Of a DNA stretch of 60,883 nt, positions 1 through 60,883 are shown piece after piece. The translations under genes and the position numbers were made by a program. The stretch comes from an uncultured Gammaproteobacteria bacterium. Lineage in GTDB: Bacteria > Patescibacteriota > Patescibacteriia > Patescibacteriales > GWC2-42-12. Numbering within the stretch: the stretch's first letter is position 1; each line of letters begins with the position of its first letter. Location of the stretch: positions 1 to 60,883 of the forward strand of contig CAYSKV010000006.1 in the NCBI GenBank assembly GCA_964431805.1, read 5' to 3'. Below the pieces are notes generated by a model, which worked only from the letters and a program-made list of their open reading frames with translations, searched no databases and was not told where the DNA came from.

Positions 1-584
1 CCTAAATTTTTTACTTCTTTATTTTCATCGTCAGTAAATTTAAGTTCACGCGCGGCCCTACCGGCTTCAAGTTGCGTTTTTAATTTTTCCAATAAACCCT
101 TTAAAAAAATAGCTTCTTTATTGCCGCTTTTAGCTTCTCGCGCAACTTTATCTAATCTTTTATCAACCGTAGCTAAATCAGCAAAAATTAATTCTAAATT
201 AATTGTCTCCCGATCGCCTTCAGGATCAATCTTACCATTAACATGAATAATATTATCATCTTTAAATTCGCGCACTACTTCGCAGATAGCGTCGCATTCG
301 CGGATATGAGATAAAAATTGATTACCTAAACCTTCGCCTTTAGACGCGCCTTTAACTAAACCGGCAATATCTACAAATTCAATATAAGTCGGAATAATTT
401 TTTTTGGTTTTGAGATAGCCGCTAATTTTTCCAATCTTTCATCAGGAACTTTAACCACACCAACGTTAGGATCGATGGTGCAAAAAGGATAATTTGAAGC
501 TTCAACTTTTTTCTTAGTTAAAGCGTTAAACAAAGTGGATTTACCGACATTTGGCAAACCAACAATACCAATAGATAAAGACAT
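1..584 (-). CDS. ychF: Redox-regulated ATPase YchF (5' part; runs off window)
   Basis: Manual minus-strand translation from ATG at 584: [22 protein letters not shown]...[12 protein letters not shown]...[25 protein letters not shown], the diagnostic YchF motifs; not in ORF track. Confidence 0.97.
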
Positions 585-863
585 ATTTATAAATATTAAA
601 CTACTTCTTGAATTTAGCAGAGATTTAATAATTTTACAAATTTTTAAAATCCTTTATGATATAAACATGTCTAAGCTAAGGAGTTTTATTATTGTGAACA
701 AAGAAGACGAATTTTAAAATGGACAAACCAAGCCTCCTTGCGATGGCTTTGTTGAAAAATGCCAAGGTTGTCCTGGCCCTTATCCAGAGACAACCATGCA
801 GGAAGATATAAAGCAAAAATAACTTTTTGCTCCATAAACTACAGATTAACCAGGAGGAGGTCT

Positions 864-950
864 ATGGCAAGAAATGGTCATGACAAAAATCTGAATCAAA
901 AAAACGTCATCACAAAAAAAGGAAGCAAAGAAAATAACATTCTGCAATAA
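864..950 (+). CDS. Small basic ORF, 28 aa (MARNGHDKNLNQKNVITKKGSKENNILQ)
   Basis: Strong SD AGGAGGAGG at 852-860 before ATG 864; terminator directly after the stop. Confidence 0.45.
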   Translation: MARNGHDKNLNQKNVITKKGSKENNILQ

Positions 951-978
951 CCGCTTACTTATTCGTAAGCGGTTTTTT
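951..978 (+). terminator. Intrinsic terminator
   Basis: CCGCTTAC-ttattc-GTAAGCGG followed by a T run. Confidence 0.75.
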
Positions 979-1229
979 TATAAAATAAAAACAGAGCTAT
1001 AAGCTCTGTTTTCTAAACTGCGGGCTACTCGGGTTAAGTGCCCCCGGTATGTAATGTTTACAAGGGTTTTTGAAACTAGTTTTGAGGATTGATTTTAGGT
1101 GTTCGGGTCGGGGTCTTATAATAGTAAATGAGACAAATGAGACACTAAAAGGTGGTTTTGGAACTGTCTCATTTATTATCGTTCAATAGATAAATAGACT
1201 AGAATTATTTGATAAAAATTTATTTACTA

Positions 1230-1258
1230 TTGACATATCATTAAAAATGTAGTATATT
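1230..1258 (+). promoter_or_regulatory. Sigma70 promoter for ORF 1317
   Basis: TTGACA-17 nt-TATATT. Confidence 0.7.
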
Positions 1259-1316
1259 GAAAAATCTTATTTTAAGATAAATCGAACATTAAACATAGCT
1301 TATAAGGAGGAGCAAA

Positions 1317-1904
1317 ATGTTAAAAGAAACAAAATATCGATGTTGGGGTTATCCGTTTCCAGGCTGTCCGGAATTTCACAAAGTTGTATATGCCATTATC
1401 GGAAATGTTTGCTATTTTTCCGGCACCGAAAGAGGCACAAGCACTATCAATGCGGCTGAAAGTATTATCAAAGAAATTTGTACACAAGAAAATGTGCCTA
1501 TTAAAAATCTTCGTTTTGTTGATATCCAAACTCATCTTGGATATAGAAAACCATCCGGGGTATATATGGTTAATGAATTAACCATCAAACTCAGACCTGG
1601 AACAAAACGAAAAGGCGGAATCGAGCAAATTGAAATTGGCGGTGAGAAGGGCCTTTTGATTACCGGCGACCAAGAAGGATTTGAGGTAACATCGTGGGCA
1701 AAAACACCATTTCCAGTTGATGTTCTCGAACTTTTCCGCCCCTACATTGGCGAGCCTAATGAAAAGGTAGAATGTACAGTTTGCGACTGGGAGGGTATTT
1801 TCTCCGATGGAAAAATTGAATTAAGTAATACTATGTCCAGATGCGCCTGTCCTAAGTGTGGTTTTACTCTGGTTCACTGGCCACAAGGATTCGTGATTCA
1901 ATAA
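1317..1904 (+). CDS. Hypothetical protein with C-terminal CxxC...CxxC zinc ribbon
   Basis: CTVC...CPKC motifs; SD AGGAGGAG; promoter upstream and hairpin terminator at ~1925-1957. Confidence 0.75.
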   Translation: MLKETKYRCWGYPFPGCPEFHKVVYAIIGNVCYFSGTERGTSTINAAESIIKEICTQENVPIKNLRFVDIQTHLGYRKPSGVYMVNELTIKLRPGTKRKGGIEQIEIGGEKGLLITGDQEGFEVTSWAKTPFPVDVLELFRPYIGEPNEKVECTVCDWEGIFSDGKIELSNTMSRCACPKCGFTLVHWPQGFVIQ

Positions 1905-2470
1905 TTCCAAATTTTTGATTTACCAAACCCTGCTTAAGCTATAAGCGGGGTTTTTTATTTACCATTTTAGATAGCGACATATTATTTGGCATTATAATAA
2001 TCACCCAGCCAAAAAGATACCCTTGCCTACCTTTAGATTACGTTAAATTTTTTTTATTCTGAATGGAAAATTTGCATTTTATATAACAAATCATTGACTT
2101 TTTCAGATAAGGTGCTATTATATAAGTAGATACATTAAAAATTAATCAACTGCCTCTCGGGGAGAGATCTGCGAGGGGAAAATACCAGGATTATTAGATG
2201 CTTATTCTATATAAGGGAAACGATTGAAATTTGCAACTAATAGTTAACATGCCGTAACTGGTATTTTGAAACGAAAGTCTGAATTATTGAAATTGCTCAT
2301 CGGCTCTCTTGCTGCCGTTAAACAGCTCGTAGGGCGAAATCAATATTCAGTCGTCTGCGCAGTTTCCAAAATCACTTATTTATTTAAGTGTTTTTGGAAT
2401 TTGCTCAGACAGCAAAATCAAGAACGCTTAAATAGCGTTCTTTTTTATTTATAAATTTAATTACAACAGT

Positions 2471-3805
2471 ATGACAACTAAAAACAAGCTTAATATCGTT
2501 TATGTTCCGATTAACTCCTTACGACCCTCAGAATACAATCCGCGCCAATGGGATAATGAGGCAAAAAAGCAATTAAAACAAAGCCTTAGTCGATTCGGAT
2601 TAATTGATCCGTTGCTGGTTAATTCTGCCAAAGGCCGGGAGGGTGTGGTTATCGGCGGACATTTTCGCCTGGCCATAGCTAAAGAGCTGGGATATACGGA
2701 AGTGCCGGCGGTCTATCTCTGTATTGACGATCTGGAAAAAGAAAAAGAGTTGAATCTCCGACTTAATAAAAATTTGGGAGAATTCGATTGGGCTATGCTG
2801 GCTGGTTTTGGCAATTCCCTACTTTCCGACATCGGATTTTCCAGCGAAGAACTAGATAATGTTTTTGGCATTGACGAAAGCCCGGAAATATTTGATTTGG
2901 CTAAAGAGCTAAAAAAATTAAATATTAATAAGATTGAAATTAAAAAAGGAGATATCTGGCAATTAGGAAATAATCGCTTGATGTGCGGCGACTCGACAGT
3001 TGAGGCTGAGATGCTCAAACTTATGGATGGCGTAAAAGCCGACATGTGCTGTACAGACCCACCCTACCTTTTAGATTATCTTAAGGGGAAAAAGAAAAAT
3101 GGCCAGGCGATCACGGGCTTTGGTTACAAGCGCGATCGGCGGTATTTAGAAACTGACGTGTTGCCACCCAACTTTACCGAAAGCTGGATGGCGAACATCT
3201 CTAAAATCGCTCAGCCTGATTTTTCCATTATCGTTTACGAAAACTGGAAAAATATAAGGACTATTTGGGGTGAAATGGAAAAATATTGGAAAGTAAAAAA
3301 TATGATAGTTTGGCATCTTCCTAATCGAGTCCAGGGATTCGCGGCCAAATATAAATTTTTCAACAAGCACGATATTGCCATGGTCGGACAATCGGGCAAC
3401 ATCAATTTTAACATCAAGCCCGAAGACGAGCTTCTGCAAAATGAATATGAAACCGCGCTTTACGCTACTAGCGGAAAACCGCAGTGGGAATCGTATAAAA
3501 AAGGAAAAAAATATTGTCCGACAGATTTCATTGAGTATAAATCAGCGGATAAAAAGAATTCCGGCCAAGGAGTTGTTTTCGGCACTAAACCTTTGGAAAT
3601 TTTAATTCCTTATATTAAAGTCCTAACAAAACGCGATGCGATTATCGTCGAACCATTCGGTGGAAGCGGATCAACATTAATTGCCGCCCAGAAAATGAAT
3701 CGACGCTGTTTTCTAATGGAAAAATCGCCGATCTATGCCGAGGTAATTAGAAAACGCTGGGAAAATTTAACCAACCTTAAAGCGAAAAAATATGAAGGCA
3801 AATAA
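2471..3805 (+). CDS. ParB/Srx N-terminal domain fused to an N4/N6 DNA methyltransferase
   Basis: LRPSEYNPRQW...VIGGHFRL (ParB-like); DPPY catalytic motif; EPFGGSGSTL SAM-binding motif in beta-class order. Confidence 0.92.
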   Translation: MTTKNKLNIVYVPINSLRPSEYNPRQWDNEAKKQLKQSLSRFGLIDPLLVNSAKGREGVVIGGHFRLAIAKELGYTEVPAVYLCIDDLEKEKELNLRLNKNLGEFDWAMLAGFGNSLLSDIGFSSEELDNVFGIDESPEIFDLAKELKKLNINKIEIKKGDIWQLGNNRLMCGDSTVEAEMLKLMDGVKADMCCTDPPYLLDYLKGKKKNGQAITGFGYKRDRRYLETDVLPPNFTESWMANISKIAQPDFSIIVYENWKNIRTIWGEMEKYWKVKNMIVWHLPNRVQGFAAKYKFFNKHDIAMVGQSGNINFNIKPEDELLQNEYETALYATSGKPQWESYKKGKKYCPTDFIEYKSADKKNSGQGVVFGTKPLEILIPYIKVLTKRDAIIVEPFGGSGSTLIAAQKMNRRCFLMEKSPIYAEVIRKRWENLTNLKAKKYEGK

Positions 3806-4208
3806 AGAAAAGCAAATGCTGCTTGAGCAGTTAAAAAAGACTCCGATTATCCAAATCGCCTGCGAAAAGATTGGTTTAAGCCGAGCTACCTATTATCGTT
3901 GGCGCCAGACTAATTCAAACTTTGCCAAAGCAGCTGACACCGCCATTATTGAAGGTTATTTACTAATTAACGACATGGCTGAATCTCAACTAATTTCAGC
4001 CGTTAGAGATAAAAATTTTTCAGCTATTGTTTATTGGCTTAAGCATCATCATCCGACTTATACTAATCGGCTAGAAATAATTTCCCGACTTCAACAATCG
4101 GAAGAATTAACGCCTGAGCAAACAGCGACAGTGCAAGAAGCTCTGCGCCGATCTTCTCTATTGATTGATCAAAAAGTCACGGATAATAAAAAATATGATA
4201 AAGAATAA
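3792..4208 (+). CDS. HTH protein in terminase-small-subunit position
   Basis: IACEKIGLSRATYYRW HTH followed by helical region; overlaps both neighbours. Confidence 0.75.
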   Translation: MKANKEKQMLLEQLKKTPIIQIACEKIGLSRATYYRWRQTNSNFAKAADTAIIEGYLLINDMAESQLISAVRDKNFSAIVYWLKHHHPTYTNRLEIISRLQQSEELTPEQTATVQEALRRSSLLIDQKVTDNKKYDKE

Positions 4209-5217
4209 ATTATTAACAGATCAAAAATTAATGGACAGAATTGCTCAAGATAAAAAGGTTCGCGCCGCTATCAGTCGAGAAAATCATCTTTGGTTCTTTA
4301 ATATTTATTTCCCTCACTATTCCTTTTATCCTCCGGCCTTGTTCCATCGGGAAATGTTCGAGCTTACGCAGAGAGACGATCTTCGGCTTCTTACCATCAT
4401 GGCTTTCCGCGGTTCAGGCAAATCAACGATTATGAATCTGTCTTATGCGCTATGGTCAGTCTTGGGGAAATTTCAAAAGAAATTTCTAGTTATTGCCAGT
4501 CAAACTCAGAATCAAGCCGAAGGACATTTTTCCAGCATCATTAATGAGTTAAAGAATAATGACCGCTTAAGAGCCGACCTCGGACCCTTCGAGGTCGGCC
4601 AAGATCCTTATTCCGTGCTACTCAAAAATTTCAATGCCAAAATAATGTTCATCTACAATGGGCAAAGTATCCGGGGTATGCGCCATGGTCAGCATAGAAT
4701 AGGTTTGATTATCTTGGACGATATTGAAGACAGCTGGTCAATCCAATTCGAGCGAAACCGAAATGCCACGTATAAATGGTTTGAAACCGAGGTCATGCCG
4801 GCCGGAGATTCTAGCACTACGATTGTAATTCTGGGAAACTTATTAGACGAGGATTCTTTCATTATGCGTATCAGAGAAAATATTAAGAGTGGAAAAATGC
4901 CTGGCATATTTAGAGCCTATCCCTTACTTGATGATTTAGATCAGATTCTCTGGCCGGAAAAATTCACAAAAGAAGACGTTGAACAACTTAAGAAAAGCAT
5001 CGTAGACGAAACAGTTTGGGAAAAAGAATATCTTTTAAAGATTTATAAGGAGATTACCTGTATTGGTGAATTGCTTGATGAGTCCGGACAAAACCCTGCG
5101 GACAAAAAAAACAGCCGAAGCAAAACGGCTGTTCATTTAGGAAAATATGTGATCAGCGCACCGACTATAGAGTTATCAAACAGAGAACTAGCAAGAATAC
5201 TTAGCAAATTCAACTAA
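4165..5217 (+). CDS. Terminase large subunit-like ATPase, without C-terminal nuclease (start possibly 4192)
   Basis: Walker A AFRGSGKST, Walker B IILDDIED, IRGMRH and LGNLL motifs; ORF ends shortly after LWPEK...EYL. Confidence 0.8.
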   Translation: MIKKSRIIKNMIKNKLLTDQKLMDRIAQDKKVRAAISRENHLWFFNIYFPHYSFYPPALFHREMFELTQRDDLRLLTIMAFRGSGKSTIMNLSYALWSVLGKFQKKFLVIASQTQNQAEGHFSSIINELKNNDRLRADLGPFEVGQDPYSVLLKNFNAKIMFIYNGQSIRGMRHGQHRIGLIILDDIEDSWSIQFERNRNATYKWFETEVMPAGDSSTTIVILGNLLDEDSFIMRIRENIKSGKMPGIFRAYPLLDDLDQILWPEKFTKEDVEQLKKSIVDETVWEKEYLLKIYKEITCIGELLDESGQNPADKKNSRSKTAVHLGKYVISAPTIELSNRELARILSKFN

Positions 5218-5315
5218 ATTTTGGTCAAACAAATAGGCTAAGTTTATTTTAGCCTTTTTGTCGTACCTTATAAACAGAGGTTATGATTCTTTTAGGCGAT
5301 ATACTCCTTGTTATT

Positions 5316-5717
5316 TTATATACTAAATTGAAATTTCCAGATATTAAATTTTATAGGATTAGTTGGCTTATTAAAAATTAATACTGCTGAAATTATTAAA
5401 ATATATAATAACCCCCAAAAGCAATCGAAAAATAACCTTTGTATAATCTCAATCGAATTGTTGCCGTATAGTTGTAGAACATGAACGTTGATTGGCAAAT
5501 AATAGAGAAAGTTGTAAACAAAATATAATAAAATAAAATACAAAATAATTCTTAAATATTTTCCGAATTTATGATTTTTATTATTATAGAAAATATATAA
5601 AGCAGACAAAAGCAAAATACTAAATAAATAAAAAATAAGTAAATTACCTAGAAAAAACAGATAGAGATAAAAAATGAATAGCAGGAAGCAGATTTGAATA
5701 GTTTGTTTTTTTAGCAT
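5316..5717 (-). CDS. Hypothetical membrane protein
   Basis: About four hydrophobic segments. Confidence 0.6.
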   Translation of the reverse strand: MLKKQTIQICFLLFIFYLYLFFLGNLLIFYLFSILLLSALYIFYNNKNHKFGKYLRIILYFILLYFVYNFLYYLPINVHVLQLYGNNSIEIIQRLFFDCFWGLLYILIISAVLIFNKPTNPIKFNIWKFQFSI

Positions 5718-5775
5718 AAATTTTTATTAAATAATTATAATTATTTTTTAGTCTTGATTTCGTCCATATAGTTAC

Positions 5776-6624
5776 TTATTTCCAAAATTTAAATTTCTTG
5801 AAAAAGTTTGTTATTTTCTGAAAAAAGTTGTTTATTTTATTGAAAAAACTTTGATTATTTTTCTGTTGTGGAATGGTAGAGCTTCCATTTATTAAAGTGT
5901 CTTTCTCTGTTTGTATCTCCAGAGATGATGTGGCAATAACTGGGGAGGAGGTAGCGACAATAACAGGTGAAGAAGATGGCACGGTTGTTGAGGCCGTGTT
6001 TTTCATTTCTTCAACTTTGGATTTTATATTAGTCGCACTTACAACTTTTTTAGATTGAATCGCCGAAATAGGTTGCGAAACTTCATCGGCTTCATTTTTA
6101 ATTGCTTCAGAAATTTTATCTAACGCGGACAAATATGATTTTGCTTCTTCGATGCGTAATGAATAACATTCCAAGGTGGGCGAATAAATTCCTAACAATT
6201 TAAGCCGATCATTGTTGTCTTGAACTTCTATTATTGATTGATTTAATGAGTTTAAAGAATTCTTTGTTTTTACAATTTCTGAATTTAAAAGTTCTTTTGT
6301 TGAAATTAATAAACTTGTATCAATTTTTCCGGTGTCAACATAGGCGATAACTACAAAATAGGCTAAATTACTTGCTTGGCTAATTGGACAAGCATTTGAT
6401 TTTTTACATTCATCGGTGTTACTAAAACTAACCAAACTATCTCGCCAGCCGTCATTGCAAATTGCGCTTCCGTCATAATCCGCGCCAGCGTTGCAATTTA
6501 CACCGAGATGATAAGAACACGCGCCGGAAGTGGCATAAACAGTTATTGGAACTATAAATAAAAAAGCTGCTAATAATATTAAATTGTAGCTAAATATTTT
6601 TTCCATAACTTTGTTTGTTTCCAC
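5776..6624 (-). CDS. Secreted protein with Cys-rich N-terminal module, coiled coil and amphipathic C-terminus
   Basis: Signal peptide; SGACSYHLGVNC...ICNDGW; S/T-rich linker; FFNKINNFFQKITNFFKKF tail. Confidence 0.75.
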   Translation of the reverse strand: METNKVMEKIFSYNLILLAAFLFIVPITVYATSGACSYHLGVNCNAGADYDGSAICNDGWRDSLVSFSNTDECKKSNACPISQASNLAYFVVIAYVDTGKIDTSLLISTKELLNSEIVKTKNSLNSLNQSIIEVQDNNDRLKLLGIYSPTLECYSLRIEEAKSYLSALDKISEAIKNEADEVSQPISAIQSKKVVSATNIKSKVEEMKNTASTTVPSSSPVIVATSSPVIATSSLEIQTEKDTLINGSSTIPQQKNNQSFFNKINNFFQKITNFFKKFKFWK

Positions 6625-6808
6625 TACAGTAAACGTCGTTATGTGAAATTAATTATAAATTTTTACTGTTTAGCACTTAAAATATAGCTTAAAACAAACC
6701 GGAAGTAAAGCTAAAGTTACCTACAGTTTATCTACTTTAGGGGGTCTGGACGCCCCGAGAACCTAGCGTCATCAATGTGGTTATAAGTAATAAATAAAGG
6801 AAAAAATT

Positions 6809-8170
6809 ATGAAACAAGACACCACCACATTGATGCCCCAAACAACAACCTTGAGGCAAAATCGAGGGACCCCGGAGATAATCGGGGTGCCTTCCATTAA
6901 CTATGTCCTTTACGCGAGAAAATCAACCGAATCGGAGGAACGACAAGTCCTTTCCATTGATTCACAAGTTAAGGAGATGCTTCAACTTGCCGAAAGAGAA
7001 AATTTGAATGTAGCCGAGATTAGAAGAGAATCTCATTCAGCTAAGGATACCGGCCAGAGAAAAGTTTTTAATGAAATTGTAAACGATATTCGAAAAGGAT
7101 TATTCAATGGAATCTTAACCTGGGCGCCAGACCGAATCGCCAGGAATGCCGGCGACCTCGGAGCCATAGTGGATTTGATGGACCAAAAACTATTATTAGA
7201 AATTAGAACATATGGACAAAAATTTTCTAATAACCCAAATGAAAAATTTCTGCTCATGATTTTAGGATCACAGGCCAAGCTGGAAAATGATAATCGTGGC
7301 GTTAACGTAAAGCGAGGTCTTCGAGCTAGGGTGGAAATGGGATTCTGGCCGACGCTGGCCCCAATCGGATATATGAATCAGAATCGTATGGATAAAAAAG
7401 GACAGGTTTTACCGGATCCTGTCCGCGCGCCAATTATTAAACAAATATTTGAAAAAGTTGCTTATGAAAAAGCCAGCGGTAGAAAAATATACCACTGGTT
7501 AAGATATGATCTAAATTTCCATACCAGAGGTAATAAGACTCTGAGCTTAAGCGGAATTTTTAGACTCTTAGATAGTACCTTCTATTATGGTACTTTTGAA
7601 TACCCAAAAGATAGCGGCAATTTTTATCAGGGCATACATAAACCGTTGATCACAAAAGAACTGTTTGAAAAAGCGCAAACACAGATAAAGCGAGATCAGA
7701 TAGTTAAGGGCTGTAAAGAATTCGCCTTCACTAAACTTATAACCTGCGGTTTATGTGGCTCCACTATTAGTGGAGAAGAAAAATACAAAACGCTAAAAGA
7801 CGGAACCGCGGTTAAATATGTCTATTACGGTTGTTGCCGGGCCAAAGATAAATGGTGCAAAAATAAATACATCCAGGAAAAGGATTTAATTAATGAACTA
7901 ATAAAAATAATAGATGAAGTTGATTTAAACGAGCTAGGCGTAAAAGCCAAGTTCGAAGATGAAATTGAAAGATTTAATAAATTCCAAGGAGTGCTATTCG
8001 GCAAGGAGAAGTCGGATCTGAAAAAGAAAGAAGTCGATATCCGCACTTACGCTAAATATCTATTAAAAGAAGGGAGTATTGTTGAAAAGCGGGAGTTGCT
8101 GGGTAATTTAAGAAGTAGATTAGTTTATATGGATATGAGTATAAAATTATCAAACGATAAGAGTATATAA
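6809..8170 (+). CDS. Large serine recombinase (resolvase + recombinase + Zn-ribbon domains)
   Basis: YARKSTE catalytic Ser motif, DRIARN, APIGY, CGLCG...YYGC. Confidence 0.95.
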   Translation: MKQDTTTLMPQTTTLRQNRGTPEIIGVPSINYVLYARKSTESEERQVLSIDSQVKEMLQLAERENLNVAEIRRESHSAKDTGQRKVFNEIVNDIRKGLFNGILTWAPDRIARNAGDLGAIVDLMDQKLLLEIRTYGQKFSNNPNEKFLLMILGSQAKLENDNRGVNVKRGLRARVEMGFWPTLAPIGYMNQNRMDKKGQVLPDPVRAPIIKQIFEKVAYEKASGRKIYHWLRYDLNFHTRGNKTLSLSGIFRLLDSTFYYGTFEYPKDSGNFYQGIHKPLITKELFEKAQTQIKRDQIVKGCKEFAFTKLITCGLCGSTISGEEKYKTLKDGTAVKYVYYGCCRAKDKWCKNKYIQEKDLINELIKIIDEVDLNELGVKAKFEDEIERFNKFQGVLFGKEKSDLKKKEVDIRTYAKYLLKEGSIVEKRELLGNLRSRLVYMDMSIKLSNDKSI

Positions 8171-8227
8171 TATTTGGCTAATAATAAACATTTTATATTA
8201 TTTTAACCTATGAAAACCTATGAACAC

Positions 8228-8256
8228 TTGACATTATTTTTAGAGCATGATAGACT
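8228..8256 (+). promoter_or_regulatory. Sigma70 promoter of the R-M/CBASS operon
   Basis: TTGACA-17 nt-TAGACT with TGn extended -10; lies inside the first 20 codons of the track ORF, so the real start is probably ATG 8270. Confidence 0.7.
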
Positions 8257-8269
8257 GATATTAAACTAT

Positions 8270-9955
8270 ATGAGAAAAGACATAAAAGAAAAACTCAAAG
8301 GAATGCCAGAGTTACTCTCCATCGGTCAGGTGGCAGAGATTTTTAGCATTCACCAAGATACTTTAAGAAACTGGGAAAAGGATGGCACCCTTGTCCCCCT
8401 TAGGGTTGGCCCACGTAAGGATCGCAAATATCGCCCACAAGATATTCAAGCCATCGTGGACAAAATGGGCAGTAAACTTACTTTACCTCAGCTTGAAGCT
8501 TTCCTTTGGAAGAGCGCCGATATTCTCCGAGGGAAAATCGACAGCTCTGATTATAAAAAATATATCTTCGGCCTATTATTTTATAAACGAATGAGTGATG
8601 TGTGGGATGAAGAATATGAGTCGGTAATGAAAGAATATAACGACAAGACAATTGCTGGCGCTGATTACAATCACCGCTTTCAAGTTCCAAAAGATTGCAA
8701 ATGGGCAGTTGTTACTGAACAAGCAGAAAGCATCGGTCAAAAGTTAAATGACATTTTTGAAAAGCTTGCTAATGCCAATAGTCCGAAGTTGGACAGAATT
8801 TTTGACGATCTTGATTTCTCAAATAGAGATCGTTTTCCGAACGAAACACTCCAAAGACTCATAAATCACTTTTCTCAATATAATTTTGGTAATACTTACA
8901 TTAGTTCAGACCTCTTAGGTGATGCATACGAATATCTTATCAAACAATTTGCGGCAGACGCAGGGAAAAAAGGCGGAGAATTCTACACGCCTCGTGAAGT
9001 TGAAAAAGTCATTATTGGAATTTTAAAGCCACATCAAAAAGACCATATTTATGATCCAACCGCTGGATCAGGAGGTTTCCTACTTGAGGCATATGACTAT
9101 CTAAAACAAAAATCTGGCGAAAAGATTGCCAAGACGCTTTATCTTTATGGTCAGGAATTAAACATCAGCACTTTTGCTATTGCAAAAATTAATATGTTTT
9201 TGCACGGTCTTGATAGCGCCGATATTCGACGTGGTGACACTATTGCAAATCCTCAATTTTTGACACAAAACGGCAATCTGCAAACATTCGACATCTGCGT
9301 AGCAAATCCGCCCTACTCAATTAAGGATTGGGAATCAGAAATTTTCAGAACAAATAAATATGGACGACTTGAGGGTTACGATATGCCTCCAGAAAAAAAT
9401 GCCGACTATGCTTTTGTTTTACATATCATTAAATCAATGAATGTAAACGGCCGGGCTGGCATCGTGCTTCCTCATGGCGTTCTGACCAGGCCTAACGCTG
9501 AAGCACGAATTCGTGAACAAATACTTAAGAATGATCTAATTGAAGCAGTCATTGCTTTACCACCAAAGCTTTTTTATGGCACAGGCATCCCAGCGGCTAT
9601 TTTAATTTTCAATAAAAACAAGCCTGAAAATAAGAAAAATAAGGTGTTGATTATTGATGCCGAGAAAGATTTTCTTGAGGGTAAAAATCAAAATTCCCTC
9701 CGACCGCAAGATATAAACAAAATCGTAAAAGCATACGATGGTTATTCTGATATTGAAAAATATGCTCGTATTGTTTCACTTAAAGAGATTGAAGATAAGG
9801 GATACAGCTTAAATATCCGTGATTTTATTGACTCATCCGAAGAAGATGAATTGATTGACGTTAAAACTGTAAGAAATGATATTATTTCTCTCAAAAAAGA
9901 TTTGGCGAAATCAGACGCATTGGTCGAGAGATACTTAGATGAACTGAATTATTAA
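8270..9955 (+). CDS. hsdM: Type I R-M methyltransferase with N-terminal MerR/Xis-like HTH (track start 8210)
   Basis: LWKSADILRG, GEFYTP, YDPTAGSGG, ANPPY motifs; N-terminal LSIGQVAEIFSIHQDTLRNWEKDG. Confidence 0.95.
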   Translation: MRKDIKEKLKGMPELLSIGQVAEIFSIHQDTLRNWEKDGTLVPLRVGPRKDRKYRPQDIQAIVDKMGSKLTLPQLEAFLWKSADILRGKIDSSDYKKYIFGLLFYKRMSDVWDEEYESVMKEYNDKTIAGADYNHRFQVPKDCKWAVVTEQAESIGQKLNDIFEKLANANSPKLDRIFDDLDFSNRDRFPNETLQRLINHFSQYNFGNTYISSDLLGDAYEYLIKQFAADAGKKGGEFYTPREVEKVIIGILKPHQKDHIYDPTAGSGGFLLEAYDYLKQKSGEKIAKTLYLYGQELNISTFAIAKINMFLHGLDSADIRRGDTIANPQFLTQNGNLQTFDICVANPPYSIKDWESEIFRTNKYGRLEGYDMPPEKNADYAFVLHIIKSMNVNGRAGIVLPHGVLTRPNAEARIREQILKNDLIEAVIALPPKLFYGTGIPAAILIFNKNKPENKKNKVLIIDAEKDFLEGKNQNSLRPQDINKIVKAYDGYSDIEKYARIVSLKEIEDKGYSLNIRDFIDSSEEDELIDVKTVRNDIISLKKDLAKSDALVERYLDELNY

Positions 9956-9959
9956 AATT

Positions 9960-10832
9960 ATGAGTGTATCAACTAAATTTCAAAATTTTTGTTCAAACAT
10001 CCGCATAACAGCAAGTGTTGCTGGTGATATCTCTTATCGCTACAAAAGAATCACCAAACAACTTAACAAAGATTTTTGGGATACTGAATCAGATACATCA
10101 CATAGTTTATATGTTGGATCTTATGGCCGCGATACAGATATCCATGTTAGCGATATAGATGTATTATTTCAGTTACCATACTCTGTTTATGAAAGAATAA
10201 ATGGTCATTCGGGGAATGGTCAGTCAGCACTTCTTGCTGAAGTTCGAGACTCTTTAAGAAATACCTATAGCACCACTCATATAAGTAGTGATGGGCAGAT
10301 TATTGGAATTAAATTTGACGACGGCGTGAATTTTGAAATTTTACCTTGTTTTATAAATAAAGATGGAAGCTACACTTATCCAGATTCTAATAATGGTGGG
10401 AGTTGGAAAACTACAAATCCAAAACCTGAAATTGAGGAAATAAAAAAGACAAATGACTTATGTAATGGAAATTTAAAAAATCTTTGTAGAATGGCAAGGG
10501 CGTGGAAAGATAAATGGGATGTCCCCATGGGCGGCTTGCTAATTGATACATTAGCCTATCAATTTATAAAACAATGGGCTCACAGAAATGAATCATATTT
10601 ATATTATGATTATATGACTCGCGACTTTTTTGAATACTTAAAAAATCAGGACGAAAATAAAACCTATTGGTTAGCGGTTGGTAGCGGTCAATATGTTTAT
10701 AAAAAAGGCGATTTCCAATACAAGGCCTTACGTGGATTTAATATCTCAGAAGAAGCTATTGATTATGAGCAAAGGGAAATGCCAGCTTCGGCCAATGGCA
10801 AGTGGAGAGAAATTTATGGGACTAAATTTTAA
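9960..10832 (+). CDS. SMODS/cGAS-DncV-like nucleotidyltransferase (CD-NTase)
   Basis: VGSYGRDT...SDIDVLF nucleotidyltransferase motif, third acidic residue in FEILP, GGSWKTTNPK. Confidence 0.9.
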   Translation: MSVSTKFQNFCSNIRITASVAGDISYRYKRITKQLNKDFWDTESDTSHSLYVGSYGRDTDIHVSDIDVLFQLPYSVYERINGHSGNGQSALLAEVRDSLRNTYSTTHISSDGQIIGIKFDDGVNFEILPCFINKDGSYTYPDSNNGGSWKTTNPKPEIEEIKKTNDLCNGNLKNLCRMARAWKDKWDVPMGGLLIDTLAYQFIKQWAHRNESYLYYDYMTRDFFEYLKNQDENKTYWLAVGSGQYVYKKGDFQYKALRGFNISEEAIDYEQREMPASANGKWREIYGTKF

Positions 10833-10836
10833 TTAT

Positions 10837-11409
10837 ATGGACATAAAAAACCTTTCAATTATCAGACAGTCATTTGCAAGTACAGTTTTTACACATAAAG
10901 TCCAAGAGGTTGCATCTGAAAACCAAGAAAAAAATGTATTTATTATTAAAATAATAAATATAATACTAGTTTCGATTGTTCTTATTTTATTAATTATTCA
11001 GGCCGCAAATCCAAATAATTTAATTTTTTCTTTTATCGGTGCTGGTATTACAGCTGCTGAGATTATATTTTTGATTATTCAGCTTTCTTTTAATTTTGAA
11101 CAGAAAGTGATAATGCACAAAAACTCGGCATTAAAATATATGGGTTTACGAGACGCTTACAGATCTCTTATTACTGATGTTATGAATGAAGCTATCCAGA
11201 CGAGTGAGATTGTTAGTCGAAGAGATTTATTGCAACGAGAATATCAAATAATTTCTGATTTAGCGCCCCAGACAGGAAATAAAGAATATGCAGAAGCACA
11301 AAAAAGATTAAATAAACGCGGAGTAGTCTCTGGAGAAGATTTTACATGGTCCGACGAAGAAATAGATTGGTTTTTACCAGAAAATTTAAGGCTAAAAAGA
11401 CCACAGTAG
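10837..11409 (+). CDS. SLATT-family 2-TM effector (true start 10837; track start 10678 overlaps upstream gene)
   Basis: FTHKVQE, two TM helices, HKNSALKY..LRDAY, C-terminal LP..LR; directly follows the CD-NTase. Confidence 0.85.
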   Translation: MDIKNLSIIRQSFASTVFTHKVQEVASENQEKNVFIIKIINIILVSIVLILLIIQAANPNNLIFSFIGAGITAAEIIFLIIQLSFNFEQKVIMHKNSALKYMGLRDAYRSLITDVMNEAIQTSEIVSRRDLLQREYQIISDLAPQTGNKEYAEAQKRLNKRGVVSGEDFTWSDEEIDWFLPENLRLKRPQ

Positions 11410-11418
11410 TCCATTACT

Positions 11419-12549
11419 ATGAAAGTTAATTTATTACAAAATATTCCAAAAGATTGGGACATAAAGAAAATTAAAGATGTTCTCGACTTTGAGCAACCAA
11501 CAAAATATATAGTTGAAAGCTCAAGTTATACTCCTACTGGTGAAACAGCTGTTCTGACAGCTAATAAATCTTTTATTTTGGGTTATACAAACGAAACTGA
11601 GGGTGTATATACAGACACACCTGTAATTATTTTCGATGATTTTACTACTGACAGTAAATATGTTGATTTTCCTTTTAAAGTTAAGTCTTCGGCAATTAAA
11701 ATATTAAAAACAAAAAATACTGAAACTGAACTCAAATTTATCTATGAGTTAATGAAATTAATGAATTTTCAAATCGCAAATCATAAACGTCATTATATTT
11801 CGCAATACCAAGAACTATCTATTGTTGTTCCTCCTATTAAAGAACAGAAAAAGATTGCGGGTATCTTGTCGTCTATTGATGAGGAAATTAATATTATTGA
11901 AAATATTATAAATACGGACGAAAAATTAAAAACTGGTTTAATGCAGTCTTTGTTCGAGGGTAATTGGCCTTATAAAAAAATAAATGAAATAGCAACTGTT
12001 TTGACTGGAGGGACGCCAAGAACGTCAACAAAAGAATTTTGGAATGGATCAATTAATTGGATGTCTTCTGGTGAGGTTAATTTGCGAAGAGTTAAGAATA
12101 CAGAAAAGAAAATTACTCAAAAAGGACTCGAGGGATCCAATGCAACCATTTTACCAATAGGAACCGTTATGGTTGCTTTGGCTGGACAAGGTAAGACACG
12201 TGGGAAAGTGGCAATATTAGAAATAGAGACAACGTGCAATCAATCATTAGCCGGGATTATTACCGATAAAGAATCAGTTTTTAACGAATTTTTATTTTAT
12301 AACCTCGAAAATCGCTATCAGGAACTGAGAAATATTAGCGGTGGAGAGGGTCGTACAGGTTTAAATTTAAAGCTAATTAAAAACTTTAAAATACCAGTAC
12401 CACCCCTAAATTTACAAAAGAAAATTGCCACCGCTCTTGCTTCTATTGATGAAAGAATTACAAAAAATTTACTCTTAAAAGAAAATTTTTTAAGACTTAA
12501 GAAGGGATTAGTGTCGGATCTTTTGAGCGGAAAAGTCAGAACAAAATAA
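11419..12549 (+). CDS. hsdS: Type I R-M specificity subunit
   Basis: Two TRDs with VPPIKEQKKIA / VPPLNLQKKIA conserved regions and KKGLVSDLLSG terminus. Confidence 0.95.
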   Translation: MKVNLLQNIPKDWDIKKIKDVLDFEQPTKYIVESSSYTPTGETAVLTANKSFILGYTNETEGVYTDTPVIIFDDFTTDSKYVDFPFKVKSSAIKILKTKNTETELKFIYELMKLMNFQIANHKRHYISQYQELSIVVPPIKEQKKIAGILSSIDEEINIIENIINTDEKLKTGLMQSLFEGNWPYKKINEIATVLTGGTPRTSTKEFWNGSINWMSSGEVNLRRVKNTEKKITQKGLEGSNATILPIGTVMVALAGQGKTRGKVAILEIETTCNQSLAGIITDKESVFNEFLFYNLENRYQELRNISGGEGRTGLNLKLIKNFKIPVPPLNLQKKIATALASIDERITKNLLLKENFLRLKKGLVSDLLSGKVRTK

Positions 12550-12553
12550 TAAT

Positions 12554-15466
12554 ATGAAATTTAACGAACAATACACAATTGAATATCACATCATAAAATT
12601 CATACGAGAAAAACTCGGCTATGAATATATTCCTGCGGAAGAATTTTCTAAACTCCGTTCTTTTGAAACTGAGTATATTATCACTTCTCATCTTTTGGAA
12701 GCGGTAAAGAAAATTAACAATATTGACGATGCTGTAGCACAAAGCGTTGTGAGAGAAGTTAAAAAATCAGATACAAACGAAGCATCTCTACTCGCGATGC
12801 GAAATGGTATCAATTTGAAAGATCCAAATACTGGTAACTTCCGCGATTATAAGATTGTTGATTTTGATAATCCTGAAAATAATCATTTTGTCGTTACTAA
12901 TCAATTCTATTTTGAGGGAGCAACTGAAAACATCCGCCCTGATGTGATGATTTTCCTTAATGGCTTGCCGGTTTGTGATATAGAAGCTAAAAGTCCTACC
13001 GCTTCAAGTAGTGTCAGTTTTGAAAACGCCATTGATCAGTTAAAGAGATACGAGAAAGTCGCACCAAAGCTTTTCTTGCCTAACTGCCTTAATATCGCCA
13101 CCGATGGCCTTAAAACAGTCTACGGAGCAACTTATTCCCCAAAGCAGTACTTCCTTGCGTGGCGTGAAGATCCACAAGTGGAAAAGAAAACTTTTGAAGA
13201 CGAGCTTGATTCAACACTTTTCTTTTTACTTGATCAAAAGCAGATTCTTGACCTCATTAAAAACTTTATTGTTTTTGAAAAAAAGAAAGACGGAGTCACT
13301 AAGAAAATTACCAGATACCAACAATTTTACGCGGCCAATAAAATCGTGGCTCGCGTTCAAGATGGCGAGAGAAAGAAAGGTTTGATTTGGCATACTCAAG
13401 GATCTGGTAAGACTCTTACTATGTTTTTCACAGCTTGGAAACTTCGCTATAATCCCGAACTAAAAAATCCTAAGGTATTTATTTTGATTGATCGTATTGA
13501 TCTTGATGATCAAGTGTACGAAGAATTTGAAAGCTGGGGCGGACAAAATCTTGTAAGAGTTGAATCGCGCAAAGACCTTGAAAAGAAAATTAAAGGAGCT
13601 GATAGAGGTATCTTTATCTCAACTATTCAAAAATTCAGCGAGTTGGAAGAGATAGAAAATATTGATGGTAACGTTATTGTTCTTTCTGACGAAGCTCACC
13701 GAGACAATGAAGGTATATCAGCGATAAAGATGCGCAATGCTTTTAAAGATGCTTTCTTTTTCGGATTCACTGGAACGCCAATTGATAAATTAACGCTGAA
13801 TACTCATAGAAACTTTGGCGAAGAGGGTGAACGATATCTTGATTACTATTCAATCCAGCAAGCCATTGATGATGGCGCTACTTTACCAGTTACATACGAG
13901 GCTCGTCTTTCTAAATTCTTTATTGATGAGGAAAAAGTTGATCAGCAATTTAATGAACTCACTGTTGATTTGAATGACAAGCAAAAAGAACTGCTTACTA
14001 AAAAATACGGAAAGAAAGAGGCTCTTGTTAAATTGGATAAAAGAATGGAAGCGGTTGCTCAAGATATTATTGAGCACTACAAGCTTTATGTCTTACCAAA
14101 CGGATTCAAGGCACAGGTTGTTTGTTATGACCGCGAGGCTACGGCTAAATATAAACAGCTTTTTGATAAGCTGGTTCCAGCTGAATGGTCTGAGGTTGTC
14201 TATTCTCCTGGCGATCCAAATAGTGAAAGCGATGATCTTAAAAAATACAATACAAATAAACAGAAGCGAGAAAAAATTATTGAGCAGTTCAAAGATCCAA
14301 ATCATCCGCTTAAATTCTTACTTGTGTGCGACATGCTTTTGACTGGTTTTGATGCACCAGTTGAACAAGTAATGTATTTGGATAAACCGCTTCGCGATCA
14401 TAACCTACTTCAAGCAATCGCCCGTACAAACCGAGTATTCCCAAATAAAGGATGTGGAAAGATTATTGATTACTATGGTGTAACTAAAAATCTCTACGAC
14501 GCTCTTAATTTTGACGAGAGTGTAGTTGATAGTGCCATGGTAGATATCAACCGTCTTAAAGAAGAGTTCTCAAAAGTTATTGGCGAAATAATGGAATTAT
14601 TTGTCGGGGTTAATATCGAAGATCCATCAATAGATAACCTACGCCGATGTTTGAAGATATTTATTGAAAACCAGAGCAAACAGCAATACTTCAAGGATAA
14701 ATACAGCCGACTAAAGATGTTGTTTGAGATTCTTTCACCCGATCCATTCCTGATGGAATATCTACGCAAATTTGAGTGGATTACTAGTTTTTATTTGGCA
14801 TTCGTAAAAGAATTCCAAATTGACGACATAGACGCTTTTTCACTTGCTGAATATGGAGAGAAAATAAAGAGCTTGATTCAGCAGAAGATTGACTACGAGG
14901 GCATCACCAAAAACTTCCGAGAATTAAATATTCACGACTTAGCTACTTTAAACAAACTTGATAAACTTCCCGAAGAAGAGAAGGCTCTTAACCTTGAAAA
15001 AATGTTGAAGCGTGAGATTTCAATTAATATTGATACTCATCCGGCATTCAAGAAATTCAGCGAGCGACTTATCGCTATTCGTGTTGAATTTGAAAAGCAC
15101 CAGATTGATTTAGCAGAAAGAATAAAGCGCTACTATGAACTTCTAAACGATATAAAGACAAAGACCGAAGAAGCTAAAGAATTGGGCTACACTCTCCGCG
15201 AATACGGCCTATTTGTAATCTCTGATGAATTTATCAGCGAATCTGATAAGGATATTGTTAAGGAATTCGTAAAAGAAATGGCCGCACGACTTGAAGATGT
15301 TCTCGATGAAAACTGGCAAGATTCATCCAAGAGAGAAGAATTTTTGAAAGAAGCAAAACGAACTCTGCAAGAATTAATCCTCAAAGACTATAAGGATAAA
15401 ATAAAGGTTTCTGATTTCCACAAATATTTAAATAGATTGGTGGATGTGGTAATTAAGCGATTTTAA
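12554..15466 (+). CDS. hsdR: Type I R-M restriction subunit
   Basis: RPDV...IEAKS nuclease motif, HTQGSGKT, DEAHR, GFTGTP, MLLTGFDAP, QAIARTNR. Confidence 0.97.
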   Translation: MKFNEQYTIEYHIIKFIREKLGYEYIPAEEFSKLRSFETEYIITSHLLEAVKKINNIDDAVAQSVVREVKKSDTNEASLLAMRNGINLKDPNTGNFRDYKIVDFDNPENNHFVVTNQFYFEGATENIRPDVMIFLNGLPVCDIEAKSPTASSSVSFENAIDQLKRYEKVAPKLFLPNCLNIATDGLKTVYGATYSPKQYFLAWREDPQVEKKTFEDELDSTLFFLLDQKQILDLIKNFIVFEKKKDGVTKKITRYQQFYAANKIVARVQDGERKKGLIWHTQGSGKTLTMFFTAWKLRYNPELKNPKVFILIDRIDLDDQVYEEFESWGGQNLVRVESRKDLEKKIKGADRGIFISTIQKFSELEEIENIDGNVIVLSDEAHRDNEGISAIKMRNAFKDAFFFGFTGTPIDKLTLNTHRNFGEEGERYLDYYSIQQAIDDGATLPVTYEARLSKFFIDEEKVDQQFNELTVDLNDKQKELLTKKYGKKEALVKLDKRMEAVAQDIIEHYKLYVLPNGFKAQVVCYDREATAKYKQLFDKLVPAEWSEVVYSPGDPNSESDDLKKYNTNKQKREKIIEQFKDPNHPLKFLLVCDMLLTGFDAPVEQVMYLDKPLRDHNLLQAIARTNRVFPNKGCGKIIDYYGVTKNLYDALNFDESVVDSAMVDINRLKEEFSKVIGEIMELFVGVNIEDPSIDNLRRCLKIFIENQSKQQYFKDKYSRLKMLFEILSPDPFLMEYLRKFEWITSFYLAFVKEFQIDDIDAFSLAEYGEKIKSLIQQKIDYEGITKNFRELNIHDLATLNKLDKLPEEEKALNLEKMLKREISINIDTHPAFKKFSERLIAIRVEFEKHQIDLAERIKRYYELLNDIKTKTEEAKELGYTLREYGLFVISDEFISESDKDIVKEFVKEMAARLEDVLDENWQDSSKREEFLKEAKRTLQELILKDYKDKIKVSDFHKYLNRLVDVVIKRF

Positions 15467-15468
15467 TT

Positions 15469-16035
15469 ATGAAAAGAAAAATCGAGCTACATAAAAAGAA
15501 AGTCGAATACACCCTAAAGGTGAGCAAGCGAGCTCGAAGAATGAGACTGGCTATCTATTGCGATGGCAACTTTGTGGTCACCGCGCCGCGAAATATGAGT
15601 GAGAATATTGTTGAACAATTCATAATCAGAAAATCGCAGTGGATACTTGATAAATTAGAATATTTTAAAAGCATCTCTGGACGGATATTTTTAAGAGGTA
15701 CTAAAAAAGATTATAAGGAATACAAAGACCGAGCCCTTGATTTAGTACAAAAACGGATTGAGTATTTTAATAAAACTTACAGTTTTAGATTTAATAAGAT
15801 AAATATTAAAAATCAAAAAACTCGCTGGGGAAGTTGTTCAAAAAAAGGAAATCTCAATTTTAACTACAAAATTGCCATGCTACCTGAAAAATTAGCTGAT
15901 TATATTATTGCTCATGAGCTTTGCCATTTAAAAGAATTTAATCATTCACAAAAGTTTTGGAATTTGGTCGCAAAAATGATGCCAGACTATCAAAATTTAA
16001 AAAATGAGTTAAAAAAGGGAGGACTAAAATATTAA
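15469..16035 (+). CDS. YgjP/DUF45 (SprT-like, M48) zinc metallopeptidase
   Basis: RWGSCS and HELCH (HExxH); typical position after hsdR. Confidence 0.9.
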   Translation: MKRKIELHKKKVEYTLKVSKRARRMRLAIYCDGNFVVTAPRNMSENIVEQFIIRKSQWILDKLEYFKSISGRIFLRGTKKDYKEYKDRALDLVQKRIEYFNKTYSFRFNKINIKNQKTRWGSCSKKGNLNFNYKIAMLPEKLADYIIAHELCHLKEFNHSQKFWNLVAKMMPDYQNLKNELKKGGLKY

Positions 16036-16169
16036 TAATTTACTATGCGGCGCAGAGATTTATATTTTGATAAAAAATAATATTGAAAATTAAGATTTAT
16101 ATTATAAATCAAACATAAAAGCCCCGTGAAAACGGGGCTTTCGGGTCTGCCGATAATAAGTTTTAGATG

Positions 16170-16243
16170 CGGGACGGACGGGACTCGGACCCGCGACCTC
16201 TGCCGTGACAGGGCAGCGCTCTAACCAACTGAGCTACCGTCCC
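16170..16243 (-). tRNA. tRNA-Asp(GTC)
   Basis: Cloverleaf; anticodon arm ctgcc-ctGTCac-ggcag; T-loop reads TCCGAGT. Confidence 0.95.
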
Positions 16244-16320
16244 AAATTATATTTTTATAACAAAAAGTCTCTAAACGAGACTAAAATTATCCTAACAAAT
16301 TAAGTGTTTTAAGTCAATCT

Positions 16321-17097
16321 CTATAATTTTTTTCTTTGCCTTGAAGCTTCAAACAAAATTATAGCTGTACTAACCGAAACGTTCAATGAGTCAATTTTCC
16401 CTCTCATCTTTATTTTTATCTTTTCGTCAGCCGTCTTAAGCCATTCATCGCTTAAACCTTTATCCTCGGCGCCCATAGCAATGGCGCAACCAACTTTGTA
16501 ATTAATTTCCGTATATTCTTTTTTTGTGTTCGGCGTAGTGGCAAATATTTTTATTTTATTAAGTTTACAAAATTCAACTGTCTCGCTGATTGAACTTAAA
16601 ACCGTCGGTACAGTAAAAACCGTGCCTTGACTGGCGCGAATAACATTTGGATTATAAATATCAGTTTTAGGATCATTAATAATAACCGCATCAACTCCCA
16701 CTGCATCTGCCGTTCTTAAAATCGCGCCTAAATTCCCCGGTTTTTCTACCGCTTCTAAAACAATAATTAATGGCTTCGCGCTTAATTTTATATTTTTTAA
16801 TTTTTCTTGTCTGGTTTTTGCCACGGCTAAAAATCCATCCGGATTTTCTCGATAAGCTATTTTGTCAAAAATTTTTTTTGAAACTTCAATTATTTTTTCT
16901 TCCTCGAACCCTAGCTCTTGTTTTATATAGTCCTGACAATAAAATAAATTTTCTATTTCAACCCCGCCTTTTAGCGCTAAATTTATTTCGCGCCAGCCTT
17001 CAATTAAAAACAAACCTTGCTGTTTTCGCTCTCGACTGGTCTCGCGCAACTTAACAAGGTTTTTAATTTTTTCATTCTGCACACTTTCTATAATCAT
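16321..17097 (-). CDS. TrmH/SpoU family RNA methyltransferase
   Basis: EKPGNLGAILRT, GAEDKGLS, DSLNVS SPOUT motifs. Confidence 0.93.
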   Translation of the reverse strand: MIIESVQNEKIKNLVKLRETSRERKQQGLFLIEGWREINLALKGGVEIENLFYCQDYIKQELGFEEEKIIEVSKKIFDKIAYRENPDGFLAVAKTRQEKLKNIKLSAKPLIIVLEAVEKPGNLGAILRTADAVGVDAVIINDPKTDIYNPNVIRASQGTVFTVPTVLSSISETVEFCKLNKIKIFATTPNTKKEYTEINYKVGCAIAMGAEDKGLSDEWLKTADEKIKIKMRGKIDSLNVSVSTAIILFEASRQRKKL

Positions 17098-17106
17098 ATT
17101 AAATAA

Positions 17107-17772
17107 TTATTGTCGTTTTTTTTCTTGAAGATAAGCAATATATGAATAACCAATAGTGCCTACTAATAATATTAGCATAGCGATTATAAAAACCGCTAAT
17201 TTCCAACTATTCGGTAAAATAGTTTGAATCATCATTAATAAGCCGGCCAGAATAAACATTTTACCGCCGACACGATGCGTTTTATTCCAAACTTCTTCCG
17301 AAGACATTGTCCATGGCGTTTTGATACCAATAAACCAATTCCGCTTTAACTTAGCCATGTAATTACCTATAATTATAAATAAAAAACCAATCATAATCGG
17401 CGTAATAATACCAACCGGTAGATTATAACCTAATCCATTAAGACACATTAAAAAATATACAATAACCATCATGGCTAAAATTATATGTTTAAAAATGTGG
17501 TAAACTTTAATAAATTGTTCATAGCGTTCTTTCCTCGGATCTAAAAAAGGTAATAATAAAAACATAACGTACATACCAATAATAATTAGCGGAAAAATAA
17601 TCGCTTGCATTGGTCCGGAACCCCAACCGTCAACTTCTCCGGCAAAATTCCAATGAGTTGCAATACGTTCCGGCAAATTATTATAGAAAAACACGGAAGC
17701 GACCAAAGTTAAAACAATCATGGCTAAAGAAAAAAATTCTGTTTTTATGGTTGGTTTAATTGGATTAGACAT
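17107..17772 (-). CDS. sdpI: SdpI/DUF1648 family membrane immunity protein (track start 17817)
   Basis: LPERIATHWN...DGW, RNWFIGIKTPWT.SSEEVW.KTHR. Confidence 0.88.
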   Translation of the reverse strand: MSNPIKPTIKTEFFSLAMIVLTLVASVFFYNNLPERIATHWNFAGEVDGWGSGPMQAIIFPLIIIGMYVMFLLLPFLDPRKERYEQFIKVYHIFKHIILAMMVIVYFLMCLNGLGYNLPVGIITPIMIGFLFIIIGNYMAKLKRNWFIGIKTPWTMSSEEVWNKTHRVGGKMFILAGLLMMIQTILPNSWKLAVFIIAMLILLVGTIGYSYIAYLQEKKRQ

Positions 17773-17832
17773 AAAATTTAATTGGTTTACCCTGTTAAAT
17801 AATTTTGCCTTTAGCAAAATTAGCGCGCAGCG

Positions 17833-18102
17833 CTATTTAACAGGGTTAAAAAATTTAATTAATTTTTCCGCCATTTCTTCAAACACGCTTAAATTAAGAG
17901 AATAAATTATCTCTTGGCCGCGTCTTCTGCTACTAACTAAATCGGCTTGCTTTAAAACATTTAAATGATGCGATAGCGAAGGCGGGGTAATGTCAAAATT
18001 TTTTCCAAGCTCCCCGGCCGCCATATCTTTTTTCTTTAATAGTTCTAAAATTTTACGCCTGGTTTGATCGGATAGGGCTTGTAAAGTAATATTTAAAGTC
18101 AT
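17833..18102 (-). CDS. sdpR: ArsR-family autorepressor, SdpR-like
   Basis: ALSDQTRRKILELL...SHHLNVLK...RRGQEIIYSLN; directly upstream of sdpI-like gene. Confidence 0.85.
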   Translation of the reverse strand: MTLNITLQALSDQTRRKILELLKKKDMAAGELGKNFDITPPSLSHHLNVLKQADLVSSRRRGQEIIYSLNLSVFEEMAEKLIKFFNPVK

Positions 18103-18256
18103 ATAAAATGTTTAGATATTTAGACAACTATCTAAATTATACCACACCTATAATTTTTGTCAAGTAAAAAGGCAACGCCCCTCACCAAAATTTGGTGAGG
18201 GGCGAGAAGGGGCCCGTTCTGGGAACAATTTCATCAGTTATATTTCAAATTCTAAT

Positions 18257-19588
18257 TTATAATAACTTATCTTCTTTATTTTTTTCTTCAACTTCATTTT
18301 GCATTTGACGTTCTTTAACTAACTCACGATTTACCCATAAAAGCCAAGCTATCACGCCGATTAAAAACAAAATAAATATTATTAAACTTAATTTTAATTT
18401 TCCTTGGTTAAATTCACCTTCATTAATCATGCCGCGATTATTGTTTAATCTATCTTTTATACTGCCGCCAATAAAATCTTGAATTTTTTCTAAGCTACTT
18501 TCATCCGCCTGTTTTATTTTGTTATCTTGCGGCTCTACTTGCCCTACTGTAAGTTCTGATACTTTTTCTTCAGTTGCGCCTGAGGTTTTAGAAATAGTTG
18601 GCGCTTTAGTATTGGTAACATCACTATTTTCCTCTTGCGCTGACTCAGTAATAGCTGAATTTTTAGTTGAAAAATAAACTATATTTGACCAACCACTTTG
18701 CTTGCCTCGCTGATCAACTGCAACGGCATAAACTAAATGGCTACCTCTAGCTAACGGCTTAATTGGTCTATAAGCAAAATTAGCTGTGCCGCTCGGGTCA
18801 TTTTTTACCTGAAATTCTCCATTAAATTTCTTATCAATATAAACTTTAATCTTAGAGTCGTTTTTTGCTAAACCAACTATAAATGGCCTGTTATCAGTAG
18901 TATTACCATTAACTACCGGTTTTAACATGGTCGGCGCCGGCATTGGCGCTTCAATATTAAAATGAAAAATTTCTGAAGTTTGACTAATTTTTCCAAAACC
19001 GTCTTCAGCCACCGCATAAACTTCATGCTGACCGCGGCTTAAATTTAAAAATGGTTCATAAGCAAAGTTGGCTGTACCACTTTGATGATTTAAAATTTCT
19101 GTCTTACCATTATAAATACCATCAATAAAAATTTTAACAAAACTGCCGCTCTTAGTTAAACCAATAATTAAGGGCTTTACTTTGGCGGTAATAGTTCTTT
19201 CGTCCGGTGCGATTAAAGTTGGCGCTGGTAGTACATTAACTGTAAATTTTACCTCGTTTGATGGCGCTGATAAAACCAACGATGTTCTATCTTTAGCTAT
19301 TACCATAACTATATGCGTGCCATCAGCTAACTTTTCAGCTTCTTTATATTGAAAATTAAAAACCAATTCATCTTTATTAACAACGGTTTCAGCCTGACCA
19401 ACTAAATTGCCATCTAAATAAATTAAAACTTCACTATTTTTAGGCGCTATACCTGTTATGGTGAAGTTTTTTTCATTAGTTAGTTTGGTTATTCCCGGCG
19501 CCACAACTTCTGCCTTAGCCTCTAAAGAAAAAATTGCTGAAAAAAACAAAACGAGGCCTAGACATAACAAACTTTTTAATACTTTCAT
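18257..19588 (-). CDS. Surface protein with three Ig-like repeats and C-terminal TM anchor
   Basis: Repeated P.I.G.A...V.IYIDG...G.ANF.Y.P...L..G.H.VYAVA; signal peptide and TM tail. Confidence 0.85.
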   Translation of the reverse strand: MKVLKSLLCLGLVLFFSAIFSLEAKAEVVAPGITKLTNEKNFTITGIAPKNSEVLIYLDGNLVGQAETVVNKDELVFNFQYKEAEKLADGTHIVMVIAKDRTSLVLSAPSNEVKFTVNVLPAPTLIAPDERTITAKVKPLIIGLTKSGSFVKIFIDGIYNGKTEILNHQSGTANFAYEPFLNLSRGQHEVYAVAEDGFGKISQTSEIFHFNIEAPMPAPTMLKPVVNGNTTDNRPFIVGLAKNDSKIKVYIDKKFNGEFQVKNDPSGTANFAYRPIKPLARGSHLVYAVAVDQRGKQSGWSNIVYFSTKNSAITESAQEENSDVTNTKAPTISKTSGATEEKVSELTVGQVEPQDNKIKQADESSLEKIQDFIGGSIKDRLNNNRGMINEGEFNQGKLKLSLIIFILFLIGVIAWLLWVNRELVKERQMQNEVEEKNKEDKLL

Positions 19589-19870
19589 GGTGTTGAAAAT
19601 TTATTATTACAGCCTCCTTGTTTATTATTTAAAATAATTTTTCTATTATAGGGCCAAAAGGATTAAATTAGCTCAGCCAACTTGTCCTTTTAGCCCTAAT
19701 AAGAAAATTTTGAAAATTTTACCGCAAAGTCTAATTAAAATAAAAAAATATTTGCAGTAATTTTAGTTTAACTGCTGAGAATAGAGCGCGTCAAGTGTGC
19801 AATGAGTTAATAAAATGTTATTAAATACTAATAACTTGTTAATAAGTAAGTGCATAAATTAACAATATTT

Positions 19871-20230
19871 TTATATAACATCTTTATAATGTTTTATCTT
19901 GGCGGTTTTTTTAATATGATTGATATCCACAGCAATTAAGTCTGCTCTTATTTCTTTATTAAACAAATTTTTATTATTAAGATACATTTCCATACCCAGC
20001 CTAAATCTTTCTAATTTAGTAAATTGAAAAGCATTTTCTGCTGGACCATAAAATTGACTGATCCTAGTTTTTACTTCAATAAAAATAATTAAATTATCTT
20101 TTATGGCAACAATATCAAGCTCTTGATAACTTAATTTAACATTAGTATCTATGATTTTATAACCATGCCTAATTAAATAATTTTTGGCTAATATTTCACC
20201 AAATTTACCTATTCTTTGATTGTGGGTCAT
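19871..20230 (-). CDS. yraN: YraN (UPF0102) endonuclease
   Basis: IGKFGE.LA..YL, ELDIVA, FIEVKTR. Confidence 0.92.
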   Translation of the reverse strand: MTHNQRIGKFGEILAKNYLIRHGYKIIDTNVKLSYQELDIVAIKDNLIIFIEVKTRISQFYGPAENAFQFTKLERFRLGMEMYLNNKNLFNKEIRADLIAVDINHIKKTAKIKHYKDVI

Positions 20231-20289
20231 TAATTTTTAATTAAAAAAGGGCTGTTTAACAGCCCTTTATCGAAATTAATATGATTAGT

Positions 20290-20679
20290 TTATGGAATAT
20301 ATTTTTTAAATTCTTTTTCTTTTTCTAGCTGCGCCCTTCGACTCGGTATTTTTATAACAATTTTAACAATAAAGAAAAACCAAACTAGCATACCGATAGC
20401 CCAAAGCAAAAACCAAAAACGAGCGGATAAAAATGGCACCATCTCATAATTAAAGAATGTTAACAATAACCCAATTATACTATTGCTTATAAAAAAAGTG
20501 TTTAAACTACCCCAAAAAGAAGAATATAAGCCTTTAGACCATCTTTTTTTAATAACTCCGCTGACAACAGACAAAATAATCAACAAAACAACAAAACCTA
20601 AAACTATTTTTAGGGACAAGCCGGAAAATGCGCCCGGTCTAGCGCTAAACCAAAAATTCAATGTTAAAAAATTTCCCAT
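20290..20679 (-). CDS. Hypothetical membrane protein
   Basis: Three TM segments; FLSARFW; ends KKYIP. Confidence 0.75.
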   Translation of the reverse strand: MGNFLTLNFWFSARPGAFSGLSLKIVLGFVVLLIILSVVSGVIKKRWSKGLYSSFWGSLNTFFISNSIIGLLLTFFNYEMVPFLSARFWFLLWAIGMLVWFFFIVKIVIKIPSRRAQLEKEKEFKKYIP

Positions 20680-20695
20680 ATTGTTTAATAAATAT

Positions 20696-21250
20696 TTATA
20701 ATTTTATATAAATCAATCCGTAATGATAGGATCCAGCCTCAAATTCATCTTCCGGCTTTAAGCCAAGTTTTTTAACCGCGTTTTCAAGTAAATCCTTTTT
20801 TACTCTTTCTTCGGCCGGCGGACCAAACGGCGCGGCAACATTTTTCCATTCAACAATAACTAACTTACCATTTTTTTTCAATAATCTAGTTGATTCTCTT
20901 AAAATCTCCGCTCGCTTATGCGATTGATATAAGGTATTAATTAATAAACCAACGTCTAGACTGCCGGCTTCAATTTTTGTAGCGCCAAATATTTCTAAAT
21001 TACTCCAAACTGTTTTAATATTAGCTAAATTTTCTACACGCGCTCGTTTATTAATCGCTTCTAAGGCGGTTCTTAAAATATCAACTGCATACATTATCCC
21101 TCTTTTGCCTACTATTCTTGCTCCGGGAAAAACAAAATGGCCAGAAGAACCACAACCCAAATCAGCAACTTTCATTCTATCCCCGATTTGAGCTTTACTA
21201 AAAAGTAAATTAACATCAATTAATGTATTACCTCCTGTTGATGCTAGCAT
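20696..21250 (-). CDS. Class I SAM-dependent methyltransferase
   Basis: VADLGCGSSG, YAVDI, LKKNGKLVIVEW. Confidence 0.88.
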   Translation of the reverse strand: MLASTGGNTLIDVNLLFSKAQIGDRMKVADLGCGSSGHFVFPGARIVGKRGIMYAVDILRTALEAINKRARVENLANIKTVWSNLEIFGATKIEAGSLDVGLLINTLYQSHKRAEILRESTRLLKKNGKLVIVEWKNVAAPFGPPAEERVKKDLLENAVKKLGLKPEDEFEAGSYHYGLIYIKL

Positions 21251-21264
21251 ATAAAAAAATTATT

Positions 21265-21428
21265 GGGGATTACCGTTGAATGCTCTTTCGAGTATAAATT
21301 TTCACAATTTCGAGGAAATTTTTTATAAAATTTTTAAGGCGATATTGCTATATCGGAGAAAAAATTTTAGATAAAAATTTACCGAAATTTTAAAATTTAG
21401 GCCGAATATGGCATTCGGCGGTAATTCC
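21265..21428 (+). repeat. ~163-bp dispersed stem-bounded element, copy 1
   Basis: Interior aligns with reverse complement of 38599-38760; 18-bp terminal stem with G-T pairs. Confidence 0.85.
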
Positions 21429-21480
21429 TTAATTATGATTTTATTATAATATATTTTTTTCTATAAAACAAGCACAAAAC

Positions 21481-21509
21481 AAAACCCCAGCGAAAAAGGC
21501 TGGGGTTTT
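21481..21509. terminator. Intrinsic terminator after adhesin gene
   Basis: AAAACCCCAGC-gaaaaag-GCTGGGGTTTT. Confidence 0.8.
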
Positions 21510-21528
21510 ATTTTATAAAAAACTTAAA

Positions 21529-24500
21529 TTAAAATCCTAAAATCTGATTTATCTTAGCTCTAGTATATGGGCCAACAAAACCTGTGCCCTTTTCGAGATC
21601 AAGAGGATTTAAAATTTCTTTGAAATATTTTTCTTGAAACTTTATTACCGCAGCCCTAGTTAATGGACCGAAATAATTAGTTTCTTTACCGGGTGAACCT
21701 GGGCCGGTTTTAGCGAGCTGAGTATCTAAACCTTGGTTTAAGAAAATCTGCAAACGTTTTATGTCATTATCGGTTTGCCTGTATCTTAAATTTTTAGTAA
21801 ATGGCTGATTTAAAATTTTCTTAATTGTTTCTTGAATATTTTTTTCAGGCTCAACTAAATTAGTATTTTCGATTGTGTTACCAGCCGAAGTATCACCTGA
21901 AACAGATTGCTCTGATTTTAAATCATCTTTTGAATTTTTTAAAATAATTGAATCTGAAACGACTTTAGAATAATAACCCCAGCCAGTATGATATTTAACA
22001 TAAACTATGTAAGTGCCATCTGGGCAAACATCATTATTGCCACAGAGATTCCACGATTTATTGTCTTCGTAAATAAATTGAGAGGCATCTTTAAATTCTG
22101 GGTTATGAGAAATTGAAACATCAATAGTGTTAACGCCGCTATATAGATTTAAATTAACTTTCGGCGAAGAGGTAATTCCCGCGCCATTATTAATTAAAAC
22201 ACTAAAATCATTTCGTTCTGGTTCTCTGGGCGGATTATAGTCGATGATGACGCTGCCACCGTTATTTCCTATGCCAACTTCCCTTGTGATAGTAACCACG
22301 TAGGTTGTAGTTGAATTATCTTCAGCCGTCACAATAATATTAATTGTGTTTTGACCAACTGATAAATTAACGCTAGTCGGTCTGCCGCTAGATACAGGCG
22401 AACCATTAATAGTAATAGTTGAACCAGCATCAGTAGCTGTTGGAGTAATGTTTATAATCGCCACACCATTCTCAACACTAGCCGTATAATTTAGGGTGTC
22501 ACTAGAAAAAATTGGGGTTAATGTAACATTATCAATAATTAAAGAACTAACAGAAGAGTCTGAACTAAGCGCAGATGGACCAGACTCAGGTATAGTTAAA
22601 GAAAAAATCGTACCTACGTCTAAAACCGATGTCGAGGTAGTTCTGGCGGTTGTCATGCCGTAAAATTTATCATTAACAAAAGTTAAAGCGCCAGGAGAAA
22701 AAACATTGCTGCTATTTTCTTGGTTATACAAATAATACTCCGTTCTAAAATTACTTCCGTCGGGGTCAATGGAAAAAATTGTGCCTGAACCAGGCATAGT
22801 ATAAACGCCGAGTATAATCCCAACCAAAGCGGTAAATTGGTTTCCGCTAGTCATGCCATAAAGTTTACCGTTATTAACAATCATTGAGCTCCAAGGATAA
22901 GATCCGTCTTCTCCTCCAGCAAAAGAATGTAAAACAGTAAAATCACTTCCATCAGTATCAATGGAAAAAATTGTACCCTTGCTATTGGCTCCACCTAAAT
23001 AAGTTAAGCCATAAAGCTTATCATCTATAAGATTTAAAGCGCTGGCCAAAGGCTCGTCGCCATCATTAGTCCCGCCCGCAAAAACATGCAAGACGTTATA
23101 TTCTGAACTTTCAAGATCAAAAGAAAAAACAACGCTTGAATCCTCTTCGGAAAGAGGCGTACCATTAAGAACATTCACAAGATAAGAAGCAAAAGCATTG
23201 CCGTTAGTCATGCCATAAATCTTGCCGTCTGAAAAAGTTAAATAACCATAAGGATCTGCGCCTAATTCTCCGCCTTGAAAATTATAAACAATTTGAAAAT
23301 CGCTGCCATCTGGATTTATGAAAAAAATTGTACCCTTGTCATTAGTTCCGCCTCTTTCTGTTGTGCCGTAAAGTTTACCGTTATAAGGATATAACTGGCT
23401 AAAAGGACACATACCATCTATTGGATTTCCCTCGCCATCTACTCCCACGGTTAAATCGGCAAAAATATGTAATCTAGTAAAATCTGTTCCATCAGTATTC
23501 ATAGAAAAAAGTATTCCGCCCCCGCTACCCAGCGAACCACTACCTTCTCCTGGACCAGAAATAACCGTTCCTCCATAAAGTTTATCCTCATAAAGGGTTA
23601 ATGAGCCTAAAGAAAATATGCCATCATAATTGCCAGTAAAATTATGTAATATTCTAAAATCAGTTCCATCGGCCTTAACGGAAAAAATTGTACCAGCTAA
23701 AGCACTTACTCCACCTAAACCCGTTGTACCATAAAAAGTTTGCCCATCCTCAGAAGGAATTAAGCCAACGGTAGGAAATATGCCATATTGTCCAATCAAA
23801 CCAAAACGATAAAGTATTGAATAGTCGCTAGCGTCAGCTTTAATAGAAAAAATAATTCCATCACCACCACCATCTTCATTTGTCATACCATAAAGCGTTC
23901 CGTCGGAAAGTATTAATGAACCATAAGGTTCTCTGCCGTCAGTTATTACTCCTTCATCGCTAGAATTTGTTCCAAAAAATTCATGCAAAAGAGTAATGCT
24001 GCCGCCAACCGCGGGAATGGAAAAAATTGTACCAACGTCATTATTGCCGCCAGCTCTAGTCATACCATAAAGCGTTCCGTCGGAAAGTATTAATGAACCA
24101 TAAGGTTCTCTGCCGTCATCAACGCCGCCTACAAATTCATGCAAAGTAGTTATAGCTCCACCAGCGGCCGGAATGGAAAAAATTATGCCAGAATTTAAAT
24201 CACCGCCGTTAGTAGTCATACCATAAAGTGTACCATCAGAAATAATTAAAGAACCTTGAGGATAAGATCCATCATCAACCCCGCCGGCAAATTCATATAA
24301 AAGAGTAATGCTGCCGCCAGCCGCTGGAATGGAAAAAATTGTGCCAGCGTCATTATCGCCGCCAGCTCTAGTCATACCATAAAGCGTCCCGTTAGAAATA
24401 ATTAAAGAGCCATATGGAGAGGCTCCGTCATCAACCCCGCCCGCAAATTCATGAATTAAATTAAAATCTGAGCCATCAGTATCTATAGAAAAAACTGTAC

Positions 24501-26569
24501 CAGAGCCATAAGAATATTCCCAACATTCCCCCCCCCTCCTCCCAAATGCAAAACGGAACTCCACCTTCTGTTGTCATGCCATAAAGTTTATTATCAAACA
24601 ATAATAATGACCCGTAAGCACGAACTGAATTTCCGGCGTTATCAAATTCATGCAAAACAGTAAAATTGCTGCCGTCTAAATCAATAGAAAAAATTTTATC
24701 AGCATTTGAGTCCCATTGGCCGTATGTCATGCCATAGAGCTTTGTATTATCTGCAGATAAAATTAAAGAACCGCGAGGATTTTCGTTTGCTTCAAAATAA
24801 TGTAATACTGTAAAATCTGTACCGTCAGGATTAATAGAAAAAATTACACCATCCACGTCATTACTATCTAATAAAGTGCCAGTTCTTCCCCTTTCGGTCA
24901 TACCGTAAAGTTTACCATTATAATATAGTAAATCAGCTCTAGGATTTCGGCCTATAGTTGCTTCCCAATTAAACTCATGTAAAGTAGTAAGCACAGGATC
25001 TTCTGACGTCTTATTTACAACAATTTGGTAAGTTGAAGAAGAAACTCCGTCCGTGGCTGTAATAATAATATTAACGGTGTTTTCTCCGTGATTAAGATAA
25101 GCGTCTCTTGAACCACCGCTCACTACAGCCGAACCATTAACAGTAATTGAAGCATTTGCATCGCTAGCGGTTGGCGTAATAGTAACTTTATTTTCTTCCG
25201 TATCAGCAGCAGTATAGCTAAGAGTGCTACTGGCGAATACCGGAGATAACGCGCCTAAATTAATAGATAAATTACTTAAAGATGAATCAGAGGAAACTTC
25301 AGCAAAAGAAATTTTTGTTACACCATTACCATAGCTAACAGGGCTCATACTAGCAATAGGATTTGTCGCCTATATACTTGAACCATTAAAAGCAATACCA
25401 GCTGGGGACATGCCCACATTAGAATAAGTTATCATATCACCAGTAGATACATTAATTTTTGTTACGCTAGCGCCCATAACATTCCCCGTCCACATATTAG
25501 TGCCATCAAAAGCGATGCCGTAAGGCTGAGATCCCGTGCCAGTATAAGTTGTCATCTCACCAGTGGGTGAAATTTTTGTAACACTGTCGTCACCAACATT
25601 CGCGGTCCACATATTAGTGCCATCAAAAGCGATACCCAGCCCTGGGACATTTCCCCCAGACTTATCACCTGTTCCATAATAAGTTGTCATCTCGCCAGTA
25701 GGAGAAATTTTTGTTACACTGTCGTCACTGTTTGCCGTCCACATATTAATGCCGTCAAAAGCGATGCCAAGAGGACCGGTACCTGTACCAGTATAAGTTG
25801 TCATCTCGCCAGTAGGAGAAATTTTTGTAACGCTACTACCACCACCATTCGCCGTCCACATATTAATGCCGTCAAAAGCGATACCCCCGGGATTATCGCC
25901 CGTTCCAGTATAAGTTGTCATCTCGCCAGTAGGAGAAATTTTTGTAACACTACTGCCACTCATATCCACCGTCCACATATTAATGCCGTCAAAAGCGATA
26001 GAAAGAGGAGTAGTACCTGTCCCAGAATAAGTGGTCATTATGCCAGTGGGAGAAATTTTAGTTACACTGTTGCCTATCGCATTTGCTGTCCATATATTAA
26101 TACCATCAAAGGCTATGCCAAGAGGAGCAGTACCTGTCCCAGAATAAGTATTTGAAACTGCAATTAAATTTTCTCTAGTCACAACTATTGTATATGTAGT
26201 GACGCTAGAAAGATCTTGGGAGGTTGTTACTGTAGAAATAGTATTACTGCCCACAGATAAATTAATTTCAAAAGACTCACCGCTATTTACCGACGTGCCA
26301 TTAATAGTAAGTGTAGCTTCGCCGGGCGAATTAACCGTGGGTGTAATATTAAGACTCTCAACAGTATATGGCACTACGGCGGTATAGCTTAAAGTGCTAG
26401 AAGCAAAAACAGGATTAAGAACTCCTTGATCAATAGTTAGGTTGCTTAAAGAAGAATCATCAGCAGCTGCCCTAACCGAGCTTACAAAACTAAAACAAGT
26501 CCACCCAACTATTAGGAGGATTATAAAAAATTTTAGAATGGGGATCTTTTTGTTTTTCATATCACGCAT
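21529..26569 (-). pseudogene. Giant surface adhesin split into three ORFs (25370-26569, 24476-25348, 21529-24564) by in-frame TAG and a G9 frameshift
   Basis: Signal peptide, cadherin-like beta-sandwiches, Vgb/NHL-like GIAFDGxNMWTAN repeats, LYGMT..GG..GTIF propeller repeats, C-terminal peptidoglycan-binding domain (DIKRLQIFLN...YFGPLTRAAVIKFQ). Confidence 0.85.
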
Positions 26570-26814
26570 TGGTTAAATAAATTATTTAACCAATAAAAAA
26601 GCAATGGACAGACTAATCATAGAGTCCAGACCAGCTGAACTCCTGCTCCACTGCTTTTTTAGAATATTATAATTTATTTGACCATTACGCTCTATTAAAG
26701 TAGCTGGCCTATTTTTTATGAATATCATGTTTTTGTTTTTGTTTTTCAAGATAATATAATTTTTTATTATCTAATATTATTTTATCAAATATTTTGCATT
26801 TTGTCAATAAAAAA

Positions 26815-26852
26815 TTAGACTTAAGTCTACTAAATTGTAGACTTAAGTCTAA
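26815..26852. repeat. Nested palindrome, GACTTAAGTC family
   Basis: TTAGACTTAAGTCTAC-taaatt-GTAGACTTAAGTCTAA. Confidence 0.9.
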
Positions 26853-26876
26853 TCATATGAAATAATCACTTTTTTA

Positions 26877-27488
26877 TTATTTTTTAACCTTATGAAAGGT
26901 TAAGCGATGAATCGCGCATGGACCATATTGAGCTAATTTTTCTAGATGAAATTTAGTTCCGTAGCCTTTATGCTGTTTAAAGCCATAATTAGGATATAAT
27001 TGATCAATTTCTTGCATAATATGATCTCTGGTTACTTTAGCGATAATTGAAGCGGCCGCAATAGTAAAAATTCTTTCATCGCCTTTAACATAAGTTTGCT
27101 GTGGCGTAGAACAATTAGGTAATTTCATTGACCCGTCAATAATAATAAAGTCCGGTTTATTTTTAACCGAACTTATAGCTTTTTTCATGGCTAAAAATGT
27201 AGCCTGAAGTATATTAATTCTATCTATAGTTTTATGATCGCAAATTCCAACACCAACTTCAATAAAATTTTTTTTAATCGCCCCAAACAATTCTTCCCTT
27301 TTTTTAGCGCTTAATTTCTTAGAATCATCAATTTGCGCCAACTCATTATTTATGCTAATATTAGCGTTAAAAATGACACAAGCCGCAACTACTGGCCCTG
27401 CTAAGGGGCCTCTGCCGGCTTCATCTAATGCGCCTATTACCTTATGACCATGAGAAAATATTTTTTTCTCTTCTGCTAGATCGAGCAT
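26877..27488 (-). CDS. rnhB: Ribonuclease HII
   Basis: DEAGRGPLAGPVVAA, DDSKKL, IAAASIIAKVTRD, HKGYGT. Confidence 0.97.
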   Translation of the reverse strand: MLDLAEEKKIFSHGHKVIGALDEAGRGPLAGPVVAACVIFNANISINNELAQIDDSKKLSAKKREELFGAIKKNFIEVGVGICDHKTIDRINILQATFLAMKKAISSVKNKPDFIIIDGSMKLPNCSTPQQTYVKGDERIFTIAAASIIAKVTRDHIMQEIDQLYPNYGFKQHKGYGTKFHLEKLAQYGPCAIHRLTFHKVKK

Positions 27489-27499
27489 AAATTTATATT

Positions 27500-28411
27500 T
27501 TATTTTTTTGCCTGCAAATATTTATAAGCCGACAAAGCAGCCGCGGCGCCCTGGCCACAACCAATAATAATTTGCTTAAATTCATTTTGAGTAACATCGC
27601 CAGCCGCAAAAACACCATCGCAGCTAGTTTTACCACTTAAATCCGTGATAACCTGACCCAAATTATCTCTTTTTACTAAATCTGACAACATTTCAGTCTT
27701 TGGTTCATGTCCAATTTCAATAAATAAACCTCCTACTATTAACTCTCTTATGGTTTGATCAATTTTACTTATTACTTTTATTTTTTCTAGTCTTGTCTCG
27801 CCAATTATTTCAGATGGTTCGCTATTTAATATTATTTCTACATTATCTTTACTTTTAACGGTTGAAACTAAACTCTCAAACGCCCTAAGTTTAGATTCAT
27901 TACAAATTAAATAAACTTTATTAGCAATTTTAGACATTACTTCGGCCGCATCTAAGGCTGAATTACCTCCACCAATTACAGCCACGTCTTTCCCTTTAAA
28001 TAATGGCCCATCGCAAGTGGCGCAATAACTTATCCCTCGACCGGTTAATTCTTTTTCTTTGTCTAACTTTAGCTGCCTTGGAGCAAGGCCCATGGCAATA
28101 ATAATTGTTTTGGCTGAATAACTGTCTTTATCAGTTTTAACTAAAAAAGTCCCATCATCTTTTTTATTAATCAATTTTATTTCATCAATTTTAATATCAG
28201 CGCCCAAATCTTTAACTTGCTGCTTCATTTTATTAATCAAACCAACACCGCTAATAAAATCTATACCGGGATAATTTTTTATTTCAGAAGCCCAAATAAC
28301 CTGACCGCCTATATTTTTAGAAATCAATAAAGTTTTCATCATTCTTCTTGTGGAATACACGGCGGCGCTCATACCTGTTGGGCCTGCTCCAATAATGATT
28401 GTATCAAACAT
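27500..28411 (-). CDS. trxB: Thioredoxin reductase
   Basis: GAGPTG, CATCDG, GGGNSA, FAAGD. Confidence 0.95.
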   Translation of the reverse strand: MFDTIIIGAGPTGMSAAVYSTRRMMKTLLISKNIGGQVIWASEIKNYPGIDFISGVGLINKMKQQVKDLGADIKIDEIKLINKKDDGTFLVKTDKDSYSAKTIIIAMGLAPRQLKLDKEKELTGRGISYCATCDGPLFKGKDVAVIGGGNSALDAAEVMSKIANKVYLICNESKLRAFESLVSTVKSKDNVEIILNSEPSEIIGETRLEKIKVISKIDQTIRELIVGGLFIEIGHEPKTEMLSDLVKRDNLGQVITDLSGKTSCDGVFAAGDVTQNEFKQIIIGCGQGAAAALSAYKYLQAKK

Positions 28412-28499
28412 AAATTTAAAAAATTAATAAATTATCATACTTTACCCCCAACTTATCCACTTAAATAAATTTGACTAATATTAAACACTTATTTAAACT

Positions 28500-28577
28500 T
28501 AAGTCCACAAATTTGTGGACTTATCCACGATTTATTAAAAAAAATTAAAGTCCACAAATTTGTGGACTTTAATTTTT
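28500..28577. repeat. Two perfect palindromes AAGTCCACAAATTTGTGGACTT (28500-28523, 28540-28577)
   Basis: 24-bp and 38-bp perfect palindromes; TTATCCAC overlaps the first and another lies at ~28452. Confidence 0.9.
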
Positions 28578-28579
28578 AA

Positions 28580-28894
28580 TCATTTATTTTTTGCGATTAA
28601 TTCCATCATTTCTTCTTTGTCGCAATAATTATTTTTTCGATCAACCACCTTACCATTCTTAAAAACCAAAAATGTCGGAACGCCCATAATATCATACTTA
28701 TTAACTATATCTTGACTTTCTTCTATGTTAAATTTACCTATTTTAACATTTTTATCTTGATTATCTGCAATTACTTCATCTAAAATAGGTGACATTAATT
28801 GACAGGAACCGCACCATGAAGCAAAAAAATCAACTAATACTAGGCCAGAAAAATCCTCAACCTCTGACTTAAAATTCTCTTTATTAAATATCAT
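28580..28894 (-). CDS. trxA: Thioredoxin
   Basis: DFFASWCGSC active site; GVPTF. Confidence 0.92.
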   Translation of the reverse strand: MIFNKENFKSEVEDFSGLVLVDFFASWCGSCQLMSPILDEVIADNQDKNVKIGKFNIEESQDIVNKYDIMGVPTFLVFKNGKVVDRKNNYCDKEEMMELIAKNK

Positions 28895-28948
28895 ATATTT
28901 TTATAATAATTTAAAAAGTTTTTGATAGAACAAAAATTATTTAACCTA

Positions 28949-29060
28949 AGTGTGGACCATAAGGGACTTGAAGGGGCGGAAGCCCCACGCCGACACACAA
29001 TGATTCTATACTCTTATACTCCACGTAAATTTACATTAATAATATTAATGTAAATTTACG
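28949..29060 (-). mobile_element. tRNA-Ala 3'-end duplication with shared mini-element core
   Basis: 24-bp direct repeat (28949-28972 = 29061-29084) around GGGGCGGAAGCCCCAC core and 17-bp hairpin. Confidence 0.7.
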
Positions 29061-29064
29061 AGTG

Positions 29065-29138
29065 TGGACCATAAGGGACTTGAACCCTTGACCTCTTCCA
29101 TGCCATGGAAGCGCTCTAGCCAACTGAGCTAATGGCCC
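29065..29138 (-). tRNA. tRNA-Ala(GGC)
   Basis: Cloverleaf; A32-U38 anticodon loop typical of tRNA-Ala GGC. Confidence 0.95.
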
Positions 29139-29243
29139 TAAAATTTTATTTAATTTTAGCTAAAAAACTATATTTAATTTAATATTAGCCAAATTAGCTA
29201 ATATTAGCTAATATAATAAATTAAAAAGACTTTCAATTTTTTG

Positions 29244-29315
29244 TGCCCTTGGCAGGAATCGAACCTGCGTCTAGGGCTTAGGAGTCCCTTGTTCTATCCA
29301 CTGAACTACAAGGGC
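29244..29315 (-). tRNA. tRNA-Arg(CCT)
   Basis: Cloverleaf; loop ctCCTaa. Confidence 0.93.
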
Positions 29316-29693
29316 TATTACGCCCAATAGCTGACCCCAAAACTACGTAAACCCAAATCCGCTAAATAACTAAACAACCTTCTCCTAAGCTTTAAAGTCG
29401 CTTAATTATAAACTATTCTAATCTTCGCTATGGTTAAAGTTAAAAAAACAACCTCAGCCTAGGCGTTTTTATTAATGCCTTATTAGATAAATTTATTACT
29501 GGTATTATCTATATTGATATTATATTTAAAAGATTATAAAATAGCAAATTAATTTAAACCATATTTAGCAAAGCTATATATTAACTTAAATTTTTTACTT
29601 TGACAAACTAGCTAAACTTACATAGAATTAGTATAGTTAATCGTTTAAAACTAGCTTATTAAAATAATTTAATAATTTTTTTATATATATTTT

Positions 29694-30080
29694 ATGTTTA
29701 ACAAACAAGGGCAAGGAGAAGCTTTTAATGAATTCGAAACAGTTATCGGACCATCGGTTAAAGTAAAAGGGGATTTTAACGGCCAAGGCAATATTATTGT
29801 TGAGGGTATAGTTGATGGCAGCTTAAGAACTAATGGTAATCTCGAGGTTGGTAAAACCGCCAAGATCACTGCCGACGTAGAAGCTAAAGAAGCAAAAATC
29901 GGCGGTCAAATTTCCGGTAACGTAAAAATTAAAGGTTTTCTTGAAGTTACGGCTACGGCAAAAATTTCCGGCGATATTGAAACCTCTGGTTTATCAATTG
30001 AACGCGGAGCTGTTTTTAACGGTAAATGCGTCATGACAACCGGAACAGAAGAAATTAAAAAAATAAATAAAGAAAAATAG
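29694..30080 (+). CDS. Bactofilin (polymer-forming cytoskeletal protein)
   Basis: ETVIGPSVKVKGDF...IVEG.VDG...L.IERGAVFNGKC. Confidence 0.92.
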   Translation: MFNKQGQGEAFNEFETVIGPSVKVKGDFNGQGNIIVEGIVDGSLRTNGNLEVGKTAKITADVEAKEAKIGGQISGNVKIKGFLEVTATAKISGDIETSGLSIERGAVFNGKCVMTTGTEEIKKINKEK

Positions 30081-30115
30081 TCAAAAAATAAATTGACTTA
30101 AGTTTTTCTATATCC

Positions 30116-30865
30116 ATGAATATTTTTATCTATGATTCTTTTTTGAATCAAAAAAAATATAATCGCTTATTAGAACGCATTGAAACCAGAATTACCGATC
30201 TAGAATTAAATGGTAAAATTTTTAGACTTAGCCCAACCATAAATGTTCAAGAAATTATCAACAATGAACTTAAGCGCGGCGCTAAAACAGTTATTGCGGT
30301 CGGCAACAATAAGTTAATTAACCAAGTTATAAATTCTTTGGCTGGCACTGACGTGCCGCTCGGCATTATACCGGTTGGCGAAGATAATAATGACATTGCA
30401 CAAAGCCTGGGCATTGAATCGGTTGAAACAGCTTGCGATATTTTATCAGCCAGATTACTAACCAAGGTTGATTTAGGCTTGGTTAACCAAATGTATTTTT
30501 TATCTAATATTAGCATTAATAATCAAGGCACTGTCATTGACATGAATAAAAATTATACTATCGAAACTACAGAAAAGGGAATTATTTATGTCTTTAATTT
30601 AATCAATAAACAAATTAAACTTCCACCTAGAGTAAAATTTATGCCAGACGATGGGCTCTTAGAATTAGTTGTTAATACCCGCGATAATAAAAAATTTTTT
30701 TCTAAGCAAAGCCACCAATCAATTTTTAAAATTAAAAAAATCACCATTCATAATTTAAAAAATAAATTAATTTTAGATGGATCAATTTCCATGTCAGCGC
30801 CAGCAGAAATCACAGTTATTAAAAAACATTTAAATGTAATTGTCGGAAAAAATAAAGTTTTTTAA
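30116..30865 (+). CDS. Diacylglycerol-kinase-like protein, degenerate GGDG motif
   Basis: VIAVGNNKL, PLGIIPVG..NDIA.SLG. Confidence 0.75.
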   Translation: MNIFIYDSFLNQKKYNRLLERIETRITDLELNGKIFRLSPTINVQEIINNELKRGAKTVIAVGNNKLINQVINSLAGTDVPLGIIPVGEDNNDIAQSLGIESVETACDILSARLLTKVDLGLVNQMYFLSNISINNQGTVIDMNKNYTIETTEKGIIYVFNLINKQIKLPPRVKFMPDDGLLELVVNTRDNKKFFSKQSHQSIFKIKKITIHNLKNKLILDGSISMSAPAEITVIKKHLNVIVGKNKVF

Positions 30866-30922
30866 AATAGCACAATAAAAAACAACTCTCAGAATGGAAG
30901 TTATTTTTTATTTCTTAATATT

Positions 30923-31639
30923 TTATATTTTATCTTTTTGCTTAAATAAATATAATTGTTGTAAGGCGGTAAGCAGCGTGGTTACTAACCAATAAAGTGC
31001 TAAACCTCCAGGAAAAGATAAACCAATAAAAACAGTTAAAGCTGGCATTAAATAAAGCATCTGCTTATTCATGATCGCCATCATATCTTCATCTTTAGCT
31101 TCGCTAGTTTTAATTTCTGGCCGTTTTGTGCTCATCATTTTTGCCTGCCAAAATTGAGCTAACCCAGCCAACACAGCTAAAACCACATTAGGTTTAGCTA
31201 AATTAACAAAACCTAAAGACATAGTATTAATAACTTCTGGTTTAAAAATAAAAGAATAAACAAGATTAAGTGATTGGCCGCTTAAACCATCTCTAAAAAC
31301 CATAAAAACCGCCCATAAAAAGGGGAGTTGAATTAATAATGGTAAACAAGAAGAAAACGGATTTACTTTTTCTTGTTTATATAATTCCATCATGACCCTG
31401 CCTTGTTCTTCTTTATTATTAGCGTATTTTTTCTTAATTTCCTCTATTTTGGGTTGGAGTTCCTGTAAAGATTTCTGCGATTTTATGGACTGTTTTGATA
31501 AAGGTAATAAAACCAACTTTATAATTACGGTCATGATTATAATAGCTACGCCAATATCATGGCCCGGAACAATATTATACAAAAAAACCAAAAGATTAAG
31601 TATCGGCTGATAAAAAATAAGGTTAAAAATTTCAGACAT
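30923..31639 (-). CDS. yidC: Membrane insertase YidC (short form)
   Basis: LQPKIEEIKKKY, NPFSSCLPLLIQLP, GLALYW. Confidence 0.95.
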   Translation of the reverse strand: MSEIFNLIFYQPILNLLVFLYNIVPGHDIGVAIIIMTVIIKLVLLPLSKQSIKSQKSLQELQPKIEEIKKKYANNKEEQGRVMMELYKQEKVNPFSSCLPLLIQLPFLWAVFMVFRDGLSGQSLNLVYSFIFKPEVINTMSLGFVNLAKPNVVLAVLAGLAQFWQAKMMSTKRPEIKTSEAKDEDMMAIMNKQMLYLMPALTVFIGLSFPGGLALYWLVTTLLTALQQLYLFKQKDKI

Positions 31640-31649
31640 AGATAATTAG

Positions 31650-31898
31650 TTATTTTAGAGGATCAAAACCCCCCGAATTAAATGGATTACAACGTAAAAC
31701 CCGCCAAACAGCCTTAAGCCCGCCCTTAATAAATCCGTATTTTTCTATTGCCTGGATAGCATATTCAGAACAAGTTGGATGAAAACGACAAAAACCATTA
31801 GGATATAAAAATTTTAAAATACCGTGGTCAAAAGAAAGTGTTTTTTGATAAATTTTTAAAATCTTTATTGCTATATAGCGGGGATAAAATTTAAACAT
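31650..31898 (-). CDS. yidD: Membrane protein insertion efficiency factor
   Basis: [11 protein letters not shown]...[13 protein letters not shown]. Confidence 0.95.
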
Positions 31899-31899
31899 G

Positions 31900-32250
31900 T
31901 TATTTGTTTAGTTTAAATAATTTTAAGGCAAATAACATTTTTTCTAATTCGCTTTGAATGGTTTTATAGTCTTGATCTAGCACTAACGGGGAAACTATAA
32001 CAACCAAATCAAAACCCTTAATAAGTTTTTTATTAAACTCTTTTAGGCTTGCCCTGATTTGTCTTTTTAGCTTATTTCTCTCAACGGCTTTTTTGCTAAC
32101 CTTAGTGCTAATTACAATACCATAACGATTATTATCTAATTGGTTGGCTAAAATTTTTATACGAAAAATTTTAGTATAAAACGACTTTCCTAATTTAAAT
32201 ATTCTTTTAAAATCTTTTTCCTTAACTAGACGAAATTGCTTAACTAACAT
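31900..32250 (-). CDS. rnpA: RNase P protein
   Basis: [22 protein letters not shown]. Confidence 0.95.
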
Positions 32251-32316
32251 AATAATTTAAAAAACGAGCAGTTAAAAATTTAATTTTAACCAACCCAAAA
32301 TAATATAAATAATTAT

Positions 32317-32454
32317 CTATTTAGTTAGCTTTTTTCTGCCTTTAGCTTTTCTTCTTTTAATAACATTACGGCCATTTTTTGTTTGCATCCTTTTTCTAAA
32401 GCCGTGTTTCTTTTTAGCTCGCCTTTTATTCGGTTGATAAGTCCTTTTTGGCAT
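32317..32454 (-). CDS. rpmH: 50S ribosomal protein L34
   Basis: Manual translation [45 protein letters not shown]; below track cutoff. Confidence 0.97.
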
Positions 32455-32810
32455 AAAATAATTGTATTAACCATTAAATAATTTAAACGCTAATTTAAAT
32501 TAGCGCCACAATCTATTTAATGGAAGTAAATATGGTTAATAAAAAATAAATATATGATTTTATCTCAAATAAACATAACATTTAAACTTTTTAAAGTCAA
32601 ACAAAAAAACATTATCTAATAAATTTGAATAATAAAATAATAAAAAAATCTTTTCCACTATTTATCAACATCTTTTAAACATAAAGGTCTATTTTACATT
32701 TATAATTAAGCTGTTATAATGCCTATTGCAATAAGTTTTCTGATTATTTAATATTAATTTTATATCATTTTGATATTATAATTTAAAATAAATCATAACT
32801 TCCTCGTGCT

Positions 32811-34157
32811 ATGAACAACGAACAACTTTGGCAAGCTATTTTAGGTGAAATTGAACTTAGCTTGTCCAGAGCTAATTTTACCACCTGGTTTAAAAACACT
32901 TTTATCTCTTCTATCGAAAACAACCGGGTAATTATTTGTGTACCCAACACTTTTACTAAGGCTTGGCTGGAAAAAAAATATCATAAAGAAATCGCCAACG
33001 CTTTTAAAAATGTTGGTTCAGTTGAAATTAAAGAAATTATTTATAAGGTTGAGGCTAGAAAAGAATTATCATCAGACGACTTTATAAAAAAAGTTAAAAC
33101 TGAAAATGTTGTTGAGGCTAAACCTAAAATTGTTAACCGTTTTGGTTTAAATAATCGATATATTTTTGATAATTTTATTGTTGGAAAAAATAATGAGTTA
33201 GCGCATGCAGCTTGCCAAGCCGTAGCCGCTAATCCGGGCCACGCTTACAATCCGCTCTTTATTTATGGCGGAGTAGGTTTAGGCAAAACTCACTTACTAC
33301 AAGCTATCGGCCACGAATTATCTAAAAAAACCGACAAAGTTTTATATGTTTCATCTGAAAAATTCACCAATGATTATGTTCACGCAATTAGAAATGGCCA
33401 AGCCAAAGACTTTAAAGACCGCTATCGCAATATTGATTTGCTGTTAATTGATGACATCCAATTTATGGGAGGTAAAGACGGAACACAAGAAGAATTTTTT
33501 CATACTTTTAATGAATTGCACCAAACTAATAAACAAATAGTAATTTCTTCTGACCGACCACCAAAAGCCATACCAGCTTTAGAAAAAAGATTATTATCGC
33601 GCTTTGAATGGGGCATGATTGCTGACGTCAGTTCTCCAGATTTAGAAACCAGAATAGCAATTTTAGAGACAAAGTGCCGAGAAAAAAATTATAAGCTTGA
33701 TAGAGAAATTTTGGCTTATATTGCAAATAATATAACTAACAACATCCGAGAATTAGAAGGCGCTTTAAACCGCTTGATCGCTTATTATGAATTTAATAAT
33801 TCTTTACCATCAATAGAATCAACGAAAAGTATTTTAGCTGGCATAATTTCTAATTTTCAATCAAGATCAACTACCGCTAAAACCATTATTGAGGCCGCGG
33901 CCAAATTTTTTGATATTAATATTAAAGATTTGGTTGGGCAAAGCCGTAAAAAAGAATTGGTCGTGCCCAGACAAATTGTTATGTACTTAATGCGCAAAGA
34001 AATAAACGCCTCTTATCCCTCAATCGGCCAAGAATTAGGTGGTCGAGATCACACCACCGCCATGCACGCTTATAATAAAATTGAACGCGAGTGCCAAGAA
34101 GATGAAAAAATAAAACAACACGTAGACTCTATCAAACAAGTAATTTATAGTGGCTAA
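32811..34157 (+). CDS. dnaA: Chromosomal replication initiator
   Basis: YNPLFIYGGVGLGKTHLL, LLIDDIQF, RELEGAL, GGRDHTT. Confidence 0.98.
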   Translation: MNNEQLWQAILGEIELSLSRANFTTWFKNTFISSIENNRVIICVPNTFTKAWLEKKYHKEIANAFKNVGSVEIKEIIYKVEARKELSSDDFIKKVKTENVVEAKPKIVNRFGLNNRYIFDNFIVGKNNELAHAACQAVAANPGHAYNPLFIYGGVGLGKTHLLQAIGHELSKKTDKVLYVSSEKFTNDYVHAIRNGQAKDFKDRYRNIDLLLIDDIQFMGGKDGTQEEFFHTFNELHQTNKQIVISSDRPPKAIPALEKRLLSRFEWGMIADVSSPDLETRIAILETKCREKNYKLDREILAYIANNITNNIRELEGALNRLIAYYEFNNSLPSIESTKSILAGIISNFQSRSTTAKTIIEAAAKFFDINIKDLVGQSRKKELVVPRQIVMYLMRKEINASYPSIGQELGGRDHTTAMHAYNKIERECQEDEKIKQHVDSIKQVIYSG

Positions 34158-34423
34158 TAACCTAATGAAAAGTATTAGTTTGTTTGTTGATAGTCTGTTA
34201 AAAATTTTATACAAAAAAATTTCATCCACAGTCAGCTTATTTATTCCACTTTTTTTTCAACAACAACCCCACAATTATAAAACCAACAAAACAACAAACC
34301 CTAGCCAAGACCAAACAAAAAATTAACTTATCAACCCACTTATTATTATTACTATTTATAAATTATATAAATACTAATTAATTAATAAACACCCAAATCT
34401 GTTAATAACTTATAAAATATATT
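34158..34423. other. Probable oriC
   Basis: AT-rich dnaA-dnaN spacer with DnaA-box-like 9-mers (TTATACAAA 34207, TCATCCACA 34222); plus strand looks C-rich before and G-rich after (by eye only). Confidence 0.6.
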
Positions 34424-35575
34424 ATGACAAATCAAACTACTAATAAATTAAAAATATTTAGTTTGCAAGAAAATTTAAAACAAGGGTTAGCTTTGGTTGG
34501 GCATATTTCTGGAAAAAATATTAATTTACCAATATTAAATAATGTTTTAATAAAAGCTGAGGAAGGAAAAATAAAACTAATTACCACCAACTTAGAGGTT
34601 GGGATAAGTAGTGTAATTAGAGGAAAAATTGAGGGTGAGGGTTTGTTTACGGTTAATTCAAAAATTATTTCTGATTGTATAAACCTTTTACCAAATAAAA
34701 AAATCGGCCTAGAACAAAGTGGTAATGATTTATTGGTAGATTGTGAAAATTACCAAGCAAAGGTTAGGGGTCAATCAGCTGAAGAGTTTCCTTTAATACC
34801 AGAAGTTGATAGAAAAAATTATTTTAGCGCAGAGGCGGAAGAGGTAAAAAAAGCAATTTCTCAAATAATTTTTGCTACAGCAATGAGCGAAACTAGGCTA
34901 GAGTTGTCTGGCGTCCTTTTTGTTTTTTCTGGGAATAATTTAATTATGGCCGCTACTGATAGTTATCGTTTAGCTGAAAAAAAGATTAAAATTAAATCAA
35001 ATAGCGAAGAAGATAAAAAAATTATTGTGCCAGCAAAAACCTTACAGGAATTACTAAGAATTTTATCTGTTAGTTTAGGTGATGAAGTGGAAGAAAAAAC
35101 TTCTGAAATAAAATTTTATATTTCGGAAAATCAAATTTTATTTACTTATGGTTCAACCGAATTAGTCTCTCGTTTAATTGAGGGACAATACCCAGACTAT
35201 CAACAAATAATTCCTAACAACAGCAAAACTAAAATTTCTATTAATCAGCAAGAATTGGTTAGGGCCGTAAAAATGGCGTCTTTATTCTCTAAAACTGGTA
35301 TTAATGATGTTAATTTAGATTTTCCGGTAGGTAAAAATCAAGTAGTTATTTCTTCAGTTTCTGGGCAAACCGGAGAAAATATAACAAATTTAGAAGCTAA
35401 GGTGTCGGGTGATGATAATAGTATTGTTGTTAATTATCGTTATTTACTTGAAGGTTTAAATAATATTGAAAAAGAAACAGTCAAAATTGAAATTATAGAT
35501 AGTAATACTCCATGCGTTATTCGGCCGGAGCAAGACGAAAGCTATGTTTATATTATTATGCCCATAAAACAATAA
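34424..35575 (+). CDS. dnaN: DNA polymerase III beta clamp
   Basis: LPILNNVLI, ATDSYRLAE, SRLIEGQYPDY, IIMPIK. Confidence 0.97.
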   Translation: MTNQTTNKLKIFSLQENLKQGLALVGHISGKNINLPILNNVLIKAEEGKIKLITTNLEVGISSVIRGKIEGEGLFTVNSKIISDCINLLPNKKIGLEQSGNDLLVDCENYQAKVRGQSAEEFPLIPEVDRKNYFSAEAEEVKKAISQIIFATAMSETRLELSGVLFVFSGNNLIMAATDSYRLAEKKIKIKSNSEEDKKIIVPAKTLQELLRILSVSLGDEVEEKTSEIKFYISENQILFTYGSTELVSRLIEGQYPDYQQIIPNNSKTKISINQQELVRAVKMASLFSKTGINDVNLDFPVGKNQVVISSVSGQTGENITNLEAKVSGDDNSIVVNYRYLLEGLNNIEKETVKIEIIDSNTPCVIRPEQDESYVYIIMPIKQ

Positions 35576-35598
35576 ATTTATTTTTTGTAAATATTAAG

Positions 35599-35629
35599 AA
35601 AAACCGCCAGTAAAATTTTGGCGGTTTTT
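35599..35629. terminator. Bidirectional terminator between dnaN and PBP
   Basis: AAAAACCGCCA...TGGCGGTTTTT. Confidence 0.8.
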
Positions 35630-35649
35630 TTATTTATATTTTAGAAATA

Positions 35650-38589
35650 CTATTGAGTAGTTGCTGGCGTGGTGGTGGCAGAAGAGGTTAGATTATTAAT
35701 ATTTACGGAAACTTCTTCACTGGTGGCGACTTGGCTATACCAGCCATGAGCTTCGGCATAAAATTTATATAAACCAGGCGTTAAAATTTTTATCATTTGC
35801 GCTTCGGCAGTTGTATTAATAACTTGGCTTTGAGCGATTTGTTCTACTTTGCCGCTGGTATCTTTAAAATAAAAAGTAACACCGGCCACTTGATCTGGGT
35901 TTGTTACCTCAGCTTTTAATAATAAAGGAAAATCATATTTAACTAAATTAATCGCTTCTATGGGTTGGATTAAGGCGACACTAATTTTAGTGCTTTTTGG
36001 TCTACTGTTTTTATTTAAATTAAATTCTAGTTTTTGTTCTGAGCAATTATCAACATCATCGCAAACACGAACAATTAAATTATGAAAACCATTAGTTAAA
36101 GAACTAACCGATTTGCTTAAATTAAAAGGATAAGAATTTACAATACCAAATAAATAACCATCAACATAATATTCAGCTCGGCTAACTCCTCGTGGCGCTG
36201 TAGCGCTAATTTGCACGTTTAAGGTTTGGCTGTCAATGGTTTGCTTGTTGTTTGGCGAATCAATTGAGATGACTGGATTTAACTCTGGTTTATGAACATT
36301 GTCATATTCGGTTGGCGCCGCTGAATTAACAATGCCTTGTTTTTTTGCCCACTCTAAAACCGCATTTTCCCACAAGTTAAATTGCGGATCGCTTTGAGGA
36401 TTGGTTGGCGCTGGTCCGCGTGGGTCGTCTTTATTAACATAATATAAAATACAGTGGGTTTGTTTGTATTGTTTTTCTATAATTGCGCTGGCTGGCGTAA
36501 ATTCATTAGCTAAAAGTCCGGAAAATTTATCAATTTTTACTATAGTTTCTCCGTCTACCACACCATCTAAGACTGCTTTGCCGGTTGGTTTATTATCTGG
36601 AGCGTTAAAATATTCAATTGGCGTATTGCCTAAAACTTTATTCATGTAATCATGCCAAATTGGCGCGGCCACTATTGAGCCATCAGCGCCGCGCTTCATC
36701 TCTTTATTATTATTGTTACCAACCCAGACGCCAGTAACGATTGATGGAGTATAACCAATGGTCCAAGCATCACGGTAGTCGTTTGTGGTGCCGGTCTTAG
36801 CCGCTACTGGCCTTGAACCTAGAGTTAACATATTATTTGCTCCAAAAATATAAGCGCGAGCCGAATTGTCTGATAAAATACTATTGGTTAAACGAGCGAT
36901 ATTTGGTTCTAAAACTTTTTCATCTTGGCTTTTAAACTCTTCTAAAACTTTTCCATCTTTATCTTCAACTTTTAAGATTACAGCGATTGGATGTTTAATG
37001 CCTTCTCGTGCAAAAGCGCTAAAAGCATTAGTGTGTTCTAATAATTTTACTTCGCCGCCGCCCAAAACCAAAGATAAGCCAAAACGATTTTTATCATTTA
37101 GTGTTGTATAGCCTAAATTTTGCGCCAAACTAATAACATTATCAATACCGGTTAAATAAATAGTTTTTACTGCTGGTACGTTTAAAGAGCCGGCCAGGGC
37201 TTGCCTAATAGTAATTGGGCCATGTTCTCTTGAATCATAATTATGTGGTTCGTATGGTTTAGCTGGGTCGGTAGAAAAATTAGTTACCACATCATAAAGA
37301 ACCGTGTTTGGAGTATAGCCCTTTATAAATGAAGCAGTGTAAACAATTGGTTTAAAAGATGAGCCTGGTTGCCGAGGTTGTAAGGCCACGTTAACTTGGC
37401 CATCAATGTCGTCATTAAAATAATCGCGAGAACCAACCATAGCTAGGACTTGACCGGTTTTAGGATCAATTGAAACTAAAGAGGCATTAGTGGCTTGATA
37501 ATTTTTTTCATTGGTTGCCGCCTTTTCATTAATTACCTCCTCGGCAATTTTTTGTTTATATAAATCTAATGTGGTGTAAATTTTTAAGCCACCCTGTTCT
37601 ATGGTTTTTTCTCCATATTTATCAGCCAACATTTCCTTAACATACATCACAAAATGCGGCGCTATCATGTTATCAGACCTTTCTTTAAATACTATCGTTG
37701 TATTTTTAGCTTCAGTGGCTTGATCTTTTGTGATGTAGCCGTATTTAACCATTAAATCCAAAATATATTTTTGTCTGGCTATAAGCAAATCTTTATTTGG
37801 TCCAAAAGGGGAATAGCGGCTAGGAGCTTGTGGTATGGCCGCTAAAATAGCGGCTTCAGCTAAATTAACTTCACGTACGCTTTTACCAAAATAAAGTTGG
37901 CTAGCGGCTTCAACGCCATAAGCGGTTGAACCATAAGGTATTTCATTAAAGTACATTTGTAAAATTTCGTCTTTAGAAAATTTCTTTTCTATGCGGTAAG
38001 CTAAAATAAGTTCTTTAGCTTTTCTAATGTAAGATTTTTCATTTGTTAAAATTGCATTTTTAACAAATTGTTGAGTTAGGGTTGAGCCGCCGGCAGTTTT
38101 GTTAAATAAGACATTAGTAACAACAGTTCTAAAAATTGCCCAAAGACTGAAGCCGCCATGTTTATAAAAATCTTTATCTTCGATAGAGATGGTGGCATTT
38201 TTAACGTTATCCGGTATATCTTTTAAATTTATTAGCGTGCGCTTTTCTTCGCCATGAATATCGTAAAGGATTGTGGTGCCAGTACGATCGTAAATTTTAG
38301 TGCTTTGAGCAATTTGTCTTTCAGTTAAGCGATTAGGATCTGGTAAATCATGAGATAGCCACAAAAAACCAGCGTAGCTTAAAATAAACAAAACTAAAAA
38401 ACCAATAAAAATAGTTTTAGGTTGAATTTTTAGAGGGTTGTTTTTGTTGTTGCTGAAGTATTGTTTTACGCCTCCCCGGTTGTTAAAACCAGATGATTTT
38501 TTTTGAGCCTTGTTAAAAAAATATTTTTTTTGCGGATGGCGCCAACCTTGTGGAGATTTTATATGATTTGAAGAATATGAAGAGACCAT
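35650..38589 (-). CDS. Class A PBP (transglycosylase + transpeptidase) with C-terminal Ig-like domains
   Basis: EDKDFYKH, GGSTLTQQ, RKAKE; GSSFKP (SxxK), SLN, KTGT. Confidence 0.95.
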   Translation of the reverse strand: MVSSYSSNHIKSPQGWRHPQKKYFFNKAQKKSSGFNNRGGVKQYFSNNKNNPLKIQPKTIFIGFLVLFILSYAGFLWLSHDLPDPNRLTERQIAQSTKIYDRTGTTILYDIHGEEKRTLINLKDIPDNVKNATISIEDKDFYKHGGFSLWAIFRTVVTNVLFNKTAGGSTLTQQFVKNAILTNEKSYIRKAKELILAYRIEKKFSKDEILQMYFNEIPYGSTAYGVEAASQLYFGKSVREVNLAEAAILAAIPQAPSRYSPFGPNKDLLIARQKYILDLMVKYGYITKDQATEAKNTTIVFKERSDNMIAPHFVMYVKEMLADKYGEKTIEQGGLKIYTTLDLYKQKIAEEVINEKAATNEKNYQATNASLVSIDPKTGQVLAMVGSRDYFNDDIDGQVNVALQPRQPGSSFKPIVYTASFIKGYTPNTVLYDVVTNFSTDPAKPYEPHNYDSREHGPITIRQALAGSLNVPAVKTIYLTGIDNVISLAQNLGYTTLNDKNRFGLSLVLGGGEVKLLEHTNAFSAFAREGIKHPIAVILKVEDKDGKVLEEFKSQDEKVLEPNIARLTNSILSDNSARAYIFGANNMLTLGSRPVAAKTGTTNDYRDAWTIGYTPSIVTGVWVGNNNNKEMKRGADGSIVAAPIWHDYMNKVLGNTPIEYFNAPDNKPTGKAVLDGVVDGETIVKIDKFSGLLANEFTPASAIIEKQYKQTHCILYYVNKDDPRGPAPTNPQSDPQFNLWENAVLEWAKKQGIVNSAAPTEYDNVHKPELNPVISIDSPNNKQTIDSQTLNVQISATAPRGVSRAEYYVDGYLFGIVNSYPFNLSKSVSSLTNGFHNLIVRVCDDVDNCSEQKLEFNLNKNSRPKSTKISVALIQPIEAINLVKYDFPLLLKAEVTNPDQVAGVTFYFKDTSGKVEQIAQSQVINTTAEAQMIKILTPGLYKFYAEAHGWYSQVATSEEVSVNINNLTSSATTTPATTQ

Positions 38590-38598
38590 AATGTTTGT

Positions 38599-38760
38599 GG
38601 GGCTATTGATAAAGACCGTATTCGGTCTAAATTTTCAAATTTTTGTAAATTTTTTCTAAAATTTTTTTACCAATATAGCAATATTGCCTCAAAAATTTTA
38701 TAAAAAATTTTCTTAAAATTATGAAAATTTATTTCCGAAAGAGCCTTTATTAATAGCCCC
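38599..38760 (-). repeat. ~163-bp dispersed stem-bounded element, copy 2
   Basis: Reverse complement aligns with 21265-21428; terminal stem GGGGCTATT.ATAAAG / CTTTAT.AATAGCCCC. Confidence 0.85.
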
Positions 38761-38973
38761 TAATATAAAAAATTATAACAGTTTTTTACATATCTAGCAA
38801 TGAATAATTTTTTAAAAATTTAAATCTACCAATTTTTATTTTAAGCTATTGGCCGGCTTTAGCGTTTTGTGGTAAAATATAATTAATGTTAATAACTTAA
38901 TTATTAAAAATTAACACTAACGCGACAGGTTAATTTCTGGCGTATTGGTGTTTTCTTTGAGGGGAGGTGAAAA

Positions 38974-39381
38974 ATGAAGAAAACATTATTAAAAAAAGCA
39001 GTAGTATTGGCCATGTCATTATTTATCTTAACTCCAGTTTTAGCTTTTTCTTTGCCGGCCTTTGCAACTGATACTTTAAATCCTTGGGGTTCTGATACTT
39101 TAAAGGATAATATTCAAACTGAAACTGGTTTGGGCGAACGTGATCCACGTGACATCGCAGCTTCAGTCATTAATGTTATTTTAGGATTTTTAGGAATTGT
39201 CGCCGTAATCATAATTTTATTGGGTGGTTTTAAATGGATGACTGCTGGTGGTAACGAAGACAAGGTTGGTGAAGCTAAAAAATTAATTACTGCCGGTATC
39301 ATCGGCTTAGTAATTATCGTAGCTTCTTTCGCTATCGCGACTTTCGTCTTAGATTCATTAATTAACGCTACTACGGATTAA
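38974..39381 (+). CDS. VirB2/TrbC-like pilin 1 (candidate major pilin)
   Basis: Signal-like N-terminus; GGFKWMTAGGNEDKVGEAKK core between two TM helices; strong SD GGAGG. Confidence 0.88.
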   Translation: MKKTLLKKAVVLAMSLFILTPVLAFSLPAFATDTLNPWGSDTLKDNIQTETGLGERDPRDIAASVINVILGFLGIVAVIIILLGGFKWMTAGGNEDKVGEAKKLITAGIIGLVIIVASFAIATFVLDSLINATTD

Positions 39382-39494
39382 TCTTCTTAATACCGGTATT
39401 AAGAAAAAGTGGTTCCCGTTTTTCGGGACCACTGCCTTGAACAAGAATTTAGATTCGTGATCAAGGCAGTGAGCAATATTTAAATAGATAATTT

Positions 39495-39899
39495 ATGTTT
39501 ACAAAATATAATAAAATCATTTTTTCTAGCTTAATGATTGTTTTATCATTTTTAATGATGGCGCAGATTGTGTTAGCAGAGGAGCCTAAAGATAATAATT
39601 ATGGTTTAAATAAAACCGCTGACGTGGGTATGGGGATTAAAGCAGAGACGATAAATAATAGTAATTTGTCTGTTATTATTGGTAAAATTGTAGGCACGGG
39701 CTTAGCGTTTTTAGGTGTGGTTTTTTTCGTTTTAATACTTTATGCCGGTTTAGGTTGGATTTTGTCTATGGGCAATGAAGAAAAAATTAAGCAATCTAAA
39801 GACATGATTATAGCCGCAATTTTAGGTTTAATTGTAGTTTTAGGGGCTTATGCGATTACTATGCTTATACCTATGATATTTAAAAATGCAGGAATTTAA
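39495..39899 (+). CDS. VirB2-like pilin 2
   Basis: YAGLGWILSMGNEEKIKQSK core. Confidence 0.85.
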   Translation: MFTKYNKIIFSSLMIVLSFLMMAQIVLAEEPKDNNYGLNKTADVGMGIKAETINNSNLSVIIGKIVGTGLAFLGVVFFVLILYAGLGWILSMGNEEKIKQSKDMIIAAILGLIVVLGAYAITMLIPMIFKNAGI

Positions 39900-39912
39900 T
39901 AAATAGTAATTT

Positions 39913-40326
39913 ATGAAAAGGTTATACATATTTTTTATAGTTATTTTTTTGTTCTATGCTTTTGTAATTATATCAGCGCCGGTTCTTGCGGCCGATTCAA
40001 AATTTATTACAGGCATAAAAACCACCGGACAAGGCGCTGGCTATGAGGGTGTTATTGATGACGAATCTGATGCATTAAATTTTTTAGCGGTAATGTTGGG
40101 TCAGGCGGTAACACCGATTTTTATGGGTGTAGCCGGTATGATATCTTTCGCCTATGGCGGATATAAATGGATGATGGCGCGCGGCAACGAGCAGGACGTG
40201 GAATTAGCTAAAACTATAATTATAAATACTATAATCGCTATGGTAGTGGCTTTTTCCGCTTATGCGATTGTAATTTTAGTAGCCGGTAAAATAGTGGCTC
40301 CAACCTTAGGCTCTTCGGGTTTATAA
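39913..40326 (+). CDS. VirB2-like pilin 3
   Basis: YGGYKWMMARGNEQDVELAK core. Confidence 0.85.
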   Translation: MKRLYIFFIVIFLFYAFVIISAPVLAADSKFITGIKTTGQGAGYEGVIDDESDALNFLAVMLGQAVTPIFMGVAGMISFAYGGYKWMMARGNEQDVELAKTIIINTIIAMVVAFSAYAIVILVAGKIVAPTLGSSGL

Positions 40327-40333
40327 TAAATTT

Positions 40334-40783
40334 ATGAATAATAATAAAATAAAAATTTTTGCGGTTAGTTTGTTTTTTATAATGTTTTTTTCTGCTGTTA
40401 ACTTTTGTTATGCGTCAGATTCATTAAATTTAGGCAATGCTTTTAAGGACGATAAAAATAGTCCATTAAACGCCGCGGCTGGCGTTGGCGCTGGCTTTAA
40501 TACCGACGTGGATTTTCAAGAGATTGTTGCCGCCATAATTACTTCAGTTTTATCTTTAATGGGCGTAATATTTTTAGCTTTGATGATTTACGCCGGATTT
40601 AAATGGATGACGGCTAGAGGGGAAGAAGAAAAAGTTACTGACGCTAAAGAAACGCTTACGCGCGCTATTATTGGATTAATAATTGTTTTAGCCGCTTATG
40701 CGATTAGTTATTTTGTTGTAAGTAGCCTTAGTAGTAAGGTTTTAAATGATAGTGGATCAACAACGGAACAAGCACCAGAATAG
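40334..40783 (+). CDS. VirB2-like pilin 4
   Basis: YAGFKWMTARGEEEKVTDAK core. Confidence 0.85.
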   Translation: MNNNKIKIFAVSLFFIMFFSAVNFCYASDSLNLGNAFKDDKNSPLNAAAGVGAGFNTDVDFQEIVAAIITSVLSLMGVIFLALMIYAGFKWMTARGEEEKVTDAKETLTRAIIGLIIVLAAYAISYFVVSSLSSKVLNDSGSTTEQAPE

Positions 40784-40811
40784 TTAATTAGATGTCTCTA
40801 AAAATTATCTT

Positions 40812-41258
40812 TTGGCGCATCAAACTTTTAAGTTAAAAATATATTATATGAAAATAAAAACAATTAATAAAATTAGATATACAATTTTACCATTTTTATT
40901 TATATTAATAGCTTTTCCATTATTAACTCATGCCGAAGATCCAGCTTTAACGAATTTAAAGAATGTAGGTAGCGTTAAAGGACCATATCAAGCGATAGAT
41001 TCAGGCAAAAATGATTTAGCTGGTATTGTTGGTATTGGTATCCAAGCATTTTTAGGACTGCTGGGCATGATATTTTTAGTTTTAATACTTTATGCTGGTT
41101 ATATGTGGATGATAGCGCGCGGCGAAGAAGAAAAAGTAGAAAAAGCAAAGGATACTTTAACTAGGGCGGTTATTGGTTTAATTATTGTGGTCGGCGCTTA
41201 TGCGATTAGTTATTTTGTTATTGATAAATTAATTATTAGCGGCAATATAATAAAATAA
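40812..41258 (+). CDS. VirB2-like pilin 5 (ATG start probably 40848)
   Basis: YAGYMWMIARGEEEKVEKAK core. Confidence 0.85.
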   Translation: MAHQTFKLKIYYMKIKTINKIRYTILPFLFILIAFPLLTHAEDPALTNLKNVGSVKGPYQAIDSGKNDLAGIVGIGIQAFLGLLGMIFLVLILYAGYMWMIARGEEEKVEKAKDTLTRAVIGLIIVVGAYAISYFVIDKLIISGNIIK

Positions 41259-41260
41259 AT

Positions 41261-41725
41261 ATGTCTAAAAAATATTTTAAAAAAGCATTAATCGTTTTAA
41301 CTTTATTTATAATTATTTCAGCTAATTTTTATTTTATTAAAAATGTTAACGCTGAGGATACAGCTAAAACTAGTGCGGTGAATCAACTGCAAGCTGCCGG
41401 TAGCCCATGGGGCGGAGGAAAGCCTACGGGCAATGATAGTTTGGCCGGAATTATGGCTACGGCAATTAAAGCATTTTTAGGATTACTTGGTATTATATTT
41501 TTAGTTTTAATAATTTATGCTGGTTTTACTTGGATGACGGCTCAGGGCGAAGAAGAAAAAGTTACCAGAGCTAAAGAAACTTTGCAACGCGCAATCATTG
41601 GTTTAATTATAATAGTCGCGGCTTATTCTATAACTTACTTTGTATTTAATAGTTTGCCTGGGGGCGGTAGCGGTAGCGGAGGTAGTACACCGTCGCCATC
41701 ACCTGTGATTAATACTGGCGGTTAA
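41261..41725 (+). CDS. VirB2-like pilin 6
   Basis: YAGFTWMTAQGEEEKVTRAK core; Gly/Ser/Pro tail. Confidence 0.85.
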   Translation: MSKKYFKKALIVLTLFIIISANFYFIKNVNAEDTAKTSAVNQLQAAGSPWGGGKPTGNDSLAGIMATAIKAFLGLLGIIFLVLIIYAGFTWMTAQGEEEKVTRAKETLQRAIIGLIIIVAAYSITYFVFNSLPGGGSGSGGSTPSPSPVINTGG

Positions 41726-41745
41726 TATAAAATTAGTAGATATAA

Positions 41746-41780
41746 AAAAGGCGTTTATCTTTAAAAGATAAACGCCTTTT
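41746..41780. terminator. Bidirectional terminator
   Basis: AAAAGGCGTTTATCTT-taa-AAGATAAACGCCTTTT. Confidence 0.8.
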
Positions 41781-41804
41781 GGCATTTATTTATTTTTTGC
41801 TTTT

Positions 41805-42341
41805 TTATTGCGGCATCTGGGTCATCCAATGGCCCGCAATTTTTTCCTCCTTCCCTCCGCGTTTAATTATGGTCCTTACATCAGCGTAGGGTGTAACTTT
41901 AAGGTTGTTGGTGTATGTATTATAACCATCAGCCCAAACAGTTACATATTCTCCCCATTTTAGTTTGTGTTCAAGCTTAGTTCTAGCGGGTACGTCTTGC
42001 TGAAAAATTGTTAATCCGCCGATTTTTGTTTTGATAGTTAAATTCCATTTTGAATATCTATCATTAACAATAAAACCCAATGCTTCAGTTTCCGCGGTTG
42101 ATGTTTTGCCTGACGTGTAGCTTTCTATAAGTCTTGTTTCTGCGTTTGTTTTTTCAACGATCGAGTAAGCCGTTGCTGCGCTGATCGCATTATCTGGCCC
42201 AGGGAAGATGCCGCCATGTTTTAATTCGTAAATTTTCTGCTCACCATTGTTTAGTGTGACGTATTGTCTGGTGGCGCATCCCATCAACCAAGATATTGTC
42301 ATTACTACGATTAAAGCTATAAGTACTTTTTTTGTTTTCAT
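41805..42341 (-). CDS. Hypothetical lipoprotein
   Basis: Lipobox-like WLMG-C; SD AGGAGG; TTGACT-17-TATGAT promoter upstream. Confidence 0.75.
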   Translation of the reverse strand: MKTKKVLIALIVVMTISWLMGCATRQYVTLNNGEQKIYELKHGGIFPGPDNAISAATAYSIVEKTNAETRLIESYTSGKTSTAETEALGFIVNDRYSKWNLTIKTKIGGLTIFQQDVPARTKLEHKLKWGEYVTVWADGYNTYTNNLKVTPYADVRTIIKRGGKEEKIAGHWMTQMPQ

Positions 42342-42628
42342 GATAATTATGCCCTCCTTTTGGCAAATGTAAATAAGTTGAATTGTTTATTTTTTAAATC
42401 ATCCTAAGCAAAAGGCTATATTTTATTATAGATAGTCTACTATTTAGGACAATTTAAAATAGTTTTTAAAGAACCGATTTTGTATCATACCACTAAATTT
42501 ATAAAAAGTCAAGGTTGACTTAAGGTCTTATCTATGATAAGATTATAATATCAAGAAAATCCCTATCTTAAATTCCTCGTAGGAAAGGATAGGGATTTTT
42601 TATATAAAAATTATTTAATATTAGCAAA

Positions 42629-43189
42629 ATGGAAGCACTAAAAAAGAATCATAATAAAATAATTACGCTAAAACAAGCCAAAAAAGTTATAATTTTTTTG
42701 GTATTCGTTTTTTTCTTTGAGTTTTTATTATTTCCCGCGCCCGTAGCAGCTAGTCAAATGGAAGAAAGCACTGAAATTAGCCAAAATCAATCGATCGTTT
42801 CTTTGGAAAATGAAATAGATCAAGAGATAGTCGCCGATATTATGGAATTTAATGGCAAGTTGCCACAAAGTGAAGATGCTGAAATTGACTTTTCTAAATA
42901 CGTAGTTATTACAGCTTATAATTCAGAGGTTGGGCAAACCGACAACTCTCCATGTATAACCGCTAATGGTTTTGATGTTTGTAAAAACGGAATTGAAGAC
43001 ACTATAGCAGCTAATTTTTTACCATTTGGCACAAAGGTTAAAATACCGGCCTTATTTGGCGATAGAGTTTTTGTGGTGCGCGACAGAATGAATAAAAGGT
43101 TTTCTGATAGAGTTGACGTTTGGATGTTGGAAAAGTCTACTGCTATTAAATTTGGGGCAAAAGTGGCTAAAATAGAGGTTATAGAATAA
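42629..43189 (+). CDS. 3D-domain (lytic transglycosylase-like) protein
   Basis: ITAYNS...IAANFLPFGTKVKIP...VRDRM...VDVW. Confidence 0.85.
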   Translation: MEALKKNHNKIITLKQAKKVIIFLVFVFFFEFLLFPAPVAASQMEESTEISQNQSIVSLENEIDQEIVADIMEFNGKLPQSEDAEIDFSKYVVITAYNSEVGQTDNSPCITANGFDVCKNGIEDTIAANFLPFGTKVKIPALFGDRVFVVRDRMNKRFSDRVDVWMLEKSTAIKFGAKVAKIEVIE

Positions 43190-43307
43190 ACTTAATTAAA
43201 ATGACATTAAATCAAAGCACACCTTTTAGAGGGTGTTTTATTATACTTGTTTTAAGCGGTTATATTTGTTATATTAAATAAAGATTTAAGAATAAATTTA
43301 GCATAAT

Positions 43308-43379
43308 GGCCAGGTAGCCAAGCGGTAAGGCGAGAGTCTGCAAAACTCTTATGCATGGGTTCAATTCCCATCCTGGCCT
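43308..43379 (+). tRNA. tRNA-Cys(GCA)
   Basis: Cloverleaf; agagt-ctGCAaa-actct; U73. Confidence 0.95.
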
Positions 43380-43386
43380 CAAATAT

Positions 43387-43500
43387 TTAAGTCCACATAA
43401 ATGTGGACTTAAGTTGTTTATTAAAACTGTGGATAAAAAGTGGAGTATGTGGATAAATATCAGACTTAAGTCTACAAAAATGTAGACTTAAGTCTGATAT
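43387..43500. repeat. Two GACTTAAGTC-family palindromes flanking two perfect DnaA boxes
   Basis: IRs at 43387-43412 and 43457-43500; TGTGGATAA at 43428-43436 and 43448-43456. Confidence 0.9.
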
Positions 43501-44083
43501 TGAGTAAATTTAAAATATAAATTGGCTAAAATTAGTGAATTGTTTTATTTCATCTAGATTATTGACTTATTGCATTTTTAGTGGTATATTTATATTAGAA
43601 CATTAATAATATTTATAGAAAAGTTTTCCGAAGTTATGATTTGGGAGAATTTTTCTTTATTGCTGACTTAAAATGCCAGAGTTCACATGGCAATTTATAA
43701 AAACAAAAATAAAATAACGGTAGGTTTTCTTACAAAATAAAAATCAAGGAGATTTACCAAAAGACAGCAATAATTCGCATTTTTAAAGTGAACTATCAAT
43801 GCTTCAAACCTTGAAGATTAGGGATTTTCTTATCTATCCATTGGATGGAGAAGGAATATATCTTTAGGGATGGGGCTCAGGTTACGGCCTATATATCAAT
43901 TTTATTTTATATAAAAAGGGGCCCGTTCTGGGCCCTTTTTAAATACTTAAAATTTTATCTTGCCTCTTGCAAAAAAGCCCTATATAGCGTATATTATAAG
44001 TGATGATTTATTCCTAATATCAGGAATAAATTTTAGTTTCAAGTTAATTTTCTAAATTTATTTTTTGGGATAATTTAAATAAT

Positions 44084-44455
44084 ATGGATAAAAAAGTAAT
44101 AGCAAAAATTAAAAAAGATTTATTAGTTAGCAGAAAGCAATTAATGGGAGATTTAAAAAGTTTTACCACTAAAGATGAGCATGAAAAAGATGAGCACCAT
44201 ACCAGTTTTCCTAATTATGGCGATAAGAGCGATGAGAATGTTCAAGAAATTGATGACTATACTACTAACCTAGCTAAAGAAAAAGTTTTAGAAAGCGCTT
44301 TGCGTGATATTGACAATGCTTTAGAGAGAATTGAAAAAGGAAATTATGGTATTTGTAAATATTGTAAACAAGAAATTGGCGAAAAACGTCTTATGGCTAG
44401 ACCGGTAGCGAATACTTGTATTTCTTGTAAAACTAAATTGCAAAAAATGGCTTAA
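44084..44455 (+). CDS. TraR/DksA C4 zinc-finger protein
   Basis: ALERIEKGNYGICKYC...RLMARP.ANTCISC. Confidence 0.9.
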   Translation: MDKKVIAKIKKDLLVSRKQLMGDLKSFTTKDEHEKDEHHTSFPNYGDKSDENVQEIDDYTTNLAKEKVLESALRDIDNALERIEKGNYGICKYCKQEIGEKRLMARPVANTCISCKTKLQKMA

Positions 44456-44541
44456 GTTTTTATGTTTAAAGATATTAACCCCAGTTAGAAGTTTAGATTT
44501 TAATGAGTTGGGGTAAATTAATATTCTGATTATAAATTACC

Positions 44542-45033
44542 ATGCAAACTTCTAACGGGGTAAAAAAAATGATAGCGGTTAATCTAGCTGTCATTTTTTT
44601 TATTGGCCTAGACAGATTTTTAAAAGTTTTTTCTTTTAATAATCAGGATAGTGAATTTAATTTATTAGGCGAGATTTTAAAATTTAATTATAAAAATAAT
44701 TATAATATAGCTTTTTCTTTACCTTTGAATGGAAATTTTTTAATAGTTTTAATTGTTTTAATAATAATAATTTTAATATTACTAGGTTTGTTTTATGCTA
44801 AGAAAAATCAAACCAGGGAGGCAACAGTATTATTTTTAATTATTTTAGGCGCTAGTAGCAATTTATATGATAGATTGCAGTATGGTTTTGTGATTGATTA
44901 TTTAGATTTAAAATATTTTACTGTATTTAATTTAGCTGATATGATGATAGTTGGCGGCGTAATTTACTTATTATTTTTTATTAAAAATTATCAATATGAC
45001 ACAATTTTCACCAGAAAGATTATTAATAAATAA
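44542..45033 (+). CDS. lspA: Signal peptidase II
   Basis: NYNIAFS, GASSNLYDRL, VIDYL, FNLAD. Confidence 0.92.
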   Translation: MQTSNGVKKMIAVNLAVIFFIGLDRFLKVFSFNNQDSEFNLLGEILKFNYKNNYNIAFSLPLNGNFLIVLIVLIIIILILLGLFYAKKNQTREATVLFLIILGASSNLYDRLQYGFVIDYLDLKYFTVFNLADMMIVGGVIYLLFFIKNYQYDTIFTRKIINK

Positions 45034-45907
45034 AGACAGTAGTCAACGAGAGATACAAAATATTAGAGACAAAAAAGAGAGCGAGATTAAGCAGCATAAA
45101 GAAAATTTAGATGTAGCTTATGAAAAGGCAAGCGGTATGCTTGATGATGAAAGAATAAAATCAAGTAAATTTAAGGGTTTGTATGGTAAGGAAATAATAA
45201 AAAACGATGATAATTACGTAGAGGAAAGACAAAGAAATTTTAGAAAAAATGATACGCCAGAGCAAATAGAAATGCAAAAATATGCCACAGTTTTTGAAGC
45301 GATAATTCATGATCAAATTGATATGAATGGTTGGCTAGGCGAACATGCCAAAGCTAAAAAAGCCTCCTGGTACGATGATTTTAAAAATGGCATAGATGAA
45401 ATAGTTGAATTTGAGCAGACCGAGACATCAGCGACTTCTCATTTAGCCTTGGGCGTAGATATAACTTTTAGTACGGGTATTTTTAAAAAAATGAATGATA
45501 TAAAAACGCGAATAGATAGCGGGGATATTGGAGTTATTAAATATCTTTTAACTAAAACTTATCGCGGCGAGATGAGAGATGTCCCCAGAGTAGTTATTGG
45601 CGCAGATATGAAAAACTTAAACGAAATAATTAAATTATGGGTGGATAAAAAGAAAAAAAATTTAGCTCAGCATAGAGTTAAATTTATGGTTCTTAGTCAA
45701 ATTATGATGCAATTAAATGACTTTGCCGAATATGCGGAAAAAATAGGCAAACATGAAATTGCTGATAGTTTTTTTAGAGTTTTAAAAATTGTAGAGAATG
45801 TTTGGGAAGAAGAGTCTAAAAAATATCCTGACGGAGATCTTAATTTTGATGAAGATCGAGTTTATAGCGCTATTAAAAATTATTGCGATGATTTAGATAA
45901 GCAATAA
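44996..45907 (+). CDS. Hypothetical protein
   Basis: 303-aa ORF; YDDFKNGID...LALGVDIT acidic motifs; no confident family. Confidence 0.7.
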   Translation: MTQFSPERLLINKDSSQREIQNIRDKKESEIKQHKENLDVAYEKASGMLDDERIKSSKFKGLYGKEIIKNDDNYVEERQRNFRKNDTPEQIEMQKYATVFEAIIHDQIDMNGWLGEHAKAKKASWYDDFKNGIDEIVEFEQTETSATSHLALGVDITFSTGIFKKMNDIKTRIDSGDIGVIKYLLTKTYRGEMRDVPRVVIGADMKNLNEIIKLWVDKKKKNLAQHRVKFMVLSQIMMQLNDFAEYAEKIGKHEIADSFFRVLKIVENVWEEESKKYPDGDLNFDEDRVYSAIKNYCDDLDKQ

Positions 45908-45908
45908 A

Positions 45909-46328
45909 TTAAAAAATAATTTTCCTTGAATTATTTTTTTGAAGATTTATTTTAATAAATTTTGTCTTTTTAGGCAAGATTTTTTTTATTTTATCAGCCC
46001 ATTCGATAATAGTTATGGCATCGGGGCGATTAAAATATTCATCAGCGCCGATAGCGATTAAGTCTTTAGTTGATTTAATGCGATAGGCGTCAATATGAAC
46101 TAAAAATTTAATAGTTGGCGATTTAACTGGGTAAACTTTCATTAAGACAAAAGTCGGGCTAGTAATGTTTTTTTTAATTTTTAAGCCTTGCGCCAAGCCT
46201 TTAGTAAAAATAGTTTTACCGGCGCCTAAATTTCCGATTAAACCAAAAACTTCCCCGCCAATTAAGTTTTTAGAAAATTTTTTAGCGAAGTTAAAAGTTT
46301 GTTTTTCGGAAATAGAGAAGAGTGTCAT
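45909..46328 (-). CDS. tsaE: t6A biosynthesis ATPase
   Basis: GNLGAGKT, TSPTF, HIDAYR, IIEWA. Confidence 0.95.
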   Translation of the reverse strand: MTLFSISEKQTFNFAKKFSKNLIGGEVFGLIGNLGAGKTIFTKGLAQGLKIKKNITSPTFVLMKVYPVKSPTIKFLVHIDAYRIKSTKDLIAIGADEYFNRPDAITIIEWADKIKKILPKKTKFIKINLQKNNSRKIIF

Positions 46329-46423
46329 GTTTACCCTGTTAGAGCTAAATATGATAAATTAATTTATGAGTTAAGTTAATCATTAATGAGTTAAAGACTA
46401 AACCGAATTAATCTCTAATAGGG

Positions 46424-46495
46424 TGGACAGTACAGGACTCGAACCTGTAACCCCTGCGATGTAAACGCAGTGCTCTACCATTGAGCTAACTGTCC
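46424..46495 (-). tRNA. tRNA-Val(TAC)
   Basis: Cloverleaf; ctgcg-ttTACat-cgcag. Confidence 0.95.
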
Positions 46496-46503
46496 GCGAC
46501 TAG

Positions 46504-46587
46504 TGCCGAAGACAGGACTTGAACCTGCAAGGGGTTGCCCCCACCAGCACCTCAAGCTGGCGCGTATACCAGTTCCGCCACCTCGGC
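46504..46587 (-). tRNA. tRNA-Leu(GAG)
   Basis: Cloverleaf with long variable arm; ccagc-ttGAGgt-gctgg. Confidence 0.95.
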
Positions 46588-46593
46588 AATGGT

Positions 46594-46938
46594 TTAGGCA
46601 ATTTTTATCTCTTTCATTTTTTTATTATAGTCGCGTAAGAAATATAATTTAGCGCGTCTAACCTTGTTTTGTTTTTTTATTTCTATTTTAGTAATAGTTG
46701 GCAAGTTTAGAGGAAAGATTTTTTCTACACCAACACCGTCAGATATTTTTCTAACTGTAATAGTGCCGCCGGCTTCTTTGCCATGTTTTTTAGCAATAAT
46801 TATGCCTTCATAATATTGTACTCTTTCTTTTTCTTCGCCTTTAGAATTAAGTTCTTGAATTTTTTGGTAAACTCTTACGGTCATGCCCGGTTTTAAATCA
46901 GCCGGATCAATTTTTATAGCGGTTGTTTCTTTTGCCAT
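46594..46938 (-). CDS. rplS: 50S ribosomal protein L19
   Basis: RVQYYEGIII, TVRKIS.GVGVEKIFP, VRRAKLYFLR. Confidence 0.97.
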   Translation of the reverse strand: MAKETTAIKIDPADLKPGMTVRVYQKIQELNSKGEEKERVQYYEGIIIAKKHGKEAGGTITVRKISDGVGVEKIFPLNLPTITKIEIKKQNKVRRAKLYFLRDYNKKMKEIKIA

Positions 46939-47022
46939 ATGATTTTTAGTATTTAAAAATAGAACATTAAGGTTCTATTTTAAATATGTTTAATATTTAA
47001 TGATTTAACTATATTATAACAA

Positions 47023-47598
47023 TTAACTGGTTTTGTCAACTAATTTTAGTCGTTTTTTAATATAGTTATAAACTTCGCTAAAAACCTGTTTTTTATTTAA
47101 ATTTGTGGTATTTAAAATATAATCGTAATTTTTTTTGTTATAAAGATTAAAATGATAATATTTTTTATAGCGCTTATAATCGCTTAATTTTCTCTGTTTA
47201 TGGCTTTTTAACACTTCTCGAATAGAGTGTAATTTTTTATCTTCGTTTCTTTTATCGTGTTTTTTAAGCTCATTAAAAACTCTTTCCGCGCCTGTTTTTT
47301 CATCTACATCAATATAAATTTTTATTGATTTAGGTATTAGGTGCCAGGCCGTTCGGCTTTCAATTATACATTGAGGATGTTTTTTAGGAATTTGTTTTAT
47401 ATAATTATCAACTTCATTATCAGTAAAACTTTCTTTTTCTCCGAGTTTATTAAATTCAGCTAAAGTTAAACCCATCGTTTTTGCCTGCATTCTTCGTATG
47501 CCCCCGCCATAAAATCTTGGCCAATTTAATTTTTTAGCTAGTTTTTTAGCTACAGTTGATTTTCCAGAACCAGGAGTTCCATTTATTGTTATTACCAT
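47023..47598 (-). CDS. cmk: Cytidylate kinase, archaeal-type family
   Basis: ITINGTPGSGKSTVAK, IESRTA, DYKRYKKYY, LNTTNL. Confidence 0.8.
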   Translation of the reverse strand: MVITINGTPGSGKSTVAKKLAKKLNWPRFYGGGIRRMQAKTMGLTLAEFNKLGEKESFTDNEVDNYIKQIPKKHPQCIIESRTAWHLIPKSIKIYIDVDEKTGAERVFNELKKHDKRNEDKKLHSIREVLKSHKQRKLSDYKRYKKYYHFNLYNKKNYDYILNTTNLNKKQVFSEVYNYIKKRLKLVDKTS

Positions 47599-47602
47599 AA
47601 TT

Positions 47603-48553
47603 TTATTTAACCTGTTTTAAAATATTTTTTAATTCTTCGGTTAGATTTATTTTATAATTTTGTCGTTTTTTTGTTAAGTCAGTAAAAGCTAGATGGTCGG
47701 CGATTAAAAATATTCTGTTTAAACCTAATTTTTTATTTTGTGTTCTAGATTTAGCCGTGCCGTAAATATTATCGCCTACGATTGGATGGTCATAAGCGGC
47801 TAAATGAACTCTGATTTGATGCGTACGGCCGGTTTTAATTTTTATTTTTAATAAAGTGTAATTTATTAATCTTTGTAAAATTGTAAATTCTGTTTCTGCT
47901 AATCGCCCCGCTTCAGTCGGCTCGCCTTTAACCGTCGCTGGCATAGCCGCCATTTTATAACCTTCCCTGGCTCGTTTAATTGGGAAGTTTATAATTGCTT
48001 TATCTTTTTGAATTTTTCCGTGAACTAAGGCGGTGTATTCTTTTTTTATTGTTCGATTTTGAAATTGTTTTTTAAGATTATCAAAAGCGGCTTGAGTTTT
48101 TGCTATAACCATTAGCCCGCTAACATCTTTATCTAAACGATGGACTATGCCTGGGCGTTCTGGATCGTCGCCAACTTTTTTTATTTTTGGGTATTTTTCT
48201 GTTAGCCAATCGGCTAAAGTGTAATTAGCTAAACCATGGACCGCTAACCCGGCCGGTTTGTTTATTACTAAGAATTCATCAGTTTCATGAATAATTTTTA
48301 TTTTATGATTGGGTGCGCTAATAAACTTTTTTTTATCAATTAATTTTTTATCAGAGGAAAGATTTTTGGCGATATTAATTATGTCGCCAGGTTTAAGCGA
48401 ATAATGCGATGAAATAATTAAATCATTTATTTTAATTAAGCCTTGTTCAATTAATTTTTGAATTTGATTCCGCGAAAGTTTTAGAGATTTAGAGTTAGTT
48501 AAAAATTTATCGAGTCGTTCGCCAGAATTAGTTTCAGTTATTTTTATATTCAT
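47603..48553 (-). CDS. RluA/RluD family pseudouridine synthase
   Basis: S4 domain; NKPAGL, GIVHRLDKDVSG, TGRTHQIRVH. Confidence 0.95.
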   Translation of the reverse strand: MNIKITETNSGERLDKFLTNSKSLKLSRNQIQKLIEQGLIKINDLIISSHYSLKPGDIINIAKNLSSDKKLIDKKKFISAPNHKIKIIHETDEFLVINKPAGLAVHGLANYTLADWLTEKYPKIKKVGDDPERPGIVHRLDKDVSGLMVIAKTQAAFDNLKKQFQNRTIKKEYTALVHGKIQKDKAIINFPIKRAREGYKMAAMPATVKGEPTEAGRLAETEFTILQRLINYTLLKIKIKTGRTHQIRVHLAAYDHPIVGDNIYGTAKSRTQNKKLGLNRIFLIADHLAFTDLTKKRQNYKINLTEELKNILKQVK

Positions 48554-48561
48554 AGAAATAG

Positions 48562-49593
48562 TTAATTTTTTAATATTTGCGCTAATTTTTCGACCATCAT
48601 TTCAAGAGTAAATAATCGATTAACGCGTTCTTGCCCATTTTTACCTAAGAATAGGCGTAAACGCTTGTCTTGATGCAGTTTTATAATTTGCCGCGCTAAC
48701 ATTTCGCTATTGTCAGATTCAATTAATGACCCAGTATTATTTTCTATAATTAAATCCTCTAAACCAATATTTCTCGGACCTAAAATCGGTAGGCCGGCGG
48801 CCATAGCTTCTAAAACATTGCTATGATCATCAAGCGATAAATTTTCACCCAAAGTTAAAAAGACGTCAAAACTATCAAGCCATTTTTTTAGTTGCTCCTG
48901 CTCGCCGACTAACCAGATTAAATTATCAATTTCCATTTTTTTAGCCAACCAGGCAAGATTTTTTCTTTCTTCGCCTTCACCAATGATAATTAATTGAATA
49001 TTTGGTATAACCGGCAAGCTGATTTTTATGGCCTGGAAAATCGTTTCAATTTTTTGTTTTTGATTTAAAGGGGTTATGGCGCCGATTGTAAAATATTTTC
49101 GATGGAAGTTAACTCGCCCGGTGTTCGCTAGTTTATTAAAAATATTTTCTTGGTAAGCTATAATTTTAGCGCCAGGATTTATAATATTAATTTTAGTTTC
49201 ATCACAGCCAAGATTTTTTAATTTTAATTTAGAATAACTATTAAAAACCACGATTTTAGCCAGCCGATAATTTAATTTATATATTGTTAATAAAAATTTA
49301 TTAAATTTTTGATAATTTAATTCAGGATTTTCAAACCAAACAACTTTTAAACCGAGAAGGCGCGCTAGCGGCGTAATAATAATTTTTTCATTAAAATTAA
49401 TGCAAATTACTAAATCAACTTTTCGTTTAAATTTAAAATTAATCAATAAAGATAAAAATTTAAATTGTCCCAAGAAAGGTTTTTTAGAAAATAAAAAATT
49501 AATGAAGAAATTTTTTTGCCCCAATTCTTTAAGGGCGCAAAGTAATAATGAATTTTTTTCTAACGAAGAATTAATAACGATAATTTTTGTCAT
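48562..49593 (-). CDS. Glycosyltransferase family 4
   Basis: GEGEER, VLEAMAAGLP GT-B motif. Confidence 0.88.
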   Translation of the reverse strand: MTKIIVINSSLEKNSLLLCALKELGQKNFFINFLFSKKPFLGQFKFLSLLINFKFKRKVDLVICINFNEKIIITPLARLLGLKVVWFENPELNYQKFNKFLLTIYKLNYRLAKIVVFNSYSKLKLKNLGCDETKINIINPGAKIIAYQENIFNKLANTGRVNFHRKYFTIGAITPLNQKQKIETIFQAIKISLPVIPNIQLIIIGEGEERKNLAWLAKKMEIDNLIWLVGEQEQLKKWLDSFDVFLTLGENLSLDDHSNVLEAMAAGLPILGPRNIGLEDLIIENNTGSLIESDNSEMLARQIIKLHQDKRLRLFLGKNGQERVNRLFTLEMMVEKLAQILKN

Positions 49594-49609
49594 ATTATTT
49601 TAAAAACAC

Positions 49610-51058
49610 CTAAGATAATTTTAAATCTTCTTTATTTATACCTTTAAGTAAATATAAACTAATAATATAAATTAACGCGCCTAATAAAATCACTAATATT
49701 AAATTTATTTTATCCATTAAAAAGTAAACGGCGACACCCATAATTAAACTGGCGATTAGAGATTTTAAAAATATCATTAAATTTGGGCTAAAATTAGAGT
49801 ATTTTATTATAATATAAAAAGAAAAAGCAGTGATAGCGAATTCGCTATAAACCGTTACCCAGGCGGCTCCGTTGTAAGAAAAAAGAGGAATAAAAATTAA
49901 ATAACCGATTAAAGAAGTTATTGCAGTGAAGATATAAGCGCCAATAATATTTTTTTGTTTATCTAAGGCAATAACGGCATGGGCAAATAAGCAACCGACA
50001 AAAATAAAACCGATGGCCAGCATTAATATTTTTAGAATATTACCCGATTGAGCAAAATTTTCTCCAGCTATCATTATCATTAATGGTTTGGCTGTAAGTT
50101 GGGCGCCGATGATTAAAGGAACGGCTGATATAACCATAACGTCAAATGATTTTTGTAAAATTTTATTAAACTTTTGTAAATTTTTATTAGACCATTCTAG
50201 TGTTAAAATTGGCAGAATTAAGCCAGCGAACATAAAAGGCAGGGTGGTTAAGATGTCAATTACTTTATAAGTAGCGCCGTATAACCCGACATCGGCTTGG
50301 CCTTTTAATAATGATAAAATAAAAATATCAGCTCTTAAGTAAATTAAATTAAAAAAAATGGTTAAGCCAAGCGGCCATGATTTTTTTATAATTTCACGCC
50401 AAACGCTTAAATCAATTTGCCAGCCAATTTTAATGAAACGACGAGAAAACCAATAATGCATAACAAAACTTATAAAACTTGAAATAACAGTTGCCACCAT
50501 AATACTTAACAAGCCTAAATTCATGTAAGCCGTTACAATAACCCCGGCAAGCAAAATTATTCGGCTAGCTACTTCAGCCGTAGCTACTACAGTCATGGTT
50601 AAATTTTTTTGGAAAAAACCAACTAAAATTTGGTTTAAGGCCGTAAAGAAAAACGACAAAGCCGTAACAGCCACGCCTAATTTAATAATTGGCTCATAGG
50701 GAAAAAATAAAATAACGAGCGGCGCTAAGCCTAGAAAAAATATGGCTGAAACTAAGCGTAAGCTAAAAAGATTATTTAATAAAACGCTTTGATTATTGCC
50801 CGGCTGGCTAATCATTTGTGAAGTGATTAAAGTTAAGCCAAAATCAGCGATAATGCCAAAAAAAGATAAAAAAGTAATAATGGTAGTATATTGACCGAAG
50901 CCAATTTCTTTTAAATATCTAGCCATAATGGCAATGGCTAATAACCCTACAATAGTGGCGATAACTTTGCCGATTATTTGGATAATGGTGTTATAAGCGA
51001 CTTGTGACGAAAGTTTTTGGTTCACCCCGTTAGAAATTTTATTGTTTTTTGTCTCCAT
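49610..51058 (-). CDS. Oligosaccharide flippase (Wzx/MOP family)
   Basis: Multiple TM; FGQY, ADFGL, LRADIFILS, VGLYGA.YK. Confidence 0.9.
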   Translation of the reverse strand: METKNNKISNGVNQKLSSQVAYNTIIQIIGKVIATIVGLLAIAIMARYLKEIGFGQYTTIITFLSFFGIIADFGLTLITSQMISQPGNNQSVLLNNLFSLRLVSAIFFLGLAPLVILFFPYEPIIKLGVAVTALSFFFTALNQILVGFFQKNLTMTVVATAEVASRIILLAGVIVTAYMNLGLLSIMVATVISSFISFVMHYWFSRRFIKIGWQIDLSVWREIIKKSWPLGLTIFFNLIYLRADIFILSLLKGQADVGLYGATYKVIDILTTLPFMFAGLILPILTLEWSNKNLQKFNKILQKSFDVMVISAVPLIIGAQLTAKPLMIMIAGENFAQSGNILKILMLAIGFIFVGCLFAHAVIALDKQKNIIGAYIFTAITSLIGYLIFIPLFSYNGAAWVTVYSEFAITAFSFYIIIKYSNFSPNLMIFLKSLIASLIMGVAVYFLMDKINLILVILLGALIYIISLYLLKGINKEDLKLS

Positions 51059-51328
51059 AGTAATATTTCAAACGATTTTTTAAATATTTTTTGCCCATGC
51101 CGCTTTTTAAATATTTTTCTCTAGCAAAAGCATCAAATTTATTATATGATATCTCAAAATATATAGGCTTAAATGGTTTTCTGTTCTTAGTTGCATATAC
51201 TTTTCCATCATTATGCTCCTTTATTCTGCTAACTATGTCTTTTGTACAGCCGGTATACCACAATTTGTCTTTTAAACTTTCTAAGACATAAACATACCAC
51301 AATGTTTTTTGTAAATTTCTAACGGGGT
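51024..51328. mobile_element. TIR-bounded element carrying GIY-YIG gene
   Basis: Perfect 16-bp inverted repeats ACCCCGTTAGAAATTT (51024-51039) / AAATTTCTAACGGGGT (51313-51328). Confidence 0.7.
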
Positions 51329-51332
51329 TCAT
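51039..51332 (-). CDS. Short stand-alone GIY-YIG nuclease (alternative TTG start 51302)
   Basis: YVYVLES...WYTGCT..I.SRIKEH...AFAREKYLKSG.G. Confidence 0.9.
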   Translation of the reverse strand: MNPVRNLQKTLWYVYVLESLKDKLWYTGCTKDIVSRIKEHNDGKVYATKNRKPFKPIYFEISYNKFDAFAREKYLKSGMGKKYLKNRLKYYYGDKKQ

Positions 51333-51571
51333 GTTTTTGCTTGAATTGTCTATTTTTAGTATAATTAAGGTAGAGATAGTTATAAAACTATTTCTACTGT
51401 AATTTGCTATTTTTTACCTATACTTCGTCAAGCTGGCGTAAAATTATTTCGCCGTAGCTTATGCTACGACTCAATTATTTTACTGGCTTTCCTTGTTTAG
51501 GCGAAAAATATCTAAATTTCGCTACGAAATAGTTTTATAACTATCTTATAATTAAATTATAGCAAAATAAT

Positions 51572-52030
51572 ATGTTTATGACTAAAAAAATCTTTAAGTA
51601 TAGTTTAAGCGTGATTTTGTTGTCTATGGGGTTGGCTTTAATTACGGCAACGGTTGATTTTACAACGATTAATCAAGCTAAAGCCGCTACTATGTGGGAT
51701 ACGGTTAGCGAAGGCGGTCTTAAGCAGGTTGGCACAGAGGCCTATGGTAAAAGCAACCCCGATGACCCAAATTACGATATCAGAGCTATGGTTGTGAGAA
51801 TAATAAAAGTACTTTTAGGTTTTTTAGGAATAATAGCGACAGTTATAATTTTGTTTGCTGGTTTTAAATGGATGACGGCTGGCGGCAATGAGGAAAAAGT
51901 TAGTGAAGCCAAAAAAATGTTAATGGCCGGGTTAATTGGTCTGTTTATTATTTTATTTTCCTACGCTTTAGCTACCTTTGTTTTAAAATATATGTCCGCA
52001 GCCGCCACCAACACTCAGGTAATTTGGTAA
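51572..52030 (+). CDS. VirB2-like pilin 7
   Basis: FAGFKWMTAGGNEEKVSEAKK core. Confidence 0.87.
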   Translation: MFMTKKIFKYSLSVILLSMGLALITATVDFTTINQAKAATMWDTVSEGGLKQVGTEAYGKSNPDDPNYDIRAMVVRIIKVLLGFLGIIATVIILFAGFKWMTAGGNEEKVSEAKKMLMAGLIGLFIILFSYALATFVLKYMSAAATNTQVIW

Positions 52031-52132
52031 CATTTATATTTTATAAAATTATATTAACTAACTTAATAAATTAATTTATTGACCCCATTAAATTCGCTAG
52101 AAGCAAATTTATTCAACGGGGTGAAAAAAACT

Positions 52133-52567
52133 ATGAAACAAGACATTATTAAAAAAATTATTTCGGTGGCAATGATTTTTTCGGCATTTATTTTTGTATT
52201 GTCTCCGATGACTCAAGCTTTAGCTGAAGTTACTGCGGATGATTACTGGGGTGGTACTGAGCAAAAGCAGTATGTTGATACAAATTCCGGATTAGCCGGA
52301 GGCGAGGGAGCTAGGGATCCGAGAGCAATAATAGTTGATGTTATTAGATTTATTTTAGGCTTCTTAGGCATAATCGCGGTTGTCATTATTTTATTCGCTG
52401 GATTTAAATGGATGACCTCAGGCGGTAATGAAGAAAAAGTTAGCGAAGCTAAAAAGATGTTGGTTAACGGTTTAATCGGTTTAGTTATTATTTTGTGCTC
52501 TTACGCTATAGCCACTTTTGTTATAAATCAAATAATCGGGGCGACTACAGGTACGACCGTCAATTAG
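52133..52567 (+). CDS. VirB2-like pilin 8 (track start 52079)
   Basis: FAGFKWMTSGGNEEKVSEAKK core. Confidence 0.87.
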   Translation: MKQDIIKKIISVAMIFSAFIFVLSPMTQALAEVTADDYWGGTEQKQYVDTNSGLAGGEGARDPRAIIVDVIRFILGFLGIIAVVIILFAGFKWMTSGGNEEKVSEAKKMLVNGLIGLVIILCSYAIATFVINQIIGATTGTTVN

Positions 52568-52598
52568 ATTAAAAGCGGCCGGACAGAAAAAATAAATT

Positions 52599-53600
52599 AT
52601 GTTTAAAACTTTTAAGTTTTTTAAAATATTTTTTATTGTTTTAGTTTTGTTTTTCTTTTTTATTTTTTTATTTAGCCAAGGCCAGGTTTATAAAAAAGAA
52701 GAATTAGAATATGGCATAACTTTTTCTAAAAAGCAGGCAGAAAGCCTGGACTTAGATTGGAAAAATGTTTATATGTCTATTTTTGATGATTTAGGCATAA
52801 AAAAAATAAGACTACCAGCCTATTGGGACGAAATTGAAAATCAAGAAGGTAATTATTCATGGGAGAATCTTGATTGGCAAATCAATCAGGCGAGTGAAAA
52901 GCAGGCCGAAATTATTTTAGCAGTTGGCGCTCGTTTGCCGCGTTGGCCAGAATGCCATTTTCCTGATTGGACCGAAGGCAGGTTAAAGGCTCAAATAGAA
53001 AATAGTACTTTAATATATTTAAATAAAGTAATTGAACGTTATAAAGATAACAAAAATATTGTGGCCTGGCAGATTGAAAATGAACCATTTTTATCTCATT
53101 TCGGCGATTGCCCAAAGTTTGACGCCAAATTTTTAGATCAAGAAATTGCCTTAACTAGAAGTCTTGATTCAAGACCCATTGTTGTTACTGATTCTGGCGA
53201 ACTATCTTATTGGGTAGGCGCGGCTAAGCGGGCTGATATTTTTGGCACTACCATGTATCTAAATACTTATTCCAGTTTTTTAAAGCGCTATATTCATTAT
53301 CCAATTGCACCGGCATTTTTTAAATTTAAAAAAAATATGGCTATTCTTTTTGCTAAGCCAAAAAATTGGGTAGTCATAGAAATGCAGGCTGAACCTTGGG
53401 GGCCGAAAGCCTATCAAGAATTATCGCAAGCCGATCGCGATCGCACCATGGATTTAGAAAAGTTTAAAGAAATGATTGAATTTGGGCATCAGACCGGTTT
53501 TCGAGAATTTTATCTTTGGGGAGTTGAATGGTGGTATTGGGAGTTAAAACAGGGCCGACCGGAAGTTTGGAATTATGCCAAGACTTTATTTAACAAGTAA
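52599..53600 (+). CDS. Membrane-anchored clan-A glycoside hydrolase
   Basis: IRLPAYWDEIE, WQIENEP acid/base motif, IEMQAEPW nucleophile region. Confidence 0.8.
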   Translation: MFKTFKFFKIFFIVLVLFFFFIFLFSQGQVYKKEELEYGITFSKKQAESLDLDWKNVYMSIFDDLGIKKIRLPAYWDEIENQEGNYSWENLDWQINQASEKQAEIILAVGARLPRWPECHFPDWTEGRLKAQIENSTLIYLNKVIERYKDNKNIVAWQIENEPFLSHFGDCPKFDAKFLDQEIALTRSLDSRPIVVTDSGELSYWVGAAKRADIFGTTMYLNTYSSFLKRYIHYPIAPAFFKFKKNMAILFAKPKNWVVIEMQAEPWGPKAYQELSQADRDRTMDLEKFKEMIEFGHQTGFREFYLWGVEWWYWELKQGRPEVWNYAKTLFNK

Positions 53601-53605
53601 TTTTT

Positions 53606-53684
53606 GTCATTCCGGCCTCTGAGCCGGAATCCAGTTTCAGTTCTCTAAATAAGTTTCTGGATTGCGGGTCAAGCCCGCAATGAC
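53606..53684. repeat. REP-like palindrome doublet
   Basis: GTCATTCCGGC..GCCGGAATCCAG and CTGGATTGCGGG.TCAAG.CCCGCAATGAC in inverted arrangement. Confidence 0.8.
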
Positions 53685-53695
53685 GATGGCAGCAT

Positions 53696-54559
53696 ATGAA
53701 TAAAATGAATAAACAATATACTGTTGGTATTGATATCGGCGGCACAAAAATGAGCGCGGTTTTATTCGATGGAATAAAAGTTATAGCCGATTATACCTTG
53801 GCTACGCCTAAAGACAATTTAGAGCATTTTATGATCATGTTAAAAGCTTTAATTGAGCCATTACAGGACAAAGCTAAAGCTAACGGCGCCATAATTAAAG
53901 GTATTGGCATAGGCGTTCCCGGCATGCTTGATTATAAAGAAAATAAAGTGGTTGAGGTGCCTAATTTACCATTTTTAAATGGTTTAAATTTACCAGCTAT
54001 TTTAAGTTCTAAATTAGGCATAGAACAAATTCAAATTGATAATGATGGTCATTGTTTTTTGCGCGCGGAAATGAAACTAGGCGCAGGAAAAAAATATTCT
54101 AATGTTTTTAGTATTACTATTGGTACTGGTTTCGGCGGCGGTTGGTGGCATAATGGCGAAATTTATAACGGCGCTCATGGCGGCGCTACTGAATTTAGTT
54201 GGTTAACGGTTGATTTTAAAGAGGGTATTAGATTAGAAGAAGCTTATCATAAATTAACGCAAAACAATCCAGCTACTTTAGCCGAAGAAGCTTACCGAGG
54301 AGATGTTTTAGCCCAAAAATCTTATAACGAATTAGGTCATTATTTTGGCATTAGTTTAGCCAATATGGTAAATTTGATTGATCCGGAATTAATTATTGTT
54401 GGCGGACGCGTTGTAGAATCAGATGATTTATTTTTACCGCAAGCTAAAAAAATAATGCGTAAATATATTAAATCACCGCAGGCGAAAGTTATAAAAATAG
54501 TTAAGGGTAAAATAGGTAATAATGCTGGAGCGATTGGAGCGGCGTTGTTAATTTCGTAA
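53696..54559 (+). CDS. ROK family sugar kinase
   Basis: GIDIGGTK, GIGVPG, DND, TIGTGFGGG, AGAIGAAL. Confidence 0.92.
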   Translation: MNKMNKQYTVGIDIGGTKMSAVLFDGIKVIADYTLATPKDNLEHFMIMLKALIEPLQDKAKANGAIIKGIGIGVPGMLDYKENKVVEVPNLPFLNGLNLPAILSSKLGIEQIQIDNDGHCFLRAEMKLGAGKKYSNVFSITIGTGFGGGWWHNGEIYNGAHGGATEFSWLTVDFKEGIRLEEAYHKLTQNNPATLAEEAYRGDVLAQKSYNELGHYFGISLANMVNLIDPELIIVGGRVVESDDLFLPQAKKIMRKYIKSPQAKVIKIVKGKIGNNAGAIGAALLIS

Positions 54560-54565
54560 AATTTT

Positions 54566-54594
54566 GTCATTCCGGTCTCCGAGCCGGAATCCAG
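54566..54594. repeat. REP-like palindrome, same family as 53606
   Basis: GTCATTCCGGTCTCCGAGCCGGAATCCAG. Confidence 0.8.
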
Positions 54595-54910
54595 GAGTTA
54601 GTGGGATAAACTTGGTAATATCTATTTTCTAAGTAAACAGTTTAATGAGTTTATTATACCTTTGATTAAACTTAACATTCGTGACGCTTCGCTAGGACTT
54701 ACTTTTTATGACTAAAAAGTAAGCAAAAAGTCTCGGGGGTTTCCGATTGGCTATTTCATTGATTTATCTAATCTCTGTAAGCCTTGTCGCCAACTCCAAC
54801 CCCCGAACCCCCTGGTGATTTTAAATAGTGAAAATAAAGTCTATTAAAAATATAAATATAAAAACACGGCGATAGCCGTGTTTTTTGTTGAGAGTTGAAT
54901 TGTTTAAAAA

Positions 54911-55348
54911 TTACAGGCTCGTTGCTGTTAATACAAGTTTTACCAAGGCGTAAGAGCTAAAAATAATAACAATACCTACTGCCGCCCAAATTAAAATATT
55001 TTTTCCTTTAGTTACTTGTTCTTGGTTGCCGGCTGATAGCATCCAAATAATACCGCCGTAAATAAACATTACTAAGGCCAATGAACCGATGACTCCCATA
55101 ACTGAATTAATAACTTTACCAAGAAGAGTAGGAATGTCAGTATTAGTAGCCGATCCGGTTAAGGGGTTATCAAGTTTTACGGCGCCAGAGGTTCCTGGGG
55201 CAATAGGTTTACAACCAGCTGGACAATTAGTGGTACCAGAAATAAACGGAGTGTCGCTACCCTCGGGGCAGGAGCAATCAGCAGCGAATGAATAATTAGC
55301 TAATACGAATAAAGAAATTATAATTGTCAAAAATATTATTTTTTTCAT
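54911..55348 (-). CDS. VirB2-like pilin 9 with Cys-rich N-terminal module
   Basis: CSC...C..GC; LDNPL; YGGIIWMLSAGNQEQVTKGK core. Confidence 0.85.
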   Translation of the reverse strand: MKKIIFLTIIISLFVLANYSFAADCSCPEGSDTPFISGTTNCPAGCKPIAPGTSGAVKLDNPLTGSATNTDIPTLLGKVINSVMGVIGSLALVMFIYGGIIWMLSAGNQEQVTKGKNILIWAAVGIVIIFSSYALVKLVLTATSL

Positions 55349-55458
55349 ATTGTTTTTAAATTATATATTTATATAATATAATTTTTTGAAACTTTAGTCA
55401 ATAAAAAAGAGCGGAAAGTAATATATTTCCGCTCTAAATTGAAGCTTTTCGTTCCGCA

Positions 55459-56289
55459 TTATGCAGAAGGAATAAGCTGTATTGTTATTTGTCCTCCTTT
55501 TTTATATTTAAGATTAAGCTCGTTGGCCCTCTCGTTCGTTAAAACCACGCCTTGTGGTTTTATAATCAGTTTTGTCGAATCATCAACGCGGGGTGCTTGG
55601 AGTTCGTCTTTGGGCGCACCAGTGACTATGTATCGCTGCCCTACTTTTAATTCTGTGATTGTTATAACCTCGTCAGTATAGAAAGTAACTTTCCATAATT
55701 GGCCGTCAGTAGATTTTTTTATAGAAAGTTTATTACTTAGAATACTGCCTCCATCAACCCAATCAAACATAGATGTTTCAACCCAAATTTTCTTATCAGA
55801 AGGAAAGCTGCCATTTTCTTTTGGTAACATTATTTCTGTGTAAGCAATCCCCTGAATAATTTTGGGTTTTTCTTCCGGCCTGACCTGTAAAACCGTATTT
55901 CCGGCATTAAGATAGTATTTATTCCAGCCCTTGTTTTGAGCTTGTTCAAAACCTTTTTCTGTCTGCCAGTAGAAACGATCTACCTTAGCTTTCGCTATAC
56001 CATAACTTCCTGCCGCCGCCGCTTCTGTTTTCAACGCTTGATTTGACCATCCGCGACCCTTAAGATCGGCGGTAGCGTTGAAGTTTCTTTTTGCGCTTTT
56101 TATATTTTGCCATCCCAATAAACCGAACACGATAAATAGGATAAGAAGCGCAAAACAAATTTTGGAAAATGTGATTTTTTTAAATTTTTCGGGCATTTTA
56201 GGCAAGCCAAATTTCGCTTTGTTTTCTTCTTCTTTTGGTTCGCCACCTAGTAATTTAAGCTTTTTTTCCTTTTTCTTTTCCGGTGCCAT
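55459..56289 (-). CDS. Hypothetical single-TM protein
   Basis: Charged N-terminus, one TM helix; SD GGAGG; overlaps SPFH gene end. Confidence 0.7.
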   Translation of the reverse strand: MAPEKKKEKKLKLLGGEPKEEENKAKFGLPKMPEKFKKITFSKICFALLILFIVFGLLGWQNIKSAKRNFNATADLKGRGWSNQALKTEAAAAGSYGIAKAKVDRFYWQTEKGFEQAQNKGWNKYYLNAGNTVLQVRPEEKPKIIQGIAYTEIMLPKENGSFPSDKKIWVETSMFDWVDGGSILSNKLSIKKSTDGQLWKVTFYTDEVITITELKVGQRYIVTGAPKDELQAPRVDDSTKLIIKPQGVVLTNERANELNLKYKKGGQITIQLIPSA

Positions 56290-57457
56290 CTTTTTTCACC
56301 TCCGCTGTTTTATCTTCTCCTAAAGATTGGTTTGTTAAATTCATGCCAGCAGCTAACTCAGCTCCCATTATAGGTGCCTCCGCTCCTTTACTGGCGATTA
56401 TTACACCCTTATTGTTTTTTATGGCTTCAAAATAGTTTTTGTTAAGTAGATATTGAGCAGCTGCCTTAGAATCAAGACCGGTAATATCCATTACTTTTTT
56501 AATTTCCTGGCCTATTGCTTCTCCTTCTACTGCTTGTTGGATTCTCTTTGCTTCCGCTGTTTTTTTAGCCGTTTCAATAGCAATTTCTGCTGCATCTCTT
56601 TCTTTTTCAGCAATAATGATTTTATCCCTTTGTTCTCGTATTTCCGGCGGCACAGCAATGTCAGTCACGGCGATACTTTCAATTTCGACTCCCCAGACTT
56701 TGAATTTATCAGCATCAGTATCTTTCTGGGTAATGATTGCATCAGCATTAGTATCGGATTTAGTTTCAATGGCTTTATCTAATTCCATTGTTCCATAATA
56801 AGCTCTAATGCCAGAATCAGTTTTTTCTCTAATGCCTTTAAATAAATTATCAATTTCGAAAGTTGCTCTGTGAGAGCCGTAGATACGGAAGAATATTTCA
56901 GCCGTAACAGCAGAAGTGGTGTTTTTGAAATTAATTGCCGCTTCTTTTATTCCATCTCTTTCGGTGCCATCCATATATAGTCTTAAACTCTGTGTATACA
57001 TGGGCACTTTTGCTTTAATGAACATAAAGAATGGAAATTTGATATGTAGGCCTGGCTCCCATGTTGTGAACCACTTACCAAACAATAAGATAATCCACTC
57101 TTCATTTTGTTCAACCTCATTCCAGCCGTTACGTATTACTAGAATGTTTAAAGCAATTGGAATAACAAAAAGAATTAGTAATTGGAGTATCCAAGATGGC
57201 CAAATAAAGAAACTAATACCGCTTAGGATAAACCCGGTTAAAATAGTTACAACAAATAACCCAAACCATAAAACGGGCGAGATTATTGCCGCTTCTTTTT
57301 GTTTTTCCTTTTTTTCTAATAAACAGTTGGTTTTAGCATGCTCCCGCTGTTTTTCTTCCACGCGTTTTATTTCTGTTTGTTCATCTGTTGTACCCTCTCT
57401 TTTTTTTAACTTCTTTATCTTTTCCCAAAAATTTTTTAATCCTTTCATTTTCTTCAC
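56255..57457 (-). CDS. SPFH/band-7 family membrane protein
   Basis: Two TM; VEQNEEWIILLFGK...PGLHIKFPF; WGVEIESIAVTDIAVP; coiled coil. Confidence 0.88.
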   Translation of the reverse strand: MKKMKGLKNFWEKIKKLKKREGTTDEQTEIKRVEEKQREHAKTNCLLEKKEKQKEAAIISPVLWFGLFVVTILTGFILSGISFFIWPSWILQLLILFVIPIALNILVIRNGWNEVEQNEEWIILLFGKWFTTWEPGLHIKFPFFMFIKAKVPMYTQSLRLYMDGTERDGIKEAAINFKNTTSAVTAEIFFRIYGSHRATFEIDNLFKGIREKTDSGIRAYYGTMELDKAIETKSDTNADAIITQKDTDADKFKVWGVEIESIAVTDIAVPPEIREQRDKIIIAEKERDAAEIAIETAKKTAEAKRIQQAVEGEAIGQEIKKVMDITGLDSKAAAQYLLNKNYFEAIKNNKGVIIASKGAEAPIMGAELAAGMNLTNQSLGEDKTAEVKKDGTGKEKGKKA

Positions 57458-57714
57458 CCTTTCCTTTCATTATATTTTTATTTTATTTTTTGTTTATTTA
57501 TTCGATTGTCAAAGTGCAACAATCGAACCTTCATATTTCACCCTTGGTTTATCTAAAAATAGACAAACCAAGAGGGAAGAAAAAGGCTCGATTTTTATTC
57601 TATTTGGCACATAAATACCAAAAGAACTAATTTATTATAATAGCATAAAGTTAAAAAAAAGTCAACTGTTTTACAACAATTAACTTTTTTATGGCTAAAA
57701 TTAGGTAAATTTAA

Positions 57715-58383
57715 TTAGCTATTTTTAACTTTACTATGCTTTTCTCGCCATTCCTGTATTTTTTTATGATTACCAGACAAAAGCACTATTGGTACCTGGT
57801 ATTTTTTATTATTAGTTTGAAAAAATTCCGGTCGCGTATATTGCGGGTGCTCTAAAACTCCTGGCTTAGCATGCGATTCATATTTTGCGCTATCGGCATT
57901 GCCTAAGGCGCCAGGCAATAATCTAGTAATGGAATCTACAATTGTCATGGCGCCAATTTCGCCACCGGTTAAAATATAATCGCCGATAGAAATTTCTTCA
58001 TCAATAAATTTAATAATTCTTTCATCAACGCCTTCGTAGCGGCCGCAAATTAAAATAATGTCGTTTAATTTAGTATGCGACTTAGCTAGTTGTTGATTCC
58101 AGGTTTTACCTTTTGCAGAAAGAAGAATAATTTTTATTTTTTTATTTTTAATTTTTGATTTAATATTTTTTATAGCTTTAAAGAGTGGTTCAATTTTCAT
58201 AACCATGCCAGCGCCACCCCCAAAGGGTGTGTCGTCTACGGTTTTATGCTTATCAGTTGTCCAATCGCGCAGGTTATAAATTTTTATGTTGATTAATTTA
58301 TTTTTTTGCGCGCGCTTAAGAATGCTCTCATTAAAATAAGAATCAAAGATTTTAGGAAAAATTGTGATAATATGAAAAGTCAT
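57715..58383 (-). CDS. trmD: tRNA (guanine-N1)-methyltransferase
   Basis: VDDTPFGGGAGMV, CGRYEGVDER, GDYILTGGE, PQYTRP. Confidence 0.98.
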   Translation of the reverse strand: MTFHIITIFPKIFDSYFNESILKRAQKNKLINIKIYNLRDWTTDKHKTVDDTPFGGGAGMVMKIEPLFKAIKNIKSKIKNKKIKIILLSAKGKTWNQQLAKSHTKLNDIILICGRYEGVDERIIKFIDEEISIGDYILTGGEIGAMTIVDSITRLLPGALGNADSAKYESHAKPGVLEHPQYTRPEFFQTNNKKYQVPIVLLSGNHKKIQEWREKHSKVKNS

Positions 58384-58414
58384 AAAATATTTAGTAATAA
58401 ATTTTATATGGAAA

Positions 58415-58484
58415 TGGATCCCGGATCAAGCCCGGGATGACGAAGGAAGAGATTGCTTCGCTTCTTGCAGAAGCTCGCAATGGC
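58415..58484. repeat. REP-like palindrome pair
   Basis: TGGATCCCGG.TCAAG.CCCGGGATGAC and GAGATTGCTTCG...CTCGCAATGGC. Confidence 0.7.
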
Positions 58485-58571
58485 AGATAGAATGGTGCGG
58501 AAACGGCAAGTAATTATTCTAATAAAAAAACCACATTGGTGTGTGGTTTTTTTATTTATATCTAATTGATT

Positions 58572-58895
58572 TTAGATTTTTAAATCATCAACAGATGAAG
58601 TGTCAATTCCAGAATCTTGGCTTCTGGCAGGTCGTCTTGAACCTTCTGGTTCATAGATTTTTAAATTAACACGAGCATTGTTTTTAGCGCCAACGATCTT
58701 TAATAAAGTTCGGATGGCTTGTGCTGTCTGACCTTTTCGGCCAATAATGTATCCCATGTCGGCCGGGTCGGTTTTAAGCGTTAACAAAACTCCCATTTCG
58801 TCTACTGTTCTTTCCACTGATACTGCATCAGGGTTAGAAACAACTGACTTGGCGACGAACTCCAAGAATGCTTGATCGGATGCTTGAGCAGCCAT
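58572..58895 (-). CDS. khpA: KH-domain RNA-binding protein
   Basis: DMGYIIGRKGQTAQAIRTLL; position between rpsP and trmD. Confidence 0.92.
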   Translation of the reverse strand: MAAQASDQAFLEFVAKSVVSNPDAVSVERTVDEMGVLLTLKTDPADMGYIIGRKGQTAQAIRTLLKIVGAKNNARVNLKIYEPEGSRRPARSQDSGIDTSSVDDLKI

Positions 58896-59035
58896 AGTTT
58901 TCTTGTTCTTGCAAAGCTGACTTTAAGGGTTGCCCCTATAAATATTTTCAGTCAGAATTGAAAGATCTCTTAATAATTAAACCCAATGTTTATTGGGATT
59001 ATGTTATTTTAACATAAATTACTTATTTGTCAATC

Positions 59036-59410
59036 TTAAGCGGCTGGTTGTTCTATTTTTGGCTCTTCAGCTGGAGCTTGGGTAGTAGTTTCTACTGGCG
59101 CTGATGTAGTGGCGGCTTTAACTGGAGCTGGAGCTTTTTTGGGCGTTCTGCTTTTTGAAGCTTTTACTTTTTTGCCTTCAATAATTTTTTTCTCAACCAA
59201 TAAATTATTTACTGTATCTGACATGCCCGCGCCTTTAGAAATCCAATATTTAGTTTTTTCAGCATCAATTTTTAATTCTTTGGTGTGCGGATTATAGGAG
59301 CCTAAAATTTCTAAAGAATCTCCGTAAAGATCTTTGTGTTTTTCTGATATGAGGACACGATATAATGGTTTATTCTTTTTCCCCACTCTTGATAATCTGA
59401 TAGTTAACAT
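59036..59410 (-). CDS. rpsP: 30S ribosomal protein S16 with Ala/Pro-rich tail
   Basis: MLTIRLSRVGKKNKPLYRV...LGSYNP. Confidence 0.97.
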   Translation of the reverse strand: MLTIRLSRVGKKNKPLYRVLISEKHKDLYGDSLEILGSYNPHTKELKIDAEKTKYWISKGAGMSDTVNNLLVEKKIIEGKKVKASKSRTPKKAPAPVKAATTSAPVETTTQAPAEEPKIEQPAA

Positions 59411-59501
59411 AGTTTGTTAGTTATTTTATAAAATCTCATTGAGCATTTGAGACGGTTTATTTAGTAGATGTTAGCTGATTAATAGCTTTTTGTCAATCTA
59501 C

Positions 59502-59615
59502 TGGAGCGGGTAACGGGAATCGAAGGGGCGGAAGCCCCACTCCGACACAATGGCTTCTCAACCCATTACCACACTAAAAGATAAATTTATCAACTGCGTT
59601 GCTAACTTTATCTCT
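59502..59615 (-). mobile_element. tRNA-Gly 3'-end duplication with shared mini-element core
   Basis: 23-bp repeat (59502-59524 vs 59616-59638, one mismatch) around GGGGCGGAAGCCCCAC core and imperfect 16-bp hairpin. Confidence 0.7.
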
Positions 59616-59690
59616 TGGAGCGGGTAAGGGGAATCGAACCCCTCTCTCCAGCTTGGAAGGCTAGCATAAAAGCCACTATACGATACCCGC
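59616..59690 (-). tRNA. tRNA-Gly(TCC)
   Basis: Cloverleaf, encoded CCA; loop ctTCCaa. Confidence 0.95.
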
Positions 59691-59702
59691 TAAAAATCTT
59701 TG

Positions 59703-59773
59703 TCGGGCTGCTGGGAATTGAACCCAGTCAACATGCTCCCAAAGCATGCGTACTACCGGTATACGACAGCCCG
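59703..59773 (-). tRNA. tRNA-Pro(TGG)
   Basis: Cloverleaf; catgc-ttTGGga-gcatg. Confidence 0.93.
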
Positions 59774-59793
59774 AGTTCAATTAATAATTGAAA

Positions 59794-59868
59794 TGGTGCC
59801 GGGGGTGAGAATCGGACTCACGACACAATGATTTTCAGTCATTTGCTCTACCACTGAGCTACCCCGGC
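59794..59868 (-). tRNA. tRNA-Phe(GAA)
   Basis: Cloverleaf, encoded CCA; T-loop reads TCCGATT. Confidence 0.93.
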
Positions 59869-59883
59869 CTAATTGAATTCTTG

Positions 59884-59956
59884 TTGCGGGGGTCGGATTT
59901 GAACCGACGACCTCCAGGTTATGGGCCTGGCGAGCTGCCAACTGCTCTACCCCGCG
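59884..59956 (-). tRNA. Initiator tRNA-fMet(CAT)
   Basis: C1-A72 mismatch; anticodon arm ccagg-ccCATaa-cctgg. Confidence 0.9.
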
Positions 59957-59993
59957 ATACTACGCTAAAGCTTCGTATCGCAAGCTTAGCGAA

Positions 59994-60230
59994 TTAAACC
60001 AATCTTTTTTTAAAGAATGCATTTCCAGACCCAGTTTTTAGATATTGCTCAAAATAAGCTGCAATTGTTTTGTTTTTAAACATGCCAATCCAAACAACTT
60101 TAATGGGTAATCTATATTTTGTGTAATCAACTAAACTATTTTTATGTTGTACTATTCTTTTTTTAATATTTTCAGTTAAACCTATATAATAAGTTTTATC
60201 TGAACATAATAAAATATAAACGTAATACAT
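59994..60230 (-). CDS. Short stand-alone GIY-YIG nuclease (track start 60242)
   Basis: MYYVYILLC...YYIGLT..I..RI.QH...AAYFEQYLKTGSG. Confidence 0.9.
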   Translation of the reverse strand: MYYVYILLCSDKTYYIGLTENIKKRIVQHKNSLVDYTKYRLPIKVVWIGMFKNKTIAAYFEQYLKTGSGNAFFKKRLV

Positions 60231-60277
60231 AGACAATCCCATTAAGGCTTGTCCTCCATAGCTTCAGCGTAGGAGGG

Positions 60278-60351
60278 TGGGCATGCCGGGAATCGAACCT
60301 GGGACCTCCACATTATCAGTGTGGCGCTCTAACCAGCTGAGCTACATGCCC
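60278..60351 (-). tRNA. tRNA-Ile(GAT)
   Basis: Cloverleaf; ccaca-ctGATaa-tgtgg. Confidence 0.95.
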
Positions 60352-60540
60352 AAATATTATACAAAATAAAAAGACTGCTTCTAAATAATTTAGGACCAGT
60401 CTTTTTATAATTTATCCTCCGTAGCTTTAGCGAAGGGGGACAAATAGGCCCATAAAACTATTTGTTTATTTTTTTTGTATTTCAGTACTAACAGGCGCTA
60501 ACTCTTCGACTATTTCGATTGTTCACCGAAAAATCTCCCT

Positions 60541-60883
60541 AGAAAGGAGGTGATCCATCCACAGCTTCCGCTACGGATGCCTTGTTACGACTTCGTCCCT
60601 ATCATCGATCCTACCTTCGAACCCTTTACGGGGTTCTTCGGGCATTACCGACTCTCTTGACGTGACGGGCGGTGAGTACAAGACCCGAGAACGTATTCAA
60701 CGTGGCGTGGCTGATCCACGTTTACTAGCGATTCCAGCTTCATGAGGGCGAGTTGCAGCCCTCAATCCGAACTGAGAGAAGTTTTAAAGGATTTGCTCCA
60801 TCTTACGATTTGGCGTCCCTTTGTGCTTCCCATTGTAGCACGTGTGTCGCCCAAGGTGTAAGAACCATGCTGATTTGACGTCA
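60541..60883 (-). rRNA. rrs: 16S rRNA, 3' end (partial)
   Basis: AAGGAGGTGATCCA, CCTTGTTACGACTT, GACGGGCGGTGAGTACA, TTGTAGCACGTGTGT; anti-SD CCUCC present. Confidence 0.98.

Follow-up and report, generated by a model that had tools for sequence, protein, structure and literature searches.

A capsid-less island family of Patescibacteria with a TerS-like protein, a co-varying repeat block and, in one lineage, a nuclease-free terminase-derived ATPase

Phage satellites bring terminase subunits of their own: PICIs supply the small subunit (TerS) and cfPICIs supply TerS plus the large subunit (TerL), and PICI-type elements are expected to hijack the packaging of their helper and to interfere with it (PMC10085698). 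Beside a full-length TerL, cfPICIs encode capsid, portal, protease and head-tail connectors. PICMI and tycheposon-like elements are very small, consisting of an integrase, a regulator and a TerS-like gene, with the rest drawn from other elements. Among phages, phi29-type packaging motors work without nuclease activity (PMC13595956). The TerL-family ASCE ATPases phi29 gp16 and asccphi28 gp11 are ~330-370 aa long; gp16 retains, as a vestige, a C-terminal domain of nuclease fold in contact with the portal and pRNA, and packages unit-length, protein-primed genomes. Lastly, there are phage regions in which a ParB-methyltransferase, TerS and TerL (PHROG 498, 4044 and 38) precede the portal and head genes. 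The Patescibacteria (CPR) make up a large fraction of bacterial diversity, and very little is known of their mobile elements or of their interactions with phages.

Here we compare these systems with a locus on contig CAYSKV010000006.1 (assembly GCA_964431805.1; Patescibacteriota, GWC2-42-12). The window, meaning the whole stretch of DNA that was analysed, comprises positions 1-60,883 of the forward strand. Three overlapping ORFs at 2471-5217 encode a ParB-methyltransferase, a TerS-like HTH protein and an ATPase-only TerL (Table 1). The first two overlap by 14 nt and the last two by 44 or 14 nt, according to which TerL start is used; the ATG, which gives the form held in the protein database, is the likely one. 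An earlier note on this DNA had recognised the gene order of a phage packaging region, and PHROG matches support such a module. The methyltransferase matches phrog_498 over its full length (7e-79) and carries the Pfam domains ParB_N (PF02195, 5e-10) and N6_N4_Mtase (PF01555, 3e-18), the HTH protein matches the small terminase family phrog_4044 (3e-8), and the TerL matches phrog_38 at 8e-36 across profile positions 266-519 of 760 only. Families, order and overlaps are thus those of the phage regions. However, where phages continue from TerL into portal and head genes, the islands described here continue into a serine recombinase or cargo. The absence of any other phage structural gene from the window was also borne out: proteins of related real phages were matched only by TerL and the ParB domain, and PHROG scans of ten large ORFs outside the island gave no structural match (their matches include dnaA, dnaN and RNR).

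Table 1. Features of the island and its right-hand boundary in the window.
Position	Strand	Feature	Basis or remark
1009..1204	+	conserved ~190-nt non-coding block, candidate pac-like site	covariance model, 160.5 bits
1128-1135, 1137-1144		two direct 8-mers ATGAGACA	within upstream block
1165-1172		inverted copy of the 8-mer	makes a terminator-like hairpin with the direct copies
1317..1904	+	195-aa protein with C-terminal zinc ribbon; island accessory gene	no Pfam/PHROG family match
2471..3805	+	ParB_N-domain / N6-N4 DNA methyltransferase fusion, 444 aa	DPPY motif; Pfam, PHROG
3792..4208	+	TerS-like HTH DNA-binding protein, 138 aa, recognition helix SRATYYRWR	phrog_4044, 3e-8
4195..5217 (alternative TTG start 4165)	+	TerL-derived ATPase without nuclease domain, 340 aa (350 aa from TTG)	profile, model, HMM
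5316-5717	-	133-aa multi-pass membrane protein	convergent cargo
5776-6624	-	282-aa secreted or anchored protein	convergent cargo
6809..8170	+	large serine recombinase (Resolvase + Recombinase + Zn_ribbon_recom)	presumed island integrase
8210-9955	+	HsdM, type I R-M	N-terminal MerR/HTH_17 excisionase-like domain
9960-10832	+	SMODS	nested pair with SLATT_4
10678-11409	+	SLATT_4	nested pair with SMODS
11419-12549	+	HsdS
12554-15466	+	HsdR
15469-16035	+	YgjP-like peptidase
16169..16243	-	tRNA-Asp	first clearly chromosomal feature rightward

The cassette sits, as had been proposed, in a recombinase island, with a serine recombinase and, from 8210 to 16035, defence cargo; in related islands, too, R-M genes of a comparable kind come after the recombinase. 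Between the TerL stop and the start of the convergent gene lie 99 nt, and the two convergent cargo genes are not conserved from island to island. The zinc-ribbon ORF is missing from the closest related island (L008), in which the two non-coding blocks that flank it adjoin. The non-coding block is the probable left edge of the island, and the right end lies between 16035 and ~16169, no sharper. We found no meaningful direct or inverted repeats flanking the island, no partial copy of the upstream block at its right end and no terminal repeats on any island contig. Four wastewater runs holding the locus yielded no excision or circle junctions at a flat depth of about 6-7x; contig breaks at 2463-2469, 8080, 11013 and the tRNA were considered as signals of excision or amplification and proved to be uninformative strain or graph branches. 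No replication module was recognised, there being no primase or helicase domain in the island ORFs of the window or in the conserved neighbour clusters. No regulator was identified in the window; many relatives have a LexA/S24 repressor or XRE.

With PICI/SaPI-type satellites the locus shares small size, an integrase, its own TerS-like gene, the lack of capsid and tail genes, defence cargo and, in many relatives, a repressor. It encodes its own terS and no other structural or lysis gene. It differs from PICIs in that the integrase is a large serine recombinase rather than a tyrosine recombinase, in the hosts being Patescibacteria, and in encoding a ParB-methyltransferase and a TerL-derived ATPase as well, the latter an atypical addition; moreover, neither a primase-replicase nor a gene for capsid-size redirection was found. 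Possession of both TerS and TerL recalls the cfPICIs (PMC10085698). However, none of the capsid, portal, protease and connector genes of cfPICIs is present here, and the TerL, unlike theirs, is not full-length. PICMI and tycheposon-like elements lack a TerL-derived motor, differ in integrase and host, and are not reported to carry a conserved repeat block that co-evolves with the TerS-like protein.

The locus is one of many. We confirmed by tblastn at least 362 relatives in species-representative genomes, nearly all of them Patescibacteria, with 655 clusters (50% identity) at E<=1e-30. When stretches of +/-10 kb were examined at 88 loci, synteny was found for the methyltransferase in 82, the HTH protein in 69, TerL in 82 and the large serine recombinase, downstream of TerL, in 55. 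Hundreds of Patescibacteria genomes have a layout that is alike whether TerL is nuclease-free or full-length: ParB-methyltransferase, TerS-like protein, TerL, serine recombinase and then R-M or defence genes. Represented among the latter are type I and type III R-M, SMODS+SLATT, AbiU2-HEPN and OLD. Portal, capsid and protease genes were absent from the window and from about 100 related island loci. Moreover, IMG/VR contigs whose TerL is 35-46% identical have the same capsid-less layout, whereas TerLs at <=34% identity belong to real phages, with genes for portal (6e-122), protease and major capsid protein after them; the nearest of these phages has a TerL of 34% identity (38% over a partial match). 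These data show that small integrative islands peculiar to Patescibacteria share the three genes as a conserved core; this core never occurs with portal, capsid or tail genes, and a serine recombinase and variable defence cargo usually follow it. Since full-length TerLs of the same family occupy the same capsid-less islands, what is unusual is the family of islands as a whole, beyond the truncation on which the earlier note had focused. The family is abundant and carries much of the R-M and other defence cargo of CPR bacteria, and its members are currently mis-scored as "viral" because of their TerL. A full-text literature search returned no account of such islands or of a TerL clade devoid of nuclease, and in PADLOC-DB v2 the TerL-like, HTH and recombinase proteins matched nothing, while the methyltransferase matched generic MTase models only.

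That the TerL of the window is ATPase-only, with no nuclease continuation, is agreed upon by the end of its profile match, an AlphaFold model and a six-frame search. The model (pLDDT 89, pTM 0.86) contains no nuclease domain, and a Foldseek search with it returned TerL ATPase domains at 2e-8 to 1e-5 (PhiV-1 8dgc_E at 2e-8, T4 gp17 2o0j and P74-26 4znk). A nuclease-domain HMM found nothing in a six-frame search of the window, where the best E was 2.3 as against 5e-94 for the positive control, and PF17289 was not found in the protein. The ORF, which includes the motifs FRGSGKST and LIILDDIE, is free of stop codons and frameshifts; since nothing that resembles a nuclease comes after it in any frame, a recoded stop or gene-calling artefact is improbable. 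After the ATPase core comes a disordered linker (residues ~300-319, counted from TTG 4165) and then a folded C-terminal element, GKYVISAP plus a helix, at pLDDT ~93. We considered whether this GKYxISAP element is a remnant of nuclease strand 3, since MAFFT aligned it with KIYILPNP; however, the profile-profile probability was 0.1%, and the idea was dropped. The phi29-type structures 7jq6 and 5hd9 are also among the fold matches. In sequence the closest relatives are T7/Terminase_6-like and not phi29-like, sequence and fold together point to T7/T4/P74-26-type TerLs as the nearest relatives, and in comparison with gp16 the nuclease fold is gone, replaced by the linker and a ~30-residue element of no detectable homology, in an island context. 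The existence of phi29-type ATPases that work without nuclease activity (PMC13595956) also means that the earlier statement that TerL needs both ATPase and nuclease domains was too strong.

The same truncation recurs. All of the nearest homologues (41-70% identity) are short, 330-420 aa, and form one clade: the 41 short homologues (328-392 aa) include every closest match, 79 long homologues carry PF17289, and in the tree the most recent common ancestor of 43 short forms subtends 45 tips, all short. The three-gene cassette with this truncation is present in 13 of 14 distinct short-form loci. Residues K86/S87/T88, D185/D186/E188 and R82/R170/R178 are invariant in the short forms, Walker A and B and the catalytic Glu being retained at identities down to 41%, and the clade has in common a new C-terminal motif, [YF]xIS[AV]P. 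Comparison with a relative of 69% identity gives an overall dN/dS of 0.10, and one of ~0.08 for the ATPase core. The window TerL therefore belongs to an old monophyletic sub-lineage that has lost the whole nuclease domain, gained a short C-terminal element and kept every ATP-hydrolysis motif under purifying selection; far from having decayed, the gene of the "truncated" protein is an ancient variant without nuclease that selection has maintained. Within the scope of the searchable literature it is the first whole TerL clade found to have lost its nuclease under strong selection, and it offers a natural experiment on the separable parts of a packaging motor. A LexA-type repressor is encoded at none of 14 short-form loci, compared with an upstream LexA/S24 repressor at 22 of 69 long-form loci (p = 0.016), and no recombinase is nearby in 4 of the 12 short-form loci with enough sequence, one of which lies among plain metabolic genes.

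The TerS-like protein matches TerS PHROGs through its HTH, as do 56/56 family members; with the family profile no relative of solved structure was found. Upstream of the cassette, the three 8-mers of the non-coding block are the sole copies in the window, and the block recurs in about 30 other loci, always upstream of the cassette and co-oriented with it. In 30 of 30 loci, without exception, the core of the repeat co-varies with one residue of the HTH recognition helix: GAGACA with A (20/20), GTTACA with M (4/4), GGGACA with S/T (4/4) and GTGACA with W/N (2/2), an association (Fisher p = 3e-8) with at least 7 independent switches. The covariation shows, at the level of sequence, that the TerS-like protein reads the 8-bp repeats, and makes the block its candidate recognition (pac-like) site. 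The implied code, which pairs a single helix residue with one or two repeat bases, is concrete and testable, and could be used to find pac-like sites and to predict which islands can be mobilised together. The block matched no Rfam family in the window or in 18 independent contigs, and RNAalifold supported only its terminal hairpin. A view of the block as a cassette-specific part proved only partly true, most metagenome copies having no cassette within reach: of 40 copies with at least 4 kb of downstream sequence, the cassette follows in only 6. Blocks also occur in tandem arrays, separated by 1-2 kb of variable genes. Given these arrays and the great excess of blocks over cassettes, the main role of the block may be a different one.

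That the ATP-hydrolysis residues are strictly conserved, along with a cognate DNA site, speaks for a TerL that works as an active ATPase directed to a site, and disfavours a dominant-negative decoy of the passive kind. The earlier suggestion of a satellite or a decoy stands as regards the module and its recombinase island and is weakened as regards the passive decoy, and the choice between satellite and decoy cannot be made by sequence. We tentatively favour, at somewhat less than an even chance, a satellite-like island that feeds its DNA into the capsids of a helper phage. The serine recombinase would integrate and excise the island, and the TerS-like protein would mark its DNA at the repeat block. 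The TerL-derived motor would then drive that DNA, in a direction fixed by the block, into procapsids of a helper (none was identified for the island), and the methyltransferase may pre-methylate it against restriction in the next host. Because the short lineage has no nuclease, the DNA end would have to be made in trans. Candidates for this step are the TerL of the helper itself, an island TerL of full length and the methyltransferase through its ParB-type domain. Loss of the nuclease domain also removes the region of portal docking in many TerLs (PMC13595956). Such an island, by diverting or occupying the packaging machinery of its helper, would also interfere with the phage. On the other hand, the missing helper, replication module, excision junctions and terminal repeats, the distance to the nearest real-phage TerL, the loss of the portal-docking region, the wide occurrence of blocks apart from the cassette and the R-I-G of the window TerL beside Walker B all count against the satellite reading, and the 4 short-form loci devoid of a recombinase fit a function retained by the host better than a mobile element of this kind. 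Satellites would point to CPR helper phages that await discovery; otherwise, exaptation has given a terminase a role outside viruses.

Of the other readings, a terminase-derived machine that works independently of capsids is unlikely, though it carries some weight. It could be a DNA pump for cell-to-cell transfer, in which the repeat block would be the transfer locus, much as in the TraB/clt system of Streptomyces, or an R-M-like module (M + S-like + R-like). Hundreds of loci yielded neither structural genes nor a helper, the island TerL clade has long been separated from phage TerLs, the HTH protein reads an 8-bp site by covariation, orphan blocks and tandem arrays suggest sites acted on in trans, and the tightly overlapping methyltransferase, HTH and ATPase genes resemble an R-M operon. 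However, the islands conserve neither a membrane pore nor a coupling component, the best matches of all three proteins are phage packaging-region families and nothing in PADLOC corresponds. A role in restriction, moreover, fails for the nuclease-free clade unless another nuclease substitutes, and we know of no precedent for a machine of this sort. In a specific form, which we regard as doubtful, the methyltransferase, TerS-like reader, TerL-derived ATPase and co-evolving block would constitute a capsid-independent DNA-mobilisation system unique to CPR bacteria, with the blocks acting like oriT/clt or attC. Orphan blocks and tandem arrays would then mark DNA segments for a cassette elsewhere in the genome, in trans, and the nuclease-free TerL would have left its phage role behind to serve as a dedicated translocase.

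Rather improbable is a defence function in which the nuclease-free TerL poisons the terminase of an invading phage, through mixed rings that do not cut or by occupying its portal or TerS. Defence genes abound in the islands, interference at the terminase step is known from satellites, the trio is kept at the short-form loci without a recombinase, and the absence of a LexA-type inducible repressor from short-form islands is as expected if induction is no longer needed. However, the full-length sister lineage has the same context, so that context alone does not imply a decoy. A passive decoy has no need of the catalytic Glu, Arg finger and Walker A/B, all of which are invariant here down to 41% identity, nor of its own TerS-like partner with a co-evolving cognate site. 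Mixed rings are moreover unlikely because of the low identity to any real-phage TerL found (<=34%, or 38% over the partial match), and PADLOC holds no matching model.

Simple decay of a prophage to a TerL pseudogene fragment, to which split or frameshifted TerLs (L020, L037, L044 and L060), methyltransferases split in two relatives (L008 and L009) and the unusual R-I-G beside Walker B in the window TerL (R-P-D in >90% of the family) might point, is very improbable and effectively refuted: the earlier note had tied it to full-length close homologues in intact prophages and a unique truncation, whereas the homologues are short and monophyletic, with conserved length and the shared C-terminal motif at 41-70% identity, dN/dS is about 0.1 in the absence of stops, frameshifts or a nuclease remnant, the split TerLs are unrelated to the short clade, and the capsid-less gene order recurs in hundreds of genomes.

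The split TerLs, which are sporadic in the family, were also considered as intermediates on the way to the short clade and were rejected because they (L020, L044 and others) group with unrelated long forms. Separately, two extended variants of about 420-530 aa (P0123 and P0141), to which no Pfam domain has been added, differ only in their longer acidic tails.

Three overlapping ORFs in the same direction make up the cassette at 2471-5217 of the window: a ParB-methyltransferase, a TerS-like helix-turn-helix (HTH) protein and a TerL-derived ATPase. The match of the last to phrog_38, a large-terminase family, is limited to profile positions 266-519 of 760, and its database form starts at ATG 4195. 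An AlphaFold2 model built with 38 homologues was confident (pLDDT 89.1, pTM 0.86) and contains no nuclease domain; its top PDB matches were all TerL ATPase domains, those of PhiV-1 TerL (8dgc_E, 1.9e-8), T4 gp17 (N-domain, 2o0j), P74-26 (4znk) and T7 (4bij). An HMM of the nuclease domain from full-length relatives found no remnant when all of the window was read in six frames (lowest E 2.3, compared with 5e-94 on a control locus), and a convergent membrane-protein gene starts 99 nt past the TerL stop codon. The window itself is bacterial chromosome, carrying 11 tRNAs, the 16S 3′ end, dnaA and dnaN. None of the ten large ORFs compared with PHROGs matched a structural gene, and window ORFs showed no resemblance to proteins of related real phages except in TerL and the ParB domain. 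The earlier note had described an overlapping trio with an ATPase-only TerL, no nuclease continuation and no other phage structural gene, and the ORFs, phrog_38 span, model and searches all bear this description out.

Features of the window in and around the island
Feature	Position	Strand	Evidence
Non-coding repeat block	1009-1204		71-87% nucleotide identity in distant islands
Unusually long non-coding stretch 5′ of the methyltransferase gene	1905-2470		no significant Rfam match
Second segment conserved with related locus L008	2144-2210		84% over 67 nt
ParB N-terminal domain fused to N6/N4 DNA methyltransferase, 444 aa	2471-3805	+	PF02195 5e-10, PF01555 3e-18, phrog_498 7e-79 full-length
HTH protein, 138 aa	3792-4208	+	best family matches are small-terminase PHROGs
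TerL-like protein, 350/340 aa	4165/4195-5217	+	phrog_38 8e-36
Large serine recombinase	6809-8170	+	downstream of cassette
MerR/HTH_17 (excisionase-type) domain fused to HsdM N-terminus	8210-9955		residues 35-84
SMODS nucleotidyltransferase and overlapping SLATT_4 two-TM effector	9960-11409		1e-51 and 1e-30
dnaA and dnaN	32811-35575

A truncation unique to this locus, with close full-length homologues in intact prophages, is not what we found. By length, the best 120 homologues split into a short group (41 proteins, 328-392 aa) and a long one (79 proteins, 460-574 aa), and the closest relatives (70% to ~45% identity) were all short. The long TerLs carry PF17289 (Terminase_6C), including its catalytic motifs GVDLA and HDDLADA. 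In a neighbour-joining tree of 196 sequences, built on the ATPase domain common to both groups, the most recent common ancestor of all 43 short forms subtends 45 tips, the remaining two of which are also short, and under midpoint rooting this clade is as deep as the entire long clade. Walker A (FRGSGKST) is retained in the short forms, as are the three invariant arginines and Walker B, including its catalytic Glu (LIIxDDxE). Beyond the ATPase core the short forms alone carry a charged, variable linker of 25-50 residues that the model leaves disordered, followed by a conserved [LF]GxYxIS[AV]P element modelled as beta strands and a helix (pLDDT ~93) and a variable, often acidic tail without homology to the nuclease domain in profile-profile comparison. 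Against a 69%-identical relative dN/dS was 0.10 overall, ~0.08 in the core and ~0.33 in the tail, values that are approximate because dS (1.9) is near saturation. A search of 1.84 billion representative proteins returned 655 family clusters at E<=1e-30, with matches through the short-form tail in ~25 of the top 150 representatives. Taken together, these comparisons indicate an old truncation that selection has maintained, and not a decaying gene. A few TerLs of the family are split or frameshifted; they were considered as kin of the short forms and rejected, as they group with unrelated long forms.

The TerL family holds other departures from the canonical form. Just before Walker B (residues 179-180 counted from TTG 4165; window 4696-4701) the window copy reads R-I-G. 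At this place R-P-D stands in >90% of family members of either length, and the closest relatives of the window copy have R-P-D or R-P-S; the substitution may weaken activity. Eight loci (L039, L055, L058, L064, L075, L079, L089 and L090) carry tandem full-length TerL paralogues, copy 2 often lacking canonical Walker A and copy 1 often lacking nuclease motif 2; subfunctionalisation or a heteromeric terminase may explain this. TerL relatives P0125, P0129, P0132, P0133, P0135, P0154 and P0178 (~690-760 aa) have ~200 extra C-terminal residues, resembling in P0125 a second terminase-nuclease-like domain.

Gene contexts were gathered for the short homologues, 80 species-representative genomes and 80 IMG/VR contigs, with ORFs called and neighbours clustered. 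The 362 confirmed relatives in species-representative genomes were nearly all from Patescibacteria MAGs. Long and short TerL loci have a single recurrent gene order in common: an optional LexA-like S24 repressor, usually divergent; one small variable gene; the ParB-methyltransferase (82/88 loci); an optional second methyltransferase (~257 aa); the HTH protein (~145 aa, 69 loci); TerL; an optional XRE protein and secreted DUF4352 protein; a large serine recombinase (~445 aa, 55 loci, often immediately 3′ of TerL); and variable cargo, mostly type I and type III restriction-modification (R-M) alongside genes such as AbiU2-HEPN and those of the OLD family. Among the clustered neighbours, no cluster resembled portal, capsid or tail genes. 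Every IMG/VR contig whose TerL is 35-46% identical has this island layout, whereas those at <=34% are real phages, with portal (phrog_2662, 6e-122), head protease (phrog_80) and major capsid protein (phrog_1328) genes directly after TerL. This division indicates that the island TerLs are a lineage of their own, long separated from phage TerLs. The oddity is thus the capsid-less island as such, and the window holds its nuclease-free variant. Fourteen IMG/VR contigs listed as viral genomes (L088-L101) are such islands, without capsid genes, rather than phages; the TerL marker presumably led to their viral classification.

The earlier note proposed a search for the same cassette with the same truncation in CPR genomes. 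Among 14 distinct short-form loci, a small sample, 13 have the intact trio, the exception (L005) having no adjacent methyltransferase. A serine recombinase follows in 8 of the 12 with enough sequence and was not found within 5-10 kb at the other four. It is the direct neighbour of TerL in L168 and L293, and the statement that cargo always lies between TerL and recombinase in short-form islands is therefore withdrawn. The LexA-like repressor occurs at 0/14 short-form versus 22/69 long-form loci (Fisher p = 0.016; small samples). In L295 a recombinase-less trio sits amid ordinary metabolic genes. Its TerS-like protein (9616-10026) has Pro in place of the conserved recognition-helix Arg (SPAT), and a search of the surrounding 10 kb found no repeat block; this may be an immobilised copy that has lost DNA recognition.

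The ~190-nt repeat block contains ATGAGACA twice directly and once inverted, forming a terminator-like hairpin. Profile and covariance-model searches located it at ~30 TerL loci, always upstream and on the cassette strand, 0.1-9 kb away; no Rfam family matches it. The three 8-mers switch jointly between species (GAGACA, GTTACA, GGGACA or GTGACA), the inverted copy matching, and the class predicts the recognition-helix residue after the conserved Arg/Lys at the helix start (SR-A-TYYRWR in the window): GAGACA with Ala (20/20 loci), GTTACA with Met (4/4), GGGACA with Ser/Thr (4/4) and GTGACA with Trp/Asn (2/2). Ten of these loci were looked at only after the rule was set, and Fisher's test of Ala against GAGACA gave p = 3e-8. 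Minority classes are dispersed on the HTH tree, which points to at least seven independent switches. This covariation suggests that the TerS-like protein binds the 8-bp repeats. Given also the match of 56/56 family members to TerS PHROGs, the block is a candidate pac-like site and probably marks where the island in the window begins on its left. In a scan of metagenome contigs the block far outnumbered the cassette. Methyltransferase, HTH and TerL genes lie downstream in 6/40 metagenome instances with at least 4 kb of downstream sequence, several blocks are followed by a serine recombinase alone, and none of the instances scanned has the cassette upstream. Some G-to-A differences are tolerated as G.U pairs, compatible with RNA-level constraint. 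Candidate primary roles for the block are those of a pac-like site, of an integration hotspot or boundary element, and of a small RNA. In L233 (528-4887, four copies), L185, L250, L207, L240, L260, L229, L057 and L043 it is arrayed in tandem, with 2-4 copies in the same orientation at intervals of ~1-2 kb and small variable genes in the gaps; for many copies a terminase cassette is not within reach, and the layout recalls a cassette array.

What might such islands do? The element would belong among integrative islands that resemble phage satellites. Known PICI satellites supply TerS, and cfPICI supply TerS and TerL along with capsid genes (PMC10085698); the present islands fit neither definition. 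In the literature covered, which is incomplete, we found no account of Patescibacteria islands that combine TerL with a serine recombinase, of CPR satellites or of a TerL clade lacking the nuclease, and a preprint regards the extension of satellites to phages of CPR bacteria as unknown (10.1101/2025.02.15.638363). The new elements are the nuclease-free TerL clade, the capsid-less TerS, TerL and serine-recombinase architecture, and the repeat-helix recognition code suggested by covariation.

We tentatively favour, at slightly less than even confidence, a satellite-like island that would load its own DNA into helper-phage capsids. This reading builds on a phage-derived packaging-region module without virion genes, an integrase, defence cargo, often an SOS-type repressor, an ATPase with conserved catalytic residues and a cognate DNA site. 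The serine recombinase would integrate and excise the island, the TerS-like protein would mark its DNA at the repeat block, the TerL-derived motor would load the marked DNA in a fixed direction into helper-phage capsids, and the methyltransferase would guard it in the next host. Islands of the nuclease-free lineage would need another source of DNA cleavage, possibly the helper's TerL, a full-length island TerL or the ParB-type domain. Nuclease-free packaging is mechanistically possible, since phi29-type motors do so; the nuclease region serves portal docking in many TerLs (PMC13595956). Its loss here speaks against the satellite reading, as do some trios without a nearby recombinase and several negative results: no helper phage or replication module was seen for the islands, no excision junctions or depth increase in four wastewater metagenome runs, and no terminal repeats on island contigs. 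A capsid-independent machine, serving transfer or a restriction-like function, is a less probable alternative. Conservation of the catalytic residues and the presence of a cognate site count against decoy or interference defence, which the earlier note had set beside a satellite, and we consider it unlikely. Decay is highly improbable for so deep and constrained a clade, and part of the probability falls to none of these four readings.

The window's cargo comprises a type I R-M system, a SMODS and SLATT_4 pair nested between hsdM and hsdS, and a YgjP peptidase. The pair corresponds by its domains to a minimal CBASS-like pair; contig variants from the source metagenomes branch at 11013, and strains without this insertion may exist. 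The gene directly after the serine recombinase carries a MerR/HTH_17 domain, which in nine related loci (cluster c10) is a free 64-aa protein (e.g. L005, 13540-13734) or a similar fusion, and its product is a possible recombination directionality factor. Assembly contigs from the four wastewater runs with this locus fork into three different continuations precisely ahead of the start codon of the methyltransferase gene (2463-2469), and fork again close to where the recombinase gene ends (8080), which suggests co-existing strains with modules swapped at these points. A terminator-like element also lies immediately 5′ of the methyltransferase start codon, in the long non-coding stretch. Lastly, dnaA, dnaN and a cumulative GC skew minimum at ~32-34 kb place the origin of chromosome replication inside the window, at a distance of ~17-30 kb from the island.

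Follow-up and report, generated by a model that had tools for sequence, protein, structure and literature searches.

In the window, the whole 60,883-nt stretch of DNA analysed here, we found a CBASS pair inserted in a type I restriction-modification (R-M) operon, after the methylase gene and before the specificity gene. The embedding of this cassette, which encodes a SMODS-family CD-NTase and a SLATT membrane protein, in hsd operons is recurrent and not due to chance, and the pair is probably a type I CBASS module that works autonomously through abortive infection and adds a second defence layer to the type I R-M system with which it is transcribed and mobilised. A previous sequence-only reading had assigned this DNA to the Patescibacteria (CPR), an origin that was supported in our analysis.

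The ORF listing and direct reading gave six genes on the plus strand in the order hsdM, SMODS CD-NTase, SLATT_4, hsdS, hsdR and YgjP-like peptidase, and both the listing and the domain matches showed that the gene content proposed by the sequence-only reading was correct. The type I methyltransferase gene hsdM, with an N-terminal MerR/HTH_17 DNA-binding domain, occupies 8210–9955 and is followed by the genes of the cyclase (9960–10832, 290 aa) and of the SLATT_4 two-transmembrane effector (10837–11409, 190 aa), both identified by Pfam and PADLOC. The start of the SLATT gene is the ATG at 10837, the mechanical ORF call having begun upstream at the TTG at 10678. The specificity subunit gene hsdS (11419–12549), the restriction/translocase subunit gene hsdR (12554–15466) and the gene of a YgjP-like (M48/SprT-like) zinc metallopeptidase (15469–16035) complete the operon. 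The successive intergenic gaps are 4, 4, 9, 4 and 2 nt; the tight spacing described earlier was therefore real, although its range is 2–9 nt and not 3–9 nt.

The cyclase matched the Pfam family SMODS (1.1e-51) and the PADLOC oligonucleotide cyclase model PDLC00786 (1.8e-139), and its catalytic set G53, S54, D65, D67 and E126 was unchanged in 28 of 28 homologues. Its score against NCBIfam CBASS_cyclase was 109 bits, compared with a cut-off of 200. The AF2 model of the cyclase (pLDDT 89.7) had the CD-NTase fold, with a TM of up to 0.83, and the closest PDB structure was Pseudomonas aeruginosa CdnD (PaCdnD; TM 0.81–0.83, 22% identity, profile E-value 1e-15), whose D62 and D64 align with D65 and D67. 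Among PDB entries the cyclase is thus nearest to PaCdnD by both sequence and fold, and at an identity of only 22% its placement in the CdnD clade is tentative. A reading as an MNT/HEPN-type or generic nucleotidyltransferase was ruled out, since the protein scores highly against the SMODS and PADLOC cyclase models and has the CD-NTase fold. The effector matched SLATT_4 (1e-30) and the PADLOC 2TM effector model (3.4e-38), and direct reading revealed two hydrophobic helices at about residues 34–55 and 61–84. Its gene lies 4 nt 3′ of the cyclase gene, and the same adjacency was seen in most of 160 related loci. No Cap2/Cap3 (E1/E2/JAB) or HORMA/TRIP13 genes were found among the six operon genes or their neighbours (the recombinase and tRNA genes). 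With a CD-NTase carrying the catalytic set, an adjacent effector and none of Cap2, Cap3, HORMA or TRIP13, the pair appears from its sequence to be a minimal type I CBASS. The CBASS-type identity given to the SMODS-SLATT pair by the earlier reading was right, the SMODS, SLATT_4 and PADLOC cyclase/2TM models all being matched.

The R-M genes surrounding the pair form an intact type I system. HsdM matched N6_Mtase (2.4e-104), HsdM_N (5.8e-26), MerR_1 (4.5e-8), HTH_17 and the PADLOC model MTase_I (7e-140), and the motifs DPTAGSGGF and NPPY were read directly in its sequence. HsdS matched Methylase_S twice (4.9e-35), and HsdR matched HSDR_N, SWI2_SNF2, ResIII, a T1R_D3-like domain and the PADLOC model REase_I (5.8e-134), with GSGKT, DEAH and D...EAK motifs found by direct reading. 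The operon therefore contains an HsdM_N plus N6-adenine methyltransferase protein, an HsdS with two target-recognition domains and an HsdR with nuclease and SF2 translocase, as in type I R-M systems. The terminal peptidase matched YgjP-like (1e-47) and has a HELCH motif. A YgjP-like gene is also located 3′ of hsdR in six related loci (L001, L006, L045, L090, L091 and L113) and in Aeromonas pAV1812-2; a YgjP/M48-like peptidase is a frequent last gene of type I R-M operons.

Comparison with a related locus, L161, whose module is 86–88% identical at the nucleotide level, gave dN/dS values of 0.01–0.07 for hsdM (0.037), the cyclase (0.029), SLATT (0.069), hsdR (0.009) and the peptidase. Purifying selection is thus strong on every gene of the operon except hsdS, which has a swapped recognition domain. 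Positions 11952–12474 of hsdS, covering one target-recognition domain, have zero nucleotide similarity to L161, while the flanks are 86–88% identical. The target-recognition domain has thus been replaced within an otherwise near-identical module, and such a swap is typical of active type I R-M systems.

Homology with L161 spans 8206–16042. The flanks differ in L161 and in a further related locus, L162, and other genes lie downstream in L161; the 7.8-kb module (8206–16042) has been transferred as one unit. At its left edge, where the L161 homology begins, 8206–8269 (plus strand) carries a candidate promoter. This region contains two tandem copies of CCTATGAA (8206–8223), a candidate −35 hexamer TTGACA (8228–8233) and an extended −10 element, TGATAGACT (8248–8256), a site also listed by the promoter scan. 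Both promoter hexamers were unchanged between the window and L161, whereas the 20 in-frame codons at 8210–8269 contained four non-synonymous changes, from which we infer that this stretch is a promoter and that the true start of hsdM is the ATG at 8270. This is the start that the sequence-only reading had given; it is an in-frame alternative to 8210, where the listed ORF begins. The promoter scan did not rise above shuffled sequence (43 sites found versus 35.3 expected), and for this reason a single promoter driving all six genes is no more than plausible. The terminator scan found no strong plus-strand terminator inside the operon, and listed a G+C-rich hairpin of 11 pairs at 16117–16142, between the operon and a convergent tRNA-Asp(GTC) gene (16169–16243, minus strand; ARAGORN and Rfam); the hairpin is likely to be a bidirectional terminator. 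Two identical 151-nt contigs of depth 2 from one sludge RNA library matched exactly inside the SLATT gene, which is weak evidence of SLATT transcription and too thin for co-transcription.

The tRNA-Asp gene forms the right flank of the island. To the left of the module, and outside its conserved part, a large serine recombinase is encoded at 6809–8170 (plus strand), with Resolvase, Recombinase and Zn_ribbon_recom matches. A copy of this gene, 69% identical in nucleotides and in the opposite orientation, adjoins the same module in L161 and L162, and in L008 and L006 homologues adjoin the hsd operons that carry the cassette; the recombinase is possibly a mobility gene of the island. Phage-like genes also lie near the module. 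A repeat search over 5500–16500 yielded short AT-rich chance matches, with no hsdS shufflon, att-like direct repeat or cassette-flanking repeat. Across loci, the similarity at the cassette junctions extends from the ATG of the cyclase gene to the stop codon of the SLATT gene with no conserved flanking site; no site-specific insertion signal is proposed. Since no close cyclase relatives were found in the viral contigs scanned, there is no sign of a phage-borne cassette.

To determine how often relatives occupy such a position, 148 unique related loci (160 fetched) were collected, and embedding was counted over the informative ones according to identity to the cyclase of the window. At an identity of at least 66%, 16 of 21 informative loci were embedded in type I hsd operons. 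This group comprised 11 of 12 at an identity of at least 75%, so that the clade count called for by the sequence-only reading came out positive, and 5 of 9 between 66 and 75%, where two more lay beside type II R-M genes. Below 66% identity the count was 12 of 100, and the difference between close and distant relatives (Fisher odds ratio 23, p = 9.7e-9) is what identifies the embedding as recurrent. Extra look-ups of relatives added two embedded cases out of three. About 88 of the 100 informative distant relatives (cyclase 55–66% identical, SLATT adjacent in nearly all) lie outside hsd operons, as do some close and intact relatives outside R-M (L005, L009, L097 and P0074, with cyclases 66–77% identical). 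A second subclade of cyclases is likewise embedded in hsd operons, one distant relative is located within a type III system, plasmids of Aeromonas and Arcobacter have more distant SMODS-SLATT lineages inside their hsd operons, and a far clade has Dnd and BREX neighbours. The preferred site is not the gap between hsdM and hsdS in particular: the hsdS–hsdR junction is occupied in the second embedded clade, as well as in one of the loci of the clade to which the window's cassette belongs. In several loci, stop and start codons overlap between hsdM and the cyclase gene and between the SLATT gene and hsdS. Given these overlaps and the near-fixed embedding in the window's subclade across at least six Hsd lineages, the association goes beyond what would be expected if defence genes merely clustered in islands.

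The cassette is also portable and evolves separately from the Hsd proteins. Cassettes 60–90% identical are found in hsd operons that have diverged to 25–40% identity in HsdM and HsdR, and for cyclase pairs 80–90% identical the median HsdM identity was 32%. Cyclase identity correlated with that of SLATT (Spearman 0.78) far more than with that of HsdM (0.20). The host operons vary in their HsdR C-terminal families (EcoR124_C, EcoEI_R_C or neither), the cassette is inserted at the M–S junction in some and at the S–R junction in others, and these same operons also carry further cargo that is unrelated (DUF4145, Bro-N, Fic, GIY-YIG/DUF4357 and ParA).

For the autonomous module that we favour, the following course can be envisaged. 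One promoter upstream of hsdM would drive the operon, possibly with autoregulation by the HTH fused to HsdM, and the Hsd complex would methylate self DNA and cleave unmodified incoming DNA. A phage that gets past R-M, being modified, lacking sites or carrying anti-restriction, would activate the cyclase through the cyclase's own infection cue. The product would be a cyclic oligonucleotide and, with PaCdnD as the nearest solved relative, possibly a cyclic trinucleotide; the SLATT protein would then open the membrane and abort the infection. Embedding would provide co-expression, stoichiometric translational coupling and co-inheritance, and the cassette would be cargo specialised for R-M operons, not a sensor of R-M. 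Two points count against this autonomous reading: the embedded distribution of the window's subclade is the same as that which marks PrrC, a true guardian, and a cyclase that depends on a partner is not far-fetched by analogy, since the activator of PaCdnD is a partner protein, HORMA.

The main competing explanation is a PrrC-like guardian, in which the Hsd complex restrains the cyclase or is monitored by it, and a phage anti-restriction protein that disables restriction would set off cell death through a cyclic nucleotide and SLATT. This possibility draws on the near-exclusive hsd embedding of the window's subclade, repeated in the second subclade, on translational coupling through overlapping or 2–9 nt junctions, on cassettes beside type II and inside type III R-M genes, and on the distant lineages in hsd operons of Aeromonas and Arcobacter plasmids. 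Moreover, the nearest solved cyclase, PaCdnD, is partner-activated. The role of R-M guardian is established for PrrC and PARIS (PMC12707154). However, cassettes 80–90% identical reside in operons that share about 30% identity in HsdM and HsdR, which makes a specific cyclase–Hsd interface hard to reconcile with the data. Intact close relatives are kept outside any R-M, a search for residues common to the two hsd-embedded clades and rare in free loci found none, so that the embedded clades have no convergent signature, and the type I, II and III hosts share no subunit beyond the methyltransferase fold. We therefore regard the guardian as unlikely. The claim that the subclade as a whole is a dedicated R-M guardian CBASS, whose cyclase reads the state of the host restriction complex or its DNA products and turns failed restriction or an anti-restriction attack into a cyclic-nucleotide signal for death, appears similarly doubtful to us; if true, it would be the first cGAS-like enzyme triggered by another immune system.

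It is very unlikely that the pair is a selfish hitch-hiker or addiction module, one that adds little phage defence and persists by riding on a mobile R-M island or by stabilising it. The module does move as a unit and lies near a serine recombinase, a tRNA gene and phage-like genes, and a selfish benefit of embedding has been discussed by Payne et al. (bioRxiv 10.1101/2024.01.29.577857). Both genes are nevertheless under very strong purifying selection with invariant catalytic residues, PADLOC scores the family as bona fide CBASS cyclase and effector, and no antitoxin-like partner is present for the pair. Some cGAS-like enzymes, such as cGAS and cabRNA-sensing CdnE, are activated by nucleic acids. 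It is also very unlikely that the cyclase senses a restriction product (DNA ends, fragments or stalled HsdR complexes) and amplifies partial restriction into abortive infection, a purely inferential idea that would fit the association with R-M of unrelated families and types, the Dnd and BREX neighbours of the far clade, nucleic-acid activation of cGAS-like enzymes and the response of RloC, a PrrC relative, to DNA breaks (PMC3874168), but that is opposed by a 290-aa enzyme in which the domain search found no DNA-binding feature or extra domain and by a family most of whose members have no R-M nearby.

A lineage almost confined to restriction operons narrows the search for the trigger of minimal type I CBASS cyclases to two alternatives, namely a cyclase that is co-regulated cargo and a cyclase that watches the R-M system. 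The same layout also occurs on plasmids of cultured bacteria, e.g. Aeromonas veronii pAV1812-2, with the order WYL-M-S-SMODS-SLATT-R-SprT. The window also shows two layers of immunity packed into a compact, mobile module, shared across many phyla, in a Patescibacteria lineage with a small genome.

When compared with known systems, the pair most directly resembles type I CBASS with a 2TM (SLATT) effector, with which it shares the GS/DxD/E cyclase, the SLATT_4 2TM protein and the lack of ancillary genes; it differs in lacking a separate promoter region and in lying inside another defence operon. Burroughs et al. 2015 (NAR), who defined SMODS and SLATT, reportedly mention a combination with R-M systems in their abstract. 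The nearest solved structure, PaCdnD of P. aeruginosa ATCC27853 (type III CBASS; PDB 6P82/6P8J/6P8U), has catalytic aspartates that align with those of the window's cyclase. The window has no HORMA or Trip13 gene, and its effector is a SLATT membrane protein. PaCdnD, by contrast, is partnered by HORMA and Trip13 and has a nuclease as its effector.

The layout also matches the PrrC/EcoprrI and the EPEC RptR-Hsd-DarTG2-M48 arrangements. The prrC gene is located between hsdS and hsdR. In the EcoprrI type IC hsd locus, as in the window, an abortive-infection module is embedded and co-expressed in a type I hsd operon (reviewed in PMC12707154), and the PrrC lineage is almost confined to the hsd context (Payne et al.), like the cyclase subclade of the window. 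Only the layouts are alike: PrrC is an ABC-ATPase/nuclease unrelated to a nucleotidyltransferase and a membrane protein, and no PrrC/RloC-type domains (ABC ATPase, anticodon nuclease) were found in the cyclase or the SLATT protein. Latency and activation by Stp have been shown experimentally for PrrC; the window's cyclase family as a whole is mostly free-standing. The guilt-by-embedding survey (bioRxiv 10.1101/2024.01.29.577857) is a second precedent for cargo in hsd operons; CBASS, SMODS and 2TM are nowhere mentioned in its supplements. An EPEC island with the order RptR-HsdM-HsdS-DarT-DarG-HsdR-M48 metallopeptidase holds independent cargo in an hsd operon (PMC12255303) and, together with PrrC/EcoprrI, bears out the earlier statement that such cargo is a known phenomenon. 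Like the window, this island has an HTH regulator first, a two-gene abortive-infection cargo within hsd, an M48/YgjP-type peptidase last and mobility genes at its flanks. Its DarTG2 cargo lies at the S–R junction and its 9-kDa RptR is a separate protein, whereas in the window the CBASS pair lies at the M–S junction and the MerR-type HTH is fused to HsdM.

The open reading frames of the locus were listed and their junctions read directly, and six genes were found running in one direction on the + strand at 8.2-16.0 kb: hsdM (8210-9955; an ATG at 8270 is an alternative in-frame start), the SMODS gene encoding the cyclase (9960-10832), the SLATT gene (10837-11409, 10837 being the real ATG), hsdS (11419-12549), hsdR (12554-15466) and a peptidase gene (15469-16035), separated in this order by 4, 4, 9, 4 and 2 nt. 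Their Pfam and PADLOC identities are unambiguous. HsdM, which carries an additional N-terminal MerR/HTH_17 domain, matches HsdM_N and N6_Mtase (2.4e-104); the cyclase matches SMODS (Pfam, 1.1e-51) and an oligonucleotide cyclase model (PADLOC, 1.8e-139), and the effector matches SLATT_4 (Pfam, 1e-30) and a 2TM effector model (PADLOC). HsdS contains two Methylase_S domains, HsdR contains HSDR_N, SWI2_SNF2 and T1R_D3-like domains, and the last gene encodes a YgjP-like metallopeptidase (1e-47) with a HELCH motif. Directly 5′ of hsdM is the gene of a large serine recombinase (6809-8170), while a strong hairpin (16117-16142) closes the locus 3′ of the operon and a tRNA-Asp gene, convergent with the operon, also bounds it on that side. 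Based on these ORFs, junctions, domain identities and boundaries, the sequence-only reading, which had described a CBASS-like pair nested in a type I R-M operon, was correct in content and coordinates.

That reading had also started hsdM at 8270. A -35 and an extended -10 element in the opening 60 nt of the long hsdM ORF are conserved relative to a near-identical copy of the module (L161), yet the same 60 nt gather amino-acid changes several times faster than the gene on average, from which we infer that this stretch is a promoter and 8270 the true start. A tandem CCTATGAA x2 (8206-8223), which coincides with the left end of the conserved module and lies just 5′ of the -35 hexamer, is a candidate operator for the HsdM-fused MerR/HTH_17 domain. 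In a related locus, L096, the cassette is likewise preceded by a MerR-fused C5 methylase. In a sludge RNA-seq library, two exact 151-nt contigs fall inside the SLATT gene (10893-11043 and 11121-11271); since the rest of the operon is uncovered, they speak weakly for transcription or could be carried-over DNA.

Residues G53, S54, D65, D67 and E126 of the cyclase are invariant in 28 homologues, and D65/D67 align with the catalytic D62/D64 of P. aeruginosa CdnD (PaCdnD). The AlphaFold2 model of the cyclase (pLDDT 89.7) matches CD-NTases, the predicted fold being closest to PaCdnD (TM 0.81-0.83), which is also the only strong PDB sequence-profile match (1e-15).

The MAG GCA_030689945.1 (L161) and a Logan contig (L162) contain a module whose cyclase is 96% identical to the window's. 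Nucleotide similarity between window and copy covers 8206-11951 and 12475-16042 at 86-88% identity, and the sole break between window and L161 modules is at 11952-12474, where one hsdS target-recognition domain is replaced and no similarity is left; this difference is a specificity swap through domain replacement. The dN/dS values (hsdM 0.037, cyclase 0.029, SLATT 0.069, hsdR 0.009, peptidase 0.052) show that these five genes are under strong purifying selection; hsdS (0.305) departs from them owing to the domain swap. Beyond 8206 and 16042 the flanks are unrelated, so the 7.8-kb stretch behaves as one transferable unit. A serine recombinase also adjoins the copy module, 69% identical in nucleotides and inverted (window 6809-8170 versus L161 6815-8140, - strand), and the window's recombinase may mobilise the island. 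Related recombinases flank cassette-bearing hsd operons in L008 (47% amino-acid identity, same strand) and L006 as well. Upstream of the window's recombinase, a fusion of a ParB-like domain with a DNA methyltransferase (2471-3805) and a weak terminase-large-subunit-like ORF (4165-5217) suggest a phage or mobile-element remnant adjoining the defence module.

The window is chromosomal and encodes DnaA, PBP1A, tRNAs and the 3′ end of a 16S rRNA. The dnaA gene (32811-34157) sits at the cumulative GC-skew minimum (~32-33 kb), and the chromosomal origin of replication therefore probably lies in the window. An annotated protein of a Patescibacteria MAG is at least 90% identical to the PBP1A, and Patescibacteria also supply the closest genome-derived cassette (88%); the module occurs in metagenomes of wastewater, sludge, landfill and groundwater. 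At 59616-60883 (- strand) a five-tRNA cluster lies beside the 3′ 340 nt of the 16S rRNA gene, which is cut off by the window end, and at 21529-24564 (- strand) a 1011-aa protein with seven GloVer 'choice-of-anchor' tandem repeats is encoded, probably a surface protein.

Loci with cyclase relatives were collected from species-representative genomes (80) and metagenomes (80), giving 148 unique sequences of 55-90% identity from many phyla, and neighbouring ORFs were labelled with iterated profiles made from the window's proteins. The SLATT gene lies 3′ of the cyclase almost everywhere. Embedding, defined as a cassette inside a same-strand type I hsd operon and counted over informative loci, depends sharply on relatedness to the window cyclase: 11/12 at 75% identity or more, 5/9 at 66-75%, 2/30 at 62-66% and 10/70 at 50-62%. 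Above 66% the count is 16/21 versus 12/100 below (odds ratio 23, p = 9.7e-9, Fisher), and the nesting noticed in the window thus recurs. Two more loci at 66-75% lie directly 3′ of type II R-M systems (one with a MerR-fused C5 methylase, the other with an N4/N6 methylase and MvaI/BcnI endonuclease), and one more at 50-62% has a type III Mod gene on one side and a Res gene on the other. Looking up three more close homologues added two embedded cassettes and one free on an integrative element. In a neighbour-joining tree, embedding is fixed in two separate subclades. The emphasis of the sequence-only reading on the hsdM-hsdS gap held for most of the window's subclade, but one member, like the second subclade, carries the pair between hsdS and hsdR. 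The layout also recurs in distant SMODS-SLATT lineages (~42% identical cyclases, 430-440 aa) on plasmids of Aeromonas veronii and Arcobacter, both cultured.

Several related loci have unusual features. In L046 (9811-14370) the cyclase and HsdR frames are fragmented under translation table 11 and tblastn aligns them end to end, which may mean that the genome uses an alternative genetic code in which UGA is sense, or that it contains pseudogenes. L170 (5633-8397), L029, L067 and L113 have two cyclase genes (SMODS+AGS_C, 430-440 aa; SMODS, 274-290 aa) ahead of a single SLATT gene, suggesting two sensors feeding one effector. A half-size, single-TRD hsdS (~195 aa) lies 5′ of hsdM, with a full-length hsdS downstream too, in L001 (7187-7774), L006, L091, L113, L129 and the Arcobacter locus L163 (2475-3059).

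The pair had been proposed to act as a PrrC-like guard whose cyclase senses anti-restriction or R-M status. Among embedded loci, however, cyclase identity correlates strongly with SLATT (Spearman 0.78) but weakly with HsdM (0.20), and where two loci have cyclases of 80-90% identity, the median identity of their HsdM proteins is 32%; judged from sequence, cassette and host operons have different histories. Host HsdR families also differ (EcoR124_C, EcoEI_R_C or neither C-terminal domain). The cassettes of L005, L009 and L097 (66-73% identical cyclases) are intact without any R-M, one adjoining an Mrr-like nuclease on the opposite strand and another an integrase, and that of P0074 (77%) is likewise free-standing. 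Unrelated cargo (DUF4145, Bro-N, Fic, GIY-YIG/DUF4357, ParA-like ATPase) occupies the same hsd operons. No alignment column holds a residue that both embedded clades share and free loci rarely have, and no conserved flanking site was found at the cassette junctions, where similarity is confined to the two coding sequences. Decoupled histories, free relatives, other cargo, absent signature residues and bare junctions favour an autonomous two-gene CBASS that would have turned into specialised R-M operon cargo. On the other hand, two subclades show near-fixed embedding, the cassette overlaps hsdM upstream and hsdS downstream by stop and start codons in several loci, the cassette is also associated with type II and type III R-M, and a far clade has Dnd and BREX neighbours, which together is more than ordinary defence-island clustering. 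These features speak for a guardian role, which nevertheless seems unlikely to us, or for a cyclase that senses a restriction product, which is highly improbable. Overall, the sequence-only interpretation is partly borne out. We consider it reasonably probable that the operon unites two defence layers, transcribed and mobilised together, and that its CBASS pair would fire on a trigger of its own beside the R-M layer.

SMODS-SLATT systems are reportedly sometimes combined with R-M systems, as said in the 2015 paper defining both domains. Type I R-M operons that carry defence cargo are already known: defence genes inside type I R-M, BREX and DISARM operons have been documented and PrrC picked out as almost exclusively hsd-embedded, with no mention of CBASS, supplements included (bioRxiv 10.1101/2024.01.29.577857). 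A recent review (PMC12707154) counts PrrC and PARIS among R-M guardians. Of the characterised layouts, the EPEC island RptR-HsdM-HsdS-DarT-DarG-HsdR-M48 metallopeptidase comes closest; the junction of its hsdS and hsdR is, according to its authors, a likely hotspot of defence systems (PMC12255303). The window operon follows the same plan, an hsd operon headed by a regulator, tailed by a peptidase and carrying two-gene abortive-infection cargo, and differs in that a MerR-type HTH is fused to HsdM, the cargo is CBASS and the site is the hsdM-hsdS junction. What is possibly new here is a quantified, clade-specific, near-obligate embedding together with portability across Hsd families.

Follow-up and report, generated by a model that had tools for sequence, protein, structure and literature searches.

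A probable family of mobile foldback repeats in Patescibacteria with covarying terminal stems and an orientation that follows replication

Introduction

Patescibacteria (Candidate Phyla Radiation) have tiny, streamlined genomes. The contig CAYSKV010000006.1, whose 60,883 nucleotides are referred to here as the window, carries two copies, in opposite orientation, of a ~163-bp sequence upstream of a SAM-methyltransferase gene and of the PBP1A gene. An initial annotation described closely similar interiors enclosed by a terminal stem that was "rewritten but still pairs", and offered two readings, an undescribed structured RNA or a hairpin-type mobile repeat. Which of the two applies, and what keeps ends of differing sequence complementary? 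Here, we address these questions by comparing the copies with related loci, with empty sites and with the direction of replication. The best-supported reading places the element among the small bacterial repeats with a long stem-loop fold. It probably represents a previously undescribed family of ~163-bp non-coding, non-autonomous, MITE-like foldback mobile elements of Patescibacteria.

Materials and methods

Family members were collected by pattern scans of public genomes and metagenomes, by nhmmer, and from loci around PBP1A homologs, which were labelled Patescibacteria or Falkowbacteria by their sources. A search for spurious ORFs over the element with six-frame peptides yielded one cluster, which corresponds to locus G. 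Pairing was evaluated in an alignment (A6) of 11 sequences and 64 pairs, with 500 column shuffles and with 3′ partners slid by 1–3 columns as controls. The strand with negative GC skew was identified from the raw flank skew at loci A, B, C, D, F, and G; at loci B, C, E, F, and G the gene-strand effect was separated from the replication effect.

Results and discussion

Two copies of a long hairpin in the window

Both copies were confirmed at their initially annotated coordinates and strands (Table 1). They are alignable end to end, with a mean column identity of 87%. The central 20-nt motif AGGCRATATTGCTATATYGG occurs exactly twice in the window, compared to 0.02 expected occurrences. Each copy forms a single long imperfect hairpin (−60.4 kcal/mol, z = −8.7 for copy A; −57.4 kcal/mol, z = −9.6 for copy B), and none of 200 dinucleotide shuffles was as stable in either case. 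The fold comprises an 18–19-bp terminal helix and four inner helices, with 64 pairs in total. Copies of the element are 161–164 bp long, have stops in all six frames (longest open stretch, 39 codons), contain more G than C (30 vs 20), and have GG/CC tips without TA. Around half of the positions in the terminal stem are not the same in copies A and B, most of the changes being transitions, and each version pairs. The stem of copy A contains three G-T wobbles, matching the three G-U pairs counted before, and that of copy B one A-C mismatch and one G-T. At the apex, alignment pair 77/90 is AU in four cases and GC in four.

Table 1 Features of the window and of related loci. Positions refer to the window unless another locus is named; for loci A–G, the strand column gives the orientation relative to the adjacent gene.
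Feature	Position	Strand	Remarks
Copy A, hairpin element	21265–21428	+	Defines the forward strand; 182 bits with covariance model R1
Copy B, hairpin element	38599–38760	−	153.5 bits with covariance model R1
Copy A terminal stem, 5′ arm GGGATTACCGTTGAATGCT	21266–21284	+	Partner 21410–21428
Copy A terminal stem, 3′ arm GGCATTCGGCGGTAATTCC	21410–21428	+	Partner 21266–21284
Copy A apical hairpin CGATAT-TGCT-ATATCG	21340–21355	+	A:T replaces a G:C pair in copy B
Promoter-like TTGTTT-17-TATAAT	21443–21471	−	Consensus match only, read directly from the sequence; −10 box ends 14 nt before copy A
Promoter-like TTGCTA-17-TGtTATAAT	38772–38800	−	10/12 matches plus extended −10 TG; ends 11 nt before copy B
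SAM-methyltransferase gene	20696–21250	−
PBP1A gene	35650–38589	−
Locus A	Window and ortholog in sister MAG SO_2017_LW3_29 (L006/L015)	antisense	14 nt before methyltransferase ATG; 5′ arm GGGGATTACCGTTGAATGC
Locus B	Window, L016, L017	sense	9 nt before PBP1A ATG; 5′ arm GGGGCTATTAATAAAGGC
Locus C	L005/L011	antisense	9–10 nt before ATG of pilin-like 595-aa gene; 5′ arm GGGGCTGTCGCCGAATGC
Locus D	L009 (44% GC genome)	antisense	18 nt before membrane-protein ATG; PHP-like ORF runs into element; 5′ arm GGAACCGTCGCCGAATGC
Locus E	L010, L012–L014	sense	9 nt before RNase Y ATG; 5′ arm GGGACTGTCGCCGAATGC
Locus F	L018	sense	Internally deleted, 117 nt; from bactofilin stop codon to 20 nt before DAGK ATG; 5′ arm GGGGTTATCTCCGAATAC
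Locus G	L019–L026	sense	16 nt past TTGACA-16-TGaTAATAT promoter; directly abuts T-box-like leader; 5′ arm GAGACTGTGGTCGAATGC
T-box-like leader at locus G	L019 6242–6480		RF00230, 59 bits, E = 3e-12, under the gathering score of 93; terminator present
PHP-like ORF at locus D	L009 2902–3660		Last 10 codons and stop inside element
Empty bactofilin–DAGK intergenic site	30081–30115	+	Site of locus F in relative L018
Other-family hairpin	51373–51547		175 bp; −58.8 kcal/mol, z = −9.0; perfect 21-bp terminal inverted repeat AGATAGTTATAAAACTATTTC
Other-family hairpin	L030 17054–17199		Second copy at L030 22759–22852
Other-family hairpin	L030 17978–18144		Copy in L011, 8296–8431
Other-family hairpin	L019 6488–6614
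Probable replication origin region	31640–34423		Cumulative GC-skew minimum at ~32–34 kb; dnaA at 32811–34157
Three Cadherin-like repeat protein ORFs	21529–26569		Between RNase HII and methyltransferase genes
RNase HII gene	26877–27488
Probable integrated island	1–16243		Beside tRNA-Asp (16169–16243); GC skew reversed
Large serine recombinase gene	6809–8170		In island
hsdM	8210–9955		In island; type I restriction-modification
SMODS nucleotidyltransferase and SLATT_4 effector genes	9960–11409		In island, between hsdM and hsdS
hsdS	11419–12549		In island; type I restriction-modification
hsdR	12554–15466		In island; type I restriction-modification
Palindromic motif AGACTTAAGTCYAC-N5-7-GTRGACTTAAGTCT	26810–26853, 28495–28577, 43383–43501		Intergenic; at least five copies, some tandem

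Genomic setting

The window has a GC content of 34% and contains arrays of T4SS-pilin paralogs, and dnaA and dnaN adjoin the PBP1A gene. Both copies had been placed 10–15 nt upstream of a start codon and in opposite orientation to their genes. This description fits copy A, which is antisense to the methyltransferase gene and located 14 nt before its ATG (21250), whereas copy B is sense to the PBP1A gene and located only 9 nt before its ATG (38589). A promoter-like sequence lies beyond each copy. The TTGTTT −35 box near copy A has three of six consensus matches and was missed by the promoter scan for that reason; given this site, the methyltransferase leader would include the element. The promoter-like site near copy B is kept in orthologous sites, filled and empty alike. 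In addition, a bidirectional terminator is located ~50 nt past copy A.

Shine-Dalgarno-like motifs were found for only 6 of the 54 window ORFs, and their absence at the methyltransferase and PBP1A genes is therefore uninformative. The idea that the base of the hairpin supplies or sequesters a Shine-Dalgarno sequence was dropped because of this scarcity. Many start codons in the window lie 7–30 nt past a TATAAT-like box, and this spacing, together with the scarce Shine-Dalgarno-like motifs, suggests short-leader or leaderless mRNAs in the lineage of the window.

Other features were also noted in the window. The RNase HII and methyltransferase genes are adjacent in six relatives (L017, L018, and L027–L030), which do not have the Cadherin-like block that separates them here, and copy A lies precisely where this extra block meets the methyltransferase gene. 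The probable island at the left end encodes a ParB-N/N6-N4 DNA methylase in addition to the genes listed in Table 1. The palindromic motif AGACTTAAGTCYAC-N5-7-GTRGACTTAAGTCT looks like the operator of a dimeric regulator or another small repeat family.

Seven unrelated loci

A search for further copies yielded five loci beyond the two in the window. The seven loci (A–G) are independent and unrelated, and occur in several Patescibacteria metagenomes in host genomes of 31–44% GC. The interiors of the element are 85–98% identical among loci, and the genes beside it are functionally unrelated. At six of the seven loci the element ends 9–20 nt before a start codon, and at three it starts 11 nt (B), 14 nt (A), or 16 nt (G) past a −10 box. 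The T-box-like leader at locus G precedes a PEPcase_2-family gene, not an aminoacyl-tRNA synthetase or amino-acid gene.

A matching 3′ arm accompanies the 5′ arm at every locus, with the most diverged stem at B. Judged from these seven sequences, the terminal stems are homologous, compensated variants of one consensus, GGGRCTGTCGCCGAATGC. The initial statement that the stem still pairs holds for both copies, while the differences, mostly transitions, do not amount to wholesale rewriting.

Several gene calls are affected by the element. At position 3648 of L013, an in-frame upstream ATG created by the element lengthens the RNase Y call by 10 codons, and the protein P0121 of L019–L026 is a spurious 43-aa ORF called across the element. 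The PHP-like ORF of L009 likewise has its end inside the element (Table 1).

Copy density is low (2 in 61 kb). When wastewater contigs were compared with copy A, only fragments of copy B were recovered, because the repeat interrupts the contigs. No family member emerged from two pattern scans of viral contigs, BLAST against plasmid and phage collections found no similarity to the element, and neither the window nor the related loci (~285 kb) yielded additional members with covariance model R1. In Rfam there was no match at the gathering threshold, as anticipated in the initial annotation; the best hit, a plant miRNA precursor (27 bits vs 140, E = 0.032), is a generic long-hairpin match. Literature searches retrieved no described dispersed-repeat family for Patescibacteria. 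The family is undescribed to the extent covered by Rfam, by collections of phages and plasmids, and by the searchable literature.

Filled and empty sites

Upstream of the PBP1A gene, the window, L016, and L017 carry the element, whereas L018 has the same promoter and leader with a cleanly empty site. The empty site reads ...TATAATTTTTTTATATTT/CAAACATTTATG and the filled site ...TATATTA[GGGGCTATT...AATAGCCCC]ACAAACATTATG, with the junctions TATATTT/CAAACA vs TATATTA[GGGG..CCCC]ACAAACA. The spacer between the bactofilin and DAGK genes is filled (copy F) only in L018 and measures 27–35 bp in the window, L016, and L017 (AAATAA/AAACTGG vs AAATA[GGGG..CCTC]AATCTG). Upstream of the methyltransferase gene, spacers of 56–115 bp in L017, L018, and L027–L030 leave no room for the element. 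These alignments demonstrate that the whole hairpin, including its terminal stem, is an insertion found at some orthologous sites and missing from others. In the two filled/empty comparisons, no duplication of the target site exceeding 1 nt was found. The flanks share no conserved target motif and are merely A/T-rich, with TATT, ATTA, ATAA, CATA, ATAA, AATA, and TAAA on the left and equally heterogeneous sequences on the reverse strand.

Some insertion sequences target palindromes. If the element had landed in the loops of hairpins that were already there, for instance terminators, its variable terminal stem would derive from the target, and stems that differ between copies yet always pair would be trivially accounted for. 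However, no hairpin is present at the empty PBP1A site in L018, where the stem is missing along with the core, and the empty bactofilin–DAGK site likewise lacks a stem. The empty sites thus refute insertion into pre-existing hairpins, to which we assign practically no probability.

Covariation of the terminal stem

In alignment A6, 96% of the cells are standard pairs. Both sides have changed in 18 of the 64 pairs, 14 of which belong to the 19-bp terminal helix, and the outer 8–12 bp of the inverted repeat differ between copies in a strictly compensated manner. None of the 500 column shuffles matched the observed covariation and pairing values, and pairing fell to 30–57% when the 3′ partner was slid by 1–3 columns. 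Since covariation exceeded the shuffled and all slid controls, selection for pairing, or a mechanism that preserves it, is well supported by the alignment. This agrees with the initial proposal that selection acts on the structure and not on the terminal sequence.

Two other processes were considered and rejected. Concerted evolution or gene conversion between A and B is contradicted by the fact that each copy is nearer to its ortholog (94–96%) than to the other copy (~87%), and regeneration of the arms by fold-back copying at each transposition is contradicted by the asymmetric internal loops kept in all copies.

Constraint on resident copies

Copy A is 93.9% identical between the window and the sister species (L006), compared to 84.9% at third codon positions of the methyltransferase gene and 83% in flanking intergenic DNA. 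For copy B, the identity between the window and L017 is 95.7% (third codon positions of PBP1A, 68.8%; flanking intergenic DNA, 83.9%), and between the window and L016 it is 93.3% plus a 14-column apical gap (76.4% and 91.5%, respectively). Among the 10 differences between the orthologs of copy A, five affect unpaired positions and four are Watson-Crick to G·U changes on the forward strand; unpaired positions diverge at about the neutral rate, and paired ones mostly exchange Watson-Crick for G·U pairs or vice versa. Resident copies thus appear to be under purifying selection on pairing. Decayed, internally deleted copies exist too (L016, L018). For a repeat that is purely selfish, it is unusual to be more conserved than synonymous sites, and this points to a role at the level of the host. 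This constraint in situ and the position between −10 box and ATG indicate that inserted copies probably form hairpins in transcribed leaders and are of importance to the host. By analogy with Correia and ERIC, they might plausibly protect the 5′ end or be processed by RNase III.

Much of this would also suit a host cis-regulatory leader RNA in the first place, i.e. a 5′-UTR hairpin that controls stability, processing, or translation of the downstream message and whose mobility is incidental or ancient. The element lies between −10 box and ATG or ahead of a T-box leader, resident copies exceed synonymous sites and flanking intergenic DNA by far in conservation, and in the orthologs of copy A unpaired sites evolve almost neutrally while paired sites mostly alternate between Watson-Crick and G·U. 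Effects on leaders also have precedents in ERIC and Correia repeats (PMC2229807). Nevertheless, we consider this reading unlikely. With four sense and three antisense loci, the mRNAs carry different strands of the element, and at locus A the substitutions keep the fold of the strand that is absent from the mRNA. Furthermore, the neighbouring genes have unrelated functions, orthologous sites in close relatives are empty with promoter and ATG intact, and the orientation tracks replication, as described below.

Strand preference and replication

The element is sense to the adjacent gene at loci B, E, F, and G and antisense at A, C, and D. Its forward strand folds more stably than the complement in all nine full-length copies (by 5–15 kcal/mol, RNA parameters) and in all eight copies tested with DNA parameters (by 4–12 kcal/mol). 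The alignment contains 37 G·U vs 12 A·C cells on the forward strand. Copies A and B are oppositely oriented and lie to either side of dnaA and the cumulative-skew minimum. The GC skew of the flanks is negative on the forward strand, i.e. this strand has lagging-strand composition, at all seven loci (two-sided binomial p of ~0.016, with GC skew as a proxy for fork direction that is weak for D and E), and four long hairpins of other sequence families obey the same rule. By this proxy, the orientation of the element follows the direction of replication and not the adjacent gene.

The probable origin region of the window has rnpA/yidC on one side and dnaA and dnaN on the other, and this synteny is kept in all relatives fetched.

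Replication-associated mutation bias was rejected as the cause of the strand asymmetry. By reasoning, an excess of C-to-T changes on the strand of leading composition predicts G·T wobbles on the opposite strand, and thus the reverse of the observed asymmetry; the excess of G over C in the element itself also runs against the skew of the flanks.

The G·U excess on the forward strand might instead reflect a stand-alone, multi-copy small RNA gene transcribed from that strand, and strong consensus promoters that aim into the forward strand at B and G, as well as the bidirectional terminator past copy A, would fit such a gene. We regard it as very unlikely, because a consistent forward promoter is absent at A, C, and D, no terminator follows at B, E, F, and G, where transcription would enter the gene or the T-box leader, and an Rfam match is absent. 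The filled/empty polymorphism and the internally deleted copies in L016 and L018 also suit a repeat better than a gene.

The interior is strongly conserved even in the genome with 44% GC, its AnTn junctions are spaced by 8–13 bp, and a palindrome would function in either orientation. These features might suggest a double-stranded DNA signal, namely a palindromic, intrinsically bent platform for a nucleoid or regulatory protein between promoter and gene. However, the A/T-tract periodicity was equalled by 315 of 2000 shuffles for copy A and by 80 of 2000 for copy B; it is not clearly above shuffles and lends weak support to the initial suggestion that phased A/T tracts bend the DNA. A duplex-binding protein would leave the complementary covariation of the arms, the strand asymmetry of wobble pairs, and the replication-locked orientation unexplained, and we consider such a signal extremely unlikely.

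None of these three alternatives, the leader RNA, the small RNA, or the duplex signal, explains the covariation, the placement in either orientation, the filled and empty sites, and the replication polarity together. Of the two readings offered initially, the hairpin-type mobile repeat is the better one, given the filled/empty sites (the comparison that had been proposed) and the seven unrelated loci in different genomes. A structured RNA as the primary identity is disfavoured by the mixture of four sense and three antisense loci and by an orientation that tracks replication.

A possible route of mobility

Neither the window nor ~285 kb of related loci yielded a transposase, another candidate mobilising gene, or a cognate autonomous IS with the same ends, and no Y1_Tnp hit came from the 38 window ORFs that were scanned or from the genes called in the related loci. 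Mobility of the foldback element might depend on a trans-acting enzyme that recognises the conserved core and inner stem (CCGAATGC...GCATTCGG, tips GG/CC). This enzyme would act on the folded single strand, in which base pairing must unite the two ends; ends joined by pairing would be free to drift in sequence as long as they remain complementary. From the lack of TA tips and of a duplication, the covarying outer repeat, and the replication-locked orientation, we infer that the ends are recognised as a paired single-strand structure and that either the insertion or the persistence of copies involves single-stranded DNA at the replication fork. Such a coupling would explain why the better-folding, G·T-tolerant strand is always the strand of lagging composition.

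Promoter-proximal sites may be favoured, since open or stalled complexes there expose single strands, and since an insertion between −10 box and ATG spares both signals. The inserted element would then be transcribed within the leader, where the closed hairpin would keep the short AT-rich spacer before the ATG free. Its integrity would be maintained by purifying selection, possibly as a leader hairpin that protects the end or is processed by RNase III.

Other foldback families

Model R1 also gave weak matches to 127–175-bp hairpins of unrelated sequence and the same architecture in the window and in related Patescibacteria (Table 1). The one in the window lies between a TATAAT, 8 nt away, and the start codon of a pilin paralog (ATG at 51572), 24 nt away, with TATAATTAA repeated on both sides. 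Judging by these hairpins, the clade of the window appears to carry several foldback-repeat families.

Taken further, the element and the unrelated 145–175-bp hairpin families might all be mobile DNA that moves as a self-closed single-stranded hairpin and is incorporated into the nascent lagging strand at the fork, for instance where forks stall close to promoters. The ends would be united by pairing alone, and the process would require neither sequence-specific ends nor a target duplication. Such movement would account for a closing stem that covaries freely, the lack of a duplication, the fixed polarity (the hairpin strand being the lagging-strand sequence), and the existence of many families with one architecture. 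We consider this broader proposal quite unlikely.

Implications

As a probable mobile repeat, the family provides a natural example of ends that are constrained by pairing and not by sequence, and of an orientation set by replication. This combination is a signature of single-strand DNA transactions and has so far been tied to IS200/IS605 and attC; the interest in the family would be higher if replication-coupled, structure-only recognition were true. The element inserts precisely between −10 box and start codon, with insertions at core genes (PBP1A, RNase Y, methyltransferase) and also next to a T-box leader, and is a candidate route to leader structure in organisms mostly without Shine-Dalgarno sequences. 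For practical purposes, it is relevant that such hairpins break short-read assemblies and yield spurious ORFs and N-terminal extensions.

Comparison with known systems

Small bacterial repeats that form long stem-loops include ERIC/IRU, Correia/NEMIS, RUP, and RPE (PMC2229807). Like these, the element is shorter than 200 bp, non-coding, and A+T-rich, has terminal inverted repeats, and forms one long stable stem-loop over its entire length. It is also dispersed in transcribed intergenic DNA in either orientation, with filled and empty sites. Members of this class are co-transcribed with their neighbours, and inclusion in leaders is likewise predicted for the element; for Correia and ERIC, effects of RNase III or RNase E on mRNA processing or stability have been documented (PMC2229807). 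In contrast to this class, the element has GG/CC tips without TA and no target-site duplication, its inverted-repeat sequence is not constant between copies, and its orientation is locked to replication. In terms of bacterial MITEs (PMC2229807), it is small and non-coding, with terminal inverted repeats, a stem-loop, and dispersed filled/empty copies, but it lacks the target-site duplication, often TA at the termini, that characterises them.

The IS200/IS605 group, with its PATE and REP/RAYT relatives, resembles the element in the absence of a target duplication. Recognition of folded single-stranded DNA and a coupling of insertion and excision to the fork may be further likenesses. In IS200/IS605 elements, this coupling leads to a genome-wide orientation bias; for the element, an orientation bias relative to replication is seen at all seven loci. 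The lagging-strand template is where IS200/IS605 elements insert, and stalled forks as well as highly transcribed DNA attract them (PMC5027513), as might also be true of the element. They differ from the element by having two separate subterminal hairpins on one strand instead of one global foldback, and by inserting 3′ of a fixed tetra- or pentanucleotide, whereas the flanks of the element are loosely A/T-rich with no fixed 4–5-nt target. Moreover, their active strand is the lagging-strand template, while the better-folding strand of the element is the leading-strand template. If the better-folding strand is the active one, the polarity of the element is opposite to that of IS200/IS605 (IS608).

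Integron attC sites are imperfect palindromes of 57–141 nt that are recognised by structure as a single strand, with one strand preferred, and in this they resemble the foldback, for which such single-strand recognition is proposed. No GTTRRRY, as in the attC boxes (RYYYAAC/GTTRRRY), was found in the element, which ends in GG..CC, and no integrase was found nearby. The attC sites have conserved ends (R''/R' boxes) and a variable inside, which is the reverse of the situation in the element family, and integron cassettes lie in one array beside intI, whereas copies of the element are single and dispersed among core genes. The recombinogenic attC strand of sedentary chromosomal integrons is maintained on the leading-strand template (PMC5371416), a polarity shared by the better-folding strand of the element.

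Follow-up and report, generated by a model that had tools for sequence, protein, structure and literature searches.

A family of tRNA-matched structured elements behind tRNA genes in Patescibacteria-type genomes

Plant mitochondrial t-elements, the mascRNA of MALAT1, the viral 3' TLS and the YrlA Y RNA are all partial imitations of tRNA. Such mimics are recognized by tRNA-processing or tRNA-binding proteins, and some of them serve as cleavage signals beside or downstream of genes. Similarly, acceptor/T minihelices are substrates of RNase P, RNase Z, the CCA-adding enzyme and some synthetases. A direct repeat of the 3' part of a tRNA is also the classic signature of tRNA-targeted integration, for which tmRNA is a hotspot, and folded single-stranded DNA is itself recognized at the ends of IS200/IS605 elements and at integron attC sites. 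tRNA fragments arising from tRNA-targeted integration have been described (PMC9897764).

Here we describe a tRNA-like structured element with an unusual tRNA-matched design, found in 60,883 nt of contig CAYSKV010000006.1 (assembly GCA_964431805.1) of an uncultured Gammaproteobacteria bacterium (GTDB: Patescibacteriota; GWC2-42-12). The whole of this stretch is referred to below as the window. By analogy, the closest architecture appears to be that of the tRNA-like domain of tmRNA and of synthetic or viral minihelices, and the closest genomic logic that of t-elements and mascRNA. The elements share with the tmRNA domain and with minihelices a 7-bp acceptor stem and a 5-bp T-stem, a T-loop, a discriminator and the lack of an anticodon arm, and, as in tmRNA, the remaining RNA is inserted into the body. 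However, in the elements the 5' strand of the T-stem directly follows the 5' strand of the acceptor stem, the insertion falls between position 53 of the T-stem and position 54 of the T-loop, there is no tag frame, and many copies occur per genome, each matched to a different tRNA. Neither an exact copy of the 3' strand of an adjacent cognate tRNA nor this invariant G+C hairpin is found in t-elements, mascRNA, TLS or YrlA.

The attL and attR sites of tyrosine integrases resemble the elements in their direct repeat, which runs from the T-loop to or past the 3' end, in the intact tRNA beside them and in the use of tmRNA as a target. In the elements, by contrast, the insert is 70 or 140 nt long and geneless, one constant arm serves 18 isotypes, and an inverted arm pairs with the repeat and shows RNA-type wobble. 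REP/REPIN sequences, IS200/IS605 mini-elements and attC sites are likewise short, noncoding and strand-specific hairpins, often located after genes and tolerant of G·T, but they have family-specific ends and a cognate RAYT, TnpA or IntI, and they do not copy 12-24 nt of a neighbouring gene in both orientations. At the elements we found no enzyme or end motif of the RAYT, TnpA or IntI type, and the attC R-box GTTRRRY does not fit GTTCGAA. Set against IS200/IS605 and REP elements, only one end of the element is a conserved hairpin; the spacer hairpin varies, and the long copy of the target is atypical.

Two elements behind tRNA genes in the window

Both tRNA genes concerned, together with the elements that follow them (A and B), lie on the minus strand. 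The partner upstream of element A is an intact tRNA-Ala(GGC) (29064..29138; ARAGORN; Rfam RF00005, 64.8 bits) and that of element B an intact tRNA-Gly(TCC) (59616..59690; ARAGORN and Rfam), which is the final tRNA of a 16S-Ile-Met-Phe-Pro-Gly cluster. Read in the sense of the tRNA, the parts follow in a common order: the tRNA, a spacer hairpin, a 5' arm, an inverted T-arm remnant, UGUGUCGGN, GU with the core hairpin and, finally, a copy of the 3' part of the tRNA.

In element A the spacer hairpin (29024..29060) has 18-bp AT-rich arms that are 100% complementary (z -7.8). It carries no U-run and is not called as a terminator, it runs on from the palindrome made by the tRNA 3' strand and the 5' arm, and it shows compensatory changes in orthologues. 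The 5' arm, GGAGUAUAAGAG (29011..29022), which takes part in the closing stem of the minimum free energy (MFE) fold and is also seen in orthologues, joins the inverted acceptor 3' strand (29016-29022) to the inverted T-stem 3' strand (29011-29015). It corresponds to the complement of the tRNA 3' strand rather than to the tRNA's own 5' strand, and its position 3 is an A, so that the G3·U70 pair of tRNA-Ala is gone. The middle, UAUAGAAUC AUU GUGUGUCGGC (28989..29010), as defined by alignment and by the consensus of 55 short elements, contains an inverted, degenerate T-loop with GAA at its end, together with a copy resembling the T-stem and with the conserved motif UGUGUCGGN. It is followed by the core, GU plus the hairpin GGGGC-UUCC-GCCCC (28973..28988; exact core search). 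The 3' part (28949..28972) consists of a T-loop copy UUCAAGU (28966-28972), the T-stem and acceptor 3' strands (28954-28965), the discriminator A (28953) and four trailer bases. The direct-repeat search showed it to be identical to the tRNA-Ala 3' end at 24/24 positions (28949-28972 against 29061-29084), with a period of 112.

Element B is built in the same order. Its spacer hairpin (59578..59614; z -3.7) is imperfect with a 3-nt loop, and a hairpin orthologous to it is present at locus L125. In the MFE fold the 5' arm, GUGGUA AUGGG (59562..59572), pairs with CCCGU UACCCGC, one C being bulged. The middle, UUGAGAAG CCAU UGUGUCGGA (59541..59561; consensus and fold), precedes a core that again reads GU plus GGGGC-UUCC-GCCCC (59525..59540; exact core search). 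The 3' part (59501..59524; direct-repeat search) has a T-loop copy UUCGAUU (59518-59524), the T-stem and acceptor 3' strands (59506-59517) and the discriminator U (59505), after which come CCA and a G (59501-59504). It differs from tRNA-Gly by one C-to-G change in the T-stem strand, and this G gives a U·G pair with the 5' arm where the tRNA base would leave a U·C mismatch. The direct repeat as a whole (59496-59524 against 59610-59638) matches at 26/29 positions (90%) with a period of 114. A promoter-like site of rpsP starts just past the 3' end of element B (59496-59468).

The window has exactly two occurrences of the 16-nt core GGGGCGGAAGCCCCAC, where about 0.05 are expected, and 0/100 shuffles reach two; a search allowing three mismatches added no further copy. 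A sequence-only reading of this DNA had described, at both tRNAs, a copy running from the T-loop to the 3' end and joined to a common core, with the duplicated segment starting exactly at the T-loop TTC and with a hairpin in each spacer. All of these observations hold, the periods and spacer z-scores being those given above. That architecture was accurate as to the duplication and the core; it missed the inverted 5' arm, which fold and covariation show to pair with the duplicate. The resemblance of the core to tRNA-Phe amounts, as read from the sequence, to an identity of 11 nt that overlies an apparent variable-loop-type UGUGUC, and is weak. This match is the basis for the SINE-like origin from tRNA-Phe at which that reading had hinted.

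The same reading had found no cognate enzyme next to the elements, and we agree. The neighbouring genes in the window are trxA/trxB and rpsP/KH/trmD, and among the window ORFs beside both elements none encodes a recombinase or transposase. A GIY-YIG ORF of the tRNA cluster was considered as a candidate enzyme and set aside; it is missing from the equivalent cluster in other element-bearing genomes.

One core behind many tRNA types

An exact-core scan of a genome collection, with one genome per species, returned 48 loci. About 38 of them belong to low-G+C MAGs of the Patescibacteria type (Falkowbacteria, Parcubacteria and some labelled 'Gammaproteobacteria'), and the remainder are chance matches in G+C-rich genomes. 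A degenerate scan of metagenomes, in which the three outer pairs of the core hairpin were free to vary between purines and between pyrimidines with all combinations allowed, gave 113 matches in 106 stretches. With duplicates removed, the two scans yield 130 distinct copies, a count that includes one chance match inside a coding region (L127). A tRNA lies upstream on the same strand in 105 of the 130, and these tRNAs represent 18 amino-acid types. In a further case (L090) the element stands behind a true tmRNA called by ARAGORN, and is separate from it. Most of the 25 copies with no called tRNA are cut off by the end of a contig. Locus L031 has arms of the tRNA-His type, including G-1 and CCA, and is located after a protein gene, and three loci (L103, L125 and L159) follow a promoter-like leader fused to a bare T-arm and acceptor 3' strand.

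The copies are uniform in their dimensions. The distance from the tRNA end to the core falls into bands of 50-90 nt (short form), 120-170 nt (long form) and about 320-410 nt, the last being the second unit of a tandem array, and the element itself comes in two tight size classes of about 70 and 140 nt. The 3' part matches the upstream tRNA at 22/22 positions in 56 copies and at 21/22 in 25 copies, among 101 compared. A search signature for the element is GUGGGGCUUCCGCCCC followed by UUCRANYC. Lineages of 31-55% G+C all carry the same core amid divergent surroundings, and this constancy suggests a sequence-specific partner common to these bacteria.

Neither databases nor literature gave a match. 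Rfam 15, searched in the window and 12 loci with gathering thresholds and at E<=1, returned only tRNAs and rRNA, and none of its models, mascRNA among them, matched the elements. A literature search with the core sequence retrieved no paper containing it, and searches on tRNA-like elements in CPR and on the minihelix found nothing relevant. Known identities also fail. ARAGORN and Rfam call only the upstream tRNAs, and a canonical tRNA (RF00005) is not present in the element, which has no anticodon arm and a displaced T-stem 5' strand. No D or anticodon arm could be threaded, as a cloverleaf with an intron or a split or permuted tRNA would need. The elements are not tmRNA, being 70 or 140 nt long, several to a genome and equipped with the arms of many tRNA types; nor are the long forms tmRNA-like, since ARAGORN makes no call on them and they show no consistent tag frame. 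The elements form an undescribed family of tRNA-matched structured elements.

The idea that a constant core is joined to the 3' ends of different tRNAs had been put forward from the window's two cases. Searching the core across CPR and tabulating the adjacent tRNAs bears it out, on the counts given above and with tmRNA added to the 18 isotypes. Two outcomes that would have spoken against it did not appear: the core hardly ever occurs apart from a duplication of a tRNA 3' end, and it is not the attR arm of one integrase with a single tRNA specificity, for it stands behind 18 isotypes and tmRNA. The proposal that a constant arm and a target-derived duplication recur at several tRNAs therefore stands, while mobility, the other half of that proposal, finds no support in its recent or autonomous form. 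The long versions with an enzyme that it envisaged were not found either, as no gene lies between tRNA and core in any of the 130 copies (0/130). Similarly, a scan of viral contigs for the core gave 10 matches, all of them chance matches or terminators in G+C-rich phages, and no phage-borne copy. With no gene inside, no phage copies, diverged paralogues and orthologous loci that are kept, recent or autonomous mobility is unsupported.

The direct repeat raises the question of whether the elements are attR-side relics of tyrosine-integrase islands of the T-loop crossover class, deleted down to a stub. The repeat is certainly there (21-22 of 22 positions in 81/101 copies), it runs from the T-loop to the 3' end and sometimes into the trailer in the classic manner of integration, tmRNA is also used, and repeat arrays occur. 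However, no integrase or island is present in any of the 130 copies, and 18 isotypes sharing one arm are not explained by any single att specificity. Furthermore, the supposed stub takes one of two sharply delimited lengths and has a fold that is conserved, the GCCCC that precedes the T-loop is not a T-stem-like core-binding half-site, and substitutions of the G·U type have no meaning in duplex att sites. A simple integrase attR relic is unlikely, and we consider derivation of the family from islands deleted in this way scarcely credible.

A non-autonomous element mobilized in trans deserves somewhat more weight, although we still hold it to be rather unlikely. Such an element would land at the T-loop of a tRNA or tmRNA and rebuild both of its arms from the target, and the G+C hairpin beside the T-loop could, by analogy with the folded-DNA systems above, be the recognition site of the enzyme, possibly on folded single-stranded DNA. 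One core behind about 19 RNA genes does require some copying mechanism, and several features of the family fit with movement. Occupancy varies among relatives within one and the same 16S-Ile-Met-Phe-Pro-Gly cluster, the element standing after Pro in L007, L037 and L045, after Gly in the window and in L018, and after both in L062. Tandem arrays occur at L025, with two identical 173-nt units, and at L033, L042 and L047. In L036 the 5' and 3' arms correspond to different tRNAs, which makes this copy a chimera, and other G+C hairpins are also found directly before copies of tRNA 3' ends.

Against this, the copies contain no coding gene (0/130) and none is on a viral contig, and orthologous positions are conserved across divergent genomes. 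Paralogues within one genome, such as the window pair or L011 and L025, share only the family-wide consensus and have diverged outside it. Since they have so little in common beyond that consensus, no recent burst is indicated. In addition, constancy of the core over 31-55% G+C is more in keeping with a universal cellular partner than with a transposase that co-evolves, and the combination of an inverted and a direct copy of 12-24 nt of target is, to our knowledge, produced by no transposition chemistry. A structured RNA fits these data better than a mobile system.

The closing stem and the strand that folds

The 3' part of each element is a direct copy of the tRNA T-loop, T-stem 3' strand, acceptor 3' strand and discriminator, and the 12-nt 5' arm repeats the acceptor and T-stem 3' strands in inverted orientation. 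By pairing, the two arms form a 12-bp acceptor/T-stem minihelix with the core hairpin and the T-loop inside it. The junction of T-stem and T-loop is the site of the insertion, made up of a GAGAA loop, UGUGUCGG and the invariant hairpin, to which long forms add a further domain. Directly after the 5' arm comes the degenerate inverted T-arm remnant, whose loop ends in GAGAA. In short forms the middle is 19-24 nt long, with the consensus NNNGAGAAY, a T-stem 3' strand copy, UGUGUCGGN, GU and GGGGCUUCCGCCCC. The MFE structures of nearly all short and long copies are closed by the 12-bp stem, the G+C hairpin is always formed, and the fold has 7 + 5 stacked pairs with the T-loop at its 3' side and the discriminator after it.

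For pairing and covariation statistics, 43 short copies were aligned in register and N-padded. Over the 12 pairs, the stem is 82.8% paired, while about 17% of its cells are unpaired and the 5' arms of some copies (L013, L044) have decayed. Covariation is 0.545 as compared with 0.146 in shuffled alignments (0/500 as high) and 0.10-0.14 when the partner is slid, although across isotypes it is partly automatic, each arm being an inverted copy. Two other pairings were considered. A local T-arm-like hairpin between the 5' arm and the nearby T-stem copy is 55% paired, as against 82.8% for the long-range stem, and is at most an alternative conformer. A T-stem made from the GUGGG of the core and the T-stem 3' strand shows no covariation, the core being invariant while T-stems vary. 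For the two window elements taken singly the fold z-scores are modest (-1.3 and -2.2).

The substitutions in the arms are more telling about selection. Arms were chosen by a scoring that treats G·U and A·C equally. Where the 3' arm has a G, its partner in the 5' arm is U in 50% and C in 35% of cases; where it has a C, the partner remains G in 73% and is A in 14%. That is, pair-preserving C-to-U changes in the 5' arm are tolerated several times better than pair-breaking G-to-A changes, an asymmetry that would not be expected from neutral AT-biased decay of a duplex repeat. The core hairpin behaves in a similar way: among the metagenome matches, 93 are standard, 12 have G·U, 7 have a compensated A-U and 0 have A·C, a count that leaves out the AGAGC/GCUUU match, which is the coding-region chance match L127.

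Orthologous loci provide a third line of evidence. Five tRNA-Arg(cct)-tRNA-Ala(ggc) loci retain the element with an invariant core, and keep the spacer hairpin through the compensatory changes CAU/AUG, CGU/ACG and CAG/CUG, while the flanks and the remaining sequence diverge. The most distant of them (L040) can hardly be aligned in its middle; there the 3' copy shows drift relative to the tRNA, and the 5' arm carries compensating changes (AAUGG/CCAUU, as against AAGGG/CCCUU in the tRNA). Because the arm has followed this drift in L040, and because of the U·G in the Gly element of the window, the sequences indicate that the 5' arm pairs with the element's own 3' part and not with the upstream tRNA. 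Furthermore, at positions with a non-Watson-Crick pair in the tRNA's own stem, where the two strands call for different bases, the 5' arm is the complement of the 3' strand 23 times and identical to the tRNA 5' strand 9 times. A consequence is seen in the Ala elements, all seven of which have A3-U70 in place of the identity pair G3·U70; since that pair is lost, the Ala versions are probably not aminoacylated.

Taken together, the arm asymmetry, the compensation in the core and the conservation in orthologues point to selected folding of the tRNA-sense strand, although for the closing stem, whose covariation is partly automatic, the argument for selection comes solely from the G·U/A·C asymmetry and from comparing orthologues. 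The pattern points to a strand folded on itself, in the simplest case RNA, and away from a duplex att site. The folded strand could instead be DNA, and a strand-specific fold would suit a trans-mobilized element acting through single-stranded DNA equally well. The sense strand of the two window elements folds at -20.7 kcal/mol as against -17.7 kcal/mol for the antisense strand in one case, and at -26.5 against -20.7 kcal/mol in the other. The idea of a plus-strand (antisense) RNA that carries a GGAA tetraloop and acts as a guide to the tRNA 3' end was rejected; on that strand G·U becomes A·C and the fold is weaker.

Could such a structure accumulate with no function at all? The tRNA 3' region, the spacer and the 5' arm make up one long palindrome, in which the 5' arm is an inverted copy continuous with the palindrome of the spacer, and template switching is known to homogenize and expand imperfect inverted repeats (PMC7202029, PMC13100816). 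Repeated template switching at palindromic tRNA terminators might therefore produce partial tRNA copies in which small G+C-rich palindromes build up, and messy partial copies with other G+C hairpin inserts do exist in the same genomes (L034, L046, L007, L032 and L086), as do decayed copies of the element. We nevertheless regard a neutral by-product as unlikely. The 16-nt core, together with GAGAA and UGUGUCGG, has been kept in different lineages although all that surrounds them has diverged, changes in the core hairpin are compensatory and those in the arms biased towards keeping pairs, lengths are tightly constrained, and direct repeats that lie so close together should vanish quickly without selection.

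Possible roles and origin

Our preferred reading, to which the sequence comparisons lead us to give an even chance, is that each element encodes in cis a structured mimic of the 'top half' of a tRNA, matched to the tRNA or tmRNA gene just upstream. The element would be transcribed by read-through from that tRNA and would fold once the tRNA has folded. In the window, no terminator is called between tRNA and element. Across the family the spacer is a palindromic hairpin of 35-44 nt, forming a hairpin of >=8 bp over nearly its full length in 71/74 cases, and read-through would be limited, because about 43% of the spacers resemble intrinsic terminators; the window's two do not. Since the element is a minihelix with a T-loop and a discriminator, it might then be cut out by RNase P and by 3' processing of the RNase Z type and receive CCA as a tRNA does. 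The invariant hairpin could be the functional payload, a sequence-specific binding site presented on a tRNA-like scaffold. Alternatively, the whole element might serve as a tRNA-specific decoy or punctuation signal.

RNA structure alone leaves two features unexplained, namely the lasting identity of the 3' copy to the tRNA in the face of drift in the 5' arm, and the presence of one core behind about 19 different RNA genes. How, then, might the top-half mimics have arisen and spread? The inverted arm may have begun as a fold-back or template-switch extension of the palindrome behind the tRNA and may be corrected by template switching within the hairpin, with C-to-U drift being tolerated by the RNA, whereas the direct copy may be held identical through gene conversion by the adjacent tRNA. 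Spread would require no dedicated enzyme if it started by local duplication inside tRNA clusters, and tandem arrays could arise by unequal crossing-over. A bolder version, which we entertain only tentatively and think doubtful, is that CPR genomes carry a set of 'shadow' tRNA top halves, processed small RNAs that would each copy the acceptor/T helix of one tRNA or of tmRNA and share one hairpin beside the T-loop, and that could, with tRNA specificity, recruit a factor to the enzymes acting on tRNA ends or compete for them, or else that a mobile element rebuilds its arms at each target.

If the elements are processed RNAs, they would constitute a widespread class of tRNA mimic within a very large bacterial radiation about which little is understood. 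Such a class would be unusual in that its arms are tRNA-specific whereas its hairpin is universal, and it could give a handle on tRNA processing, protection or regulation in such small genomes. If they are mobile, they would represent a way of targeting the universal T-loop while sparing the host gene. In either case, they account for many repeats of the 'partial tRNA' or 'att-like' kind in CPR genomes, which might otherwise be mis-annotated as pseudogenes or prophage scars.

The long forms carry a feature of their own. Their middle measures 91-97 nt and includes about 70 additional nucleotides that are AT-rich and variable, often bracketed by YUGAU and AAUGAYGG (CUGA.../...AUGAUGG), an arrangement that we take, as a lead only, to resemble the box D and box C of a kink-turn.

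The 16S-linked tRNA cluster and a GIY-YIG reading frame

In the part of the window from 59616 to 60883 (-), the 3′ end of a 16S rRNA gene (60543-60883) is followed on the same strand by tRNA-Ile, a small open reading frame, tRNA-Met, tRNA-Phe, tRNA-Pro, tRNA-Gly and rpsP. Neither tRNA-Ala nor a 23S rRNA gene follows the 16S gene within the window, and the rRNA operon therefore appears to be unlinked or rearranged. The reading frame flanked by tRNA-Ile and tRNA-Met (59994-60242, -) encodes 82 aa with a GIY-YIG nuclease domain (Pfam PF01541, E 1.5e-13). It occupies the same position in four near-identical metagenome contigs and is absent from the equivalent tRNA cluster of other element-carrying genomes.

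Partial, split and fused tRNAs

Among the loci from genomes and metagenomes that were matched by the core scans (L-numbers), several carry tRNA fragments in other arrangements. In L034 (~6150-6300, -) and L046 there is a second, partial copy of tRNA-Val that begins in the D-loop, in L046 behind tRNA-Val(gac). Other small G+C-rich hairpins (for example, UCCGCC-AAA-GGCGGA) interrupt this copy at three places, one of them within the T-loop, after TTC. Behind tRNA-Gly(tcc) in L007 (2405-2515, +), a long G+C-rich hairpin comes first and an acceptor-stem 'microhelix' next; in the latter, GCGGGU-UCCCGUU-ACCCGC, the T-stem and acceptor 3′ strand of that tRNA are reused. The tRNA-Ile of the same locus is also followed by a partial copy, running from the anticodon loop onwards, with another G+C insert preceding the T-loop.

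A conserved promoter-like site (TTGAC-17-TAAAAT) with a leader of ~70 nt is found in L103 (~150-440, +), L159 and L125. The leader is fused directly onto a T-arm and acceptor 3′ strand, which are of Pro type in two of the loci and of Gly type in the third. The acceptor 5′ strand, the D arm and the anticodon arm are all missing, and a hairpin and a short element lie downstream. In L036 (4540-4800, -), an insert of ~150 nt, which holds a complete tRNA-Arg(gcg), splits a tRNA at the anticodon loop; the element behind the split tRNA is a chimera, with a 5′ arm that matches this tRNA and a 3′ arm that matches tRNA-Arg(gcg).

Variant elements

In L086 (~3150-3400, -), a second type of element lies between the tRNA and a long element of the main family. 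As its GAGAA-containing 5′ part is shared with the main family, while the hairpin before the tRNA 3′-end copy is different (CCCC-GAAGCGAUAGCGUA-GGGG), a wider superfamily of elements is suggested. In L032 (1854-2700, -), the 3′ copy of the element is interrupted by a G+C-rich palindrome of 38 nt. A third partial copy of the tRNA-Pro 3′ end follows, with a different G+C hairpin in front of it, and after that a 223-aa open reading frame with an N-terminal HTH (Pfam). Its LLGLGLYLGEGS stretch looks like a LAGLIDADG motif, a reading that Pfam did not confirm.

Taxonomic label of the carrier genomes

Finally, the same elements and the same CPR-type tRNA clusters occur in MAGs titled 'uncultured Gammaproteobacteria' (34-53% G+C; L007, L009, L011, L013, L018, L021, L023, L025, L028, L041, L043-L045 and L047). 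For these element-carrying MAGs, the label looks doubtful.
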